Shown here: piece by piece, positions 1-64,000 of the stretch
Numbering within the stretch: the stretch's first letter is position 1
How the letters are laid out: every line of letters begins with the position of its first letter
Assembly (NCBI GenBank): GCA_030446555.1
Contig: JAUJNA010000001.1
Span: forward strand, 238,634 to 302,633
DNA from: Chloroflexota bacterium
Lineage (GTDB): Bacteria > Chloroflexota > Limnocylindria > Limnocylindrales > CSP1-4
Direction: 5' to 3'
Length of the DNA: 64,000 nucleotides
Position numbers and translations under genes: made by a program
The notes under the pieces: generated by a model
Databases searched by the model: none
Told to the model about the DNA's origin: nothing
What the model saw: the letters and a program-made list of their open reading frames with translations, nothing else

Positions 1-256
1 CCGGCGGCCAGAGGACCGCCTCGCCGTGGTTGACGCGGCCCCGCTCCTCGCCGACCTGCACGTACCCGCCGCCGCTGATGACGATGAAGTAGGTCACGTT
101 GGGATTGGCATGCGGGATGATGGCGCCGCGGCGCGAGAACGCCAGCTCGGAGATCACCCCGCGCTCGTCCGAGTGGATCACGGCCCCGGTGATGCCCGAC
201 GTGCCGGGCGGGCCCTCGGGACGACGGTGACCGGGACCGAAGCGGCGGATCTCCAT
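1..256 (-). CDS. cupin domain protein (partial; 3' end lies outside the window)
   Basis: Minus-strand translation from ATG (complement of 254-256) reads MEIRRFGPGHRRPEGPPGTSGITGAVIHSDERGVISELAFSRRGAIIPHANPNVTYFIVISGGGYVQVGEERGRVNHGEAVLWP, a cupin-2-like beta-barrel motif. GC3-rich codons. Truncated by the window edge. Confidence 0.45.
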   Translation of the reverse strand, partial: MEIRRFGPGHRRPEGPPGTSGITGAVIHSDERGVISELAFSRRGAIIPHANPNVTYFIVISGGGYVQVGEERGRVNHGEAVLWPP

Positions 257-298
257 CGACTGGTCTCCTGGGTCTGGCGCACGGCAGCCCTCAGCCGT

Positions 299-748
299 CT
301 AGCGTCGACGGCGGCGGCGAGGACGGTCGGAGCGCTTGGGCCGGACCGTCTGTTCCGGGCGACGGTACCTCTGCTGGCTATGGAAGCGCGCCCGGCGGAT
401 CTGCTGGTTGTAGGCGTCGATGAGCGGCGGGAACCGGAAGAAGCGGATCCAGACGTACGTCCCGATGCCCAGGATCAGCGAGACGAGCGGGAAGATGAAG
501 TAGAAGCGAAAGACGTACGAGACGAGCACCAGGCTGAAGGTCGCGAGGCCGGTCCAGAGCAGCCATTCCTGCATGTTCACGAGGGGGAAATGACGATGTA
601 GCCGCCGCGTCTGGACGTTGTAGAGGACGATCTGCAGGACCAGGAAGATCCCCGCCGCGACGACGAGGGGCAGCGCCAGATCGGGGAAGCCATCGGTCTC
701 TGCTGCGAACGGCGGTCCCAGCGGGTAGTCCCACGGTGCGAGCTTCAC
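299..748 (-). CDS. hypothetical small integral membrane protein
   Basis: 149-aa ORF with genome-typical GC3 codon usage and 3-4 hydrophobic helices (…AAGIFLVLQIVLYNV…, …LLWTGLATFSLVLVSYVF…, …LVSLILGIGTYVWIRFF…), ending in an Arg-rich tail. Divergent from purH. No family recognised. Confidence 0.5.
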   Translation of the reverse strand: MKLAPWDYPLGPPFAAETDGFPDLALPLVVAAGIFLVLQIVLYNVQTRRLHRHFPLVNMQEWLLWTGLATFSLVLVSYVFRFYFIFPLVSLILGIGTYVWIRFFRFPPLIDAYNQQIRRARFHSQQRYRRPEQTVRPKRSDRPRRRRRR

Positions 749-908
749 GCTTCCTCCCGATGCATCGCCGACCGGAGAGACAGACCGCGAAACAGGGCCT
801 CGGCGCGGTGCGCCGCGCAGGATACCAGCCGGAGCCCCGGAGGCCGCTTGCTATACTCGCCGCTCCCGGTGGGCGCCCCAGCGCCGGCGAACGGCTGCGC
901 ATCGAGGG

Positions 909-2471
909 ATGGAGGATCACGGCTTGCGCGCCCTGCTCTCGGTCGCGAACCGTGACGGGATCGCTGCCCTTGCGCGCGACCTGGCGGATCTGGGCGTCGA
1001 GACCTTCGCGACGGACGGTACCCGAGAGGCACTCGCCGCCGATGGCGTGACGGTCGCATCGATCAGCGAGTTGACCTCCGCGCCGCCGCTCGTGGGTGGC
1101 CAGGTCAAGACGTTCCACCCCGCCGTCTACGGCGGCATCCTGGCTCGCCGCCACGTGCCGGAGGAGCTCGCTCAGCTCGCGGAGCACGGCATCGGCCTCA
1201 TCGATCTGGTCGTGGTCAACGTCAAACCGTTCGCGCCGCAGGTCGGCGCGAACGTCGTGCCCATCGACGATGCCATCGGGATGATCGACGTGGGCGGCGT
1301 GGCTCTGCTCTCGGCCGCGGCGCGCAACTACGCGGGCGTCACCGCGGTGTGCGACCCGGGGGACTACCCGCAAGTCATCGCAGAGATGCGCGAGCTGGGC
1401 CAGGTCTCGGTGGAGACGCGCCAGCGCCTGGCGGCCGAGGCGTTCGCCGCGGTGGCCGCTTACAACGCCGAGGTGTCCGGCTACCTGAGCCACATCAGCG
1501 CCCGACGCTTCCCCTCCCGTCTCACCTTCGTTTTCGAGAAGCGGCGCGATCTGCCCTACGGCGAGAACCCGCATCAGCGAGCGGCGTTCTACCGCGAGAC
1601 GACCCATCGACGGCGCTCGCTCGCCGACGCCGCGCAGCTCCAGGGCGGCGATCCGACCTTCAACGACCTGCTGGACCTCGACGCCGCGTACCGCATCGTG
1701 ACCGATTTCATGGGTCCCACCTGCGCCATCGTCAAGCAGGGCAACCCCGTCGGGCTGGCGATGCAGGACTCCCTCGGAGAGGCCTATCGCCGGGCGCTGC
1801 AGGGCGATCCCGTGAGCGCCTACGGCGCGGTCGTGGCGGTCAATCGCCGGCTCGACGAGGAGACGGCCAGCGAGATCGCCGGCAACGCATACGAGGCCGT
1901 GGTGGCGCCCGGCTACAGCGAGGGGGCGCGTCGTCTGCTCGCCGCGAAGGAGGACCTGGCGGTCCTCAGCGTCTCCGACAGCCCCGCCGACGGCATCGCC
2001 GACTATGGCATCGCCGACCTCGACTTCCACCGCGTCGAGGGTGGCCTGCTCGTCGAGACCATCGACCGCCTCGAGATCGACCGCTCCCAGCTGCGCGTCG
2101 TGACGAAGCGGCGGCCCACATTGGAGGAGCTGAACGACCTGCTCTTCAGCTGGCGGACCGTCCGCCACGTCTCCTCGAACGCGGTCGTCCTCGCGCGCAA
2201 CGGCGCGCTGGTGGGTGTCGGCGCGGGCCAGGCGAGCCGGCTCGTGGCCGTCGAGATCGCGCTCCATCGGGCTGCCGAGCGCGCCACCCTGAGCTGCATG
2301 GCCTCGGATGCCTACTTCCCGTTCGCTGACGCCATCCAGCTGGCCGCCGAGCGTGGCGTCACGGCCATCATCCAGCCGGGTGGCTCCATCCGCGACGCGA
2401 TGGCCATCGAGGTCGCGGATCGCCATCACATGGCCATGGTCTTCACGGGCCGACGCCACTTCCGCCACTGA
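909..2471 (+). CDS. purH: bifunctional AICAR transformylase / IMP cyclohydrolase
   Basis: 520-aa protein with an MGS-like N-terminal domain (…DGIAALARDLADLGVETFATDGT…GGQVKTFHPAVYGGILARR…) and an AICARFT C-terminal domain. The ATG at 909 follows an AG-rich stretch. Confidence 0.95.
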   Translation: MEDHGLRALLSVANRDGIAALARDLADLGVETFATDGTREALAADGVTVASISELTSAPPLVGGQVKTFHPAVYGGILARRHVPEELAQLAEHGIGLIDLVVVNVKPFAPQVGANVVPIDDAIGMIDVGGVALLSAAARNYAGVTAVCDPGDYPQVIAEMRELGQVSVETRQRLAAEAFAAVAAYNAEVSGYLSHISARRFPSRLTFVFEKRRDLPYGENPHQRAAFYRETTHRRRSLADAAQLQGGDPTFNDLLDLDAAYRIVTDFMGPTCAIVKQGNPVGLAMQDSLGEAYRRALQGDPVSAYGAVVAVNRRLDEETASEIAGNAYEAVVAPGYSEGARRLLAAKEDLAVLSVSDSPADGIADYGIADLDFHRVEGGLLVETIDRLEIDRSQLRVVTKRRPTLEELNDLLFSWRTVRHVSSNAVVLARNGALVGVGAGQASRLVAVEIALHRAAERATLSCMASDAYFPFADAIQLAAERGVTAIIQPGGSIRDAMAIEVADRHHMAMVFTGRRHFRH

Positions 2472-2480
2472 CGGGCGTCC

Positions 2481-3458
2481 ATGGAGTCCCTCCTCGTTCT
2501 CGAGATGGTGCGCGTGACGGAGGCAGCAGCCATCGCCTCCGCCCGCCTGATGGGTCGAGGCGACCGCCACAGTGCCGATCGCGCAGCCACCGAGGCGATG
2601 CGCCGGACCATGGACGAAGTCGAGATGCGCGGCACCATCGTCATCGGCGAGGGCGAGCGGGACGAGGCACCGATGCTCTGGATCGGCGAGCCAGTGGGCA
2701 TGCGACGCGACGACCAGCCCGAGATCGACATCGCGGTCGACCCGCTCGAAGGCACGAACCTGGTGGCTCACGGACAGGCGAACGCCATCACGGTCCTCGC
2801 CGCCAGTGAGCGTGGCGGGCTGCTGAACGCCCCCGACACGTACCTGGAGAAGCTGTGCGTGGGTCCCATCGCGGCCGGCCACGTCGATATCCGCCTGAGC
2901 CCGCGCGAGAACGTGGAGCGGATCGCCTCCGCGCTGGGACGGCGCGTGGGCGACATCACCATCGTGATCCTGGAACGGCCGCGCCACGAGGCGCTCATCG
3001 AGGAGGTGCGCAGCTCGGGGGCGCGCATCAAGCTGATCTCCGACGGCGACCTCTCGGCCGCCATCAGCTGCGCCGTCTCGGGGACCGGCGTGCACGCCGT
3101 GATGGGCATCGGCGGCGCGCCCGAGGGCGTCATCACGGCTGCCGCGCTGCGTTGCCTGGGCGGCGAGATCCAGGGGCGATTCCGGTTCCGGAGCGACGAG
3201 GAGCGGGAGCGAGCGGTACGGATGGGCACGAGCGCCGACGAGGAGCGCGTCTACACCACGTGGGACCTCGCGCCGGGGGAGAGCCTCGTCTTCTCGGCCA
3301 CCGGCGTGACCGAGGGCGACCTGCTCAACGGGGTGCGCTTCTTCGGCGGCGGCGCGAGGACGCACTCACTCGTCATGGGTTACCAGACCAAACAGGTCCG
3401 CTTCGTGGACACCGTGCACATGTTCGACCGGGAGCGGCCGCCGGCGGTCCGGCTGTAG
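2481..3458 (+). CDS. glpX: fructose-1,6-bisphosphatase class II
   Basis: 325 aa. GlpX-family motifs (…[20 protein letters not shown]…[18 protein letters not shown]…). Starts 10 nt after the purH stop. Confidence 0.9.
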
Positions 3459-3462
3459 CGCG

Positions 3463-4062
3463 TCAGCCCCTCCGCCAGCGGCGCCCGTCCCATCGCGCGA
3501 TCGGCCGGACGGCGTCGGGCCCTTCGATCCTCTCGCGTCGCCGATGCGCGCTCCGCACGGTCTCTCCCCAGCTCGGTGGAACGAGACCCGGAGCCAGGTC
3601 GGCCAACGGAGCGAGCACGAACAGGCGCTTTCGGGCGGCCGGGTGTGGCACCTCCAGCGGATGCTCCTCGGATCGCTCGGCCGGGTCGCTGCTCCGTGCT
3701 GCGATCGGCCGCTCCGCGCGGATCCGGTGCCGCCCGAAGAGGAGCAGGTCGAGGTCCAGCTCCCGCGGACCCCAGCGTTGCCCTGCGTGCCGCCCGAATG
3801 CCCGCTCCATCGCTTTGAGCGCGATGAGCAGGGCCAGCGCTCCCGTCTCCGGATCCGGCCCCTGGGGCACGTCCAGGGCGACCACCGCGTTGTGGAAGTC
3901 CGGTTGGTCGACGACGCCGACCGGCTTGGTCAGGTACAGCCGCGAGACAGCGCGCAGACGGACGCCTGGGAGGCTCGCCAGTGTCCGGACGGCGCGGGCG
4001 AGCGTCGCCTCGGCCTCCCCGACGTTCGCTCCCAGCCCGATGTAGGCGCGGACCCGCCGCAT
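3463..4062 (-). CDS. folK: 2-amino-4-hydroxy-6-hydroxymethyldihydropteridine pyrophosphokinase (HPPK)
   Basis: MRRVRAYIGLGANVGEAEATLARAVRTLASLPGVRLRAVSRLYLTKPVG…, the typical HPPK N-terminus. Convergent with glpX. Confidence 0.85.
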   Translation of the reverse strand: MRRVRAYIGLGANVGEAEATLARAVRTLASLPGVRLRAVSRLYLTKPVGVVDQPDFHNAVVALDVPQGPDPETGALALLIALKAMERAFGRHAGQRWGPRELDLDLLLFGRHRIRAERPIAARSSDPAERSEEHPLEVPHPAARKRLFVLAPLADLAPGLVPPSWGETVRSAHRRRERIEGPDAVRPIARWDGRRWRRG

Positions 4063-4094
4063 CGACGAGAGCCCTCCTCTAGACTCGGCCGGCC

Positions 4095-5225
4095 ATGGCC
4101 GGGGTCGATGTCGTCATCTTCCACCACGCGCCGCACGACGATGACCCGGCTCTGGTGCGGCTTCTGGCAGAGGCGCGCCACGAGCTGGTCCGCCACCAGG
4201 TCGGACTCTTCCGTCGCGCAGGGGCGGCGCGCGTCGAGGTGCTCCCGGGTCGCGACGACACGACGACGGATGCACCGGGCGCCGGTTCGTTCGGGGAGCG
4301 GCTGGCGAGAGTCGTCGTGCAAGCCTCGATCGCACATCTCGTCGTGATGGGCAGCGGCGCAGTCGCGCGACTGACGCTCGGCGACGCACGCCGGCTGGTG
4401 GATGCCGCCGGAGCCGGCACTGCGCGTCGCGCCCTGACGAACAACCGCTACTCGTCGGACGTGTGCGCCGTATCGCACGCCGGGCTGCTGCGCCGGCTTC
4501 CGCGACTGCCTTCGGACAACGCGCTCCCCCGCTGGCTCGAGGAGTGTGCCGGCTTCACCGTCGCGGAGCTGCCTGGCCGGGACCGCCTCGCCCTGGATCT
4601 TGACACGCCGCTGGACCTCGCCCTTCTGGCGCTCGCGCCGGGGGCGCCCCCGGCCATGGTGGAGCTGGTCCGGGAGCGACGCATCGAAGTGCCCCGGGCG
4701 GGCGCGCTGCGAGCGCTGGCCGCCGATCCACGAGGAGAGCTGCTCATCTTCGGCCGGACCGGCTCGCGCACGCTTTCGTGGCTGGAGCGCCACGTCCACT
4801 GCCGGGTCCGTTTCCTGGCCGAGGAGCGCGGTCTCCGTGCCTCCAGCCCGCTGGCCATGCGTAGCTCGTCGATGCCCGGCGGCAGTGTTCCGCCGCCCGT
4901 TCGGCGGCCGCGTGCGACCCTCGGTCGCCTGCTCGATGATCGCGGTCCATCCGCGCTGTGGCACATCGTCCGCGAGCTGGCCGGTGGCGCGATCATCGAT
5001 ACGCGGGTGCTGATGGCTGACCGCTGGGGCGCCGAGGAGGATGCCTGGCCGTCCCCGAGCGACCGTTTCGCGAGCGATCTGCTGCGTGCCGACGACGTGA
5101 GCGATCCGTGGCTCGGCGAGCTCACGCGGTCGGCTGCGGAGGCGGATCTGCCGATCGTCCTGGGGGCCCACACGCTGGTCGGCCCGGGTGTCCGGGTCCT
5201 GCTCGCGGGCACCCCCGGTCGCTGA
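4095..5225 (+). CDS. hypothetical protein (N-terminal MobA-like nucleotidyltransferase-fold region?)
   Basis: 376-aa ORF with good GC3 codon bias. The N-terminal half ends with an …LDLDTPLDLALL… motif reminiscent of the DxDTPxDL motif of MobA/CofC-like NTP-transferases. The C-terminal half is unassigned. It sits directly upstream of the nuo operon. Confidence 0.5.
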   Translation: MAGVDVVIFHHAPHDDDPALVRLLAEARHELVRHQVGLFRRAGAARVEVLPGRDDTTTDAPGAGSFGERLARVVVQASIAHLVVMGSGAVARLTLGDARRLVDAAGAGTARRALTNNRYSSDVCAVSHAGLLRRLPRLPSDNALPRWLEECAGFTVAELPGRDRLALDLDTPLDLALLALAPGAPPAMVELVRERRIEVPRAGALRALAADPRGELLIFGRTGSRTLSWLERHVHCRVRFLAEERGLRASSPLAMRSSSMPGGSVPPPVRRPRATLGRLLDDRGPSALWHIVRELAGGAIIDTRVLMADRWGAEEDAWPSPSDRFASDLLRADDVSDPWLGELTRSAAEADLPIVLGAHTLVGPGVRVLLAGTPGR

Positions 5226-5375
5226 TCGCCGGGCGCTATGGGTGACGCTCGCCAGAAGCCGCGCCCAAGATGGCGGGAGGGTGCCCTGCGCTAGAATGGA
5301 CGTGCGCCCAGCGACCGTCCCGGACTGCCGGACGAGCGTGCTGGACGGCATCCCCCTCGTGAGGCACAGCGACAG

Positions 5376-5735
5376 GTGACGACCGGACTCTGGTACGTGC
5401 TCGGCTTCGCGTTCGCCGGCTTCGCGTTCGTGTTCCTCACCATCGGCCTCGCGTGGCTGATCAGTCATCGGCACAAGGGCGATCGCCATAAGGGTCTGCC
5501 CTACGAGTCGGGCATCGACACGTACGGTGATACCTGGGGCCGGTTCGGACTCTCCTTCTACATCTACGCGCTGCTGTTCGTCGCGTTCGACATCGAGGTG
5601 ATCTTCATCTACCTCTGGGCTCTCGCCTTCAACGACGTCCTGCTCGGTGGCTTCCTCAGCATGCTGGCGTTCGTGGGCATCCTCCTGCTGGGACTGGGAT
5701 ATGCGTGGCGCAAGGGCGTGCTGACATGGAAGTGA
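5376..5735 (+). CDS. nuoA: NADH-quinone oxidoreductase subunit A
   Basis: 119 aa, GTG start. Three TM helices with the NuoA/ND3 signature (…YESGIDTYGDTWGRFGLSFYIYALLFVAFDIEVIFIYLWA…). Confidence 0.9.
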   Translation: MTTGLWYVLGFAFAGFAFVFLTIGLAWLISHRHKGDRHKGLPYESGIDTYGDTWGRFGLSFYIYALLFVAFDIEVIFIYLWALAFNDVLLGGFLSMLAFVGILLLGLGYAWRKGVLTWK

Positions 5736-5738
5736 ACG

Positions 5739-6545
5739 ATGGATGAGAACAGGGACCCCGGGCGGGCGACCAACCTGACGCCATGGGGACAGCAGGTCTC
5801 GAACACGGGGGGCGACGAACCGGTGGCCGGGCGGGGCGATCCGCCCGCGATGGGGTCCGATCAACCGAGCCACGTCTCCGACGGGCTCGTCTCGGGGGCG
5901 CGCGACCGGGCGGTGATGGAGCCCATCGTCGTGCCCAACACAGCATGGGTGCCAGCCGATCCCGCCGCGTATGGCGGCGGACAGCCGCCCCATGTGGCGC
6001 ATCTCCGCGAGCTGGAGTTCGCCGACAAGTCCGACAACGGGCGCTGGGGAGCGCTGGATGCGATCCCCACCAAGGCGGACTACGTGCTCGATCTCATCCG
6101 CCTCAACAGCCTTTGGCCACTGCTCTCGGGTCTCGCATGCTGCGCCCTCGAGATGATGTCTGCGGCCACCAGCCGCAACGATATGGATCGCTTCGGGATG
6201 TTCCCATTCCGGGCCAGCCCCCGGCAGGCGGACGTCCTGATCGTGGCCGGGACCCTGACGACGAAGATGGCCGGTCCGCTGATCCGTCTCTGGGAGCAGA
6301 TGCCCGAGCCCAAGTGGTGCGTGGCGATGGGGGATTGCACCACATCGGGGGGTCGCTACAAGCGTTCCTACGCCACCGTGGAGGGCATCGACCGCATCAT
6401 GCCGGTGGACGTCTACGTGCCCGGCTGCCCGCCGCGCCCGGAGGGCCTCATCTACGGGATGATGAAGCTCCAGCAGCTCATCAAGGATCGGCGCGGTCAC
6501 TGGCCGGAGCGGGCGGTCGGCCCGACCGTGCCGACCGGCATCTGA
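5739..6545 (+). CDS. nuoB: NADH-quinone oxidoreductase subunit B (with about 100-aa Pro/Gly-rich N-terminal extension; start uncertain)
   Basis: The C-terminal 170 aa are canonical NuoB (…[17 protein letters not shown]…MGDCTTSGG…[12 protein letters not shown]…), including the N2 cluster cysteines. The ATG at 5739 overlaps the nuoA stop region. Internal alternative starts (M38, M61) are possible. Confidence 0.85.
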
Positions 6546-6549
6546 ATCG

Positions 6550-7209
6550 CTGACCGCCCAGGGGTTTGCCACGGACACCGCACTGAAGCGCCGTCTGGAT
6601 GATCGCCTGCGCGAGCACCTGCTCGGGCCCGCCACCGCGCGCCAGGACACCACCGAGATCCGCATCGCGCCGCAGAGCGTGACGCCGGTCATGACCGCAC
6701 TCCACGACGATGAGGCGTTCCGCTTCCCGATCCTGTCCGACCTGTGCGGAGTGGACACGGGCACGACCCTGGAGGTGGTCTACCACCTCTGGTCGGACGT
6801 CACGCCCGATTGGGTGCGCGCGTGATCGCCGAGGGGCTGTCGCGCGACGATCGCGCGCGTGCCCTCGGTCACCTTCCTGTGGAACGGAGCCGAGTGGGCC
6901 GAGCGCGAGGCCTATGACATGTTCGGCATCATCTTCGAAGGCAACCGGGACCTGCGACGCATCTACATGCCGCCCGATTACCAGAGCTTCCCGCTGCGCA
7001 AGGACTTCCTCCTGCCCGACGACGCGGCACGGTCGCCGGGCATGGGCATCCGCCACATCGAGCAGCCGTTCCCGCCGGGCGAGTCCCAGCGCCAGCCGGT
7101 GCTGCGCAAGGGACATGGTGCGAAAGCGGCGAACGTGGTCCAGGGTTCGTGGGCCGCCGAGCTGCGCTCGGGCGAGGATCCAGCGGTGGACCGCGAGGTG
7201 TCGCGATGA
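6550..7209 (+). CDS. nuoC: NADH-quinone oxidoreductase subunit C (disrupted: in-frame TGA at 6823-6825, no canonical start codon in frame)
   Basis: N-terminal NuoC region (…[72 protein letters not shown]…) and C-terminal region ([50 protein letters not shown]…) are in the same frame but separated by a TGA. The gene-caller piece 6859-7209 is the C-terminal fragment. The likely start, TTG at 6566, is out of frame. Confidence 0.75.
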
Positions 7210-8430
7210 CGGCCGATCCGGCGACCACCCGCTCACTCGACGACCCGGACATCATGGTGAACACGCCGGCGACCATCGTCGACGCCATCCCGCCCTACCC
7301 GCCGCGCACCGAGCGCGAGGCCGAGTTCTACGCCATGCGCGACGGCGAGATGCTCATCAATTTCGGGCCGCAGCATCCGTCCACCCACACGAGTGCTGCG
7401 CATCGTCCTCAAGATCGACGGCGAACGCATCGTGGACCTCGACCCGGTCCTGGGCTACCTGCACCGTGGCGTCGAGAAGATCTGCGAGAACGGGGACTGG
7501 CATCACGCCATCAGCAACTGCGACCCCCTCGAGTACGCCGCCTCCATGTTTTCGGAGGCGATGCCCGTGCTGGCCGCCGAGAAGCTGCTCGACCTGGAGG
7601 TGCCGCGCCGCGCGGAGTACATCCGCGTGCTCGCCTGGGAGCTCAACAGGGTCGCCAGCCACGCCCTCTTCATCGGCTGGCTGGCGCTCGACCTTGGTGG
7701 CCTGACGCCCATCCTCTATGGCTTCATCGAGCGCGACGAGATCGTGGAGATGCTGGCTGCGCTCACCGGGCAGCGGGTCCTCTTCAACTACCTGCGCATC
7801 GGTGGTGTGAACGGCGACCTGAACCACGACTTCATGAGCCGGCTCGGCGACTGGATGGGGCACGCCCTTCACCGCATCGAGGACCAGCAGAGGCTGCTCA
7901 ACGCCAACGAGATCTTCGTCCGGCGGACCAAGGGATTGGGGATCGTGGACCGCGACATCGCACGCCGCACCTGCCTCTCCGGGCCGGTGCTGCGTGCGAC
8001 GGGCGTCCCGTACGACGTGCGCCGAGCGCACCCCTACAGCGTGTACCCCGAGCTCGACTTCGAGATCCCCACCCGGGAGGAAGGCGACTCGTACGCTCGA
8101 TACCTGCTCCACCTCGACGAGATCAAGCAGAGCATCCGCATCATCGACCAGGTGCTCCACCAGATGCCGGACGGTCCGGTGATGGCCAAGATCCCGCGCC
8201 TCCTGCGCATCCCGCCCGGTCGCGCCTACATCTCGGTCGAGAGCCCGCGCGGCCAGTACTCGTGCTACGCGATGAGCGATGGATCGGACCAGCCGTTCCG
8301 TCTGCGCATCCACGACCCCTCGTTCTTCAACCTCCAGGCCGTCGGCCTCGTGATGCCCGGGAACCTCATCGCCGACACGATGGCGGTCATGGCCAGCCTG
8401 GATCCCATCATGGGCGGGGTCGACAAGTGA
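7206..8430 (+). CDS. nuoD: NADH-quinone oxidoreductase subunit D (apparent frameshift near 7388-7393)
   Basis: ATG at 7206 overlaps the nuoC stop (ATGA). The N-terminus …[11 protein letters not shown] is in frame 0 (ORF 7149-8465). The remainder, [32 protein letters not shown]…[28 protein letters not shown]…, is in frame +1 (ORF 7393-8430). The 49-kDa subunit signature is complete once the frames are joined. Confidence 0.85.
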
Positions 8431-8461
8431 GCCGCGCGCTCACCAGCGACGAGGTGCGGCC

Positions 8462-9865
8462 GTGAGCGTCATCACGCGTCCCTGGTCACGGCTCACGCTG
8501 GCGGGCAAGATCGTCATCCCGCTGATCTTCCTGTTCGTGCTCCTGAACGTCCTGCTCATCGCGGGCTTCGCGACGGGGGTGCTGCCGTTCCTCGGCGGGC
8601 TCCTCCTGCGGATCATCAACGACAACGTCGACATCGTGCGCTTCATCGGCGCGGTGACGGCCCTGCTCCTGTTCACCGTGCCGGCCGCGTTCGTGATCAT
8701 CTTCATGGAGCTGAAGCTCATCGCCTTCGTCAACCTGCGGCTGGGCCCCAACCGGCAGGGGCCGTGGGGCGTCCTGAGCTCGACGCTCCACGGCTTGAAG
8801 GTCCTGGCCAAGGAGGACTTCACGCCCACCGGCGCGGACGTGCCTGTCTTCACGCTGGCGCCGGTGGTGACCTATCTCGGCGCGGTGATGACGATCATGG
8901 TCATCCCGTTCGCACCGGGCCTCTTCGGCATCGACCTGAACATCGGCCTGCTCTACTTCTTCGCGGTGGCCGGCCTCACGACGATCGGACTGATCATGGC
9001 CGGCTGGGCGAGCTTCAACAAGTACAGTCTCCTCGGCGGCCTGCGGGCAGCCGCAGCCATCATCTCGGCGGAGATCCCCCTGACGCTGGCAGCGGTGGGC
9101 GTGATCCTGCTGACCGGGACGCTGAGCCTGAACGAGATCGTCCTGCGCCAGGCGGGGAGTGCCCTCGATTGGTTCGTCTTCCAGCAGCCCCTCGGGTTCG
9201 TGGTCTTCTTCATCGCCGCCACCATCGAGGCGGGACGCACACCGTTCGACATGGCCGAGGCGGACAGCGAGATCGTGGCCGGCTTCGCGACCGAGTACAG
9301 CGGCATGCGCTTCGGCTTCTTCTTCTTCGCCGAGTACGTCAACCTCTTCATCATCTCGGCACTCACGGTGACGCTCTTCCTGGGCGGCTGGAACGCGCCG
9401 TTCGACATCGCCATCGTGCTCGACCGGCTGGGCATCGTCGTCGACCCCACACTCGACCCGGGCTCGCTGGGCATGGGCCTGCTGTGGCTGCTGCTGCTCG
9501 TCCCGCCTATCGCCATCCTGCTGCTGGCGCTGCCGTTCTGGCTCCTGCGGTCCGACTGGTCATTGCTGAAGTCGCTGGTCGTGGGCTTCCTGCTCTTCAA
9601 CCTGGTGGTGATGGTGCTCGTGGGCATCTGGGCCTACATGTCGTTCCCGTTCGTGGCCGGCATCTTCTGGTTCCTGGGCAAGACGTTCACGCTCGTTGCG
9701 CTCTTCGTCATCATGCGCGGCACGCTGCCACGGATCCGTATCGACCAGCTGATGGGCGTGGCATGGAAGTGGCTGATCCCCGCCGCGTTGCTCAACATCT
9801 TCATCACGGCGGCGGCCATCGTCATCCTGCGTGATCCGAGCCTCCCCTGGAACGGAGGCGGCTGA
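8462..9865 (+). CDS. nuoH: NADH-quinone oxidoreductase subunit H (extended, 467 aa)
   Basis: NuoH/ND1 motifs (…NLRLGPNRQGPWGVLSSTLHGLKVLAKEDFTPTGAD…EAGRTPFDMAEADSEIVAGFATEYSGMRFGFFF…) with extra N- and C-terminal TM segments. GTG start 31 nt after the nuoD stop. Confidence 0.9.
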   Translation: MSVITRPWSRLTLAGKIVIPLIFLFVLLNVLLIAGFATGVLPFLGGLLLRIINDNVDIVRFIGAVTALLLFTVPAAFVIIFMELKLIAFVNLRLGPNRQGPWGVLSSTLHGLKVLAKEDFTPTGADVPVFTLAPVVTYLGAVMTIMVIPFAPGLFGIDLNIGLLYFFAVAGLTTIGLIMAGWASFNKYSLLGGLRAAAAIISAEIPLTLAAVGVILLTGTLSLNEIVLRQAGSALDWFVFQQPLGFVVFFIAATIEAGRTPFDMAEADSEIVAGFATEYSGMRFGFFFFAEYVNLFIISALTVTLFLGGWNAPFDIAIVLDRLGIVVDPTLDPGSLGMGLLWLLLLVPPIAILLLALPFWLLRSDWSLLKSLVVGFLLFNLVVMVLVGIWAYMSFPFVAGIFWFLGKTFTLVALFVIMRGTLPRIRIDQLMGVAWKWLIPAALLNIFITAAAIVILRDPSLPWNGGG

Positions 9866-9866
9866 G

Positions 9867-10706
9867 ATGTCGTTCATGGATCGGATGCCCGGCTGGGGCC
9901 TGGTGAAGGGGGTCGCCTTCGGCATGGCCCAGATGCTCCGACCCAAGGTCACCGTCCAGTACCCCGAGGTGGTGCAGGAGATCTCCCCGCGGCACCGAGG
10001 CAGGTTGCTGCTCCTCTACGACGAGTTCGGCACGCTCAAATGCGAGACCTGCTTCCAATGCGCCGCCGCCTGTCCCATCGAGTGCATCGACATGGGCGGC
10101 GTGGACACGAAGAGCCGGTTCTACCTGCACTGGGGACCGGCCGAGCAATACGCCGAGCGACGTGAGGACTCCGCGCTCAGGCGCTCCGGACGGCCGGTGC
10201 CCGACCGCAGCTTCTCGGCCTGGCAGGGTATCGATCTGGCCCCACTCCAGGCGATCATCGCCGAGGAGCAGTACAGCCCCCGTCGGATGCTGCGCATCCT
10301 GGAGCGGACCCAGGAGACCTACGGCAACCTGCCGGTCGCGGCGATCCAGCACATCAGCGCCACGACGGGTGCCTGGTACAGCGAGATCTACGGCATCGCC
10401 ACGAGCTATCCCCATCTCCGCTTCGAGCCGGCGGCGAGTCACGAGATCGCGGTCTGCCGTTGCGCCGTCTGCTCGATGGCTGGTGCCGGCCGCATCCTCG
10501 CCGCTCTCGTCGACGCGCTGGGGACGGACCTTGACGGCGTCAGCCCGGACGGCCGCGTGCGGCTCACGAGGGCGGACTGCGGCGGCGAGGGAGGTCCTCT
10601 CGTCCTCGTCGACGGGCATCCTCAGTCGAGCATGACGCCTTTGCGGGCCACCGAGATCGCCGCCCACCTGCGGACGGGTCACCTACCCGCTGGTCCGCCG
10701 GCCTGA
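9867..10706 (+). CDS. NuoI-like (single [4Fe-4S] motif) fused to NuoE-like thioredoxin-fold [2Fe-2S] domain
   Basis: ATG at 9867 preceded by GGAGG. The N-terminal 100 aa are NuoI-like (…KVTVQYPEVVQEISPRHRGRLLLLYDEFGTLKCETCFQCAAACPIECI…) but carry only one CxxCxxCxxxCP motif. The C-terminal 150 aa are NuoE/24-kDa-like (…RMLRILERTQETYGNLPVAAIQHISATTGAWYSEIYGIATSYPHLRF…EIAVCRCAVCSMAGAGRILAALVDALG…VRLTRADCGGEGGPLVLVDG…). No cysteine codons occur in any frame across the junction (10100-10260). Confidence 0.8.
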   Translation: MSFMDRMPGWGLVKGVAFGMAQMLRPKVTVQYPEVVQEISPRHRGRLLLLYDEFGTLKCETCFQCAAACPIECIDMGGVDTKSRFYLHWGPAEQYAERREDSALRRSGRPVPDRSFSAWQGIDLAPLQAIIAEEQYSPRRMLRILERTQETYGNLPVAAIQHISATTGAWYSEIYGIATSYPHLRFEPAASHEIAVCRCAVCSMAGAGRILAALVDALGTDLDGVSPDGRVRLTRADCGGEGGPLVLVDGHPQSSMTPLRATEIAAHLRTGHLPAGPPA

Positions 10707-10708
10707 AC

Positions 10709-12029
10709 ATGCGCATCCTTCCCCTCGGCCGACGGGTGGCCGACGATGCTGCTGTCGCGCTCCGCGGATGGTGCGCCGGAGCCCACGCTCGCCTCAACCG
10801 CGGCACAGGGCGGCTGGGCCGCATGGCGCCGCGCTGCATCACCCGGATGAGTCCGGAAGAGGTCACCCGCCTCGTCCACGAGTCGGGCCTGCGCGGCCGG
10901 GGCGGCGCCGGCTACCCCACGGGTCAGAAGTGGCGAGCGTGCGCCGCTCGACCCGATGCCGTGCGCTACGCCGTCGCCAACGGGTTCGAGGCCGACCCCG
11001 GAGCGCAGCTGGACCGGACGCTCATGGAGCGGGACCCGCACGCCGTCTTGGAGGGCCTGGCCCTGGCGGCCTATGCCGTGCGTGCCCACCAGGCGTACCT
11101 GGCGGTCAAGGCATCGAGCACGCTCGCCGTGCGCCGGCTGCGCGACGCCCTTCGAGAGGCCGAGGCAGGGCGCTACCTGGGCACGGACATCCTGGGCTCC
11201 GGGTATGACCTGCACGTGGAGATCCGCGAGCTTGCCGGCTCGTTCGTCCTTGGCGAGGAGACCGTGCTGCTCAGAGCGCTCGAGAACAAGCGGGCCCAGC
11301 CCGACCAGCGGCCGCCGTGGCCGGCCGAGCGCGGTCTCTTCGACAAGCCCACCGTGGTCAACAACGTCGAGACCCTCGCCGCGGTGCCCGGCATCGTGGG
11401 CGACGGCGGGACGGCCTTCGGAGGGAGCGGCCTCCCGTCGGCACCCGGCACCACCCTCGTCCAGGTCAGTGGCGCGGTGCATCGACCCGGTATCGCCGAG
11501 GTCCCCATGGGCACCCCTGGCCCAGGTGCTGAGCCTGGCAGGCCTGTCGGAGGCGCCCAAGGCGGTGCTCGTCGGTGGTCCCTCGGGCGGCTTCCTGCCG
11601 CCAGGCGAGCTGGACGCGCCCATCGAGCCGGCGTCGCTCGCCGAGCGCGGTGCGGTCTGGGGCTCGGGGACGGTGGTCGTCGCGGATGCGCGGACGTGCA
11701 TCGTCGACATGGCCAGCCTCATGACGCGCTACCTGAACGACGAGGCATGCGGCAAGACGATCCCGTGCCGCATCGGCCTACGCCGCCTCGCCGAGATCGC
11801 GGAGCGCTTCACCGACGGTCGCCCCCGGCCCACCGACGCGCAGCTCGTGGACGACCTCGCCTCCGACACCCGGGACGGTGCGCTGTGTGCCCTGGAATCG
11901 ACCGCCACGAACCCGCTCCTGAGCGGGATGCGATACTTCATGCCCGAGTTCGAGGACCACATCATCCGGGGCCATTGCCCGGCCGGTGTCTGCCAGCCCC
12001 TCCGCGTGGCGGCCGGAGCCACTCGATGA
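10709..12029 (+). CDS. nuoF: NADH-quinone oxidoreductase subunit F (51-kDa, FMN/NADH-binding; apparent frameshift near 11515)
   Basis: ATG 2 nt after the nuoI/E stop. N-part in frame 2 (…SGLRGRGGAGYPTGQKW…FEADPGAQLDRTLMERDPHAVLEGLALAAYAV…LGEETVLLRALENKRAQPDQRPP…TVVNNVETLAAVPGIVGDGGTAF…VSGAVHRPGIAEVPMGTP). C-part in frame 0 (ORF 10956-12029: …LAQVLSLAGLSEAPKAVLVGGPSGGFLP…DEACGKTIPCRIGLRRLAEIAERF…CALESTATNPLLSGMRYF…). Confidence 0.85.
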
Positions 12030-12075
12030 CGCCCATGCCGGGGAGCGACTCGCACTCCAGGAGCCGCCGCGTCCG

Positions 12076-14687
12076 ATGACCGACACCCTGCCCCAGATCC
12101 GCGACGCGGCTCCCGACACGGTGGTGGAGCGCCTGCTCGAGACGCAGGCACCGCAGCGTCCGATGTCGGCACCCACGTTCACCGTCGAGATCGACGGACG
12201 GCAGCTGACCGGGCGCGTGGGCCAGACCATCCTGGAGATCTGCCGTGACAACGGGATCGAGGTCCCGACCCTCTGCTACGAGCCGAAGCTGCCGGGCTTC
12301 GGAGCGTGCCGCATGTGCGTGGTGGAGGTGGATGGAGAAGGCCAGCCGCCCATCAGCTGCTCGCGGGCCGCGGAGGCCGGCATGGTGGTCCGCACGCAGA
12401 CGCCGCGCCTTCGCCAGGTCCGCAAGACGAACCTGGAGCTCATCTTCAGCGACCACAACGCCTACTGCCTGCCGCCCTGCCAGAACAAGTGCCCCAGCCA
12501 TATCGACATCCCGGGCTTCCTCAAGGCGAACACCGAGGGTGACCCGCGCGAATCGACGCGCATCTTCAAGCGCACCATCCCTTTCCCAGCGTGCTGGGCC
12601 GGGTCTGCCCGGCTCCGTGCGAGGAGCATTGCCGCCGCGACGAGGTCGACGAGGCGATCGCCATCCGCGACAGCCACCGCTGGGCGGGTGACCAGGTCCT
12701 GAAGGCCCAGGCACGGGGAGAGCGAGCGCCCGTGCCGTTCGACGTGCAGCCGCCGTCGGGCAAGCGGGTGGCGGTCATCGGCTCGGGACCGGCCGGCATG
12801 TCGGCGGCGTACTACCTGGCCATCGCCGGCCACGGCGTCACGGTCTTCGAGCGCGACCCGGCGCCCGGCGGCATGCTGCGCTACGGCATCCCGCAGTACC
12901 GCCTGCCCAAGGTCGAGGTGCTCGAGGCCGAGTACCAGGGAGTGTGGGATCTCGGCGTCAAGGTCGTCACCGACGCGGCCCTGGGACGCGACTTCACGCT
13001 GGACGACCTGCAGAACCAGGGCTTCGACGCGGTGTGCGTGGCCATCGGCTGCTACGACACGAACAAGCTGGGAGTGCCGGGCGAGGAGGCCGTGGGCGTC
13101 CTGGACGGCCTCGAGTATCTCCGTGTCGCGACCCTCGGCCTGCCCTTCCCGGGCCACGCCGGGACACGGGTGGTCGTCATCGGTGGCGGCTTCACCTCGA
13201 TGGACTGCACCCGCACCTCGGTCCGCCAGGGTGCCGCCGAGGTGACGCTGGTCTACCGCCGCGACATGAAGGACATGCCGGCCGCCAACGAGGTCCACGA
13301 GGCGCTCGAGGAGGGCGCCCGGGCCATCTTCCAGGCGGCTCCCACGCGCGTCATCACCGATGACCAGGACCGCGTGACGGGCGTCGAGTTCCAGCGCATG
13401 CGCCTGGGCGAGCCCGACGCGTCGGGTCGGCGACGCCCCGAGCCCGTGGCCGGCACCGAGTTCGTCATCGAGTGCGACCGCGTCCTGCTCGCCATCGGCC
13501 AGGGCCCCGACCTGACCTGGCTGGACCGCGGCGCGAGCGGCGTCAGCGCCACGAAGAACAGGCGCCTGGCGGCCGATGCGGTCACCTTCACGACCGGTCG
13601 CCCAGGGGTCTTCGGCACGGGCGACGTGCGCATCGGTGCCGCCACCGTGGTCCAGGCCAATGCCGAGGGCCGCCGCGCCGCCTACGCCATCGATGCCTAT
13701 CTCCAGGGTCAGGACCTCGACGCCATCAGGACCCGTCAGACCTTGGCTGAGCCGCAGCCCGAGTTCCTCTCGATCGTGCCCTACACGGGCGAGGTGAAGG
13801 AGCCGCGCTACCGCCTCAAGGCGATGGGCGCCGAGGACCGCAACCGCAGCTACGTCGAGTACGAGATCCCCTACACGCAGCAGGAGGCGATGGCCGAGTC
13901 GGCGCGCTGCCTCCAGTGCACCTGCGAAGCGATCGGGTACTGCGACCTGCGGCGCCAGGGCATCGAGTACGGGACCACGCTGAAGACCCTCGAGCCGCAG
14001 GCGCGTGGCGCCTTCAGCTACCGCAGCGTGTCCGAGAACCGCTTCACCGGCACGAACCACGACTACATCCGCGACGACAGCCACGCCTTCATCCTGCGCG
14101 AGCCGTCGCGCTGCATCGACTGTGGTCGCTGCGCCAACGTGTGCAAGGAGATCGTGGGCGCGGCCTGCTACGACTTCATGCGCACCGGGTTCGACACACT
14201 GGTCACGACGCCGCTCGACATGAGCCTCAACACCACGCCCTGTGTCTCCTGCGGCCGCTGCGCGGAGACGTGTCCCACCGGAGCGCTCATGCCCAAGCCG
14301 CGCGTGCTCGAGAAGTACGACGTGGACGAGACGCGCTGCATCCTGTGCGGCATCTGCGTCGACGCCTGTCCCTACGACGCCCTGCGCTGCGGCCCCGACT
14401 TCGAGCTCAGCCACGAGAGCCGAGCCGAGCCGATGATCGACCTGATGGCCATCAGCGCCATCGACCGGGACACCGAGATCACCTACGTGCGCCGGGAGCG
14501 TGACTGGCTGGAGCGCGCCCAGGCGTCGGGACGCGGACTGCCCGCCGGCCGGTTCCTGCCGGTGCTCCCGGCCACGTCGCAGGCCGGCAACGGCCACACG
14601 CACTCCAACGGACACGGCGCGGCTCACGGCGGCACGGGTGGCCACGGTCCCGGTGGGACCGGCGGTCCCGTCACGCACGGCCCCTAG
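12076..14687 (+). CDS. [2Fe-2S] ferredoxin / GltD-like FAD-NAD(P)H oxidoreductase / 2x[4Fe-4S] ferredoxin fusion, occupying the NuoG position (apparent frameshift near 12586)
   Basis: The N-terminus is a NuoG/HoxU-like 2Fe-2S domain ([52 protein letters not shown]). Next comes the GltD N-terminal cluster motif ([19 protein letters not shown] … [12 protein letters not shown], split between frames 1 and 0 at a C homopolymer). Then the glutamate-synthase-small-subunit core ([48 protein letters not shown]…) and C-terminal CxxCxxCxxxC(P) motifs ([35 protein letters not shown]). The molybdopterin-fold of NuoG is absent. Confidence 0.8.
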
Positions 14688-14701
14688 TCGGCCTCGGCCG
14701 C

Positions 14702-15379
14702 GTGGCTCTTCCTCAGACGATCCCGTTCCTGGGCTGGTCCTGGGACGACTTGATCTTCCTCGTCCTGGCAGGTCTGATGCTGGGCGGAGCGGTGATGGTC
14801 GTCATCGGGCGCAACATCATCCGCTCGGGTCTCTTCATGATCCTCTCGTTCGCGGCCCTGGCCGGCTTCTACGTGCTCCTGGGGGCACCCATCGTGGCCG
14901 CGGCACAGGTCCTCATCTACATCGGCGCCATCAGCGTGCTCATCCTCTTCGCCATCATGCTCACGCAGTCGAAGGCAGGTCCCTCGCGTCTCGTCTTCCA
15001 TCACCAGGCCTGGGCCGGTGCGATCGCCGCCATCGGGCTTGCGTCGCTCCTCGTGCTCGTGGTCCTCTCCACCGACTGGCCGGCGCAGGTGGGACAGGGC
15101 ACGGCGGCCGGCACGACCGCCGTCGCGCAGCTGCTCTTCTCGGAGTACGTGCTCGCGTTCGAGGTCGTGAGCGTCCTGCTTCTCGCCGCGGTGATCGGCG
15201 GCGTCTTCCTGGCCAAGCGCGAGGAGTCGCTCGACCCCGGCGAGCGGGCAGGCGACGAGCCCACGCTGGGACGCAACCAGTCACCACCCGTGCAGGCCGA
15301 CGGCCGTCCGTCCGCTTCGACTCCTCGGCAGGTCAGCGGGTCGGCGCGCTCCACGACCGCGATCTCGGAGCGGCCATGA
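14702..15379 (+). CDS. nuoJ: NADH-quinone oxidoreductase subunit J (with low-complexity C-terminal extension)
   Basis: GTG at 14702. NuoJ/ND6-like core (…[20 protein letters not shown]…). The C-terminal 60 aa are Pro/Ser/Arg-rich. The stop overlaps the nuoK start (ATGA). Confidence 0.8.
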
Positions 15380-15687
15380 CCCAGTCGCTGGACGCCTACC
15401 TGATCCTGGCCAGTCTCCTCTTCACGATCGGCACGTTCGGCTTCCTCGCCAGACGGAACGCCATCGCCATGCTCATGTCCATCGAGCTCATGCTCAATGC
15501 CGTGAACCTGGCCATCGTGGCGTTCGGCGCGTACGTTCCCACGCTGGCCGAGGATGGCGCGCTGATCGCGCTCTTCGTCATGGCCGTGGCGGCGGCCGAG
15601 GCCACCGTGGGGCTGGCCATCATCATCGCCATCTACCGTAACCGGAGGACGCCGCTCGTCGACGAGTACGCGTCGATGCGCGAATGA
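15376..15687 (+). CDS. nuoK: NADH-quinone oxidoreductase subunit K
   Basis: 103 aa, [46 protein letters not shown]…, the NuoK/ND4L signature. Confidence 0.9.
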
Positions 15688-15756
15688 GGGCACGAACGTC
15701 GCGCGACCGGAGGACGACCCGCGTCGATCGACCTGCCGTGATGCGGGGATAAGAGG

Positions 15757-17763
15757 GTGCCCTTCTTCACCGAGGCGCCCGAGACGGTCGCGACCGCGGG
15801 TAGCTCGCTCGATCAGGCGCTCGTGCTGGCGCTCCTGGCGCTGCCGCTGGCCGGCTTCGGGCTGACGGCGCTCGTCGGGAGGCGGATGGGCGACAAGGCC
15901 TGGGCCATCGCCGTACCGGCCATCGTCCTCGTCTGGCTGGCCGCGCTGTACCTCATCTTCCAGACGCTGGTCGCGGGAGCGTACGGCGAGGCGGGCTTGC
16001 ACTTCCGCCTGTACGAGTGGATCCCGGCGGGCGACTTCACGGTCGAGGTGGACTTCGGCGTGGATGCCCTCACCGCGGTGATGCTCATCGTCGTCACGAC
16101 CGTGGGCATGCTCGTCCACGTCTACTCCATCGGCTACATGGCGCACGATCCCGGCCGATGGCGCTTCTTCGCCTATCTCAACTTCTTCATGTTCAGCATG
16201 CTCCTGCTGGTCCTGGCCGACAACTTCCTGCTGCTCTTCGTGGCATGGGAGCTCGTGGGGCTGTCGAGCTACCTGCTCATCGGATTCTGGTATCGCCGGC
16301 GCAGCGCGGCTCTGGCGGCCAAGAAGGCCTTCATCGTCAACCGTGCGGGCGACTTCGGCTTCGGGCTCGGGATCATGGCCATCTGGACGACCGTGGGCAC
16401 TCTGGACTACTCGGACGTGTTCCAGCTGCTGCCCGCTCAGGTGGAGAGCGGGGCCATCGAGGGTTGGCAGATGACCGGCATCTGCCTGCTCCTCTTCGCG
16501 GGCGCCATCGGCAAGAGCGCGCAGTTCCCGCTCCACGTCTGGCTGCCCGACGCGATGGAAGGGCCGACCCCGGTGAGCGCCCTCATCCACGCCGCCACGA
16601 TGGTCAACGCGGGGGTCTACCTCGTGGCACGCGCCAACCCACTCTTCGCGCAGTCGCCTGAGGCGCTGCTCGTCGTGGCGCTCGTCGGCACGTTCACCTG
16701 CGTCATGGCCGCCGCCATCGCGTTCACGCAGAAGGACATCAAGCGCGTGCTGGCGTACTCGACGCTGAGCCAGCTGGGATACATGTTCATGGCTCTGGGC
16801 GTGGGCGCCTTCGTGCCGGCCATCTTCCACCTCGTGACGCACGGCTTCTTCAAGGGTCTGCTCTTCCTTGGCTCGGGCTCCGTGATCCATGCGGTCCACG
16901 AGGAGCAGGACATGGATCGCATGGGTGGCCTCTGGCGCCGCATCGGCATCACCCACGTCACCATGCTCATCGGCTCGCTGGCCATCGCGGGCATCCCGCC
17001 GCTGGCGGGTTTCTTCAGCAAGGACGAGATCCTGGGAGAGTCATTCAAGCTCGGCTTCGGCTGGGTCTGGGCGATCGGCATCATCGTCGCGGTCATGACC
17101 GCGCTCTACATGTTCCGGCTGATGGGCAAGACCTTCTACGGGCCCAGCAACGTCGACCCGCACACCGAGCCCCGGATCCACGAGTCGCCCATCTCCATGA
17201 CCGGCCCACTCATGCTCCTGGCGGTGCCGTCCGTGCTGATCGGCTTTGCGCTGGGCTGGCCGCCCGAGAGCGGCCTCATCCACCAGTGGCTCGCGCCGGT
17301 GTTCCATCCGCTGGAGGAGGCGCTCCACCATGGCGCCGCCGACTATCAGCTGCTGGGCATCGATGGGTTCCTGCTGGGCGCGAGCGTCGCGGTCTCGGCG
17401 GTGGGCATGGTCGTCGCCTGGCGCCTCTTCGGCTTCCTCAGCACCATGGCGCCCCGCCCGGCGCTGGTCGCGAGCCTGACCGCCCGGCTCAACGGGCCGT
17501 ACCGCATCTCGCGCGACAAGTGGTACTTCGACGACCTGAACCACCTGCTCTTCGTGCGCGTCGGGGGAGCGGTCGCGCGCGCCCTCTGGTGGTTCGACGT
17601 CCACGTCATCGATGGCGCCGTGAACGGCGTCGCGTCGCTCACCCAGGGCACCGGTCACGGGCTGCGCCAGATCCAGACCGGCCGCGTCCAGAACTACGCC
17701 CTGGGCATCGCCGGCGGCCTGCTCGTCATCGCGGTGGGGTATCTCTTCATCGTGGCGCGCTGA
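15757..17763 (+). CDS. nuoL: NADH-quinone oxidoreductase subunit L
   Basis: 668-aa antiporter-like subunit (…WELVGLSSYLLIGFWYRRRSAALAAKKAFIVNRAGDFGF…) with the long C-terminal amphipathic helix region. GTG at 15757 preceded by AAGAGGG. Confidence 0.9.
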   Translation: MPFFTEAPETVATAGSSLDQALVLALLALPLAGFGLTALVGRRMGDKAWAIAVPAIVLVWLAALYLIFQTLVAGAYGEAGLHFRLYEWIPAGDFTVEVDFGVDALTAVMLIVVTTVGMLVHVYSIGYMAHDPGRWRFFAYLNFFMFSMLLLVLADNFLLLFVAWELVGLSSYLLIGFWYRRRSAALAAKKAFIVNRAGDFGFGLGIMAIWTTVGTLDYSDVFQLLPAQVESGAIEGWQMTGICLLLFAGAIGKSAQFPLHVWLPDAMEGPTPVSALIHAATMVNAGVYLVARANPLFAQSPEALLVVALVGTFTCVMAAAIAFTQKDIKRVLAYSTLSQLGYMFMALGVGAFVPAIFHLVTHGFFKGLLFLGSGSVIHAVHEEQDMDRMGGLWRRIGITHVTMLIGSLAIAGIPPLAGFFSKDEILGESFKLGFGWVWAIGIIVAVMTALYMFRLMGKTFYGPSNVDPHTEPRIHESPISMTGPLMLLAVPSVLIGFALGWPPESGLIHQWLAPVFHPLEEALHHGAADYQLLGIDGFLLGASVAVSAVGMVVAWRLFGFLSTMAPRPALVASLTARLNGPYRISRDKWYFDDLNHLLFVRVGGAVARALWWFDVHVIDGAVNGVASLTQGTGHGLRQIQTGRVQNYALGIAGGLLVIAVGYLFIVAR

Positions 17764-19289
17764 TGGACCTCGGCGGACTGCCCATCCTCAGCGCGGTCAT
17801 CTTCACGCCGCTCATCGGCGCGCTGCTCATCGCGCTCGTGCCGCGCGAGCGCGAGGATCTGACGCGCTGGCTGGCGCTCGGCACGGCGCTCGTCACCTTC
17901 GGGCTGTCGCTGCTCCTGCTGCCGGGATTCGACCCGACGGCGCCCGGCTTCCAGTACGTGGAGACGGCCGACTGGATCCCCGCCTTCGGCATCCAGTACA
18001 AGGTCGGCGTCGATGGCATGGCCCTGGTCCTGGTGCTGCTGACCACGACGCTGACGTGGATCAGCATCCTGGCCAGCTTCGGGCCCATCAGGTCGCGGCT
18101 GAAGGAGTACATGATCTCCTTCCTCATCCTCGAGGTGGGGATGATCGGCGTCTTCCTTGCCCTGGACCTCTTCCTCTTCTACATCTTCTGGGAGATGGTG
18201 CTGGTGCCGATGTACCTGATCATCGGCATCTGGGGCGGCGCGAACCGCATCTACGCCACGCTCAAGTTCGTGCTCTACACGCTGGTCGGCTCGCTGCTCA
18301 TGCTGGTGGCCATCCTGGCCGCGGCGTTCAGCTTCCAGTCGGCCACCGGCTCGTGGGCGGGCGCGTTCGACTTCGAGCAGCTGCGCGGATTCGGGTTCGA
18401 CCCGACGCTCCAGTTCTTCGCCTTCGGCGCCTTCTTCCTGGCATTCGCCATCAAGGTGCCCATGTTCCCCTTCCATACCTGGCTGCCTGACGCGCACGTG
18501 GAGGCACCGACCGCCGGGTCGGTCATCCTGGCCGGCGTCCTGCTCAAGCTGGGCGGCTATGGGATCATCCGGTTCTGCCTGCCGCTCTTCCCCGACGCGG
18601 CGCAGCAGTGGGCGCCGCTCCTCATCGTCCTGTCGCTCATCGCCATCATCTACGGCGCCATCGTGGCCATGGTCCAGCCCGACCTCAAGAAGCTGGTCGC
18701 GTACAGCTCGGTCAGCCACATGGGCTTCGTGACCCTGGGTATCTTCATCTTCCAGCCACAGGGGATGCAGGGCGCGATCCTCCAGATGGTCAACCATGGG
18801 ATCATCACCGGTGCCCTCTTCCTGTGCGTGGGCGTGCTCTACGAGCGGACGCACGATCGGTCGATCGCCCGGATGGGCGGCCTCGCGGCGTCCACCCCGG
18901 TCTACGCCGCCATCTTCGGCTTCTTCATGCTCGCCTCGCTCGGGCTCCCCGGGATGGCCGGCTTCGTGGGCGAGTTCCTGGTCCTGCTCGGCACCTTCGA
19001 CCACTCGCCGATCGCCGCGGCGGTCGCGTCGGTCGTCGTCATCCTCGCCGCCGGATACCTCATGTGGATGTACCAGCGAGTCGTCTTCGGCGAGCTGTCG
19101 GACTTCCTCAAGGGCGTGGGTCACCACCTGACCGACATGGACCGCCGGGAGCTGGTGACGCTGACGCCGCTGGTGGGCTTGACGCTCGTCTTGGGGGTCG
19201 CCCCCGCCCTCGTCCTGGACCTGATCCAGATGCCGGTCGGTGAGGTGCTCGCTCGCGTCGGGGGCTCCCTCGTGGGAGCGGCCCCATGA
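17763..19289 (+). CDS. nuoM: NADH-quinone oxidoreductase subunit M
   Basis: ATG at 17763 overlaps the nuoL stop. NuoM/ND4 motifs (…FPFHTWLPDAHVEAPTAGSVILAGVLLKLGGYG…). Confidence 0.9.
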   Translation: MDLGGLPILSAVIFTPLIGALLIALVPREREDLTRWLALGTALVTFGLSLLLLPGFDPTAPGFQYVETADWIPAFGIQYKVGVDGMALVLVLLTTTLTWISILASFGPIRSRLKEYMISFLILEVGMIGVFLALDLFLFYIFWEMVLVPMYLIIGIWGGANRIYATLKFVLYTLVGSLLMLVAILAAAFSFQSATGSWAGAFDFEQLRGFGFDPTLQFFAFGAFFLAFAIKVPMFPFHTWLPDAHVEAPTAGSVILAGVLLKLGGYGIIRFCLPLFPDAAQQWAPLLIVLSLIAIIYGAIVAMVQPDLKKLVAYSSVSHMGFVTLGIFIFQPQGMQGAILQMVNHGIITGALFLCVGVLYERTHDRSIARMGGLAASTPVYAAIFGFFMLASLGLPGMAGFVGEFLVLLGTFDHSPIAAAVASVVVILAAGYLMWMYQRVVFGELSDFLKGVGHHLTDMDRRELVTLTPLVGLTLVLGVAPALVLDLIQMPVGEVLARVGGSLVGAAP

Positions 19290-20821
19290 GCCAGAACGAC
19301 CTGATCGCGCTCCTGCCGCTCGTCGTGGTCGTGGGACTTGCCATGGCCGTCGTCATCATCGACATGATCGTCCCCGACCGCGATGACCTCGTGGGCGTCG
19401 TGGCGAGCGGCGGCCTCCTCCTGACGCTCGCCGTGATCGCGGTGGCGGGTCCACTGCCGGGAGGCATCGGACTGCTGCCCGTCGAGGGAGAGCAGCTCTT
19501 CGAGAGCGCCACTGGCGGTGGCGTGCTGGTACGCGACCAGCTGACGGCCTTCCTGGACCTGCTCTTCGTGATGATCGGCCTGCTCAGCCTGCTCTTCGCG
19601 GCCGACTACCTGAAGCCGCGCAACCTGCCCATGGCCGAGTTCGCGGCGACGCTGCTCTTCGCCATCAGCGGCGCGATGCTCCTGGCCGGCGGGCGCGACC
19701 TGCTCATCCTGTTCCTGGGCCTGGAGCTGCTGGTCCTGCCGGGCTACATGCTGGCCGGCTACGCGAAGCGCGATGGCCTCTCGACCGAGGGAGCCGTCAA
19801 GTACTTCCTCCTGGGCAGCTTCTCGAGCGCCATCTTCCTGTTCGGCCTGGCGCTCGTCCTCGGCTTCACGGGCTCCACCCGTGTGGAGGAGATCGCCATC
19901 GTCCTGGCCGGGGTAGCGGCAGGCGACGCGCCGCTCTCCTTGGGATTGGCTATGGGCCTGGCGCTGCTGACCACGGGGGTGGCCTTCAAGATCGCCGCCG
20001 TGCCCTTCCACTACTGGACGCCTGACGCCTATCAGGGCTCGCCCACGCCCGTCACAGGGTATCTCTCGGTCGGGCCGAAGATCGCCGCGTTCGCGCTCAT
20101 CCTGCGCCTCTTCGTCGACGCGCTCGGTCCCTTGAAGGCCGACTGGCTGCCGTTCGTCATCGTGCTGGCGGCTATCACGATGACCCTCGGCAACCTCGTC
20201 GCGATCACGCAGGACAACATCAAGCGGATGCTGGCGTACAGCTCCATCGCTCACACCGGGTACATCCTGGTGGGGTTGGCCGCGTACGCGGCGGCGCCCG
20301 TCCGCTCATATGCCGAGCAGGCCGGTCTCGAGGGTGTGCTGTTCTACAGCGCCGTGTACGCCTTCATGAACCTGGGCGCCTTCGCCTGCGTGGCGGCGCT
20401 CCAGCGCCGGCCGGGGGTCACCAGCCAGATCGCCAGCTTCGCCGGCCTGGGCCGGCGGGCGCCGCTACTGGGCGCGGCCATGTTCCTCTTCCTCCTGTCG
20501 CTCACCGGCATCCCGCCGCTGGCCGGCTTCTGGGCCAAGTGGTACGTGATCCAAGCGGCGCTGCAGGCCGGTGGCCTCGTCGCATGGCTTGCCGTGCTGA
20601 TGATGCTCAACGCCACGGCCGCGGCGTTCTACTACCTGCGCGTGGTCGTCTACATGTACATGCGCGAGGCGCCCGATGCCGCCCGGCCGGTCTCGCTGGG
20701 CGCCTTCACCCGGGTCGGCTTGGTCGTCTCGGCGGCGTTCACGATCCTCATCGGGGTGGCGCCTCCGGTGACCACCGCGGTCATCGACATGGCGAGGCAG
20801 GCGGCACAGGCGCTGCTTTGA
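19286..20821 (+). CDS. nuoN: NADH-quinone oxidoreductase subunit N
   Basis: ATG at 19286 overlaps the nuoM stop (ATGA). NuoN/ND2 motifs (…VPFHYWTPDAYQGSPTPVTGYLSVGPKIAAF…). It is the last gene of the operon. Confidence 0.9.
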   Translation: MSQNDLIALLPLVVVVGLAMAVVIIDMIVPDRDDLVGVVASGGLLLTLAVIAVAGPLPGGIGLLPVEGEQLFESATGGGVLVRDQLTAFLDLLFVMIGLLSLLFAADYLKPRNLPMAEFAATLLFAISGAMLLAGGRDLLILFLGLELLVLPGYMLAGYAKRDGLSTEGAVKYFLLGSFSSAIFLFGLALVLGFTGSTRVEEIAIVLAGVAAGDAPLSLGLAMGLALLTTGVAFKIAAVPFHYWTPDAYQGSPTPVTGYLSVGPKIAAFALILRLFVDALGPLKADWLPFVIVLAAITMTLGNLVAITQDNIKRMLAYSSIAHTGYILVGLAAYAAAPVRSYAEQAGLEGVLFYSAVYAFMNLGAFACVAALQRRPGVTSQIASFAGLGRRAPLLGAAMFLFLLSLTGIPPLAGFWAKWYVIQAALQAGGLVAWLAVLMMLNATAAAFYYLRVVVYMYMREAPDAARPVSLGAFTRVGLVVSAAFTILIGVAPPVTTAVIDMARQAAQALL

Positions 20822-20865
20822 CCGTCGAGCGAGCGGAGGTGCCCGTCCAGCCGGCCGAGGACGGG

Positions 20866-22503
20866 ATGCGACCGTCGGTCACCGCGCAGGAGCGGTCCGA
20901 GGCCTCCGCTCGGGCCCGGGCGATCAGGGAGCCCCTCTCGCGGCTGCTGGTTGGCGATCAGCGGCTCGTCGTCGTCTCCAACCGAGGGCCTCTGTCGTTC
21001 CGCCGCACGCGGGCCGATGCATGGCGTGCCGCACGCGGATCGGGAGGGCTGGTCACCGCGTTGGGCGAGCTGGGCAGGCTCGCACCCGTGACATGGGTCA
21101 GCGCCGCGATGGACGCCGGGGACCGAGCTGCCGGCGAGGCACTGGCGACCACCGGCGACGCCAGTGATCGGCTGCGTCAGGTGATCGCGGACGAGATGCC
21201 TGGCCAGGACCTCGAGCTGCGCCTGGTGGACGTGGAAGACGAGGCGTGGCGGAACCACTACTCGGTGGTCGCCAATCCGTTCCTCTGGTTCCTCCAGCAC
21301 CAGCTGTACCAGCTGCCCTACGAGCCACGGGTCGACGACAGCCTGATCGGCGCCTGGCGCGATGGATACGCCGTGGTCAACGAGCGGCTGGGCCGGGCGG
21401 CCGCGGCGGCGGGCGGCTCGGAGCACCGGCCGGTCATCCTGCTCCAGGACTACCACCTCTACCTCTGCGCTCCGGCGGTCAGAACCCTCCGTCCCGATGC
21501 CATCCTGATGCACTTCAATCACATCCCGTGGCCTTCGGTGGAGGCGTGGCAGGTCCTGCCGCAGGGGATGCGCCGGGCCATCTGCGAGGGGCTCCTGTCC
21601 AACGACATCCTGGGCTTCCAGACCGACCGGCACGCGACGAACTTCCTCCTGGCGGCCGAGGCGTTCGTGCGCGATGCCCACGTGGACCCGTCCGGGCGGA
21701 ATGTGCGCTGGCGGGGCCGGACCATCTGGGTGCGCTCCTATCCCATCTCGCTCGACCCGGGGGCGCTGACCTCGTTCGCCGGCGGACCGGCGGTGCGGAG
21801 CTGGCGGAAGCGGCTGCGCGAGCGCCTGGAGCGAGCCGGCCGCCCACAGGTCATCGTTCGTGTGGACCGCCTGGAGCCGTCCAAGAACGCCTTGCGCGGC
21901 TTCCTCGCCTTCGAGGCACTCCTTGAGCGCGAGCCGGAGCTCCGCCGCGCCGTCCGCTTCATCGCCATCCAGTCGACCAGCCGCGAGAACATCCCCGAGT
22001 ACGCGCGCTATGCCGCTGAGGTGCGCGAGGTCGTCGCGCGGGTGAACGGCATGGGTGACCCGGACGAACAGCCCATCTGGCTCCTGGACGGCACCGACTA
22101 CGCCCTCGCCATCGCGGCTCTCCAGCTGGCGGACGTCGTGCTCGTCAATCCCATCGTGGATGGCATGAACCTGGTGGCGAAGGAGGCCGTCCTGGTCGGC
22201 GAGCCCGTGCTCGTCCTCTCGGAGACGGCCGGCGCGGCGGAGCAGCTGGCCGCAGACAGCCTCACCGTCACCGCAGCTGATGTCGCGGGGACGAGCCGGA
22301 CGCTGCTCGACGCGTTGCGGATGCCGCGGGAGGAGCGCCTCTACCACCTCCGCCGGCTGCGCCAGAGTGTGCGCAACGAGGACCTCTCCTGGTGGCTGGG
22401 ACGTCAGGTCCGGGACCTCGCAGCCGTCGCGAGTGGCGGCCGGCCGCCCAGCCGGCAGCTGCGCGACACGACGCGGCGCTTCGAACCGATCCTTTTCGGT
22501 TAG
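20866..22503 (+). CDS. otsA: alpha,alpha-trehalose-phosphate synthase (GT20)
   Basis: OtsA signature (…LVVVSNRGPLSF…GGLVTALG…ILLQDYHLYLCAPAVR…DRLEPSKN…VNPIVDGMNLVAKE…). Start taken at ATG 20866; the ORF extends upstream to 20539. Confidence 0.85.
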   Translation: MRPSVTAQERSEASARARAIREPLSRLLVGDQRLVVVSNRGPLSFRRTRADAWRAARGSGGLVTALGELGRLAPVTWVSAAMDAGDRAAGEALATTGDASDRLRQVIADEMPGQDLELRLVDVEDEAWRNHYSVVANPFLWFLQHQLYQLPYEPRVDDSLIGAWRDGYAVVNERLGRAAAAAGGSEHRPVILLQDYHLYLCAPAVRTLRPDAILMHFNHIPWPSVEAWQVLPQGMRRAICEGLLSNDILGFQTDRHATNFLLAAEAFVRDAHVDPSGRNVRWRGRTIWVRSYPISLDPGALTSFAGGPAVRSWRKRLRERLERAGRPQVIVRVDRLEPSKNALRGFLAFEALLEREPELRRAVRFIAIQSTSRENIPEYARYAAEVREVVARVNGMGDPDEQPIWLLDGTDYALAIAALQLADVVLVNPIVDGMNLVAKEAVLVGEPVLVLSETAGAAEQLAADSLTVTAADVAGTSRTLLDALRMPREERLYHLRRLRQSVRNEDLSWWLGRQVRDLAAVASGGRPPSRQLRDTTRRFEPILFG

Positions 22504-23444
22504 GAGGCCTTCGCGGGCGGCCGCGCCATGGCCGCGGAGCGTTGCGCCATCTCTCCCGTGGGGGCTGCCTCCAAGGTGCTGGCTCCACCCAGCCTGCGCG
22601 CGAGGCCGGCCAGGAAGCGCGCCGCCTCGACCGGCGAGGCGAGGAGGAGGTCGGCCGCCTCGGTCACCTGGGGCGGTACCTCGGAGCGCGCCTGCACCGC
22701 GAGCGCCAGCCCATCGGTCTGCCCGCTTCGGCGGGCGCGGGCAAGTGTTTGGAATGCCTCCGCGTCCGAGATGTCGTCGCCCAGGGTGAACACCGCCCGA
22801 GGTCGATGCTCACGGATCAACGTCGCCATCGCCTGGCCCTTGTCCGGCACTCCCGGCGGCCGCAACTCGAGCACCCGTCGACCGGGGAACCGGATGAGGA
22901 TCCGCTCGGGGTCCAGGCGCTCCACCTCCTCGCGGATGCGGGCACCGGCGGCGTCGACGTCGGGCGCTCCGCGGAAGTGGAAAGCCACGGCCGGAGGCTT
23001 GCGCTCGACGACCAGCCAGGGTTCGCCGATGGCAGCGGCCACCGCGGTGGCCAGGTGCTCGGCGATCTCGCTGAAGCGGTCGTCCACCCTGACCACTTCG
23101 ACCTGGAGCGACCTCACTCGCTGCCGCCGCTGGAGGCGTCCTGACTCGACGCCGTGATTGCCGAGATAGCTCGCGCCCCCGATCCGCGTCCGCTCCGCCA
23201 CGTCGGATGCCCGCCGCCCCGAGAGGATGGCCACGTGGACGTCATCTACGCCGGCCAGGAGCCGCAGCGCGCGACGCGCAAGGGGCAGCATCACCGCACC
23301 CCATGGATCCAGGACGATGGGACTCAGCGTGCCATCGAAGTCGGAGACTATGAGCAACGGTCGAGTGGACAGGAAAGGCGCGGCACGCCGCAGGGCTTCA
23401 CCCGCCGTCACGGCGGCCGCCGCGGTGGGCGTGACCGCCGTCAC
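22500..23444 (-). CDS. otsB: trehalose-6-phosphate phosphatase (HAD family)
   Basis: HAD motif I LLIVSDFDGTLSPIV and the OtsB-like core. GTG start (complement of 23442-23444) overlaps the stop of the upstream TlpA-like gene (GTGA). Its end overlaps the otsA stop by 4 nt (convergent). Confidence 0.8.
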   Translation of the reverse strand: MTAVTPTAAAAVTAGEALRRAAPFLSTRPLLIVSDFDGTLSPIVLDPWGAVMLPLARRALRLLAGVDDVHVAILSGRRASDVAERTRIGGASYLGNHGVESGRLQRRQRVRSLQVEVVRVDDRFSEIAEHLATAVAAAIGEPWLVVERKPPAVAFHFRGAPDVDAAGARIREEVERLDPERILIRFPGRRVLELRPPGVPDKGQAMATLIREHRPRAVFTLGDDISDAEAFQTLARARRSGQTDGLALAVQARSEVPPQVTEAADLLLASPVEAARFLAGLARRLGGASTLEAAPTGEMAQRSAAMARPPAKAS

Positions 23445-24175
23445 GGTGCCAGCGAGGCGTCGGGCAGCACGGTGTGCACCCCGTCGATGAATTGTTGCGG
23501 CCCCGCACCGCCGTAGAGGAAGCCGCCCACTCGCCCGTCCGGTCCGATCCAGTAGTGCACCGGCAGCGCGTAGGCGCCCCATGCCTGCTGGGCCGCGCCG
23601 TCCATGTCGAGGCCCACCGGCAGGTCGACCGCCAGAGCGGTCATGAACGATGCCACCCTGTCCTGGTCCTCTCGCACGTCGATGACGATGATCGTCATCC
23701 GCTCCCCGAGCTGCCCCTGCAGGCGCTCCATGACCGGCAGCTCGTCGACGCACGGCGGGCACCACGTGGCCATGAAATTGACCCACACCGGCTTGCCGGC
23801 GAGTGCCGCGGTGTCGATCTCGGCGCCGCCGCCGCCCAGCTGCGGCACGGTGAGCCGTGGCGCGACGTCACCCACCGAGAGACCGACCTCCGGGCCCTCG
23901 CTCGGTCGGGATGACGGGCTGGGCTCCGTCGTCGGGCCGCTGGCCGCGGGCGTCGGGCTCGCCGCCGCCGTGGACGAGGGCGAGCCGGCCGGCCCGGATG
24001 TCGCGGTGGGGGCCGGTGTGGTGTCAGGGCCAGCGGGTGTCGGCGCGGCGGCGACCGGCGGGGGGGTCGGGATGGCGGGGCCGGGTCGCCCGAGCGCGAG
24101 CGCCACGAAGCCGGCGCCGGCCAACAGGACGACGAGCAGAGCGGCCATGACGCCGACGGCGATGGGACCCCGCAT
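23441..24175 (-). CDS. TlpA/ResA-like thiol-disulfide oxidoreductase (thioredoxin fold, membrane-anchored)
   Basis: An N-terminal TM helix is followed by a Pro/Thr/Ala-rich linker and a thioredoxin domain with a WCPPC active site (…VWVNFMATWCPPCVDELPVMERL…). Start assumed at M25 of the ORF. Confidence 0.75.
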   Translation of the reverse strand: MRGPIAVGVMAALLVVLLAGAGFVALALGRPGPAIPTPPPVAAAPTPAGPDTTPAPTATSGPAGSPSSTAAASPTPAASGPTTEPSPSSRPSEGPEVGLSVGDVAPRLTVPQLGGGGAEIDTAALAGKPVWVNFMATWCPPCVDELPVMERLQGQLGERMTIIVIDVREDQDRVASFMTALAVDLPVGLDMDGAAQQAWGAYALPVHYWIGPDGRVGGFLYGGAGPQQFIDGVHTVLPDASLAP

Positions 24176-24256
24176 CGGCGGCGAGTGTACGCCGGGGCCT
24201 GCCTCCGGTCCCTCGGTCGGGGCGGGTGGCGGGCGAGCCGGTACCATCGCCGCTCG

Positions 24257-25075
24257 ATGCGCCTCCTCCGCGCCCTCGATCGGGTGCTTCCGCCGCTCCT
24301 CATGGCAGCCGGTATCACGCTGCTCGCCGGTGGTCTGCTCTCCTACGGTGCGCCGGTCGCAGGCGAGGATCTCGCCGGTCTACCCTCATCCGCGGCACAG
24401 CCGGTCGCGAGTCTCCCGCCCGATCCGCACGGTGCGCCGCCGGTCGGCTCGCGGCCCTCGCCGGGATCATCGACCGCGTCGCCCGGCCCCGGTCGGCCGC
24501 CCAGCGCGACTTCTCGGCCAGGTCCATCGCTCTCCCCGGGACCATCTGTCTCGGCTGCGCCGTCGTATGCGCCGGGGGCAGTGGTCACGCGCGTCGTCGT
24601 CCCCTCGGAGGGGATCGACCTGCCCGTGATCTCACGCGCCCAACGCGTGCCCCGCCAAGGGCCCGACCGTTTCCCACCGTGCGACGTGGCCCTCTTCCAT
24701 GATGCATTCGCGCAGCCGGGGGAGGATGGCGCGACGTACATCTACGCCCATGCCCAGGCGGGCATGTTCCTGCCCCTGCTGGAGGCATCGCTTCGGCGTG
24801 ATGGCGCCTCGCTCATCGGCGCGCTCGTGGAGGTGTACACCGACGACGACCGTCTCTACCTGTACGAGATCATCCAGGTCAAGCGCCACGCGCTCGACTT
24901 CTCCCTGGCGCTCGACGTGCCGCCTGGTGAGCGACGGCTGGTCCTCCAGACGAGCGAAGGGCCGGTGGGCACGGTGCCCAAGCTGCAGATCGCCGCCGAG
25001 CCCATCAGCGAGCTCCCCGCGGATCCCGCCGAGGCGCACCCGGAGCCTCGGCCGCGCGCCTGCTACGGCGGGTGA
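24257..25075 (+). CDS. sortase-fold-like secreted/membrane protein (class F sortase-like, catalytic Cys apparently absent)
   Basis: An N-terminal TM/signal and a Pro/Ser-rich linker are followed by a sortase-like core (…TRVVVPSEGIDLPVISRAQ…GATYIYAHAQAGMFLPLLEASLRRDGASLIGALVEVYTDDDRLYLYEI…RRLVLQTSEGP…). A Ser occupies the position where the TLxTC cysteine is expected. Confidence 0.5.
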   Translation: MRLLRALDRVLPPLLMAAGITLLAGGLLSYGAPVAGEDLAGLPSSAAQPVASLPPDPHGAPPVGSRPSPGSSTASPGPGRPPSATSRPGPSLSPGPSVSAAPSYAPGAVVTRVVVPSEGIDLPVISRAQRVPRQGPDRFPPCDVALFHDAFAQPGEDGATYIYAHAQAGMFLPLLEASLRRDGASLIGALVEVYTDDDRLYLYEIIQVKRHALDFSLALDVPPGERRLVLQTSEGPVGTVPKLQIAAEPISELPADPAEAHPEPRPRACYGG

Positions 25076-25093
25076 CCGGTACCGCGCCGCGGA

Positions 25094-26137
25094 TCAGATC
25101 CAGCCGATGCGGCGGAAGTAGACGAGGGCGCCGGCGCCCAGGGCCACCACGAAACCGGTGACGATCCAGAACCCCGGGGCCTCGGCGAACTCCAGGGCGA
25201 GGCCCGCTTCGCTCATGCCGAAGATGCCGGCCACGGCGCCCACCCCCGCCAGGATCACCGTCACGGCCGTCAGGCGCTTCATGACCTCGGAGAGGTTGTT
25301 GTTGACGGTCGAGAGATAGGCGTCGAGGGTGGTGCCGACGAGCTCGCGGTAGCTGTCCGACTCATCGCTGAGCCGGATGAGATGGTCGTAGACGTCGCGG
25401 AAGTAGAGGACCCGCGCGGGGTCGATGAACGGGTTCTCCCGGTTGGTGAGCTGGTTGAACACCTCACGCTCCGGGTTGATCGCGTGGCGGATGGTGAGCA
25501 GATCGCGGCGCACCGCAAAGAGTCGCTCCACCACCCACGAGCTGGGGCGGCCCAGGACATCGGCCTGGAGCTCGTCGATCTCGTCGCCCAGGCGGTCGAA
25601 GACCGGGAAGTAGCCGTCCACGGCGGCGTCGACCACCGCCCAGAGCATGTGGTCGGCCCCCGCGCCCAGGTAGTGGGCCACGCCGTTCCGACGGATGTTC
25701 GGTGCGTCCAGGGGTCGCCAGGAGGCGGTGTGGGAGGTCAGCAGGAAGCGGGCACCGAGCACGATGTCGAGCTCGATGGGGACGACCTCGCCGTCGTAGG
25801 CCAGGGCGAAGAGCACCAGATGCATCGTGCCGTCGGTGTACTCCACCTTGGCCCGCTGGTTGCGCTCCACGATGTCCTCGACCGTCAGGTCGTGCAGCCC
25901 CAAGCATGCTGCGAGCGATCTCAGGGTCCGCTCGGAGGCCTCCTCCACGTCGATCCAGAGGCGCGTGTCGGGATCCGCGTAGGCAGCCTGGATGGCGCCC
26001 GGATCGTCCACCTGGGCGAGGGTCTCCCCCGGCCGCCAGATGGACGCGCAGAGCAGCTCACCCTCGGCGGGCGACTGCCCGGGACCGTGCCCGTCGGGCG
26101 CTTCCTCAGAGGGCGAGGGCAGGCTCGTGGACCTCAT
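25094..26137 (-). CDS. corA: CorA-family divalent cation transporter
   Basis: CorA cytoplasmic domain plus two C-terminal TM helices. The motif reads GIFGMSE (a GMN-like variant). Start uncertain (M1 at 26158 or M8 at 26137); it overlaps the 3' end of the upstream MFS gene. Confidence 0.75.
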   Translation of the reverse strand: MRSTSLPSPSEEAPDGHGPGQSPAEGELLCASIWRPGETLAQVDDPGAIQAAYADPDTRLWIDVEEASERTLRSLAACLGLHDLTVEDIVERNQRAKVEYTDGTMHLVLFALAYDGEVVPIELDIVLGARFLLTSHTASWRPLDAPNIRRNGVAHYLGAGADHMLWAVVDAAVDGYFPVFDRLGDEIDELQADVLGRPSSWVVERLFAVRRDLLTIRHAINPEREVFNQLTNRENPFIDPARVLYFRDVYDHLIRLSDESDSYRELVGTTLDAYLSTVNNNLSEVMKRLTAVTVILAGVGAVAGIFGMSEAGLALEFAEAPGFWIVTGFVVALGAGALVYFRRIGWI

Positions 26138-27740
26138 CGTCGACGACCGGTCGCTCATCTGTTCGGATGATGCGCTCCTCGGTCACGCGGCGCGAGGGGT
26201 CGCGCATCAGCAGGGTCGGCAGGACGGCGATGACGAGGACCGCCGCCGCGACCAGGAAGAGCCCCGAGAGGATGGCCGCTGCCTGCAGGCTGGCCCACGT
26301 CTCGAGGGCCTCGATGACCAGGTTGCTCTCGAGTGGCCGTCCGCGGAGGGCCGGCGGTAGCACCTCGTCACGGGCCACCGGATCGACCAGGACCACGCTC
26401 AGTGACTCGATGCGTCGTGACCCGAAGCCGGTCAGGATGGCCAGGCCCACGGCCATGCCGATCATGCGCGCGACGGTCACGCCGGCCGATGCCACGCCGA
26501 ACGCGGCGCGCCCCAGCGCCTCCACCGCGACGGTGCTGCGCGGCGTGACGGTCAGGCCGAAGCCAAGGCCGAAGAGTCCCAGCGCGGCCACGACAATGGT
26601 CAGGTCGGTCTCCGGGCCGGCCAGTGCCAGCGCGGCCATGCCCGCGATGGCCATGATCAGCCCCAGCAGGCTGAGCACGACCGCCGAGAGAAGGCGCATC
26701 GCGAAGCCCGCGCCCAGGGCTCCGATGGCCGTCGCTGCCGCCAGCGCGCCGAGCACCACGCGCTGCTCGTCCGGACCGGCGTATCGGACCCGGTCGACGA
26801 AGACGGCTGCGCCGATGATGGCCGTGGCGAGTGCGTAACCGGTCAGGAGGCTGAGCAGGACCGCTGCCGCGAAGGTCCGGTCGCGCAGCATCCGCACGTC
26901 AAGGAACGGCTCCCGTGTGCGCGCGTTGCGTGCCACGGCGAGGACCGCCAGGACGGCCGCCACCACCCCCAGGACGAGCGGGCTCAGGAGCGGGTCGGCC
27001 TCCGCAGTCTCTTCCCCGAGCCGCGTCAGCGCCAGCAGGCCGGTGGCAAGGGCCGCGGTGAACAGCGAAGCACCGAAGATGTCGAGACCCGCACGATGGG
27101 CCGGGCGGGGCCAGGTGGGGGCCGCCGCCCACGTGTAGACGAGCGCCAGCACGGCGAACGGCGCCCCGAGGTAGAAGACCCAGCGCCAGGCGGGCGCCGC
27201 GAGCGCCATGAGGGGAGAGTCCCCCAGGCCGGACGCCCGGAACGCGGCAGCGAGCTCGAACCGCTCCAGCACGATCGACCCCGCGAACGGCCCGAGCGCC
27301 ATGCCCAGGAACGTGAGGGCCCCCACGACCCCCAGCGCCCGGGCGCGCGCCCCTCCCTCGAAGAGGTGGCTGGCTCCGGCCGTCGCGAGGGGCACGATGG
27401 CCCCCGCGCCGATCCCTTGGAGCGCCCGCGCGGCGATGAGCTGGTCCAGCGACTGCGCCGCGCCCGAGAGGGCGGAACCCACGGCGAACACCAGCAGTGA
27501 TAGCACGAACAGGCGGGGCAGGCCGTAGCGGTCGGCGGCGCGTCCGGCGAGTGGCATCGTCGCGATGTAGGTGACGGCGTAGCCGTTGACGATCCATGAC
27601 GCGCGGCGGAGTTCGGTCCAGCCGGCAAGGTCGGCCACGATGGCCGGTAGCGCGACCGCGGTGATCATCAGCTCGACGCCCACGAGCAAAGCTCCGCCCG
27701 CGAGAGCCGCCAGCAACAGGTTCCGGGCGCGGCTGCTCAT
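26106..27740 (-). CDS. MFS transporter (DHA2-like, 14 TM)
   Basis: 544 aa. MFS motifs (…MPLAGRAADRYGLPRLF…) and a multi-TM hydropathy pattern. Divergent from arsR. Confidence 0.85.
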   Translation of the reverse strand: MSSRARNLLLAALAGGALLVGVELMITAVALPAIVADLAGWTELRRASWIVNGYAVTYIATMPLAGRAADRYGLPRLFVLSLLVFAVGSALSGAAQSLDQLIAARALQGIGAGAIVPLATAGASHLFEGGARARALGVVGALTFLGMALGPFAGSIVLERFELAAAFRASGLGDSPLMALAAPAWRWVFYLGAPFAVLALVYTWAAAPTWPRPAHRAGLDIFGASLFTAALATGLLALTRLGEETAEADPLLSPLVLGVVAAVLAVLAVARNARTREPFLDVRMLRDRTFAAAVLLSLLTGYALATAIIGAAVFVDRVRYAGPDEQRVVLGALAAATAIGALGAGFAMRLLSAVVLSLLGLIMAIAGMAALALAGPETDLTIVVAALGLFGLGFGLTVTPRSTVAVEALGRAAFGVASAGVTVARMIGMAVGLAILTGFGSRRIESLSVVLVDPVARDEVLPPALRGRPLESNLVIEALETWASLQAAAILSGLFLVAAAVLVIAVLPTLLMRDPSRRVTEERIIRTDERPVVDDEVHEPALAL

Positions 27741-27810
27741 CCGATGGGAGTGTAAGCGTCACCCTCGCGTCTTCCCGTGTGGCGGCCCTTCCTGGGACGG
27801 ACAGGGACGG

Positions 27811-27839
27811 TTGACATCACCTCGCTGGCGCAGTAGCAT
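27811..27839 (+). promoter_or_regulatory. sigma70-like promoter for the ArsR-family gene (TTGACA-17 bp-TAGCAT)
   Basis: TTGACA at 27811-27816 and TAGCAT at 27834-27839 with a 17-nt spacer, 88 bp upstream of the arsR-like start. Confidence 0.55.
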
Positions 27840-27840
27840 C

Positions 27841-27868
27841 AAACGCCCTTTATATGAAGCGGCGTTGA
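27841..27868. promoter_or_regulatory. putative ArsR/SmtB-type operator (inverted repeat CAAACGCC-N12-GGCGTTGA around an AT-rich core)
   Basis: AACGCC (27842-27847) … ctttatatgaagc … GGCGTT (27861-27866), immediately downstream of the -10 element. This is the typical position for autorepression. Confidence 0.45.
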
Positions 27869-27926
27869 TGTATCGCCGTTCGAACGACCCGGCCCCAGGC
27901 GCCGCTCGAAGGAGACCCTCCACCTC

Positions 27927-28274
27927 GTGCCCACACCTGCCCGCATCCGATCCACGCTGGCCATGATCGCCGCCCCGCCGGAGGATCTGCGCGATGTCGC
28001 CGTCTACCACAAGACGCTGGCCGACCCGACCCGCCTGCGCCTGCTGCGGCGTCTGGTCATCGGGCCGGCCACGGTGACGGAGCTCATCGACCATGTGGAT
28101 CTGAGCCAGCCGCTGGTCTCGTGGCACCTCAGACGGCTGAAGGCGGCCGGTCTGGTGGAGACGCAGCGCAACGGCCGCGAGGTCATCTGCTCGCTGCGAC
28201 GCGAGGCGTTCGACGCTACCAGCAGCGCGCGCGCGCTCCTCGGCCTCGTCGAGACCTCACCGAGCGCCGCGTGA
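27927..28274 (+). CDS. ArsR/SmtB-family transcriptional regulator
   Basis: 115-aa winged-HTH protein (…YHKTLADPTRLRLLRRLVIGPATVTELIDHVDLSQPLVSWHLRRLKAAGLV…). Confidence 0.85.
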   Translation: MPTPARIRSTLAMIAAPPEDLRDVAVYHKTLADPTRLRLLRRLVIGPATVTELIDHVDLSQPLVSWHLRRLKAAGLVETQRNGREVICSLRREAFDATSSARALLGLVETSPSAA

Positions 28275-28988
28275 GCACGGCATCCGTTTCGCGCGACAGG
28301 ATCGCCGCCCCGACCACTCGCGACCGGTGGCGCGCGCGCATGGAGCCGCTCGCGCGGGGCTTTCGGCGGGTCGGCCTGACGCCGAACGCGCTGACGCTCA
28401 TCGGCTTCGGCATCGCGGTGCTCGCCGCATGGTTCGCGACCCAGCAGGCGTGGCTGGCCGCGCGGATCGCCGTCATAGTCGCGCGGGTTCGACCTCTTCG
28501 ACGGCGCCCTCGCCCGAGCGACCGGCAAGGTCACGAAGTTCGGGGCATTCCTCGACAGCACGATGGATCGCTGGGGCGAGGCCGTCGTGTACGTCGGCCT
28601 TGCCATCGGCCTCGGCGAGGTCGGGCTCTCACTCGGGATGCCGCTCGCCGCGGCCGCGATGGCATCCGCGTTCATGGTGAGCTACGTGCGGGCCAAGTCC
28701 GAGAGCCTCGGCTTCACGTCCGGCCGGGGGATGGCCAGCGTAGGCCTTGCCCCGCGCGAGGTCCGCATCGTGATCCTGTCGGCCGGGCTCATCGGGGCGG
28801 GGGCCCTCTCGCCGCAGGCCGCTGGAAGCCTCGCCGACGGGTTCGCTGGTGCGGGCGGCGGCGTCATCGGGGTCTGGTACATGGTCCTCGTCGGGTCGCT
28901 GGCCCTCATCACCGTCCTCGCGACCATCACCACCATCCAACGCATCCTCCACGTCTACCGGGAAGCCAAGCAGCAGGAGCAGCAGTAG
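28271..28988 (+). CDS. CDP-alcohol phosphatidyltransferase (phosphatidylinositol(-phosphate) synthase-like; apparent frameshift near 28484)
   Basis: N-part in frame 2 (…[48 protein letters not shown]). Remainder in frame 0 ([40 protein letters not shown]…), carrying the D-G-x2-A-R…G…D-x3-D motif. Possible GTG start at 28271 overlaps the arsR stop; the alternative is ATG 28340. Confidence 0.75.
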
Positions 28989-28992
28989 TCAG

Positions 28993-30261
28993 ATGACCAA
29001 GATCAAGAGCAGCAACGGCAACGGCCGCGCCCCCCGCCCCCGCAAGGACGGCAAGATCCGCGTCGCCATCGTGGGCGTCGGGAACTGCGCATCGAGTCTC
29101 GTCCAGGGCCGCTACTACTACGAGGACGCCAAGCCGACCGACTTCGTCCCGGGCCTGATGCACGTTGACCTGGGCGGCTATCACGTCCGCGACATCGAGT
29201 TCGTGGCGGCTTTCGACATCGACAAGAACAAGGTCGGCAAGGACCTCTCCGAGGCGATCTACACGGCGCCGAACAACACCTACGTCTTCCAGCAGGTCCC
29301 GGACCTCGGCGTACCGGTCGAGCGCGGCATGACCCACGACGGCCTGGGCAAGTACCTCAGTCAGATCATCGAGAAGGCTTCCGGCCCGACGGCCGACGTG
29401 GCCGGCATCCTGCGTGAGCGTGAGGTCGACGTGATGGTCTCCTACCTGCCGGTGGGCAGCGAGGAGGCCACCAAGTGGTACGTCGAGCAGGCGCTACGGG
29501 CCGGTGTCGGCTTCATCAACGCCATCCCGGTCTTCATCGGGCGTGAGCCGTACTGGCAGCGCCGGTTCGCCGAGGAGGGCCTTCCGGTCATCGGTGATGA
29601 CATCAAGAGCCAGGTCGGCGCGACCATCAGCCACCGGGTGCTCACCCGTCTCTTCATGGATCGCGGCGTCCGACTGGACCGGACCTACCAGCTGAACTTC
29701 GGCGGCAACACCGACTTCCTCAACATGCTGGAGCGCGAGCGGCTGGAATCGAAGAAGATCTCCAAGACGAACGCCGTGACCTCCATGCTCGACTACGAGC
29801 TCGACCCGGACGACGTCCATGTCGGCCCGTCCGACCACGTGCCGTGGCTCAAGGACCGCAAGTGGTGCTACATCCGGATGGAGGGCACCACCTTCGGCGA
29901 CGTGCCGCTGAACGCGGAACTGAAGCTCGAGGTCTGGGACAGCCCCAATAGCGCGGGCGTCATCACCGACGCCATCCGCTGCCTGAGGCTCGGCCTCGAC
30001 CGGGGGCTCTCGGGAACGCTCGTGGCACCCTCGTCGTACTTCATGAAGAGCCCGCCGCAGCAGATCCACGACGACATCGCCTTCAACCGCGTCGAGGCGT
30101 TCATCCGTGGCGAGGACAACGAGACCCTCGTCGGGACGGAGGAGCTCAAGCCGCGCAGGATGCGCAGGCTCGCCCAGCCCAGGACGCGGGTCATCGCCTC
30201 GGCTGCGGTCGGCGAGGCCGGCCCATCGCGGGCCGCCGCCAAGGCGGGCACGGACCGCTGA
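28993..30261 (+). CDS. ino1: myo-inositol-1-phosphate synthase
   Basis: 422-aa bacterial/archaeal-type MIPS (…[18 protein letters not shown]…[36 protein letters not shown]…[39 protein letters not shown]…). Confidence 0.9.
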
Positions 30262-30350
30262 CCGCTGCGCGGGAGCGAGCGTCGCGCCCCGCGGCGCCCG
30301 CCGGCTCCGGCGTCTCGTACGCACCGCACCGCCGCGCCTCGGGCGGGCGC

Positions 30351-31340
30351 GTGACACGACTGATGCAGCGCGCCCGGGAGCGCTCCGTCGTGACCGGGTA
30401 CCGGGCGGCATCGGGCGCGCTGGTGCGCATACCGACGGGGGTCTCCCAGCCGCTGGCCAGCTCGCTCTTCCTGGGCGGTTACTGGGCCTGGCCGCGCAAG
30501 CGACGGATCATCGAGTCCAACGCGGCGCGGATCCTGGGCAGGCCGGAGGATGCTCCCGAGGTGAAGCGCCTCGCCCGGCGCATCTACGTAACCTACGCGC
30601 GCTTCGTGGTCGAGCTGATGCGCCTGCCCGCCATGGCCGCCGATGCGCCCCAGCGGCTCGTGCGCGACGAGGGCGAGCGGAGCGGCGCATCGTTCATGGG
30701 GCTGTGGGAGCGCTACCGCTCCGACGGCCGCGGCCTGATCGCCGTGAGCGGCCATATCGGCAGCATCGAGGTCTTCGCCGGTGCATTCGCGGCGCGCGGC
30801 CTGCCGACATACGGGCTGGCCGACGACACGGCCTATCCGGAGCTCTTCGAGCTCCTCAACGGGCAACGTCGCCGCTGGGGTGTCGGCGTCATCCCATGGC
30901 GCAACCTGCGTGAGACGTACCGCGTGCTTCGGGAGCCGGCGGTGCTCGGCCTGCTGGTGGACTGGGGCTACCGGAGCGACGGCATCCCGGTGAAGCTGTT
31001 CGACCGATGGACCTGCCTGCCGGCCGGCCCCGCTCAGCTGGCGGCGCGCACGCGCGCGGCGATCGTCCCGGTCGTCAATCGTCGCCGCGACGACGGCACG
31101 TACGTGCCCAGCCACGACGATCCCATCGAGGTCGCGGACGCCTCTCCCGCGGAGATCCAGCGAGCGACCCAGGCCATCGCGGACGCGCTCGAGCGCATGA
31201 TCGCGCCGGCTCCGGAGCAGTGGTACACGTTCAAGCCGGTGTGGCCCGCGACGGCGGAGGAAGAAGCCCTGCTGGAGGCTCGCGCCCGGGACATGACGCG
31301 CGGCGCGCACGGCGGGCGCGGCGGGATGCGACCCACGTGA
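30351..31340 (+). CDS. lysophospholipid/lipid A-type acyltransferase (HtrB/LpxL family; PIM acyltransferase-like)
   Basis: LPLAT superfamily motifs (…GRGLIAVSGHIGSIEVFAGAF…). Gene context pairs it with pgsA/pimA-like genes. Confidence 0.75.
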   Translation: MTRLMQRARERSVVTGYRAASGALVRIPTGVSQPLASSLFLGGYWAWPRKRRIIESNAARILGRPEDAPEVKRLARRIYVTYARFVVELMRLPAMAADAPQRLVRDEGERSGASFMGLWERYRSDGRGLIAVSGHIGSIEVFAGAFAARGLPTYGLADDTAYPELFELLNGQRRRWGVGVIPWRNLRETYRVLREPAVLGLLVDWGYRSDGIPVKLFDRWTCLPAGPAQLAARTRAAIVPVVNRRRDDGTYVPSHDDPIEVADASPAEIQRATQAIADALERMIAPAPEQWYTFKPVWPATAEEEALLEARARDMTRGAHGGRGGMRPT

Positions 31341-32374
31341 GCTCGGGGATCCCGGCGGCCGCACCACCCCCGCCCGCGACACCACGCCGGCCCACGCTCC
31401 GGCAGCGCGGGGTGACGGCTGCGCTGGGAGTCGGGGTGAGGCTCCTGCGGAGGCTGCCGGACCGACTCGTGTACCGGCTCGGGTTCGCCGCCGGGACCGG
31501 CCTGTACCTGGTCATGCCCGCCCGGCGACACCTGGTGCGCACCAACCTCCGGCGTGTCTGCGTGGCCCTCGTCGGCCAGGGGAGGGCTTCGGACCGTGTC
31601 CGCCGCGCGGCGAGCGACGAAGGCGCCCTGGACGCCATGACGCGGTCCGCGTTCGGACACTGGGCCCTGGCCTACGTGGAACCGGCGATCGCGCTTTCCT
31701 ACGCCCCGGACCGGCTCGCCGATCGCGTCCGCGCCCCGCACGACGCCGTGGCGCGTGATGCCCTGGCACCGCAGCCCCCCGGGGCGCCCGGTCGCATCTT
31801 CGTGAGTCCGCACTTCGGGTCCATCGAGCTGACGGCGCTCTACGGCGTGGTCATCGGCGGGCTGCGCATGGTGGCGCCCATGGAGACCGTCGCCGACCCG
31901 GCGATCCAGGCGTACCTGGAGCGGGCTCGGGGCGCGACCGGCATCGACATCGTGCCCATCAGGGGCGCCTCGACCGTGCTCAGGGCCGCGCTCGCGGACG
32001 GGCAGGCCGTGGCGCTCGTGGCCGATCGGGCCATCGACGGTATGGGCATGCCCGTCGAGCTCTTCGGCGCGAAGACCCGGTTGCCGCTTGGCCCGGCGGT
32101 GCTCGCCGTCGAGTCAGGGGCGCCGATGTTCGTGGTGGGCACCCGGCGGACCGACTGGGGGTCGTGGGCCATCCGCGTCGAACGGATCGAGCCCGTGGCG
32201 ACCGGGACGCTTCGGCAGCGGATCGTCGCCCAGCTGGATGCACAGGCGCGCGCCTTCGAGCGGATCGTCGCCGACGCCCCCGAGCAGTGGTGGACCTGCT
32301 TCTTCCCCGTCTGGCACTCGGATCCTGCCGGATCGGTGCAGCCCCCGCGCCGACCGATCGCGAAGGCGGCCTGA
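31337..32374 (+). CDS. second HtrB/LpxL-family acyltransferase paralogue
   Basis: GTG at 31337 overlaps the previous stop (GTGA). …RIFVSPHFGSIELTALYGVVIGG… is the acyltransferase HxxxxD-like region. The ORF's upstream 110 aa in this frame are low-complexity and probably not coding. Confidence 0.7.
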   Translation: MSSGIPAAAPPPPATPRRPTLRQRGVTAALGVGVRLLRRLPDRLVYRLGFAAGTGLYLVMPARRHLVRTNLRRVCVALVGQGRASDRVRRAASDEGALDAMTRSAFGHWALAYVEPAIALSYAPDRLADRVRAPHDAVARDALAPQPPGAPGRIFVSPHFGSIELTALYGVVIGGLRMVAPMETVADPAIQAYLERARGATGIDIVPIRGASTVLRAALADGQAVALVADRAIDGMGMPVELFGAKTRLPLGPAVLAVESGAPMFVVGTRRTDWGSWAIRVERIEPVATGTLRQRIVAQLDAQARAFERIVADAPEQWWTCFFPVWHSDPAGSVQPPRRPIAKAA

Positions 32375-33192
32375 TGGGCCGAGCCGACCTGCACATCCAC
32401 TCGCTCGCGTCCGACGGCATCTCCACGGTGAGCGAGATCCTCCAAGCCGCGGACGCCGCGCGCCTCGACGTCATCGCCATCACCGACCACGAGCGCATCG
32501 ACGCCGCCCTTGCCGCTCAGCGGATGACGGATCTCGACGGGCACCGCGTGCGCGTGATCGTGGGCGAGGAGATCACCACGCGCGGCGGGCATCTGCTGGG
32601 ACTCTTCCTGAGGGAGCGGATCAAGCCCTGGCAGAGCCTCCGGCGGAGCGTGGCACGCGTGCACGAGCAGGGTGGCATCGCGGTGGTGGCCCATCCGCTC
32701 GTGCCCTACCCGCTCTGTGCGAGCGCCAGCGCCATCCGGAGGCTGCTCGACCACCCGGACCCGATCTACCATCCCGATGGCATCGAGGCGTTCAATCCCA
32801 CGACGGCCGGGATGCGCTGGACCCGACAGGTGCCGGACTTCGTGGCGCAGACGGGACGAGCGGCGCTCGCCGGCAGCGATGCACACCGTGCGCGTGACGT
32901 GGGCCAGGCGGTGACCCTCTTCCCGGGCACCACACCCGAGGACCTCCGGCGGGCGATCGAGGAGCGTGCGACGCAGTGGGAGGGGACGTTCTATCCGTGG
33001 CGATCACAGCTCACGATGTTCCGTCACCAGATGACGAAGAACGCGCGCGCGCTGCGGGATGATGTCGCGGGCAAGCTGCGACGTGACGGGACGGGCCGCG
33101 ACCTGGGCTATCCCGGTGGGCGCTGCCGTCCGCCTCGCTTCGACGAGCGCGAAGCGGGTCGATGCATGTCCCCTACGGGACCGGACGCATGA
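32374..33192 (+). CDS. PHP-domain metal-dependent phosphoesterase
   Basis: MGRADLHIHSLASDGISTVSEILQAADAARLDVIAITDHERID…VVAHPLVPYPL… The ATG overlaps the previous stop (ATGA). Confidence 0.8.
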   Translation: MGRADLHIHSLASDGISTVSEILQAADAARLDVIAITDHERIDAALAAQRMTDLDGHRVRVIVGEEITTRGGHLLGLFLRERIKPWQSLRRSVARVHEQGGIAVVAHPLVPYPLCASASAIRRLLDHPDPIYHPDGIEAFNPTTAGMRWTRQVPDFVAQTGRAALAGSDAHRARDVGQAVTLFPGTTPEDLRRAIEERATQWEGTFYPWRSQLTMFRHQMTKNARALRDDVAGKLRRDGTGRDLGYPGGRCRPPRFDEREAGRCMSPTGPDA

Positions 33193-34376
33193 AGATCGGC
33201 CTCGTGACGCCGTACATCTACCCGCTGCCCGGCGGCGTCAACGCGCACGTCGCGCAACTGTACGAGAACCTCATCGCGCGCGGTCACGACGTCCGCATCC
33301 TGAGCTCCACCCACGGCATCCAGAAGAGCAGCGAAGGCGACGTCATCCGCCTGGGCTATGGCATCAGCGTGCCCACCAACGGCTCGGTGGGCACGCTCAC
33401 CTTCTCCCATCGCTACTCATCCCTGGTCCAGGAGGTGCTGCACCGCGAGCGCTTCGACCTCCTCCACTTCCATGAGCCATTCGTGCCCTTCCTCTCCCTC
33501 CAGCTGCTGCGCTTCTCCACGAGCGTCAACATCGCCACCTTCCACGCCTACGCCGGATGGAGCCCCTCGTACGAGTTCGGCAAGCGCGCCCTGAAGGGGC
33601 CCGCACGTCGGCTGCACGGACGGATCGCCGTCAGCGCAGCGGCACGCCATTTCATCGACCGCTACTTCCCGGGCGACTACAAGGTCATCCCCAACGGCGT
33701 GGCGCTTCGCCAGTTCCAGGGCGTCCAGCCCTTCGCTCGCTGGCGGGATGGGACGGCCAACATCCTCTACGTCGGGCGCTTCGAGAGCCGCAAGGGCGTG
33801 CTGCATCTCCTGAAGGCGTACCGGGTCCTGCGCAGGCAGGGCTTCGACTGCCGGCTGCTCCTGGTGGGGTCGGGCCCGCAGGAGCGTGAGGCGCGGCGCT
33901 ACGTCGCCACGCGGCGCCTCCAGGGCGTCGAGTTCCTTGGCCGTGTGAGCGACGAGGACAAGGCTCGGTACTTCGCGACGGCCGACGTCTACGTCTCACC
34001 GGCCACGGGCCAGGAGTCGTTCGGGATCGTGCTGCTCGAGGCCATGGCGTCCGGCACGCCCATCGTGTGCAGCGACATCCACGGCTACAAGGGCGTCGTC
34101 CGCCGCGGCGAGCAGGCCCTGCTGGTGCCGCCGCGTGATCACCTGGCGCTGGTGGAGGCCATCGGTCGGTTGCTCGGCGACCCGGAGCTTCGAGCCCGCA
34201 TGTCCGCCTCCGGGCGACGGCGTGCCGTGCAGTTCAGCTGGGAGAGCATCACCGCCAAGGTCGATGACTACTACGGCTTCGTCATCCGCCGGCTGGCCGC
34301 CCAGGGCCAGCTGCCGGTCGGGTTCCGCGCCGCCATCCCGGCACCGCCGCGTCCGCTGGTCCTGCCGGCGACCTGA
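33189..34376 (+). CDS. GT4 glycosyltransferase, PimA-like (phosphatidylinositol alpha-mannosyltransferase-like)
   Basis: MKIGLVTPYIYPLPGGVNAHVAQLYENLIARGHDVRIL… plus the C-terminal GT-B domain (…YVSPATGQESFGIVLLEAMASGTPIVCSDIHGY…). Overlaps the PHP gene stop. Confidence 0.8.
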   Translation: MKIGLVTPYIYPLPGGVNAHVAQLYENLIARGHDVRILSSTHGIQKSSEGDVIRLGYGISVPTNGSVGTLTFSHRYSSLVQEVLHRERFDLLHFHEPFVPFLSLQLLRFSTSVNIATFHAYAGWSPSYEFGKRALKGPARRLHGRIAVSAAARHFIDRYFPGDYKVIPNGVALRQFQGVQPFARWRDGTANILYVGRFESRKGVLHLLKAYRVLRRQGFDCRLLLVGSGPQEREARRYVATRRLQGVEFLGRVSDEDKARYFATADVYVSPATGQESFGIVLLEAMASGTPIVCSDIHGYKGVVRRGEQALLVPPRDHLALVEAIGRLLGDPELRARMSASGRRRAVQFSWESITAKVDDYYGFVIRRLAAQGQLPVGFRAAIPAPPRPLVLPAT

Positions 34377-34397
34377 GCCGGACCGGTAGAGGCGAGG

Positions 34398-37300
34398 CTA
34401 GCCGGTCTCTCCCAGCGGCCCGCGAGGCGAGCGCACGCTGCCGCCGCCGCGCCAGGAGCGGGCGACGATCATGGCCACGAGCACCAGGGCAGCGGTCGCC
34501 AGACCGATGAGCAGTGTGCCCACATCGACGATCGGGCGGTCCGACGCCGGATCGAGGTTCACGGCGAACTGGAAGTCGTAGTTCCAGGTGGGCAGCAGCC
34601 CGAGGTACGCCTGTGCCACCGAGTCGGGCAGTGGCAGACCGGTCAGGCTCGGGTACCAGAGCAGGAAGAAGAGGGCCGCCGCGCCCAAGACGCCGATGAC
34701 CCAGCGCCTCGGATCACGCGTGCGTGCGGCAAGGTAGGCCGGAGCCGCGAGGAGCAGCAGCGCGACGATGGCCAGGACCTCGGCCTGCACCGGCAGGGTG
34801 AGGAACGGCCGCGGGCTCAAGAGCAGCGAGGCCCCGGCGGCACCGAGAGCCGTGGCGACCGTGACGACCAGCAGCGCCGAGAGCAGCGAGACCTCGATGT
34901 CTCGCGACGAGGTGCGCACGCGGAGGAGCGGGTCCGCCGACCCGGTGCGTACCTGGGCGCGCACGAGCCAGGCGATGGTCGCCGCGCCGATGAGCACGAC
35001 GATGGTCGCCGCGAAGGCCGACTCGGCGATGGTCAGCGAGCGCACGAGGGGGCCACAGGCGACACCGTCCGGATGGACCGCCTCGGTGCCCGCGAGCCCG
35101 CAGAGCGGCTGGCGCAAGAGCCACAGCAGGGGTGGTCCCAGGATGGCCACGCCGCCCGCGATACGCGCCAGGAGATAGGTCCGCGACGACGGGCCGTGCC
35201 ACAGCTCGCCGAGGAAGTAGGCCAGCGCGAGGACGGTGAACGGCAGGCTCGTGAACACGTGGTACTGGAAGGTGGCACGGTCGATGCGCGCCCACGGCAG
35301 CCAGAGGCAGGCGATCCCGAGCACGATGAGCGTCAGGGAGAGGGATCGGCGTGCCCACGCCTGCCACGCACAGAAGGCCACCGCAGGGATGGCCAGCCAG
35401 AAGATGACCACGTTGCCGGCGTCGTAGATGACCCCGGTCGTGGAAGCCGCGAAGCCGTCCTGGTGGAACCAGACCGGCTTGAGATCCAGCGGCCACGCCC
35501 ACCACGGGGACGAGGCGGCGTGCGTCGCGCGCAGCTCGTCGTGGTAGCGGTACATGCTGACGGTCAGGTCGGCCAGCGTCTGGCCCGTGTGGCCGGGAGG
35601 CCAGTCGGTGAGGATCCGGTTGCCGCCGCCGATCTCCAGTGCGGCCCAGGGGACGTAGCTGGCGATGTAGACGGCGAGCGGGATGACCGTCAGACAAAGG
35701 AGCGCGTAGCTCCACGGGATGCCCGCCGCCCAGCCGGGTCTGAGCCAGCCGGTCGGGGCGGCCGAGGGGACCGGCTCGCCCCTGGCGACCGGTCGGGGAG
35801 GCGCGAGCGGCCCCACCCCCAGTCTGGCAGCCACCCAGCTGCCACCGTACGCTGCCGCGCCCAGGAGGAGCAGGCCCGCCCCCGCGAAGAGGACGCGGTT
35901 CGGTGCCAAGAGACCGCTCGCTGCGGAAGCGCCGCCTGACCCCATGACGAAGCCCGCGAGGACCAGGAGGCTGCCCAGCAGGGCCGGGGCGAGGACCGCG
36001 AAACGGAGCTCGTCCAGCGTGAAGCGCACCGGGCGGCGCACCATCGCGGCCGCCAGGAGGATGGTCAGCGCCGCCATCAGGAGCAGGAACGTCGCGTTGA
36101 TGCGTGGATCCGCCACGTCCGCCGGCCGGACGGCGAGATAGCCCAACAGCGCGGTGAGGCCGATCATGGCGGTCAGCGTGATGACCCGTCCCAGGGCCGA
36201 CCGAAGCAGGACCAACAGCACCACGAAGCCGATGGCGTAGGCACCCACCCACTTGGTCCCGAAGGCCAGCCCGAGCAGGAGCCCGACCACCGGCAGGACG
36301 AGGAGCACCGCCAGCCGACTCCTCCAGATGCCGAGATAGAGCGGAGCGAAGAGCGCCACGGCGGACACGATGAAGGCCGTGACGTACGTGTCGTTCATGG
36401 CGATCCGGGCGTTGGCGAAGAACATCCCCTCGGCCATCACCAGCAGCGACGCCAGGACGGCCACGCTACGGCGCCGGAACAGGACGCGAGCGAGGAGGAA
36501 GATGGCGGCTGCCGTGAGCGCGCCCATGATCACTCCCGGCATGCGCCACGCGAAGGCATGCGAGCCAACATCGACGCTCGCGACCGTCCCGTCCGTGGAG
36601 AAAGCCAGCAGATCCTGCCGATCATCGGTCGGGCGGTCGGGCTGGATGTCCATGACGGTGGCTCGCGGCGTGAACGGGAGCCGGGCGTCGGCGAAGACGG
36701 CGTTGGCGTGCGGCTCGACGACGTAGACGGTCGTACCGCCACCGTCGGGCGCGTCGCCCACGACGTGCACGAGGTTGGTCGCGCCATCCCAGCGAGCCGA
36801 GCGCACATCGGCGGGCATGGGCATGTCCGTCCCGTGGCCCGGCCCGTCGTCGCCGATGGGCAGCGTCGTGACCTGGATCCCGTTCGGGACGTAGAGCGTC
36901 GGATCGTCCAGGCCCTCCACCAGCGCCAGGTCGGTCGCCGGAGCGTCCGTCGTGAGCTGTTCGAGCTGCTCCAGGCTGACCGCGTCAAGGAACGTCACGC
37001 CGACGGCACCGGCCACGGCTGCCGTGGGACCGGGCTCGATCGATGTGCCCTCCAGGCTCGCGTCGTCGATCCCCTTCTGGACCGACCCCGTCATGGTCTT
37101 GTCGAGATAGGCCGCTACCGACACGGGGCCGGTCGCGCCGCTGATCAGCTCCTCGAGGCGCGCCGCATCGTCATCGAGGATCCGGGCCAGTGACTCGGCC
37201 AGGGCAGCGGGGTCGGAGACCCCTGCCGGATCGACCACCACGCGGTCCGCCGGCGGGACGCGCGCGACGGCCTGGGCTCCCTCCACGAACGCCTCGCCCG

Positions 37301-39794
37301 TCTGCTCCCCGGTGACGCCGTCGAGGCTCAAAAGCGTCCCCCCCTCGACACGGACGAGGAGGCTCCCATCGACGACGCCGAGCCCCTCGATGAGGCGCGA
37401 CACCCCCTCCAGCGGCGCCAGCCGCGCGGCCTCCGGGAGGGGGCGGAGAGGGTCCAGCCGCAGCTCGTCGAGCGCCGCCGTCGGGAGGGACCAGATCGTC
37501 CCGGCCTCGGCCGCGGCGAAGAGCGTGTGGGCCGACTCGTCGACGGCGAGGGCCGTGGCGGGGAGCGGAAGCTGCGCCACCAGGTCCCGGGTACGCAGGT
37601 CGTGCACGCGCACCTCCGTCCCGGTCGCCACGTAGAGCCGGTCCCCGAGGCGCTCGCCCGGCCGCTCGGCCGGGCTCCAGCGCGTCTCGAGCGCAGCGTC
37701 CGTGACGGTCGTGCCCAGATCGGTCGTGCCCGTGACCCGATCGTTGCCCAAGGCCATCAACCCGACGGCGATGCCGTACTTGGCCACGTGCGGATGCGTG
37801 TACTCGTAGACCGAGTGGGGGATGCCGTATCGCCAGTCCTGGAGGAACTCCGTCGCCGTCCGCGCGTGGTAGACCTCGTCGAAGTGCATGTCGTAGGGCT
37901 CGCCGACGCGGTACGTGCGCAACGTCAGCGCACCAAGGATGACGAGGACGACCAGCAGCAGATCCAGCCGATCCAGGCGCCCGGTGGGCTCGGCCCGGAG
38001 CTCAGCCGAGCGGTCACGCCGCAGGGGGTGGACGCGGAAGCGGTCGGACAGCCACGAGAAGGTCCCGGGCTGGGGCGACCACGGCTGCTCCATCGACGTG
38101 ACGCCCTGGGCCGTGCCCTGAGCGCCCCGCGGCGCGTCAGCCGCCCCGGGTCCCCGTGCACCGGAGAGCGCCGTGGGACGGCTTCGAACGCCGGCTGCCA
38201 CCTCTCGCGACAGCGGATCGGGACGGCGCACGGCACCGGTCCGCAGCTGCCATGCGACGAAGGCGAAGACGCCCACCTGCAGCGCGACGCTCAGGGCCAC
38301 GAACGGGAAGGACCGGAAGAGCTCGCCGAACGGCAGGTCCGCCACGTTCTCCGTGGCGTAGAGGGGGAACGTGAGGATCGCGTGCAGGTTGATGAACGAG
38401 CCCGCCGCGAGGAGCACCGTCGCCCAGCGCCAGCGTCCGTCGGCCACCGCGAGGAGCGGCAGGAAGGCGAAGGCGGGGAAGAGGTACCGCTCGTGGACCC
38501 GGGTGGGCAGCACGAAGAACGCGAGGCTGAGGAAGACGGTGACGACCACGATCGACCAGCGGTCGGCGCGGAGGAGGAGCCGGGCCACGCCCAGCAGGAA
38601 GCCACCCGCCAGCAGGACGGTGCCCACGACCACCCCCGAGAACGGACCCAGCAGCGGAACCGTGTCGGACGACCAGCCGCCGCCGGTCGCGAGGGAGCCG
38701 GCGCCCTCCGAACCCATGAGAGCCCAGGGGTTGTAGGCGTTCACGCTCAGCCAGGGATAGCCACCGGCGGTCTCGGCGACGAGCCGGATGAAACCGGGGA
38801 TGTCGAGGCGGAACGGCGTCAGGAGCAGAAGCATCACCCCCAGGCCGATGGCCGCGCTGCTGAGGAGCCTGATCGGTCCCTGCTGCCGCACGAGCCAGGA
38901 AGCGAGCGGATCGGGAAGGCGGGGGCGATGGTGCGGCCCGGAGCCCACGGCCAGCAGGTGCCGACGCAGCAGGACCGCCGCGACGATGGGCACGAGGACC
39001 ACCCCGAACTGGGGCTTCACGAGCCCTGCCAGGATGGCTGCCGCGACCGCACCCTCCGAGTGGCCACGCAGGAGGAGGCTGACCCCGACCAGCATGACCA
39101 GCGCTCCCACCGCATCGGTCTGCCCCCAGAGCGCCGAGTCGTACCAGGTGATCGGGTTGAAGAGGTAGGCCCCCGCCGCGACCAGCCCCAGCCGGCCGGC
39201 GTTGGCGCCCGGCGAGCGGGACCAGCGTGTCACCATCCTGAACAGGAGGGCACCGATGCAGATGTCCGCGCCGATCGACGGCAGCTTGATGAGCGTCCCC
39301 GCAAGGGACGCAGCATCCGTGCCGGCCAGCGGCGCCAGAGCGTTCGCGAGCAGGCCGACCGGCCAAAGCAGGTAGAGGTAGCCGGGGGGATAGTCAGCGA
39401 AACCCGCGTTGGCATAGAAGCCGCCGGGTCCGTGGTCCGCGAGCGTCAGCGCCCACGACGTGAAGCTGGAAAGGTCGTTCTCGAAGCCGGACCCGGGCAG
39501 GACGATGTATGCGATAGTGAGCCGCAGGGCCAGCCCGGCCACGAGCAGGACGACCAGCGCGGGGATCGCCGTCAGTGCTCCAGGCGGGCGTCCGGACGCC
39601 CCGTGGACGCCCTCGACCCCAACCTCATGGGTCGATGTCAACGTCGACCGGCCTCCAAGGAAAGGCGACGAGGGTGACCGGCAGTATAGCGAAGGACCCC
39701 CAAGCGCCCCTGCACCCGCCGCCCCGGGGCAGAGCCGCCGGCCCGTCTGCCCGGTACCTCGAGCGCATCCATCCCGCCTGGGTGGGAGCTGCAT
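34398..39794 (-). CDS. giant (1798-aa) membrane glycosyltransferase: N-terminal GT-C (ArnT/DUF2029-like) region joined in frame to a PMT/GT39-like protein O-mannosyltransferase with a roughly 350-aa inserted beta-rich domain
   Basis: Residues about 70-550 form a multi-TM GT-C-like region (…YLFNPITWYDSALWGQTDAVGALVML…). From M556 (38127-38129) onward there is a PMT-like start (…YDMHFDEVYHARTATEFLQDWRYGIPHSVYEYTHPHVAKYGIAVG…) and a PMT C-terminal module (…ASSPWWAWPLDLKPVWFHQDGFAASTTGVIYDAGNVVIFWLAIPAV…). It is one continuous ORF with GC3-rich codons. The true 5' start is uncertain; a GTG near 39623 is possible. Confidence 0.7.
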   Translation of the reverse strand: MQLPPRRDGCARGTGQTGRRLCPGAAGAGALGGPSLYCRSPSSPFLGGRSTLTSTHEVGVEGVHGASGRPPGALTAIPALVVLLVAGLALRLTIAYIVLPGSGFENDLSSFTSWALTLADHGPGGFYANAGFADYPPGYLYLLWPVGLLANALAPLAGTDAASLAGTLIKLPSIGADICIGALLFRMVTRWSRSPGANAGRLGLVAAGAYLFNPITWYDSALWGQTDAVGALVMLVGVSLLLRGHSEGAVAAAILAGLVKPQFGVVLVPIVAAVLLRRHLLAVGSGPHHRPRLPDPLASWLVRQQGPIRLLSSAAIGLGVMLLLLTPFRLDIPGFIRLVAETAGGYPWLSVNAYNPWALMGSEGAGSLATGGGWSSDTVPLLGPFSGVVVGTVLLAGGFLLGVARLLLRADRWSIVVVTVFLSLAFFVLPTRVHERYLFPAFAFLPLLAVADGRWRWATVLLAAGSFINLHAILTFPLYATENVADLPFGELFRSFPFVALSVALQVGVFAFVAWQLRTGAVRRPDPLSREVAAGVRSRPTALSGARGPGAADAPRGAQGTAQGVTSMEQPWSPQPGTFSWLSDRFRVHPLRRDRSAELRAEPTGRLDRLDLLLVVLVILGALTLRTYRVGEPYDMHFDEVYHARTATEFLQDWRYGIPHSVYEYTHPHVAKYGIAVGLMALGNDRVTGTTDLGTTVTDAALETRWSPAERPGERLGDRLYVATGTEVRVHDLRTRDLVAQLPLPATALAVDESAHTLFAAAEAGTIWSLPTAALDELRLDPLRPLPEAARLAPLEGVSRLIEGLGVVDGSLLVRVEGGTLLSLDGVTGEQTGEAFVEGAQAVARVPPADRVVVDPAGVSDPAALAESLARILDDDAARLEELISGATGPVSVAAYLDKTMTGSVQKGIDDASLEGTSIEPGPTAAVAGAVGVTFLDAVSLEQLEQLTTDAPATDLALVEGLDDPTLYVPNGIQVTTLPIGDDGPGHGTDMPMPADVRSARWDGATNLVHVVGDAPDGGGTTVYVVEPHANAVFADARLPFTPRATVMDIQPDRPTDDRQDLLAFSTDGTVASVDVGSHAFAWRMPGVIMGALTAAAIFLLARVLFRRRSVAVLASLLVMAEGMFFANARIAMNDTYVTAFIVSAVALFAPLYLGIWRSRLAVLLVLPVVGLLLGLAFGTKWVGAYAIGFVVLLVLLRSALGRVITLTAMIGLTALLGYLAVRPADVADPRINATFLLLMAALTILLAAAMVRRPVRFTLDELRFAVLAPALLGSLLVLAGFVMGSGGASAASGLLAPNRVLFAGAGLLLLGAAAYGGSWVAARLGVGPLAPPRPVARGEPVPSAAPTGWLRPGWAAGIPWSYALLCLTVIPLAVYIASYVPWAALEIGGGNRILTDWPPGHTGQTLADLTVSMYRYHDELRATHAASSPWWAWPLDLKPVWFHQDGFAASTTGVIYDAGNVVIFWLAIPAVAFCAWQAWARRSLSLTLIVLGIACLWLPWARIDRATFQYHVFTSLPFTVLALAYFLGELWHGPSSRTYLLARIAGGVAILGPPLLWLLRQPLCGLAGTEAVHPDGVACGPLVRSLTIAESAFAATIVVLIGAATIAWLVRAQVRTGSADPLLRVRTSSRDIEVSLLSALLVVTVATALGAAGASLLLSPRPFLTLPVQAEVLAIVALLLLAAPAYLAARTRDPRRWVIGVLGAAALFFLLWYPSLTGLPLPDSVAQAYLGLLPTWNYDFQFAVNLDPASDRPIVDVGTLLIGLATAALVLVAMIVARSWRGGGSVRSPRGPLGETG

Positions 39795-41102
39795 TCGTGG
39801 CTCTCGCGGTCGCGGTCTACGTGCTCAGCAACCCCGCGCGTCCCGACTTCTATGACCACTTCGTGTGGCAGGCGCACGCCTGGCTGCACGGTCGAGCCGC
39901 CATCCCTTTCCCATATGACGACGGGGTCTTCCGGAACGACTACTTCCAGGATGTCTTCCCCCTCCCCGATCGACCGGGCTATGCCCTCATCCCGTTCCCG
40001 CCCCTGCCCGCGGTGGTGCTGCTGCCCTTCGTGGCGCTCTTCGGACTGGCCACCAACGGTGCCCTCGTCGCGGCCGTGCTGGGGGGCCTCAACGTGGGGC
40101 TCTGCTGGCGGATGCTCCGGCGAGTGGCGCCTGCGGGAGGCGCAGCCGCCCTGGCCACGACGTTCTACGGGTTCGGCACCGTGGCGTGGTACGCGGCGAT
40201 GCTGGGAAGCACTTGGTTCCTCGCCCACGTCGTTGCCTCCACCTTCCTGCTCCTCGCCATCACGGCCGCGCTGGACGCCGCGGCCCACGAACGCGGGGGA
40301 CGGGGTAGACGGCTGCTGGGCCTCATCGAGCCACGCCAGTTCATGGCCGGGGTGTTGTTCGGTACGGCGGCGCTCTCGCGGCTGACCACCATCCTCGGCG
40401 CGCCGTTCTTCCTGTTCGTCGGCGGCGGAGGCTCCTACCGGCGGCGTGCCATCTCGGCCGGCCTTGGAGCGGCGATCCCTGTCGCGCTCCTGCTCGCCTA
40501 TAACGTGGCCACCACGGGACACGTCTTCCATCCCGCGTACGAGTACCTCTACCGCAACGAGTATCGGCCCGACCGGAGCCTGTACCACCCGGAATGGGCC
40601 ATCGAGGACCCGCGCTACGTGCCCCAGAACGCCGCCATCATGCTGCTCTGGCCGCCGGATACGCCGCTGCTCGAGCGCCGAGTGCGATGGCGACCCGGCG
40701 ACCGGCGCGGCCGGAGCTGCAGCGTCCGACCGGGATTCGATCCTGTTCGACGAGTGCCCTGCCCGCTCCTTCGCCCCGATCCCATCGGCATGAGCCTGAT
40801 CCTCTCCAGCCCGGCCTACCTCCTGGCCGTTCCGGCCATCGTCCGGCTGGGCCGGAGGCGTCTCGTGGCCGGGGCTGTGCTGGCGGTCGCCGCGATCGCT
40901 CTCGTCAACCTGATGCACTTCAGCCAGGGCTGGGTCCAGTTCGGCTACCGCTTCAGCAACGACTTCGCCCCCTTTGCCATGCATCCCCGTCGCGCTGGGC
41001 ATCGCGCAGCTCGGCGTGCGCCCTCTCACGCTCACCCTCGTGGGCCTGTCGATCCTGGTCAACGCGTGGGGCGTCTACTGGGGCGTGACGCTCGGGTGGT
41101 GA
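39635..41102 (+). CDS. GT-C fold membrane glycosyltransferase (ArnT/PMT-like; apparent frameshift at the C4 run near 40985)
   Basis: Multi-TM protein (…FYDHFVWQAHAWLHGRAAIPFPYDDGVFRNDYFQDVFPLPDRPGYALIPFPPLPAVVLLPFVALFG…). The last 38 aa (PVALGIAQLGVRPLTLTLVGLSILVNAWGVYWGVTLGW*) are in frame 0 while the body is in frame 2. The segment 40680-40800 is also suspicious. Confidence 0.65.
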
Positions 41103-42752
41103 ACGAGGCACCGGCTCCCGCCTCCGCGCCGTCGGGGGCCGCGCCGCGACACCGCCGCGCGCGCGGTGCGGCCGCGTCCCTCATCCCGCGGGGCGCCCTT
41201 GCGCCGGCCCTCGCGTCGTTCCTCGTCGCGCTCGCCCTCGAGGTGCGCACCCTCCTGCCCGACATCGCGTTCTGGGACACGGCCGAGTTCCAGGCCATCG
41301 GACCGGTGCTCGGCATCGCCCACCCGACCGGCTATCCCAGCTACACGCTGCTCGCCTGGCTGGCGTCGGTCCTGCTCCAGCCATTCGGCAACGAAGCGCT
41401 GCGAGCGAACCTCCTCTCCGCGCTGCTCGTCTCTGCCGCCTGCGGCCTCACCGCCGCGGTGGTGGTCCAGCTCACGCGGCGGCGACTCCTCGCGTTGGCG
41501 GCCGGTGTCGCTCTGGCACTCACCCCCACCATCTGGCGCATCGGCCTTCGCGCGGATGCCCACGCGCTCCACCTCGCCCTCGTCGCCTTGCTGCTGCTCC
41601 TGCTCGTGGGGTGGGCTGAGCGGAGCCGGCACCCCGATCGCGGCGACGCACGCTGGCTCGTGGCGTCGGCCATCGTCTTCGGCCTGGCGCTGGGCAACCA
41701 TGCGCTGATCCTGCTGCTGGCGCCGGGCATCGCCATCTTCGTCCTCATGGTCGATCCCTGGCTGCCGGTGCGGCGCCCCAGGGCTGGTCCTCGCCTGCGC
41801 TGCGGCGCTGGCCGTGACGACGATCGTGCTCTACGCGTACCTGCCCATCCGCTCGGCGATGGATCCGCCACTCGACTACGCCGACCCCGAGACCTGGGAG
41901 GCCTTCCGCTACGTCGTCCTCGGCGAGCAGTTCCGCGGCACCTTCTCGCCGCTGCCCTCGCTGTCGGTCGGCGCTGGCCGCGTCTGGGAACAGCTGTTGG
42001 CGGACCTGGGACCGGTGGCCCTCCTCTCGGTCGTCGGCGCCATCTGTGGCGTTCTGCGCTGGCCGCGCCTCATGGGCCTGACGGGACTCTGGTTCGTGCT
42101 CACGTTCGTGTTCGCCCTGGGGTATCTGAACGCCGACATCGGTCGCTACTACGCCGTGCCCATCCTCCTCGCTCTCCTCTGGGCAACGCTCGGGGTGGCC
42201 GCCATCGCGGACGTCGCCGAGCGCCTCCTCGGCCGAGGTCTGGCCTCCCGGCCGCCACGGCCATCGGCCGCCGGCCACCCGACCCGACCGGCCCCCACCG
42301 CGACGGCCCGGATCCCGGCTCGCGCGCTGTCGGTGCTGGGTGCCTTCCTGCTCCTGGCGCCCTCGACCGTGGCCCTGCCACGGACCTTCGACGAGGTCGA
42401 CGCTTCCGGAGAGCGCGATGCGCGCGTCTGGCTGGAAGCCACACTGGCGGCCATCGAGCCGGACGCGGTGGTCGTGAGCTGGTGGAGCTACTCGACCCCA
42501 CTCTGGTACGGCCGGTTCGTGGAGGGCCGGCGCCCCGACGTGACCGTCATCGACGATCGCACCATCCTGGACCAGGGTCTGGGTGATGTCATCGCCGTCA
42601 TCGGGCGTCACCTGGGCGAGCGCCCCGTCTACATCATCCGCCTACCGCGCGATCTCGACGAGGTCGCCGCCAGGTACCGGCTGGAGCCCGTCCCGGGCGC
42701 TCCCGGGATGGGCGGGCTCCGGCGAGTCGTGCCACCCGCGGCTCCGGGATAG
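41099..42752 (+). CDS. DUF2723 (TMEM260-like) family membrane protein, putative mannosyltransferase (apparent frameshift near 41765-41790)
   Basis: GTG at 41099 overlaps the upstream stop (GTGA). DUF2723 hallmark …DIAFWDTAEFQAIGPVLGIAHPTGYPSYTLLAWL… in frame 2. C-terminal part in frame 0 (ORF 41814-42752: …TTIVLYAYLPIRSAMDPPLDYADPETWEAFRYVVLGEQF…). Confidence 0.7.
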
Positions 42753-42841
42753 CCGACTGCTAGGATCGGGGCCATGCCCTCCGCTCTCGTCCCGTCCTTC
42801 GGTCCGCCTCGTTGGCCCGCGAAGAAGCCCTCACGGCGCGG

Positions 42842-43633
42842 ATGACCGATCCTCGAGCTGACCACCTGCGGGTCCCGGCCCTCTCCTACTTCTTCCCCGC
42901 TCACGACGAGGCCGAGAACGTGGCGCCGCTGGTGGCCGACGCACTGGCAGAGCTGCCGCGCCTCGCCCGGACCTTCGAGATCATCTGCGTCGATGACGGC
43001 AGCCGCGATGGCACGGGTGCCATCGCCGACCGCCTCGCAGCGGAGCACCCCGGACTCGTCCGTGTGGTGCACCATCCCGGCAACCGCGGGTACGGGGCCG
43101 CGCTGCGCAGCGGATTCGGTGCTGCCCGTCATGAGCTCGTCTGCTTCACGGACGGGGACCGACAGTTCCGCGTCGCTGACCTTTCGCTGCTGCTGGATCG
43201 GCTGGTCGAGCCGGACGGCGCGGACGGGACCCCCGACGTGGTCTGTGGGTATCGCCTGCGGCGAGCCGATCCACCGCTCCGTCTGGCCTACGCTCGGATC
43301 TACCGGCTCTGCCTGCGGCTCTTCTTCGGGATGCGGCTGCGGGACGTGGACTGTGCTTGCAAGCTCTTCCGCCGGGGCGCCCTGGAGGACGTGCGCGTGG
43401 AGTCGGGCGGAGCCTTCCTCTCGGCGGAGCTGCTCATCAAGCTGCGCGAGAGCGGCCGCAGGGTCGCCGAGGTGGGCGTACCGCACCACCCGCGTACGGC
43501 CGGCCGCGCTTCCGGTGCCCACCCCAGGGTGGTACTGCGAGCCGTGCGTGACTTCTGGTGGCTGCGGCTACGCCTCTGGGCTCGCCGCGGGGCGACGCTG
43601 CGCAGCGGTCAGCCCATCCTGGAGTCTTCCTAG
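42842..43633 (+). CDS. GT2 polyprenyl-phosphate mannose synthase-like (Ppm1/DPM1-like)
   Basis: …LSYFFPAHDEAENVAPLV…FEIICVDDGSRDGTGAIADRLAAEHPGLVRVVHHPGNRGYGAALRSGF…DGDRQF… is the DPM1-type GT2 signature. Start taken at ATG 42842; the ORF begins at TTG 42812. Confidence 0.8.
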   Translation: MTDPRADHLRVPALSYFFPAHDEAENVAPLVADALAELPRLARTFEIICVDDGSRDGTGAIADRLAAEHPGLVRVVHHPGNRGYGAALRSGFGAARHELVCFTDGDRQFRVADLSLLLDRLVEPDGADGTPDVVCGYRLRRADPPLRLAYARIYRLCLRLFFGMRLRDVDCACKLFRRGALEDVRVESGGAFLSAELLIKLRESGRRVAEVGVPHHPRTAGRASGAHPRVVLRAVRDFWWLRLRLWARRGATLRSGQPILESS

Positions 43634-43646
43634 CCCCCGGCGGCCC

Positions 43647-44216
43647 TCAGTCGGAGCGCGGTCCGCGCTCGCCGTGGGAAGGCGGCTCATCGCGTGTCTC
43701 GGGCTCACCGCCCCGCTCCCTCGCGCCGCCCGTGCCGCCCTCCAGATCGGCCTCCAGCGAGTTCACGAACTCGCGGAAGACGGAGAGCTTCTCGTCCTCG
43801 TCCGTCTCGGGCACGACGCCCGCCCTGTCCAGTACGGCATCGGTGGCATAGATGGGCACCGCGACACGCACCGCCAGCGCGATCGCGTCGCTCGGACGAG
43901 CGTCGATCTCGCGCGTCCGGCCGTCGAGCTCGAGCACCAGTCGAGCGCGGTACGTCTCGTCGGCAAGGTCGCTGACCACGATCCGTCGGACCGTGACACC
44001 GAACTCGTCCAGGGTCCGCGCGAAGAGGTCGTGTGTCAGCGGCCGCTCCGGCGCCACGCCCTGGAGCCTCATCGCGATGGCGTTCGCCTCCCACGGTCCG
44101 ATCCAGATGGGCAGGTAGCGATCTCGCTCGGCTTCCTTCAGGATCACGACGTGCTGCGAGGAGAGCATGTGCACGCGGACGCTCTCGACGACCATCTCGG
44201 TGAGACCGACTGGCAT
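43647..44216 (-). CDS. bifunctional nuclease (BFN/DUF151) family protein
   Basis: MPVGLTEMVVESVRVHMLSSQHVVILKEAERDRYLPIWIGPWEANAIAMRLQGV…ARPSDAIALAVRVAVPIYATDAVLD… is the DUF151 signature with an acidic C-terminal tail. ATG on the complement of 44214-44216. Confidence 0.8.
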   Translation of the reverse strand: MPVGLTEMVVESVRVHMLSSQHVVILKEAERDRYLPIWIGPWEANAIAMRLQGVAPERPLTHDLFARTLDEFGVTVRRIVVSDLADETYRARLVLELDGRTREIDARPSDAIALAVRVAVPIYATDAVLDRAGVVPETDEDEKLSVFREFVNSLEADLEGGTGGARERGGEPETRDEPPSHGERGPRSD

Positions 44217-44259
44217 GGCGGCGATTCTACCCCCGCGATCCGATGGCGCCGACGCGGGC

Positions 44260-46536
44260 TCAGGGCGCCGGCCGCGGTGAGCGTCGGGGACGGCGGGTGC
44301 GTTCCGGACTCGCCGCGGGCTCATCGTCCGGCGGTGGCGAGACGCCTGGGCCACCGGGAGAGGGCGAGGCCGCCGGTCGGTCGGGGGCGTCCACCAGCTC
44401 CGCGCGGATGAGCGCATCGACGGTGAGCCAGTAGACCGTCGGTGGGGCGACCACCGGCTCCGTATCCTCCGGCACGGGCGGGGTCTCCGGTTGCACGACA
44501 TAGATCCCGCGCAGGTCGCTGAGTGGCGGCGAGCCCTTGGCCGGGATCCACTGCTCCACGTACGCGCCGGTCTCCTTCTCGAAGACGACCAGCCGGCCGT
44601 GCTCCGCGTCCCAGACGTAGAGGCGACCCTCTCGACGCAGCCCGACCCCGTCGAAGTAGCGGTAGTCCTTACCCGGCCGCAGATCGGTCCCGTCGGGAGG
44701 TGGCGCGAGCTCGAAGTCACGTCGCTGCCCGCTCTCGTGCCGCACGGCTGACTCCGCGGTGAGCGCGTAGATGTCGCCGTCGATGTACATCTGGCGGAAG
44801 GACGAGACGTCCTCGGTGTCCGCGGCAAGGTAATCGGTGGGTGCCGAGAAGCCGCTGCCATCGCCGGTGGGTTGATACCGGAGGATCTGATCCGAGCTGG
44901 GATCGGCGACGTAGAGGTTGTAGGCCTCCGCCTCGCCGGCCAGCAGGAAGGTGCCGATGTCCACGACATCGTCACCCCACTCGACGTCGCCAGCCACGAT
45001 GAGCGGGCCCAGCGTTCCGTTCCCCACCTCGTCCGAGGGTCGCCAGCGCCAGAGCCCGCCCCTGATGTCCGCGATGAGGAGGTCGGGCCCGCCTGTGGCG
45101 AGCATCATGGGCGTGCCGATGCCCTCGCCGCTCCCGTCCCCCGCGGTGACGATGACCGCTGCCGCTCCGGAGACCGGGTCCACGCGCGACACGGTGCGGG
45201 TCTCTCGGTCAAGGACGTACGCCGCCCCGTCGGGGCCGGCGACCAGGTCACGTGGGTCGTGGGGACCAGCGCCCTCGATCCGCGCGAGCACCGTACCGGC
45301 CATCCGATGCGTCCCGTACAGCCGATCGAGGCCGCCCGCGATGCGGTCCCGAAGCGGGGCCACACGGCTGGCGGGCACCCCGGTCTCCCCGGCACTGTCC
45401 ACCTCTTCCCACGCCTGTCGGAGCAGGACGAGGGCGCGCTCCGGGTCATCGGTGATGAGATCATCGTCGAGGGCCTGCTGGACAAGCCCCTGTGCCGAGG
45501 TGAAGGCGGCCTCTCCCGCGTTCACCCGGCGCACCGGCGTCTCGCTCCCTCGCGGGAGGAAGGCCACGACGAGGCCCAGCACGAGGAGCACTCCCAGGAA
45601 CGCCAGGAAGGCGACGGCCGCCCGACGCTGGGATTCCCGTTGCGAGACGTGCGGCGTGATACGCCGGTACTGGCGGCGACGGCCGGGGATGAGATCGGCG
45701 ACGCGCTCGCTGAGGCTCGCGACCGCGTTGCCGACCGTCTCGCGCGCGCCCATGGCTCGCCCGGCCATCGTCGACGCGACGGCCCCTCCGGTGAGGGCGG
45801 TCATCCCCCGGGCGTCCGACTCCTGCGCCGCGGCGACGGGCACCAGTCGGTTCTCGGCTCGAGGCGCGCTCGCCTCGCTCGACTCGATGGCCAGGACCGC
45901 GTCCGAGCCCTCCCCGCCCGAGGCCACGAACAGGTGGTGCAGGTGCTCCACGGCCGACTGGGGGTGGAGCGTCACGACGGCGTTCTTGAGCTCCTCCGTG
46001 CCCACGACCTCGGTCAGATCACGCGACACCAGGAGGAGTGAGTCACCGACCGCGAAGTCACCGCGCCAGACGTCCACCCGGAGCCCATCGCCGGCGGGCA
46101 GCCCCGCGCCCGGCTGGTGCTCGGGCATCAACAGGCGCGCGGCTCGGACGAGGTAGGCGTCAACGGGTCCTGCCGTGGCCACGTACAGCTCACCGCCGCG
46201 GATGACCGCGAGTGCGACGCCGATGGAGCCCGGTGCGGCACCGTGTCCCTCCCGGCCGCGCAGCCGGCGGTCGGCGCTGCGGAACGCTTTCTGGAGACAG
46301 ATGGGGATGCCCGCCGACTCGTCGTAGTAGTACTCGCGGCGGATCGTGTCGGCGACCATCGCGGTGGCGTCGCGTGAGCGTCCACCCATGATGGACGAGG
46401 CGACGATGAGGTACAGGTTGCCCTTGGTCCTGGACTTCGAGCCGGTCGCGGGCTCGGTGACCGAGAGCGCGTCCGCGGACGACGAGAGCCGGTCCTGCTC
46501 CGCGACAAAGCCGTACTTCAGGTGCAGGCGGGACAT
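44260..46536 (-). CDS. PstP-like membrane-anchored PP2C Ser/Thr phosphatase with extracytoplasmic beta-propeller-like C-terminal domain
   Basis: N-terminal PPM domain (…GNLYLIVASSIMGGRSRDATAMVADTIRREY…GIPICLQ…LYVATAGPVDAYLVR…GDSLLLVSRDLTEVV…), one TM helix (AAVAFLAFLGVLLVLGLVVAFL) and a roughly 420-aa repeat-containing C-terminal domain. Confidence 0.8.
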   Translation of the reverse strand: MSRLHLKYGFVAEQDRLSSSADALSVTEPATGSKSRTKGNLYLIVASSIMGGRSRDATAMVADTIRREYYYDESAGIPICLQKAFRSADRRLRGREGHGAAPGSIGVALAVIRGGELYVATAGPVDAYLVRAARLLMPEHQPGAGLPAGDGLRVDVWRGDFAVGDSLLLVSRDLTEVVGTEELKNAVVTLHPQSAVEHLHHLFVASGGEGSDAVLAIESSEASAPRAENRLVPVAAAQESDARGMTALTGGAVASTMAGRAMGARETVGNAVASLSERVADLIPGRRRQYRRITPHVSQRESQRRAAVAFLAFLGVLLVLGLVVAFLPRGSETPVRRVNAGEAAFTSAQGLVQQALDDDLITDDPERALVLLRQAWEEVDSAGETGVPASRVAPLRDRIAGGLDRLYGTHRMAGTVLARIEGAGPHDPRDLVAGPDGAAYVLDRETRTVSRVDPVSGAAAVIVTAGDGSGEGIGTPMMLATGGPDLLIADIRGGLWRWRPSDEVGNGTLGPLIVAGDVEWGDDVVDIGTFLLAGEAEAYNLYVADPSSDQILRYQPTGDGSGFSAPTDYLAADTEDVSSFRQMYIDGDIYALTAESAVRHESGQRRDFELAPPPDGTDLRPGKDYRYFDGVGLRREGRLYVWDAEHGRLVVFEKETGAYVEQWIPAKGSPPLSDLRGIYVVQPETPPVPEDTEPVVAPPTVYWLTVDALIRAELVDAPDRPAASPSPGGPGVSPPPDDEPAASPERTRRPRRSPRPAP

Positions 46537-46548
46537 CGGCCGGTCAGT

Positions 46549-46917
46549 CTACACGGCGCCGCGGCGCCGGCCGTCGCGGGCCGTCGGTGCTGGCTCGCTG
46601 CTTCGTGCAAGCGGCCGGACCACGACGCGCAGCTCGAGCAGGCGGCTGCCGCCCGGGGCGCGTGCGAAGGCCGGCAGTAGCTCGCTCGCGCGCAGGCGCA
46701 GCTCCTGGGCCACGAAGGGACCGGTGGCGCTCACCAGCAGCGCAGGAGGCTCGACCGCGAGGAGCGTGGATGCGCCCGCCGCGGCTGGCACGTGCTCCGC
46801 GACGATGCGCTGCCAGCTCGCGATGGCGCGCGAGTGCTGCAGCTGGTCCTCCAGACCCAGCTGGCCCGCCACCTCCGGCAGCAGGTCCGCCAAGCGGCGC
46901 ATCGGGCGCCGTTTCAC
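46549..46917 (-). CDS. DUF721 domain protein (recF-associated)
   Basis: 122 aa. …LGLEDQLQHSRAIASWQRIVAEHVPAAAGASTLLAVEPPALLVSATGPFVAQELRLRASELL… is DUF721-like. Its 4-nt overlap with recF is the conserved synteny of the origin region. Confidence 0.7.
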   Translation of the reverse strand: MKRRPMRRLADLLPEVAGQLGLEDQLQHSRAIASWQRIVAEHVPAAAGASTLLAVEPPALLVSATGPFVAQELRLRASELLPAFARAPGGSRLLELRVVVRPLARSSEPAPTARDGRRRGAV

Positions 46918-48116
46918 GGGCGAGCCCCCGCCATTCGCGCAAGCTCATCGACGCCCCATCGCGTGAGCCGCCCCGGTCGCACCTGCCAGGCGGTCGAGGC
47001 GCCGACCAACCGGGCGTCCAGGTCGTCCAGCGTGGTCGTCGTCACGAACGCCTGGGGCAGCTCGCCGATGCGCCGTACGAGGTGGGCACGCCGGTCGGGG
47101 TCCAGCTCGCTGAAGACATCGTCGAGGAGCAGGAGTGGTGGTCGTCCGTCGCGCAGGGCGAGCAACTCCAGGTGGGCCAGCTTCAGCGCCAGGATGGCGG
47201 TCCGCTGCTGGCCGCGCGAGGCAGAGCCGGCGAGGTCCCGCCCCTCGATCTCGAAGGACAGGTCGTCGCGGTGCGGGCCTACGAGTGTCGAGCCGTTCCA
47301 GAGCTCCTTCTCGGCCGTCTCGGTCAGGCGCCGACGCAGCACCTCGCCCGCGCTCTCGCCCGGCAGGGGCTGCGCGTTGGTGAGGTAGCGGAGGGTCAGC
47401 CGTCCCTCCTCCGGGGCGATCTCCGCATGTGCTTTGGCAAGCGGCTCCTCGAGCGCCGCCAGCGCATCGTGGCGCCATGCCACGATGCGCCCGCCCTCGC
47501 GCACGACGACCATGTCCCAGTACGCGAGCTCGTCCGCGGCGGCTTCCCCCTCGCGGATGCGCCGGAGCAACGTGTTCCGTTGCTGGAGCGCCCGCCCGTA
47601 CGTGGCCAGGACAGCCGCTCCCTCCGTTTCCCGCTGCGCCACGAGCCCGTCTAGCGTCGTCCGTCGGAGAGAGGGCGACCCCACGACGAGGAGCATGTCC
47701 TCCGGTGCGAAGAGGACGGCCCTGAAGGCGGCTCCCAGCGCCGCCGCGCGGCGGGGCACGCCGTTGATACGCACCCGCTTGCGAGATCCTGCCACACCCG
47801 GCCGAGCGAGGACCAGCTCGAGACGCTGACCATCGCCGTTCGTTCCATCACCTGAGCCGGCACCTGAGCCGGCATCCTGGGGCGTGCCGGCGGAGACGAT
47901 CGCCTCCACTCGAGCGAAGGCCTGATCCCACGCGATCAGCTCCAGGTCCGTGGTGGTGCGGTGCGACCGCCCGAGGGCAAGTACTGCGAGTGCCTCGAGC
48001 AGGTTCGTCTTGCCCGCAGCGTTCGGCCCGACGATGACCTGCGGCCCGGACGGGAACGCGACCTCCAGCTCCGAGTAGCTTCGAAAGCCCGAGAGCACCA
48101 GGCGCTCGACACGCAC
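46914..48116 (-). CDS. recF: DNA replication and repair protein RecF
   Basis: MRVERLVLSGFRSYSELEVAFPSGPQVIVGPNAAGKTNLLEALAVLALGRSHR… with Walker A, plus the signature/Walker B region (…LLLLDDVFSELDPDRRAHL…). Confidence 0.9.
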   Translation of the reverse strand: MRVERLVLSGFRSYSELEVAFPSGPQVIVGPNAAGKTNLLEALAVLALGRSHRTTTDLELIAWDQAFARVEAIVSAGTPQDAGSGAGSGDGTNGDGQRLELVLARPGVAGSRKRVRINGVPRRAAALGAAFRAVLFAPEDMLLVVGSPSLRRTTLDGLVAQRETEGAAVLATYGRALQQRNTLLRRIREGEAAADELAYWDMVVVREGGRIVAWRHDALAALEEPLAKAHAEIAPEEGRLTLRYLTNAQPLPGESAGEVLRRRLTETAEKELWNGSTLVGPHRDDLSFEIEGRDLAGSASRGQQRTAILALKLAHLELLALRDGRPPLLLLDDVFSELDPDRRAHLVRRIGELPQAFVTTTTLDDLDARLVGASTAWQVRPGRLTRWGVDELARMAGARP

Positions 48117-48141
48117 GACAGCGACGCCGCCCGGACTCGTG

Positions 48142-49257
48142 CTAGGAGGGGGTGCGGACGGGCATGATCACATGGACGTAGTCGGCGTCGTCGATGGGCT
48201 TGAGGACGCCCGGTGACAGGGGGCCAGCGAACTCGAGCGCGAGCTGGTCACCATCCAGGTTCTGGAGTGCCTCGCTCAGGTATCGCGCGTTGAAGGCGAT
48301 GGTCACCGGGTCGCCCTCCAGGGCCGCCTCCACCTCGCCCTCGGCGTCGCCGACGTCGGCCGCCGCGGCGATGGTGATCCCGCTCGCGCCGTCCTCGCCC
48401 ATTCGCAGGCGCACCACGTTCGCGGCCGAGCTCGCGATCAGGGCCGACAGCCGGACCGCCTTGAGCAGCTCGTCGCGCTCGACCACCGCCCGGCTGGTGT
48501 GTGACGTCGGCAGGACCTGCTGGTAGTTGGGGAACTGCCCGTCGATGAGCCGGCTGACGAGTTCCGTGCCCTCGACGTGGAAGAGCACCTGACTCTTGGA
48601 GGTGGCGAGCATGATCTCCACGGGGTCATCAGTATCGGAGAGGACGCGCATCAGCTCCTGGTACGAGCGGGCGGGGACGACGAGTGTCGTGTCCTCCACA
48701 GGGTCGAGGATGGGCAGCGTCTTGACGGCGATGCGGTAGTTGTCGGCGGCAGCCAGCGTCAGCCGATCGCCCACGAGCTTGGTCAGGACACCCGTCAAGA
48801 TAGGACGTGCCTCGTCGATAGCGGCTGCGAAGGCGACCCCCGAGAGCGCGCGACGCAACAGGCGTTGGGAGATCCGGGTGGTCGGTCGATCGCCCGCGGC
48901 GGGGATGACCGGGAACTCCTCCGAGTCGATGCCGCGCAGATGTGTCTGGTAGCGGCCGGCCTTGATCCGCAGCGTGGTGCCATCAGCGTCCAGGTCTACC
49001 CGCTCGCCCGACGGCAACCCATTGACCACGTCGGTGATGAGGCGGGCCGGCACCGTCAGGGCACCGTCGGTGTCGATCCGGCCCGGCACCCAGGAGGTGA
49101 TCCCGATCTCCAGGTTGGTGGCCGTCAGCTTGAGACCGGCGTCCTCGGTGCGAAGCAGTACGTTGGCCAGCACGGGAAGCGTGCTGCGCGAGCTGACCGC
49201 CCGACTCACGACGGACAGGCCACGCGCTAGGTTCTCCTGCATGACCGAAAGCTTCAC
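48142..49257 (-). CDS. dnaN: DNA polymerase III subunit beta (sliding clamp)
   Basis: 371 aa. VKLSVMQENLARGLSVVSRAVSSRSTLPVLANVLLRTEDAGLKLTATNLEIGI… shows three-domain beta-clamp homology. GTG start (complement of 49255-49257). Confidence 0.92.
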   Translation of the reverse strand: MKLSVMQENLARGLSVVSRAVSSRSTLPVLANVLLRTEDAGLKLTATNLEIGITSWVPGRIDTDGALTVPARLITDVVNGLPSGERVDLDADGTTLRIKAGRYQTHLRGIDSEEFPVIPAAGDRPTTRISQRLLRRALSGVAFAAAIDEARPILTGVLTKLVGDRLTLAAADNYRIAVKTLPILDPVEDTTLVVPARSYQELMRVLSDTDDPVEIMLATSKSQVLFHVEGTELVSRLIDGQFPNYQQVLPTSHTSRAVVERDELLKAVRLSALIASSAANVVRLRMGEDGASGITIAAAADVGDAEGEVEAALEGDPVTIAFNARYLSEALQNLDGDQLALEFAGPLSPGVLKPIDDADYVHVIMPVRTPS

Positions 49258-49971
49258 GTGCCTCTCCGCTCCCTCGGCTCGGATGGGCGCGGCGGGACCG
49301 GTCCACAGGCTGAGGACCGAACGCCTCCCTATCGATCCCTATCTTCGCATCCCGTCATCATCATCATGCTGTGGATGATGGGGACCGCCGGCGGGTGGTC
49401 ACGCTCCGCGGTGCTCCCGTCGAGCCCTCGACCGAGGTGGATGGGACCGCTGCCGGCGGGGACGGTCGGTGGAGCGTTGGGACGTGGTGGTGGACCCGAA
49501 GGGATATGGATCCGGGAACGTCCCCACCCTGTCGACCGTTCGGCGCTGGCTCGCGCTCGGCGTAACGCTTCCTGTCCACTGTCCGTGCACAGCCGTGGAG
49601 CAGGCTGCGAGCAGGCGCTGAGGTGAGTGGGCTCGCCACCGAGGCCTGGTTACGGGCGCCACCGAGAGCCTCGCGTCGGTCTGCCGGGGCACTGTGCATG
49701 GCACCGCTCTGCCGGCGGCGCCGTACCTTTGCCGGCGCAGTGTGCATGGGATGACCATTGGCGACCGCCTCCGTCCCCGATCGCCCTGGATCGGTGCATC
49801 GGGAGCACAGGAGGGCCCCGATCGGTCGCCGATCGTCCATGGCGTGCACCCATCGGACCGATCCAGGGCGTCACTGGTCGCGAATGGTCACCTGGTGCAC
49901 ATCGCCCGGTCCGGGTCGCGGGGATGGCGGCGATGAGAGTGGCGGTTCCGGGCTGAAGGCCCTTCTTGCTG
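49258..49971. other. candidate chromosomal origin of replication (oriC) in the dnaA-dnaN intergenic spacer
   Basis: A 714-bp non-coding spacer with only spurious R/P/G-rich ORFs. DnaA-box-like 9-mers: cgGTCCACA (49299-49307), TGTGGATGA (49370-49378, 8/9 to TGTGGATAA), CTGTCCACT (49572-49580), TGGTGGACC (about 49476-49486). A locally AT-rich stretch (49331-49380) with a CATCATCATCAT/GATGATG inverted repeat. A direct repeat [C/G]TGTGCATGG occurs twice (about 49691-49703 and 49738-49750). An 11-bp perfect inverted repeat CCCTGGATCGG (49784-49794) / CCGATCCAGGG (49858-49868) flanks nested CGATCGG palindromes. Confidence 0.55.
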
Positions 49972-51333
49972 CTATGGCTCCGAGTAGATGAGCTCCCGGA
50001 CCGCCGCCAGCTCGCGGCGCAGCTCCTCGTTCTCCTGGCTCTCGCGGTCGATCTTGTCGCAGGCGTGGAGGACGGTGGAGTGGTCCCGGCCGCCCAACTC
50101 GGCACCGATGCGGAGCAGGGAGACGTCCGTCTCGGCGCGCATCAGGAACATGGCGATCTGCCGTGGCATGACGATCGCCCGGTCGCGCTTCTGGCCTTTC
50201 AGCTGCTCGAGGTCGACGGCGTAGTACTCCGAGACGGCCTGCGCGATGCGCTCGGGCGTCACGACCCGCCGCTTGGGCTGGTAGAGCACGTTCGAGAGGA
50301 CGGCCTGCGCGAGGTCGGCCGTCACGGGCATCCCGTTCATGCTGGCGTATGCCACGATCCGGTTGAGCGCGCCCTCCAGCTCCCGGATGTTGCTGACCAC
50401 CTTGCGGGCGGTGAACTCCAGCGCTTCCGACGAGATGGGCAGTGTCTGCTCCTCGGCCCTGGCGCGGAGGATGGCGATACGGGTCTCGAGGTCGGGCGCG
50501 GTCAGGTCCGCGATGAGGCCCCATTCGAACCGGCTGCGCAGCCGCTCCTCCAGCGTCGTGATCTGCTTCGGGGGCCGGTCCGACGAAAGGACGATCTGCT
50601 TGCCATCGTCATGGATGGCGTTGAAGGTGTGGAAGAACTCCTCTTGCGTCCGCTCCTTGTCGGCGATGAACTGGATGTCGTCGATGAGGAGCAGATCGAT
50701 GCGGCGGTACCGGCTCCGGAAGTCGTCGATGCGGCCCTGCTGGATGCTGGTGATGAACTCGTTGGTGAACCTCTCGCTCGTCGCGTACACCACTCGCTTG
50801 CGGGGGAAGCGGGCGATCACGGCGTTACCGATGGCATGCATCAGGTGCGTCTTGCCGAGCCCCACGCCGCCGTACAGGAACAGCGGGTTGTAGGCGTGAC
50901 CGGGGCGCTCCGCCACCGAGAGGCTGGCGGCATGAGCGAGCCGGTTGGCGGAGCCGACGATGAAGTTGCGGAAGGTGTAGCGAGCGTTGAGCCCGACGGC
51001 CCCCTCACCGCCGGCACGACCCGGTTCCAGCCGCACTCCTGACCGGGTCGAGGCAGGCGCCTCTTCCGCCGCCGCCGGCTCCATGACGCCCTCCCGGACC
51101 TCGAAGTCGACGTTGACGCTGTAACCTACGATCCGCGCCAACGTCTGGCAGATGAGGGAGCGGTAGCGGGACTCGAGCCAGTCCTTCGCGAAGCCGTTGG
51201 GGACCGCCACCTTGAATCGGCTTTCGTCCACCGAGACCAGGGCGGTCTCCTTCAGCCAGGTCTCGAAGTTCGCCGGCGACAGTGAGATCTGCAACTCACC
51301 GAGGGCGGCGCGCCAGACCTGTTTCGCGTCCAT
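49972..51333 (-). CDS. dnaA: chromosomal replication initiator protein DnaA
   Basis: Start taken at ATG (complement of 51331-51333): MDAKQVWRAALGELQISLSPANFETWLKE… Then the AAA+ domain (…LFLYGGVGLGKTHLMHAIGN…LLLIDDIQF…) and the C-terminal DNA-binding domain (…VMPRQIAMFLMRAETDVSLLRIGAELGGRDHSTVLHACDKI…). The ORF extends to 51537 but that upstream part is Arg/Pro-rich. Confidence 0.92.
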   Translation of the reverse strand: MDAKQVWRAALGELQISLSPANFETWLKETALVSVDESRFKVAVPNGFAKDWLESRYRSLICQTLARIVGYSVNVDFEVREGVMEPAAAEEAPASTRSGVRLEPGRAGGEGAVGLNARYTFRNFIVGSANRLAHAASLSVAERPGHAYNPLFLYGGVGLGKTHLMHAIGNAVIARFPRKRVVYATSERFTNEFITSIQQGRIDDFRSRYRRIDLLLIDDIQFIADKERTQEEFFHTFNAIHDDGKQIVLSSDRPPKQITTLEERLRSRFEWGLIADLTAPDLETRIAILRARAEEQTLPISSEALEFTARKVVSNIRELEGALNRIVAYASMNGMPVTADLAQAVLSNVLYQPKRRVVTPERIAQAVSEYYAVDLEQLKGQKRDRAIVMPRQIAMFLMRAETDVSLLRIGAELGGRDHSTVLHACDKIDRESQENEELRRELAAVRELIYSEP

Positions 51334-51636
51334 CGATGGCACTGCACCAGCTACGAGATCGACCGATGACCGAGCCTCGCGATGCCCGGGGACGGCTCCA
51401 CGGCTCGCACGACGACGCCGGGAGACAGGCCCGCTGGCCGGGCGGGAAACCAGATGGTGGGCACCGGAAGGGGCGTCCCCAGGGCCCACTGGGGTCCCGG
51501 AGCGGCATACGTTAGCGCGGTCGGACCGACCCCGCAACGGGATTCGGGGATACTCCCCTGGGGTATGGGCCGCCCGATCGTCAGCGCCCCTCTGGCGGTG
51601 GTGGGGCCTTACCTCGCCGGACGGCAGGGCCCTTTG

Positions 51637-52002
51637 TCAGCCGATGCGATCGCCGGGAGAGGCTCCTTCGTCGACCGAGAGCAGCGGGATCCGCCCATCG
51701 CTGGGCAGCGCGCCAAGGACCAGGACCTCGCTGGTGAAACCAGCGATGCGGCGCGCCGGAAGGTTGGTCACGGCGATCACCAGTCGGCCGACGAGCGACG
51801 CAGGTTCGGGGTATGTCCCTGGAAGCTGCGCCGAGGACCGCCGCGGCCCCAATGGTCCGAAGTCGATGGTCATCTGGTACGCCGGCCGGCGGGCCTCCGG
51901 GAATGGTCGAACGTCGATCACACGGCCGACGCGCATGTCGATCATCCGGAAGTGGTCGATGGTCGCGCTGCCAGGCGGCAGCGCCGGTGCTTCCGGGGAC
52001 AT
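51637..52002 (-). CDS. tRNA-binding domain protein (CsaA/EMAP-II-like OB fold)
   Basis: [98 protein letters not shown]… is the Myf/CsaA-like tRNA-binding fold. Lies between dnaA and rpmH on the dnaA strand. Confidence 0.7.
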
Positions 52003-52202
52003 CGTCTCCTTTCTCTTGCGATCCGCTGCTTTGGGTGGCCGCTGCCGGCCGTGTACCGGGTGGCTCTCCGGCAGCCTTGGGCTATACTGCCGCCCGTCGT
52101 GGCGCGTTCCACGGCGGCGGAAGCATGTCCGCGCCACCGTGCCAGTCATGGCGTCACCCCGAGCAGCGGGCACTGGCCGCCCCAGGTCCCCGAGGCCCAA
52201 CG

Positions 52203-52340
52203 ATGACCAAGCAGACGTACCAGCCCAAGAAGCGGCATCGCGCCAAGGAGCACGGGTTCAGGGCGCGGATGAAGTCACAGGGCGGCCGCCGCGTCCTGGC
52301 TGCTCGGCGCGCCAGGGGCCGCAAGAAGCTGACCGCCTGA
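52203..52340 (+). CDS. rpmH: 50S ribosomal protein L34
   Basis: [45 protein letters not shown], the 45-aa L34 signature. Confidence 0.95.
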
Positions 52341-52361
52341 GCGGTCGCCGTCGGGCGGCCG

Positions 52362-52724
52362 ATGGGAGAACCGCTGGAGATGCTGCGCTCCAGGAAGGAC
52401 TTCGAGGCGCTCCAGGCGAGCGGGCGGAGCCGGGCACACCCGCTTCTCATCCTGCGCTGGCGGCGGAACGAAGTGGGCCGGACGCGCTTCGGGCTCTCGA
52501 CCGGTCGAAGGATCGGCGGGGCCGTGGTCCGGAATCTCGTCCGCCGACGGCTCCGGGAAGCGTTGCGGGCCAGTGCGCGACGGCCGCACGGCGGGTGGGA
52601 CGTCCTGGTCGTCGCCCGGCCGCCGAGTGGGACGGCGAGCTACGCCGAGCTCGCACGAGCACTGGACCGGCTCCTGCGACGGATGGACAGTGAGGACAGC
52701 GAGATGGGAAGCGAGACGACGTGA
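52362..52724 (+). CDS. rnpA: ribonuclease P protein component
   Basis: …[59 protein letters not shown]… is the RnpA signature, 22 nt after rpmH. Confidence 0.88.
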
Positions 52725-52927
52725 GGCAGGTGGGCATCGCCCTGATCAGGCTCTACCGGGTCCTCTTCGCGTGGCTGCCGGCCAGCTGTCGCTTCGAGCC
52801 GTCGTGCTCGCACTATGCGGAGCAGGCCATGGCGCGCTACGGCTTCCTGCGCGGCGCCTGGATGGGCGTGGGGCGCATCTGTCGCTGCCACCCATGGAAC
52901 CCAGGAGGCTATGACCCTGTCCGCTGA
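52721..52927 (+). CDS. yidD: membrane protein insertion efficiency factor YidD
   Basis: …[51 protein letters not shown]… GTG overlaps the rnpA stop. Confidence 0.88.
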
Positions 52928-54257
52928 CCATCGCACCACGAGGGGACCGCGCGTGATCGCGGCACGGCACCGGGCGGGGCGACTCGACCTGCTCCTGGCG
53001 ACCGTCGTGGCGGCGATGGCATTGCTCGCCGCCGTCGCCCCGGCGCTTGCTGCTGACCCCAGCCCAGCCTCATCCGGGATCGCCAGCCCCGGGGCGAGCG
53101 CGGCCCCATCGGAGGGGGCGCCGATCGCTCCGGCGCCGGTGGCCGGGGCGACCGCCGGGGCCGCGAGCGCGCCGTGCCCGTTGCCGAACCCTGCACCGAC
53201 CGCGGAGCCGGGCCAGTCCCCCAGACCCCTGAACCTGTGCCCAGCGGTGCTCAACGCAGCCGATCCGCTGAGCGTCGTGGCGTGGCTCTTCACGCCCATC
53301 TTCCAGGCCATCTTCCTGGTCATGGCACTGCTCTACAACGTCTTCGGCGACATCGGCATCGCCATCATCACGCTGACCATCCTGCTGCGGATCCTGCTCG
53401 TACCGGTCTTCCGCAAGCAGATCGTCTCGCAGCGCCGGATGCAGGTGCTCCAACCCGAGCTGCGGGCCATCCAGACCAAGTACAAGGGCAACCGCGCCAA
53501 GATCAGCGAGGAGCAGATGCGGCTCTACCGCGAGCGCGGCATCAACCCAGCCGCTGGCTGCCTCCCGGCGTTGCTCCAGCTGGTGCTCCTCATCCCGATG
53601 TACCAGGTCATCGCCCAGGGTGTGTCCGCCCCGGACATCAGCTCGATGCTCCAGGTCTTCGGCACGCCGGTCCTGGACGTCGCCTGCCAGGATCCGGGCA
53701 ATCCCGCTGTCCCGTGCATCCGGCCCACCATCCCCTGGCTGGACTGGATCACGCCCGCGCCGGGTGGCCTCGACGCGCACCTGCCGGAGATCCTGGTGAT
53801 GGTCATCCCCGGCCTCTTCGGGCTCTCCGTCCTGGCGCTGATCTCGGCCCTGCTCCAGTTGGTCCAGACGCGGATGATGGCCCAGCCCAACACGAGCAAC
53901 GATCCGCAGATCCGCACGCAGCAGCGCATCTTCCTGATCCTGCCGCTCTTCTCGCTGTTCTACGGCTGGATCCTGCCGTCCGGCCTGTTCCTGTACTGGA
54001 TCACCACGACGATCTTCTCGATCGTCCAGCAGTACCTGATCTCCGGTTGGGGCGGTCTCTTCCCGTTGTTCGGATGGACGCCGCGCTTCGCTGTCGACCA
54101 CGTGCCGCGATTCCCCATCGCGGCACCGCCCCTGCCGGCGAACGGCCCGGGACAGGAGATATCCACAACGCGCCGAACGTCCAGCGAACGAGCGGCTGGG
54201 ACCATCAGGCCGGCACGGTCCAAGAACCGGACCAACCGGCGAGGGAGACGTCGATGA
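52911..54257 (+). CDS. yidC: membrane protein insertase YidC
   Basis: YidC/Oxa1 core (…[76 protein letters not shown]…). The ATG at 52911 overlaps the yidD 3' end. A basic C-terminal tail. Confidence 0.88.
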
Positions 54258-55420
54258 GTGAGTACCAGGAGTTCACGGGCAAGACGGTGGAAGAGGCCCT
54301 GCGCAATGCGCGCGAGGCGTTCGGGGCCACAGGATTGGACGATCTCGACTTCGAGATCCTGACGCCGGGGAGCCGCGGCGTCCTCGGCATGGGCGCGGAA
54401 CCGGCTCGCATCATCGCGGCCCCCCGGGCCGCGCTGGGCGGGGCGGCGCCTCGTCGAGAGGCAGCCGCCGCCACGCCGCTCCCGCCACCGGTGCGTGAGG
54501 AGCGCTTCGGTGATCGCGACGGGGACCGCGGACGCGGCCGTGACTTCGGCCGCGACCGAGACCGGGGTCGTGGTCGCGAGAGGGGTGACTTCGCTCGCCC
54601 CACCCGCGATGACCGGCCCGCCGGCGAGCCGGGGCCAGCATCCGGAGGCTCGCGGCCACCCTACGGGGAGCCGGGACGGAGGTCAGGCGAGCCGCGGCAG
54701 CCCCGTGGTGACCTGCCGGCGAGTGGTGAGCCACCGACCACCCGACCGGACGTCGCCACCTCCCCAACACCGGTCCGGGAGCGATACGGCGCGGGCCGTC
54801 GCGAGGGCCGCCTCAGCGACCGCCGCGACGATCCTCACGAGCGTGCCGGGCGTCCCGCTCCTTCGGGCGCCCTCACACAGCGTGACCAGGCCGAGCTCGC
54901 CACGGCGCGCGCCTCCTCGTCCGCCGAGCGGGACGAGATCCAGGCCGCCGAAGCGTCGCCCGAGGCCCTCGCCGCTGGCCAGGAGATCCTGGAGCGGCTG
55001 CTCGGAGCGATGGGCTACCAGGCGACGGTGACCATCCACAGCGGCGAGACGTCCAAGTTGGACGTGACCGGCGAGGGTGACGAGAAGGAGGCCCTCGGCG
55101 CCCTCATCGGCCGCAAGGGCGAGCGACTGTCGGCGCTCCAGCACCTCGTCAACCTGATGCTCTCGAAGCGCATGGGCGCATGGACCCGTGTCCTCGTCGA
55201 CGTGGAGGACTACCGGGGTCGTCGCGAGCGCCAGTTGCTCGAGATCGCCCAGCGTGCGGCGGAGCGGGTCATCGAGAGCGGAGCGATGCTCCAGCTGGAG
55301 CCGATGCCCGCACTCGAGCGACGGTGGGTGCATCTTGCCCTGCGGAACCATTCCCGGGTGACCACGCAATCGATCGGCGAGGAGCCGCAGCGCCGGGTGG
55401 TCATCATCAGGCGCGACTAG
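54254..55420 (+). CDS. jag: Jag/KhpB RNA-binding protein (Jag_N, KH, R3H) with long RG/RD-rich linker
   Basis: [53 protein letters not shown]… (Jag_N) … GALIGRKGERLSALQHLVNLML… (KH) … LEPMPALERRWVHLAL (R3H). The ATG overlaps the yidC stop. Confidence 0.85.
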   Translation: MSEYQEFTGKTVEEALRNAREAFGATGLDDLDFEILTPGSRGVLGMGAEPARIIAAPRAALGGAAPRREAAAATPLPPPVREERFGDRDGDRGRGRDFGRDRDRGRGRERGDFARPTRDDRPAGEPGPASGGSRPPYGEPGRRSGEPRQPRGDLPASGEPPTTRPDVATSPTPVRERYGAGRREGRLSDRRDDPHERAGRPAPSGALTQRDQAELATARASSSAERDEIQAAEASPEALAAGQEILERLLGAMGYQATVTIHSGETSKLDVTGEGDEKEALGALIGRKGERLSALQHLVNLMLSKRMGAWTRVLVDVEDYRGRRERQLLEIAQRAAERVIESGAMLQLEPMPALERRWVHLALRNHSRVTTQSIGEEPQRRVVIIRRD

Positions 55421-55489
55421 GGCGGCGGGAGCGGAAAGGACGATGGGGGGATGGAGGATCGCGGCTTCCCGGAGTAGCATGCCCATCCC

Positions 55490-57358
55490 ATGACTGCTCT
55501 AGAGCCTGGGCCTGCTCTCGAACCGGTCCGGCCGAGGCGTCGATCCGGCTGGCGCATCGCGCTGGCCGGCTTCCTCATCACGCTGGGGGCGGCGGCGCTC
55601 CTCGCGCTAGGCGGGCTGATCGTCTTCGACCGGATCATGGCCGATCGGGTCATGCCCGGCGTCACGGTCGGCGGCGTCCCCGTCGGCGGCCTGGAGCGGT
55701 CAGCGGCGGAGGAGCGGGTCCGGGCCTCGCTGCCCGACGTCTCGGCCGGGACACTCACGCTTCGCATGGGCGAAGAGACGACGGAAGTGCCCTATGCGTC
55801 CGTGGCACGCGGCTATCAGCTCGATGCTGCGTCGGACGCTGCCATCATGGTCGGCAGGACCGGCGGGGTCGTCGAACGGACCACCGAGCGGGTCCAGGTG
55901 GCGATGCGCGGCGTGGACGTGCCGCTCGGCATGACGTACGACGCCGCGGCGCTCGACGCAACGATCGAGCAGATGGTCGCCTCGGTGGAGCGCGAGGCAC
56001 GGGACGCCTCGGTCCGCTCGCGCGGCCGGGCCTTCGCGGTGGAGCCGGCCGTGGCGGGTCTCGACGTCGAAGAGGCGGCCGCCCGCACCCAGGCGCATGC
56101 CGTGCTGAGCGGGCGCGGCACGGAGTCGGTCGTGCTCGAGGCCGAGGTCTCGGTGGTGGATCCGGCCATCACGACCCAGGAAGCACAGGCTGCCGTGGAC
56201 CGCGCCGACGCTCTCGCGTCGGCGGACCTGGCGCTGGCGGACGGGGAGCAGAGCTACACCATCCCGGCCGCGGCCATCCGCTCCTGGATCTCGCTCGACC
56301 GGACGGACGACGGTGGGTACGCCGCCCGAGTGGACCCCGCGGCGGTCGAGGCCGCGGTCTCAGGGATCGCCGATGCCGTCACCGCGCCGCCGAGCGACGC
56401 GACCTTCGCCTTCGGGCGTGGCAAGAGCGTCGTCGCCGTGCCCGCTCGGGACGGCCGGTCGCTGGATGTCGCCACCACGGCGGCCCGCATCATGGCAGCC
56501 CTCGACGCTCGCGCCTCCGGCGCGGCTGGGCCCGTCGTCGCTCTCGCAACCAGCCCTCAGGCGGCGGACTTCACCACGGCCGAGGCACAGGCGGCGGTTC
56601 CCAAGGTGCAGCGTGTCTCCGCCTGGACCACTCGCTTCATCCCGAGCGAGCTCAACTTCTTTGGCAAGAACATCGCCATCCCTGCCTCGAAGATCGGCGG
56701 CCAGACAGTGGCACCGGGCAAGTGGTTCGACTTCTGGAAGGCCATCGGCAAGGTGAGTCGGGCGGAGGGGTACGGGATGGGCGGCGCGATCATCAACGGC
56801 CGCACGGAGCCGACCGGGGCGCTCGCCGGTGGCATCTGCTCGTGCTCCACGACCATCTTCAACGCGGCGCTCCGGGCCGGCCTCCAGATGGGCGATCGCC
56901 GCAACCACTACTACTACATCACCCGCTACCCGGTGGGCCTCGACGCGACGGTGTTCAAGTCATCGTCCGGAGCGGTCCAGACCATGCGCTTCAAGAACGA
57001 CACCGACCATCCGTTGCTCATCCGCGCGGTCAACCGCTACGGCGTGGTCCGGTTCGAGATCTGGACGGTGCCCACCGGGCGCACGGTGACGTTCTCCGAG
57101 CCTCGCATCCGTGACCGACGCTCCGCACGCGACACCATCGAGTACACCGACTCCCTGCCAGCCGGCGCCACGAAGCGCGTCGAGTATCCGGCCGATGGCT
57201 TCCGAGCCTGGGTCACGCGGACCGTGCGCGACGCGAGTGGCGCCGTGATCCACCAGGAGACGTACTACTCGAACTACTCAGCCGTGGATGGGGTCACGCT
57301 GGTCGGGCGACGCCCGACGGACCCACCCGACGGGACGATCGTCTTCGTCAGCGGCTAG
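55490..57358 (+). CDS. VanW-family protein (VanW/YoaR-like, membrane-anchored, with G5-like repeats)
   Basis: An N-terminal TM helix, repeated ~70-aa segments, and a C-terminal VanW domain (…GGAIINGRTEPTGALAGGICSCSTTIFNAALRAGLQM…). Confidence 0.8.
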   Translation: MTALEPGPALEPVRPRRRSGWRIALAGFLITLGAAALLALGGLIVFDRIMADRVMPGVTVGGVPVGGLERSAAEERVRASLPDVSAGTLTLRMGEETTEVPYASVARGYQLDAASDAAIMVGRTGGVVERTTERVQVAMRGVDVPLGMTYDAAALDATIEQMVASVEREARDASVRSRGRAFAVEPAVAGLDVEEAAARTQAHAVLSGRGTESVVLEAEVSVVDPAITTQEAQAAVDRADALASADLALADGEQSYTIPAAAIRSWISLDRTDDGGYAARVDPAAVEAAVSGIADAVTAPPSDATFAFGRGKSVVAVPARDGRSLDVATTAARIMAALDARASGAAGPVVALATSPQAADFTTAEAQAAVPKVQRVSAWTTRFIPSELNFFGKNIAIPASKIGGQTVAPGKWFDFWKAIGKVSRAEGYGMGGAIINGRTEPTGALAGGICSCSTTIFNAALRAGLQMGDRRNHYYYITRYPVGLDATVFKSSSGAVQTMRFKNDTDHPLLIRAVNRYGVVRFEIWTVPTGRTVTFSEPRIRDRRSARDTIEYTDSLPAGATKRVEYPADGFRAWVTRTVRDASGAVIHQETYYSNYSAVDGVTLVGRRPTDPPDGTIVFVSG

Positions 57359-57415
57359 CCCTCCCGGAAGCGGCGATCGCTTCAGTAGGAGTTCATCCAA
57401 CGGGGAGGACTACGC

Positions 57416-57670
57416 TCACTGCCGCCGCTTGGTCACCCGCTGTACGGGAGCGACAGCGACGACCGTTCCAGCGTCGTCCCGCGGCGACGGATGGAGGTCC
57501 GCACCCCATCGATGGTCGAGGTCCTCTTCCTGGACCCCACGCGGCCACTCGTCTGGCTGGACGCCCCGGAAGTACGCGCGGAAGGCATCCGGACCGCGTT
57601 TCGACATCCACGCCGCCGCGACTCCCACTGGTACGGCGAGGACGAGGATCGCGACGACCTGGAAGAGCAT
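57416..57670 (-). CDS. hypothetical small membrane protein (low confidence)
   Basis: 84-aa ORF with GC3-rich codons and an N-terminal hydrophobic helix (MLFQVVAILVLAVPVGVAAAWM…). Immediately downstream of the tmRNA 3' end. No family recognised. Confidence 0.3.
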   Translation of the reverse strand: MLFQVVAILVLAVPVGVAAAWMSKRGPDAFRAYFRGVQPDEWPRGVQEEDLDHRWGADLHPSPRDDAGTVVAVAPVQRVTKRRQ

Positions 57671-57693
57671 GCCGCGAGCGCCTTGGAAGTGAG

Positions 57694-58064
57694 TGGTGGA
57701 GATGGGGGAGAGTCGAACTCCCCGTCCAGAACCTTCAGCCGAGGCCCACTACGAGCGTATCCGATGCTTTGTCGTCGTCGTCCGGGGCCGGCATCGGCAC
57801 CGTCACCGGAGGACCAGTCGCGTCCCCTTTCGGGCTTTGTTCCGGACTACGCGACGCTACTCCGGAGCGCATCCCCGCTGCATGACGCTTCCACAGCCCG
57901 CGGGGAGGGGGCTGCTTCCACGCTCACCTTACTGCCTAAGCAGCGAGGGCGAGAGCAGGCTGGCGGTTGCCAGTTACTTCGTTTTGCCGCCTGATTAACG
58001 AGGCCTGACGGCACCTCGGCTCGCGTTCCTCGGGGATCCAGCCCTGTCGAGACCGCGCATCCCC
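57694..58064 (-). ncRNA. ssrA: transfer-messenger RNA (tmRNA)
   Basis: On the minus strand the 5' end is GGGGAUGCGCGGUCUCGACAGGGC… (complement of 58041-58064) and the 3' end is …GGGGAGUUCGACUCUCCCCCAUCUCCACCA (complement of 57694-57726). That gives the tRNA-like acceptor/T-arm with a TTCGACT T-loop and an encoded CCA. An internal ORF ends …P-A-L-A-L-A-A-UAG, a typical proteolysis tag. Length 371 nt. Confidence 0.85.
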
Positions 58065-58132
58065 ACGACCGCTCAGTCTACCAGTCGAGCGTCCGTTCCG
58101 GAAGAGTCTCGTCTACGGATACACGACACTCC

Positions 58133-59023
58133 TCACGTGAGCCCGTCCACGCGGACGCCGCTCTCTCCCCCCTCCAGACGGTTCCGATCATCACGCCATG
58201 CGAGCCACGCCTCGCCCGCATCGACCGCCCACGAGGGGCCGTCGAACCCGAGCGTGAACTGCGTGAAGCCCATCTCGACATACGTGTCGGCGTCCTCGGT
58301 CAGGAACCGGCCAAGGTCCTCCGGCTCGACGCCGACGCCGCACTCGATGCTCGCGGGATCTCGATCGATCTCGGCGCACCAGCGGCGCAGCGCGGCCAGC
58401 TTGGGCTCGAGATCCGACGGTCGGTCGGGGAAACCCGCATGCCAGGCATCGGCGTACCGCGCGACGAGGCGAAGCGTGACCCGTTCCCCGGAGCCGGCGA
58501 TCAACAGTGGGAGGGGCCGGACGGGAGGCGGGTCCAGACGCGCGAGCCGCCGCTGGACCAGCGGGAGTGCTGCCTCAAGGGATCTGAGTCGATCGCCTGC
58601 CGTCCCGAACTCGTACCCGTACTCCTCGTAGTCTCGGCGGAACCACCCGGCGCCGATGCCCAGGATCGTCCGACCTCGCGCGATCCGGTCGACCGTCCGC
58701 GCCATGTCCGCCAGCAGGTTCGGGTTGCGGTAGGAGTTACAGGCGACCAGCGGGCCGAGCCCGATGCGCTCGGTCGCCTCCGCCCATGCCGCCAGGAGGC
58801 TCCAGCACTCGAGGTGCTCGGCTTCGCGTTCCCCGTAGAGCGGGAAGAAGTGGTCCCACGTGTATGCGATGTCGTATCCGAGCTCCTCTGCCCGGAGGAC
58901 CGCGGCGCGCATCCCAGGGTAGTCGCCGTGCTGCGGATGGAGTTGTGCCGCTATGCGGATGGTCGCGACGGGAGGTTGGTGCTCACTGCCGGACCATGTA
59001 CCTTCCCCCAGCGGAAAGGTCAA
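58133..59023 (-). CDS. LLM class (luciferase-like) F420-dependent oxidoreductase
   Basis: …IRIAAQLHPQHGDYPGMRAAVLRAEELGYDIAYTWDHFFPLYG…ILGIGAGW… is the TIM-barrel LLM signature. The start is uncertain (TTG at 59023, or ATG at M38). Confidence 0.75.
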   Translation of the reverse strand: MTFPLGEGTWSGSEHQPPVATIRIAAQLHPQHGDYPGMRAAVLRAEELGYDIAYTWDHFFPLYGEREAEHLECWSLLAAWAEATERIGLGPLVACNSYRNPNLLADMARTVDRIARGRTILGIGAGWFRRDYEEYGYEFGTAGDRLRSLEAALPLVQRRLARLDPPPVRPLPLLIAGSGERVTLRLVARYADAWHAGFPDRPSDLEPKLAALRRWCAEIDRDPASIECGVGVEPEDLGRFLTEDADTYVEMGFTQFTLGFDGPSWAVDAGEAWLAWRDDRNRLEGGESGVRVDGLT

Positions 59024-59040
59024 GGGGTACCTTGGGCAGG

Positions 59041-59838
59041 ATGTTCACGGTCGGGGCCTTCGCCCGCATTTCCGGCGTCTCGGCCAAGGCGCTGCGCGGG
59101 TACGACGCGATGGGACTCTTCCGGCCCGTCCGGGTCGACCGTCTGACCGGGTACCGCTACTACTCGGCGGCGCAGCTGCCGCAGATCCGTCGGATCGTCG
59201 CGCTGCGGAACGTCGGGATGGGCCTCGACGCCATCACGCGCGCGATCGCCGGGCATGCCGACCTGGCGGCGGTCCTCGCGGAACGCCGGGCCGAGCTCGA
59301 ACGTGAGCAACGGGAGGTGGAACGCCGCCTGGCTGCGCTGGACATCCGCGTGGCCGCGGGCACAGAGGGTGCCGACGCACCGGACGTCGTCGTCCGGTCG
59401 GTGGCAGAAGAGCCGGTCGCGACGCTGTCGCTCGACGAGGTGCCCGACCATGACGTGGGCGCGGCGTTCTACGAGCTCGAGTCGCGCGTCCGCGACGCCG
59501 GCCGGCGCGCGAACCGGCCACCGGGCGCCCTTGTCGACGATCGCGTCATCGTCTTCGTGCCGCTCCGGCGTCCGATGAAACCGGTGCCCGGGGTCGCATG
59601 TCGACTGCTGCCAGCGAGCCGGATGGCGACCATCCTGCACGGCGGCGGATACGCCGCTTTACCGGCCGCCCGGCGCTCGCTCGAGGCGTGGGCGGGCGCG
59701 GCCGGCTACAGCATCGGCGGTCCGTTGCGCGTCGTGTACCTGCAGTTCGGGGCGGAGCCCGAGCTGCGCCTCCCCGTGGGGTACCTGGTGGGGCGATCGG
59801 CCGAGTTCCTCACGGAGCTCCAGCTACCGGCCATCTGA
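59041..59838 (+). CDS. MerR-family transcriptional regulator with C-terminal effector-binding (GyrI-like) domain
   Basis: MFTVGAFARISGVSAKALRGYDAMGLFRPVRVDRLTGYRYYSAAQLPQIRRIVALRNVGMGLDAI… (MerR HTH), a coiled coil, and a roughly 130-aa C-terminal domain. Confidence 0.8.
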   Translation: MFTVGAFARISGVSAKALRGYDAMGLFRPVRVDRLTGYRYYSAAQLPQIRRIVALRNVGMGLDAITRAIAGHADLAAVLAERRAELEREQREVERRLAALDIRVAAGTEGADAPDVVVRSVAEEPVATLSLDEVPDHDVGAAFYELESRVRDAGRRANRPPGALVDDRVIVFVPLRRPMKPVPGVACRLLPASRMATILHGGGYAALPAARRSLEAWAGAAGYSIGGPLRVVYLQFGAEPELRLPVGYLVGRSAEFLTELQLPAI

Positions 59839-59864
59839 TCATGCGGCACCGTGGCCGCAACGCT

Positions 59865-60332
59865 TCAGCCACGCCCCCGGTGGACGTCCGCCAGCTCGCG
59901 CTCGACCTCGCGGCGCATATCCCGCTCGGCGATGTCGCGCCGCTTGTCGTGCAGCTGCTTGCCCCGCGCGACACCCAGCTCCAGTTTGGCCTTGCCGCGT
60001 CGGGTGATGTAGAGCCGGAGCGGCACGATGGTCAGGCCCTTCTGCTTGGTGCGACCCAGGAGCTGGTCGATCTGGACGCGGTGGAGGAGCAGCTTGCGGT
60101 CCCGTCGCGGCTCGTGGTTGTTGCGGTTGCCACCGGCCCACGGCGCGATCGTGGCGCCCACCAACCACGCCTCACCGTGCTCGATGCGGGCATACGCCTC
60201 TTGGAGGCTGGTCTTGCCATCGCGGATGCTCTTGATCTCGGTGCCGGTCAGCGCGATGCCCGCCTCGAGCGTGTCCTCGATGGTGTACTCGTGGCGGGCT
60301 TTTCGGTTGACTGCGACCGTCTGCTCGCCCAT
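59865..60332 (-). CDS. smpB: SsrA-binding protein
   Basis: MGEQTVAVNRKARHEYTIEDTLEAGIALTGTEIKSIRDGKTSLQEAYARIEHGEAWLVGATIAPW…KLLLHRVQIDQLLGRTKQKGLTIVPLRLYITRRGKAKLELGVARGKQLHDKRRDIA, a canonical SmpB. It lies 1.8 kb from ssrA. Confidence 0.9.
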   Translation of the reverse strand: MGEQTVAVNRKARHEYTIEDTLEAGIALTGTEIKSIRDGKTSLQEAYARIEHGEAWLVGATIAPWAGGNRNNHEPRRDRKLLLHRVQIDQLLGRTKQKGLTIVPLRLYITRRGKAKLELGVARGKQLHDKRRDIAERDMRREVERELADVHRGRG

Positions 60333-60524
60333 GCGTTCTGCTCCCGGACGCACGAACGCCGGCCCACAGTGGGCCGGCGTCTCGTGGCTGCTTCACCACC
60401 CGGTGGGTCCAGCGACTAGCGCGAACCCTCCGAGGTGGTGCAGCGACGCTTACTGTCGATCACTGCACATCACCTCCTTTCGTACGCCGCGGACGATACC
60501 ACAACGCTCGCCCGGGGCAAGGGG

Positions 60525-61937
60525 TCAGGCGGCCATTCGCCGGAGGGTGCCCGTCTCGGAGGTCAGGATCTCGATGGCCCGCTCGAGCTGTGGATCCTCA
60601 CCCTCCGGCGTGTCGGCCGGGAGGGGGACGACGACGTCGGGGGTGATGCCCTTGCCGTGGATCCAGGTCTTGTCCGGGGTCAGCCACTTGGCCACCGAGA
60701 GGCGGAACCCTCCGGCCTGCCCGTCGTCGAGTGGATGCCATTCCTGGATGGTGCCCTTGCCGAAGGTCTTCTCACCCACGAGCGTGGCCCGGTCGGTGTC
60801 GTCCAGGGCTCCCGCGACGATCTCGCTGGCGCTCGCGGAGCCGCCATTGACCAGGAGGACCAGCTCGATGGAGCCGTCGGTCGCCACACCGCCCGGCAGG
60901 GCCATCTTGGGGTCCTGGCGACCGGACGCGTCCTCCTCCCAGAAGATCGGCCCCTCGCCCACGAACTGACTGGCGATCTCCTGGGCGGCGTTGACGAACC
61001 CGCCGGGGTCGTCACGCAGGTCGAGCACGATCCTCTTGAGCCCCTGGTCGCGGACCAGGCTCCGGAGCTGCTCCACGAAGTCACCCGATGCGCTCGAGCT
61101 GAACCCGTCGATCTTGAGATACCCCACCTGGCCGCCCGCCAGCACCTGGCTGGTCACGTCCTCGGTCTGGATGACGGCACGCTCGATGGTCAGCTCCAGT
61201 GTCTGGCCATCACGCTCCAGCTCGAGCGTGACCGAGGTGCCGGCAGGGCCTCTGACCTTGTCGACGGTCTTCGCGAGGTCCGAGCCCAGCACGCTCTGGC
61301 CATCGACGGCGACCACGATGTCGCCCTCCTTCAACCCGGCCTCGAGCGCGGGGGAGTCGCGCAGGACGTGGACCACGGCGAGGCGGCATGTGTCGCTGAT
61401 CGGCTGGCACGGCTCACCGGTAGCGTCCCGCGTGGTCATCTCGGCACCGATGCCCTCGAACTGCCCGCTGATGCTCGAGAGCGTCCGGCGGTACTCGTCC
61501 GAGCTCATGTAGGCCGAGTACGGATCGTCCAGGGCGATGAAGATGCCCTCGATGGCGCCTTCGAGCAGGAGTTGACGGTCGTACTCGCCGACGTACTCCG
61601 TGGTGACCTTGTTCCAAGCGTCCCAGAAGGGCTCGAAGAGCTGCTGGTTCTGCGCGCTCGTCCCAGGCGTGATGGCCTGCTGGGCGCCGAGTGTGAAGCC
61701 CGACACGAACATGGCCGCGCTCGAGAGGACCGCCACCACGAAGAGGGCGACATGGACGGGCGTCCGGGACGGTCGACTGGTCGAGCCACCCAGGACGATC
61801 GTGGGCGGGCCTCCCTGGGTGGTCGTCGGCGGCTCCGGACCGCTGTCATGGACGGTCGCGGGATCGGCACTGGGAAGCGTGGGGTGTCCGGACATCTTTG
61901 GGATCCTTCGATCGGCGGCGGGTCTTCCGGGGCCCAT
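60525..61937 (-). CDS. S41 family C-terminal processing peptidase (PDZ-containing)
   Basis: An N-terminal TM, a PDZ domain (…VLRDSPALEAGLKEGDIVVAVDGQSV…) and the S41 catalytic core (…LDLRDDPGGFVNAAQEIASQF…VLLVNGGSASASEIVAGALDDTDRATLVGEKTFGKGTIQ…). Start at M1 (61937) or M15 (61895). Confidence 0.85.
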   Translation of the reverse strand: MGPGRPAADRRIPKMSGHPTLPSADPATVHDSGPEPPTTTQGGPPTIVLGGSTSRPSRTPVHVALFVVAVLSSAAMFVSGFTLGAQQAITPGTSAQNQQLFEPFWDAWNKVTTEYVGEYDRQLLLEGAIEGIFIALDDPYSAYMSSDEYRRTLSSISGQFEGIGAEMTTRDATGEPCQPISDTCRLAVVHVLRDSPALEAGLKEGDIVVAVDGQSVLGSDLAKTVDKVRGPAGTSVTLELERDGQTLELTIERAVIQTEDVTSQVLAGGQVGYLKIDGFSSSASGDFVEQLRSLVRDQGLKRIVLDLRDDPGGFVNAAQEIASQFVGEGPIFWEEDASGRQDPKMALPGGVATDGSIELVLLVNGGSASASEIVAGALDDTDRATLVGEKTFGKGTIQEWHPLDDGQAGGFRLSVAKWLTPDKTWIHGKGITPDVVVPLPADTPEGEDPQLERAIEILTSETGTLRRMAA

Positions 61938-62015
61938 CGTGCCCCGTCACCGGAATCTACGCCGGGACCGATCTTGGGGACTTCACGTCGGGGTCCGGAG
62001 CGATGTCGGCGGGGC

Positions 62016-62906
62016 CTATCTCCGGAGATACGCGCGGACCGAGATCCACGCTCCCAGCCCGCCCAGGCCCAGGCCCGCCGCAAGCACCACGCCCGCCACC
62101 TGCGAGCCCAGCTGTCGGCTGAAGCCCACCGGGGCCTGTCCGGCGATCGCGTTCGCCAGCTGGCCGATGGGTGCCGAAGCGAGCGAGAGCAGACCCAGTG
62201 TCACGAGGGCGCCGATAAGACCCACGAGCAGGCCCTCGAAGATGAAGGGCCATCGAACGAAGGCGTCCGTGGCACCCACCAGGCGCATGATCTCGATCTC
62301 GTCGGCGCGCGACATGACGGCCATCCGGATGGTGTTCACCACGATGAGCAGCACCGTGATCCCCACGAGCGCGACGATGATCAGGCCCACCGTGCGCAGC
62401 AGGCTCGTGATGGAGATGAGCCGATCGACGTTCCTCTGCTGCTCCACCACCCGTTCCACGACCCCCGCAGGCGCTTCCAGGGTCGTTCGCACCGAGCCGA
62501 ACTCCTTGGGGTCCGTCAGCTTCACCACGAGCTGCGCCGGCAGCGGATTGGACCCCACGTACTGGGACACGTCCTCCCGCCCGTCGGCCGTGAGTTGCGC
62601 ACGGAAGTCAGCGAGCGCTTGTTCCTTGCTGACGAAGTCGACACTTGCGACCTCCGGCAGGGCTTCCAACTGGCTGCGAAGGATCTCCACGCGAGCCTGG
62701 GGCACCCCGTCGTGCAGCTCGGCCCTGATCTCGACCTTGCCTTCGATGTACGCCAGGCCAGCCTGCATCCCGGACAGCAGGATGACGAGGCTCGCCAGCA
62801 GCACCAGCGTCAGGATCATCGTCACGGTCGCCGCCAAGCTCATGACGCGGTTACGCCACAGGCCTTCCACCGCGCGCCGGAAGGAGAAGGCCAGGAAGTG
62901 GATCAC
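62016..62906 (-). CDS. ftsX: cell division permease FtsX
   Basis: MIHFLAFSFRRAVEGLWRNRVMSLAATVTMILTLVLLASL… shows the FtsX topology of four TM helices with a large periplasmic loop. Confidence 0.88.
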   Translation of the reverse strand: MIHFLAFSFRRAVEGLWRNRVMSLAATVTMILTLVLLASLVILLSGMQAGLAYIEGKVEIRAELHDGVPQARVEILRSQLEALPEVASVDFVSKEQALADFRAQLTADGREDVSQYVGSNPLPAQLVVKLTDPKEFGSVRTTLEAPAGVVERVVEQQRNVDRLISITSLLRTVGLIIVALVGITVLLIVVNTIRMAVMSRADEIEIMRLVGATDAFVRWPFIFEGLLVGLIGALVTLGLLSLASAPIGQLANAIAGQAPVGFSRQLGSQVAGVVLAAGLGLGGLGAWISVRAYLRR

Positions 62907-62915
62907 GCTCGGCGC

Positions 62916-63707
62916 TCAGTAGTCACGGTGATAACCGCCCACCTCGTCCCGGACGATGCGCCCATCCTCCAGCGCCACGACACGTTTCCGGAGCGCGGTC
63001 ACGACCTCGGCGTTGTGCGTCGCCATGAGGACGGTGGTGCCCATCTCGTTGATGCGGAGCAGGAGCTGGATGATCTCCCAGCTGATGAGTGGATCGAGGT
63101 TGCCGGTCGGCTCGTCGGCGATGATGAGCTTGGGATCGTGGATCATGGCGCGAGCGATGGCCGTCCGCTGCAGCTCGCCTCCGGAGAGCTGGGACGGCCG
63201 CTGGTCGGCCTGACCGGTCAAGCCGACCAGAGCGAGGACACGATCGACCGCGGGACCGATCCGGCCGCGCGGCGTCCCGGTGACCTCCAGCGCGAAGCCC
63301 ACGTTCTCCCGGACCGTCTTGCGCGGCAGGAGCCGGAAGTCCTGGAACACGATGCCGATCTGGCGCCTGAGCCGCGGGATGCTCCGTCCCGTGGCACGCG
63401 ACAGCTCGTGGCCCGCGACGAACACCTCGCCGTGCGTCGGCACCTCGTCGCGCACGAGGAGCTTGATCAGCGTGCTCTTGCCTGCGCCGGACGGACCCAC
63501 CAGGAAGACGAAGTCGCCCTCGGGGATCACCAGGTCCACCTCGGAGAGGGCCCGTCGCCCGTTGGGGTAGACCTTGGAGACGTGATGCAGCGCCACCGAG
63601 ATGCGCGGTCGGGGCGGCGCGTCGGGGCGGCGCGTCCGTCGGGGACCGCGATCGAGCGTGCTCTGGACCGGTGTGTCGGCCGAGCGCGGGGCAAGGAGTG
63701 TCGTCAT
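62916..63707 (-). CDS. ftsE: cell division ATP-binding protein FtsE
   Basis: ABC ATPase (…LVGPSGAGKSTLIKLL…LSGGELQRTAIARAMIHDPKLIIADEPTGNLDP…). Start taken at M72 (complement of 63705-63707); the ORF's upstream extension is low-complexity. Confidence 0.88.
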   Translation of the reverse strand: MTTLLAPRSADTPVQSTLDRGPRRTRRPDAPPRPRISVALHHVSKVYPNGRRALSEVDLVIPEGDFVFLVGPSGAGKSTLIKLLVRDEVPTHGEVFVAGHELSRATGRSIPRLRRQIGIVFQDFRLLPRKTVRENVGFALEVTGTPRGRIGPAVDRVLALVGLTGQADQRPSQLSGGELQRTAIARAMIHDPKLIIADEPTGNLDPLISWEIIQLLLRINEMGTTVLMATHNAEVVTALRKRVVALEDGRIVRDEVGGYHRDY

Positions 63708-63926
63708 CGCGAGGCGAACACGCACGGTGCCGGTGCGGCCCACGGCGGGCCGCGACGCGTTGTCTGCATCAGCCCGGGCCTCCTGGTCCGTCCCGACCGC
63801 CCGGGGCCGGGACACGCGTCGCTCGGGCACGGCGAGCAGCTGCTGTCGGTCGAGCGTAGCACAGGGTCGAGGGCGATCCGCGAGACGGTGGTCTCGTTCG
63901 CGAGGGCGGCACGTGGACACGTCAGC

Positions 63927-64000
63927 ATCATGGGATGGCGAAGTTGCCGAGCAGGTAGCGGTCGAAGGCGGGACCCTCCGATGTGGAGCAGTAGAGGGCC
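63927..64000 (-). CDS. 3' end of an unidentified CDS (partial; continues beyond the window)
   Basis: Minus-strand reading …ALYCSTSEGPAFDRYLLGNFAIP* with a stop at the complement of 63927-63929. Only 24 codons are visible. Confidence 0.3.

Follow-up and report, generated by a model that had tools for sequence, protein, structure and literature searches.

The window, by which we mean the whole 64,000-nt stretch of DNA analysed, carries on its minus strand an unbroken ORF of 1798 codons plus a stop (34398..39794), the uninterrupted 5.4-kb frame already recognized in a preliminary description of this DNA. Within it lies the gene for a giant protein composed of three modules, namely an N-terminal GT-C module, a PMT/GT39-like module and a β-propeller placed inside outer loop 1 of the latter. 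Its features are given below, with residues numbered along the 1798-codon ORF and not along the 1747-aa product.

34398..39641, minus strand: likely actual CDS, with a TTG start and a 1747-aa product that equals database protein P0001
39652..39656, minus strand: Shine-Dalgarno-like GGAGG, read from the sequence, its end 10 nt before the TTG start
38205..39617, minus strand: N-terminal GT-C module (aa ~60–530), from an AF2 model, Foldseek and the Pfam matches of relatives
37974..38204, minus strand: inter-module linker (aa ~531–607), of low occupancy and identity among homologues
37743..37973, minus strand: first transmembrane helix (TM1) of the PMT module and first part of outer loop 1, with the invariant D639-E640 (codons 37875–37880) and the HPHVAK helix
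36570..37742, minus strand: β-propeller in PMT outer loop 1 (aa ~685–1075), from AF2 and Foldseek
35115..36569, minus strand: PMT core (TM2 onward) and PMT_4TMC region (aa ~1076–1560), from Pfam and alignments to Pmt1 and Pmt4
34401..35114, minus strand: C-terminal region (aa ~1561–1798), with extra membrane helices, a Cys pair and terminal motifs

Long ORFs occur by chance in DNA of 70–72% G+C, and we count this one as coding because it combines codon-position bias with homology over its whole length. GC3 amounts to 0.84–0.99 in each 100-codon block from codon 101 onward and to 0.75 in the first block, in agreement with the coding-type codon usage noted earlier, and BLASTP against five homologues yielded one alignment each, running from residue 1 to about 1700–1747. 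The gene most likely starts at the TTG at 39641, giving a product of 1747 aa, because this is the start of P0001, the GGAGG lies just upstream, the neighbouring gene begins near 39668, and conservation among the homologues sets in only around aa 60–70 of the ORF. The first 51 ORF codons are probably untranslated.

A sequence search returned 898 matches, the best 120 of which are almost all 1635–1913 aa long, with a query coverage of mostly 92–97%. More than 120 full-length homologues, 48–64% identical, share the same colinear architecture, and Pfam PMT and PMT_4TMC score above the gathering thresholds in all listed homologues as well. We confirmed 490 GTDB loci; in the best 80, all from Chloroflexota/Limnocylindria MAGs, the modules are invariably colinear. 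The preliminary description had left it open whether two lipid-linked-sugar transferases are genuinely fused in tandem or an upstream gene has been run into the PMT gene by an indel, and its proposed search for homologues with the same architecture thus returned such homologues in abundance. The latter explanation, in which two adjacent genes would appear as one because a stop was overlooked or an indel introduced near the junction, could draw on the short homopolymers at which three neighbouring genes of the window probably carry indel errors, and on the frame breaks within the giant gene at 16 of the best 80 loci (a single ORF being present in the other 64). These breaks are confined to ‘MFD’ MAGs (16 of 31 MFD loci versus none of 49 others); however, they fall at varying points along the gene and leave the modules colinear. 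Moreover, the fusion recurs in independent JGI, ENA, NCBI and Logan assemblies and in all 49 non-MFD GTDB loci that reach far enough, the linker holds no conserved start codon, and GC3 stays at or above 0.84 across the module junction. We therefore consider an assembly or annotation artefact extremely improbable: the giant protein is the product of a real, conserved single gene of Limnocylindria (Chloroflexota), uncultured bacteria of soil and freshwater, and the genuine fusion of two GT-C modules is borne out by every homologue examined.

The linker between the two membrane modules varies from 67 to 190 aa across 120 homologues. In the window it is Arg-rich, with 15 K/R versus 8 D/E within aa 516–607 (the family medians are 12 and 12), and it is presumably cytoplasmic. 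A complete PMT protein had been proposed to begin at a methionine within this region, numbered M556; the residue is M568 of the ORF, and since none of the other members in the 120-sequence alignment has it, it is not a conserved internal start. The PMT module instead begins at a transmembrane helix near aa 608.

The N-terminal module was modelled by AF2 with high confidence (pLDDT 89.7, pTM 0.90) and contains about 12–13 membrane helices. When compared with PDB chains by Foldseek, the model is closest to ALG6 (6snh; E 1.3e-7, TM 0.61/0.64), with PIG-U, ALG3 and PimE (target TM 0.61) among the further top matches, and its predicted structure thus assigns it, as a GT-C module in its own right, to the ALG6/ALG8/PIG-U/PimE structural class. 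Its own sequence matched no Pfam family, and a PDB search with its profile found only a chance transmembrane-helix match. Among 14 relatives of the module, though, 13 match Alg6_Alg8 (PF03155) at E<=10 (best 7.2e-10) and nine match PIG-U, and some family members exceed the Pfam threshold for one or the other across the first half of the module; in relative P0083, for example, PF03155 scores 31 bits against a cut-off of 25, over profile positions 46–230 of 482 only. The N-terminus had previously been likened to ArnT/DUF2029-type enzymes, an assignment that holds at the level of the GT-C fold class only, because GT87/DUF2029 (PF09594) matches are rare and weak (two of 14 relatives, best E 0.0013, with P0083 at 17.2 bits against a cut-off of 25; none in the module's own sequence) and the ArnT fold match (TM 0.37–0.42) is weaker than those of ALG6, ALG3, PimE and PIG-U. 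No NCBIfam ArnT model matched within the module either, the sole match, of 18 bits, lying in the PMT module. Descent of the module from a PMT duplicate, by which the protein would be a covalently joined Pmt1-Pmt2, was considered as well and rejected, as the Pmt1, Pmt2 and Pmt4 structures match the module only at TM 0.29–0.34.

In eukaryotes, ALG6, ALG8 and PIG-U reside in the ER, where they act on a lipid-linked oligosaccharide or on GPI. The ALG6/ALG8 (GT57) and PIG-U structures are the best fold matches of the module, while the window's own copy matches neither Pfam model. With PimE/GT87 and ArnT (GT83), the module shares the GT-C fold, the logic of a polyprenyl-phosphate-sugar donor and an acidic residue in the first outer loop (EL1).

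The second module, spanning aa ~608–1798, retains the hallmarks of PMT enzymes. PF02366 (PMT) reaches 45.2 bits against a cut-off of 22.7 at aa 1080–1197, and PF16192 (PMT_4TMC) 43.5 bits against 32.4 at aa 1407–1532, in line with the PMT-like second module and C-terminal membrane part recognized beforehand; the DE-containing loop-1 motif noted at the same time, YDMHFDEVYHARTATEF, is likewise present at aa 634–650. D639 and E640 are invariant (120/120) and align with the FDEV of yeast Pmt1 (D77/E78), a stretch that by itself scores −0.3 bits. The core aligns with yeast Pmt1 138–251 at E 2.7e-5, and a 12-sequence profile of the 4TMC region aligns with Pmt4 545–668 at E 0.005, while a single-sequence PDB search with that region gave no match. 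In these alignments, D1135 (36390–36392) corresponds to Pmt1 D189, and R1506 (35277–35279) and F1509 (35268–35270) to the Pmt4 ARQKF motif, all three being invariant in the 78- and 12-sequence alignments; R1084 and K1181 are further key residues of the core. The C-terminal region contributes a conserved pair of cysteines (C1565 and C1580) and the terminal motifs RDPRR and LLPTWNYDFQF, and its tail gives a low-score alignment with the Pmt1 C-terminus. Judged by these alignments, the C-terminal ~1200 aa constitute a GT-C module of PMT/GT39-like type in which none of the predicted catalytic residues is lacking. The residues reported as essential in Mycobacterium tuberculosis Pmt, D74, D176, R441 and Y444 (PMC12331936), correspond here to D639, D1135, R1506 and F1509. 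Nevertheless, with 41 bits against a cut-off of 800 for the NCBIfam Pmt equivalog NF058602, the module appears by sequence to be a distant, separate branch from the characterised bacterial Pmt. Compared with M. tuberculosis Pmt (Rv1002c), the protein is ~3.5 times longer and possesses in addition the propeller and the N-terminal GT-C module; both enzymes presumably draw on a polyprenyl-phosphate sugar as donor.

Outer loop 1 of the PMT module is interrupted ~45 residues past the catalytic Asp-Glu and ~10 before TM2. The insert had been described as a ~350-aa soluble, β-rich domain at residues 700–1050; its soluble, β-rich character and its position in loop 1 stand, and it proves to be larger, ~390 aa (685–1075), and to have the predicted fold of a β-propeller. 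The AF2 model (pLDDT 89.8, pTM 0.89) comprises about 28–29 strands, with a helical sub-insert at aa ~862–910 (37065–37211). All 50 Foldseek matches listed have a probability of 1.00, with ~400 aligned columns and a target TM of up to 0.79; they include WD40 proteins (TLE1, G-beta and beta'-COP), YncE and BamB, and those recognised as propellers are 7- and 8-bladed. From the model, the propeller is probably 7-bladed. Its PDB sequence and Pfam propeller matches are weak. The domain is strongly acidic, with a median net charge of −31.

The surroundings of the gene are also conserved. Context was taken from the loci of homologues P0016 and P0037, and presence was counted over the 80 GTDB loci.

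28286..34376, plus strand: convergent operon of inositol-phospholipid (PIM-like) type
39668..41099, plus strand: divergent gene for a ~484-aa membrane protein with faint GT87 resemblance, in 72/80 loci
41210..42752, plus strand: TMEM260-like GT-C gene (PF11028), in 60/80 loci
42812..43633, plus strand: GT2 of the polyprenyl-phosphate-sugar-synthase type (PF00535), in 67/80 loci

The convergent operon encodes a PIP-synthase-like CDP-alcohol transferase, myo-inositol-1-P synthase (Ino1), two PIM-acyltransferase-like proteins, a PHP phosphatase and a GT4, the last present in 60/80 loci. On the other flank, apparent frame breaks occur near 40971–40981 in the ~484-aa gene and between 41776 and 41817 in the TMEM260-like gene; a third one maps to 28474–28488, within the span of the convergent operon. 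The best NCBIfam matches of the GT2 are PgaC/IcaA (53.0 bits), PpgS (52.7), MftF, Dol-P-hexose transferase and ArnC, each scoring well short of its cut-off. We also compared the ~484-aa protein, whose family shows a GT87 match in 2/16 members, with the N-terminal module as a possible relative, and found no detectable kinship (hhalign probability 0.4%). The synteny is kept across both Limnocylindria clades; in the literature, searches for a connection of Limnocylindria or Chloroflexi with mannosyltransferases or PIMs brought up no relevant work.

Considering these features together, we regard it as fairly probable that the giant protein is a three-module membrane glycosyltransferase, the single-chain counterpart of the mycobacterial assembly of Pmt, a GT-C partner and a β-propeller. 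In Mycobacterium smegmatis, pull-down of Pmt recovers the homologues of Rv0051, Rv3212 and Rv1209, and the complex has been described as Pmt/Rv1002c, Rv0051, Rv3212 and two copies of Rv1209 (bioRxiv 10.64898/2026.07.15.738315, July 2026). Both systems comprise a GT39 unit with a DE motif, a second unit of GT-C fold and a β-propeller, presumably extracytoplasmic here as well. However, in Limnocylindria all three are joined in one polypeptide, the propeller being inserted in PMT loop 1, whereas Rv3212 is a separate 8-bladed propeller modelled above the DE motif (bioRxiv 10.64898/2026.07.15.738315). Similarly, Rv0051 is a separate, GT87-like GT-C partner described as devoid of catalytic residues (bioRxiv 10.64898/2026.07.15.738315), whereas the module studied here is nearer to ALG6/ALG8/PIG-U than to GT87 and has invariant polar residues. 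No counterpart of a DivIVA-like bridge was identified in the Limnocylindria system. Since the N-terminal module is more ALG6/PIG-U-like than GT87-like and the propeller is apparently 7- and not 8-bladed, the likeness, drawn by setting both beside the described features of Rv0051 and Rv3212, may be convergent. Fusion of GT39 enzymes to a GT87-family enzyme has been reported from Paenibacillus (bioRxiv 10.64898/2026.07.15.738315). With the yeast enzymes Pmt1-Pmt2 and Pmt4 (PDB 6p25 and 9e61), the protein shares PMT and PMT_4TMC, the DE motif, the Asp of EL2, the Rx2F motif and the HPxxAK loop, and possibly the general plan of two paired GT-C units and a soluble domain as a cap over the active site. 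Unlike in yeast, the partner is no PMT paralogue and is linked covalently, the C-terminus has additional helices, and the cap would be a propeller in loop 1 in place of the MIR β-trefoil, which in yeast occupies the loop between the PMT core and 4TMC.

For the sugar, acceptor and activity of the giant protein, we infer the following scheme. Both GT-C modules would face the outside of the cytoplasmic membrane, with the linker between them in the cytoplasm, a topology argued from the AF2 helices and from loop charges (outer loops and propeller acidic, inner loops basic), the hydropathy scan being too noisy for counting transmembrane segments. The neighbouring GT2 would make the carrier-linked sugar, and the PMT module would transfer it, probably as mannose, from the polyprenyl-phosphate carrier to Ser/Thr of exported proteins. 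Because its insertion point forces a placement close to the catalytic loop, the propeller may sit over the active site and select or hold the acceptor. The N-terminal module would act as the built-in second GT-C subunit of PMT dimers, the place taken by Pmt2 in yeast and by Rv0051 in mycobacteria.

The tight and conserved link to the inositol-phospholipid operon suggests a glycolipid acceptor instead of a protein. Both GT-C modules might then extend, on the outer face, a PI-anchored PIM/LM-like glycolipid begun by the adjacent operon, the PMT-like module having switched from proteins to lipids or glycans as acceptors, and the growing chain being held by the propeller. PimE, a GT-C enzyme that uses polyprenyl-P-mannose in mycobacterial PIM elongation, is among the structural neighbours of the N-terminal module. 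In mycobacteria, PIM/LM elongation likewise involves the GT-C enzyme MptB with a polyprenyl-P-mannose donor (bioRxiv 10.64898/2026.07.15.738315). The synteny in both clades would suit such a lipoglycan enzyme, with the PIP-synthase-like protein, Ino1, the two PIM-acyltransferase-like proteins, the PHP phosphatase and the GT4 on one side, and two more GT-C-like genes and the GT2 on the other. Nevertheless, we consider it unlikely: PMT and PMT_4TMC are present with the full set of peptide-acceptor and donor-positioning residues of MtPMT and the yeast PMTs, and synteny with envelope-glycoconjugate genes may merely mirror a shared donor and shared regulation. Besides, the faintly GT87-like neighbour (a GT87 match in two of 16 members) is a weak candidate for the role of PimE, which would free the giant protein for protein substrates.

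Under the preferred reading of a single-chain protein O-glycosyltransferase, the role of the N-terminal module has to be considered separately. On its predicted outer face, about 15 polar residues, D107 among them, never vary, whether in the fused family or in 81 free-standing relatives of ~500 aa and ~40% identity. The invariant motifs of the module are GFxxD (D107) and DYPP (D134) in EL1, YDSAxWGQxD (218–227), KPQ (260–262) and PTRxHERY (430–437). GT-C enzymes carry their catalytic acid shortly after TM1, where D107 also lies. It could be proposed that the module is an inactive pseudo-glycosyltransferase that only pairs with the PMT module and stabilises it, or else binds the lipid carrier, in parallel to Pmt2 in yeast, Rv0051 in mycobacteria and PIG-U, the non-catalytic GT-C-like subunit of GPI transamidase. 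The module does match PIG-U by fold, and by Pfam in nine of 14 relatives, and Rv0051 is described as lacking catalytic residues (bioRxiv 10.64898/2026.07.15.738315). We nonetheless judge an inactive module quite improbable, given that a residue at the position of the GT-C catalytic acid and the other outer-face polar residues are kept even in free-standing relatives devoid of PMT, a conservation more easily reconciled with catalysis or with the binding of a specific ligand than with a scaffolding role. Because of this invariance, the N-terminal module is somewhat more likely to be catalytic itself, for instance by extending the first sugar, than to serve as a mere scaffold, as far as its sequence conservation can tell.

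To our knowledge, bacterial protein O-mannosylation was long held to need one small enzyme only, and the ALG6/ALG8/PIG-U lineage has been treated as essentially eukaryotic. Recently, mycobacterial Pmt was argued to depend on a further GT-C-like subunit and on a β-propeller (bioRxiv 10.64898/2026.07.15.738315). An analogous trio in one chain, in a lineage distant at the phylum level, is the type of independent evidence that gene-fusion analysis gives. More boldly, the giant protein might be read as a ‘Rosetta-stone’ fusion of a complete bacterial O-mannosylation machine, its N-terminal module being an enzymatically active bacterial representative of the ALG6/ALG8/PIG-U lineage; we put this forward tentatively, as possible but doubtful. 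If true, it would provide independent evolutionary evidence that the three-part organisation is ancient and general outside Actinobacteria, and one polypeptide would both start and extend O-linked glycans. The gene also offers a single-gene construct for structural and biochemical study of the part that partner and cap take in acceptor choice. Its surroundings indicate a conserved origin-proximal Limnocylindria locus for inositol-lipid and polyprenyl-phosphate-sugar-dependent envelope glycosylation.

Uncharacterised bacterial GT-C proteins with kinship to ALG6/ALG8/PIG-U appear to form a sizeable family, with 5973 cluster representatives at E<=1e-3. In the gene contexts of two free-standing relatives, no linked PMT gene was found; next to one of them, a divergent gene has a product of 362 aa that matches Sortilin-Vps10 and BNR faintly and might be a β-propeller.

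The minus-strand ORF at 34398..39794 is confirmed as a single reading frame of 1798 aa in the ORF listing of the window, and its translation contains, at aa 634–650, the loop-1 motif YDMHFDEVYHARTATEF quoted in the preliminary description. Because the G+C content of the region is ~70–72%, ORF length alone is weak proof of coding. The giant ORF is backed by its GC3 profile (0.84–0.99 in all 100-codon blocks beyond the first) and by full-length BLASTP alignments, with five homologues each giving a single alignment from ORF residue 1 to ~1700–1747. The start of the gene needs correcting to the TTG at 39641, where the identical database protein (1747 aa) begins, 51 codons downstream of the ORF start. 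A GGAGG motif (39652–39656) ends 10 nt upstream of this TTG, family-wide conservation sets in only at ~aa 60–70, and the divergent neighbour gene starts at ~39668. Residue numbers here follow the ORF; those of the annotated protein are lower by 51.

Two readings of this ORF had been offered, a genuine tandem fusion of a GT-C module with a PMT module, or an upstream gene joined to the PMT gene by an indel. A search of 5.8 billion proteins returned 898 relatives; the best 120 of these, drawn from JGI, ENA, NCBI and Logan assemblies, are almost all 1635–1913 aa long, with 48–64% identity and mostly 92–97% coverage, and those with a taxon name belong to Chloroflexota or Candidatus Limnocylindria. 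Scanning GTDB with one genome per species confirmed 490 giant-gene loci. The best 80 of the 490 all come from Chloroflexota MAGs, and placing the modules in them by tblastn showed every module colinear and in one ORF wherever the sequence sufficed, except in 16 loci. All 16 belong to 'MFD' MAGs (16/31 MFD loci versus 0/49 others), with frame breaks at positions that differ from locus to locus, which fits assembly-specific frame errors rather than a conserved two-gene arrangement and is a warning for gene calling in this MAG set. The linker (aa ~531–607) varies from 67 to 190 aa across the family; its sole methionine, previously placed at M556, is M568 and is absent from the remaining 119 sequences of the alignment. 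The homologues, the colinear GTDB loci and the non-conserved M568 thus rule out the indel reading and support a genuine fusion.

The C-terminal ~1200 aa, described as PMT-like from the outset, are a module of the PMT type whose active site is intact. The Pfam models PMT (aa 1080–1197, profile positions 82–198 only) and PMT_4TMC (aa 1407–1532) both match above their cut-offs, and the family profile finds yeast Pmt1 (6p25) with an E-value of 2.7e-5. The FDEV motif of the giant protein is aligned opposite the FDEV of Pmt1 (D77/E78), a stretch that is weak by itself (−0.3 bits). In Mycobacterium tuberculosis Pmt, D74, D176, R441 and Y444 are essential by mutagenesis (PMC12331936), and their counterparts are as follows.

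Counterparts of essential M. tuberculosis Pmt residues
D639: counterpart of D74, invariant in 120/120 family members
D1135, in RIAMND: counterpart of D176, aligned to Pmt1 D189
R1506 and F1509, in DRATFQYH: counterparts of R441 and Y444, aligned to ARQKFLHH of Pmt4

D1135, R1506 and F1509 are invariant in alignments of 78 and 12 sequences. The 4TMC region is followed by additional helices and a pair of conserved Cys residues, and the C-terminal motifs YPN..LP.P and LLPTWNYDFQF align with the Pmt1 C-terminus at low score. The NCBIfam Pmt equivalog, whose cut-off is 800 bits, scores 41 bits, which marks the module as distant from known bacterial Pmt.

The large beta-rich insert noted in loop 1 is present, and its strand repeats are identified as a beta-propeller. 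In an AlphaFold2 model of aa 585–1784 (78 sequences; pLDDT 89.8, pTM 0.89), aa ~685–1075 comprise ~28–29 strands, interrupted at aa ~862–910 by a helical sub-insert. The 50 matches listed from a Foldseek search of the PDB include WD40 (TLE1, G-beta, beta'-COP), YncE and BamB propellers, over ~400 aligned columns and with target TM-scores up to 0.79. Seven blades are suggested by the number of strands and by the closer match to seven-bladed targets. The insert is strongly acidic (median net charge −31); it begins ~45 residues past D639/E640, directly beyond the HPHVAK helix, and ends ~10 residues ahead of TM2 (R1084), so that the propeller must lie on the external side, next to the catalytic loop.

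The N-terminal module (N-module) is, on its predicted structure, a separate GT-C enzyme-like unit. Foldseek matched the AlphaFold2 model of aa 60–560 (pLDDT 89.7, pTM 0.90) to yeast ALG6 (E 1.3e-7, TM 0.61/0.64), with PIG-U, ArnT (TM 0.37–0.42), ALG3, PimE (target TM 0.61) and GPI mannosyltransferase I also among the top matches; PMT structures reach TM 0.29–0.34 only, which rules out a diverged PMT copy. No Pfam model matched the window's own N-module, and PDB sequence searches with it gave no match. Among 14 family N-modules, Alg6_Alg8 matched 13 (best E 7.2e-10), PIG-U nine and GT87 two, with one member above the Alg6_Alg8 threshold (P0083, 31 bits versus 25) and another above that of PIG-U (P0056, 28.8 versus 24.5). 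Hence the earlier label 'GT-C' was right, while 'ArnT/DUF2029-type' is not the best description.

The catalytic acid of GT-C enzymes usually lies shortly past TM1, and the invariant D107 (GFxxD) stands ~10 residues past this helix. Also invariant are D134 (DYPP), D177, Y218-D219, W223, Q225, D227, E247, K260-P261-Q262, R278, R432 and H434-E435-R436-Y437. Searching 1.84 billion cluster representatives with the N-module profile found 5973 relatives (E ≤ 1e-3). Among them are fused forms as long as 2390 aa and also complete, free-standing proteins of ~500 aa that form a coherent group, one of them labelled Candidatus Dormibacteraeota. In 81 free-standing relatives, ~40% identical, the invariant residues are kept except D134 (mostly N). 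Such conservation in PMT-free proteins points to a catalytic or ligand site of the module's own, and on these sequence grounds we lean towards a catalytically active N-module. No PMT gene adjoins the free-standing relatives in the two gene contexts examined. In one of them, locus L084, the gene of the relative P0318 (L084 9001–10572, +) is divergently paired with that of a 362-aa protein (L084 7723–8811, −), which matches Sortilin-Vps10 and BNR faintly and may be a beta-propeller, and a GtrA-like and a PMT_2/YkcB_C gene lie 2–3 kb downstream; the pair may be a split version of the GT-C and propeller partnership.

Loop charges fit an N-in bundle, a cytoplasmic linker and an outward-going PMT TM1. 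Both EL1 regions and aa 212–227, 329–386 and 475–495, which GT-C logic would place outside, are acidic and K/R-poor, and the loops at aa 187–200, 279–306, 406–413 and 449–456 are net basic. The N-module would thus be an even-numbered helix bundle of ~12 crossings plus one interface helix. Aa 516–607, taken as cytoplasmic linker, hold 15 K/R versus 8 D/E in the window protein, with a neutral family median (12 and 12).

According to a preprint (bioRxiv 10.64898/2026.07.15.738315, 16 July 2026), mycobacterial Pmt co-purifies with homologues of Rv0051, Rv3212 and Rv1209. In that account Rv0051 is GT87-like, is described as having no catalytic residues and would play a Pmt2-like part, whereas Rv3212, a periplasmic propeller of eight blades that modelling puts straight over the DE motif, would be the MIR-like element. 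The authors also point out Paenibacillus GT39 proteins in fusion with an enzyme of the GT87 family. Parts that are analogous, whether by homology or by convergence, occur in one Limnocylindria chain. However, the Limnocylindria propeller is inserted into the PMT loop itself, whereas Rv3212 is its own protein, and probably has seven blades rather than eight; the partner is ALG6/PIG-U-like with conserved polar residues, unlike Rv0051. Differences in partner family, polar residues and blade number call for caution. The likeliest function is that of a self-contained PMT machine that O-glycosylates (mannosylates) proteins, and the giant protein offers a natural single-chain model of, and independent support for, the very recent multi-subunit proposal.

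Gene order is common to the window and two megabase-scale contigs.

Conserved gene order, with window coordinates
One flank, outermost: dnaN and recF (46953–49242, −), DciA-like, a ~720–760-aa protein (44368–46533, −), bifunctional-nuclease-domain gene (43698–44216)
Next, divergent from the giant gene: GT2 (42812–43633), TMEM260-like GT-C (41210–42752, +), ~484-aa membrane protein (39668–41099, +)
Other flank, convergent with the giant gene (28286–34376, +; L001 15376–21875, L002 15153–21504): GT4, PHP-family phosphatase, two PIM-acyltransferase-like genes, myo-inositol-1-P synthase, PIP-synthase-like CDP-alcohol transferase, HTH regulator

The best 80 of the 490 GTDB loci carry the ~484-aa gene in 72, GT2 in 67, and the TMEM260-like gene and GT4 in 60 each, neighbours being missing mostly at contig ends. 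All NCBIfam matches fall under equivalog cut-offs, so neighbour names denote resemblance only. The convergent operon, with the phosphatase as candidate PIP phosphatase, looks by sequence like a phosphatidylinositol-mannoside-type pathway in Chloroflexota. Its conserved synteny suggests a glycan-on-lipid role, in which the giant protein would build an inositol-lipid-anchored glycan; this is the main rival reading, which we consider unlikely, preferring protein O-mannosylation.

The TMEM260-like gene (PF11028, 96.7 bits for its first part) and the ~484-aa gene (LPFPPLP and NDYFQDV motifs; faint GT87 match in 2/16 members) are two more GT-C-like genes beside the giant gene; hhalign did not relate the latter to the N-module. 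With GT2 a likely polyprenyl-P-sugar synthase, the locus holds four GT-C-type modules alongside it. The 44368–46533 protein, in the same position in both homologue loci (L001 and L002), matched no Pfam or NCBIfam family beyond a faint NHL repeat. The recF and dnaN orthologues lie 7–10 kb from the giant gene, followed by dnaA in L002, placing this glycosylation locus near the chromosomal replication origin in the lineage. Relative to orthologues, the reading frame switches at 28474–28488, 40965–40981 and 41776–41817, in the PIP-synthase-like, ~484-aa and TMEM260-like genes, on or close to short single-base runs (GGG, CCCCC, CCCC), and the GC3 profile tracks the switches. The plus-strand ORF 39575–42586 (1003 aa) therefore reads through two genes and does not encode one protein, and the three switches are probably assembly indels, in a pattern like that of the MFD breaks.
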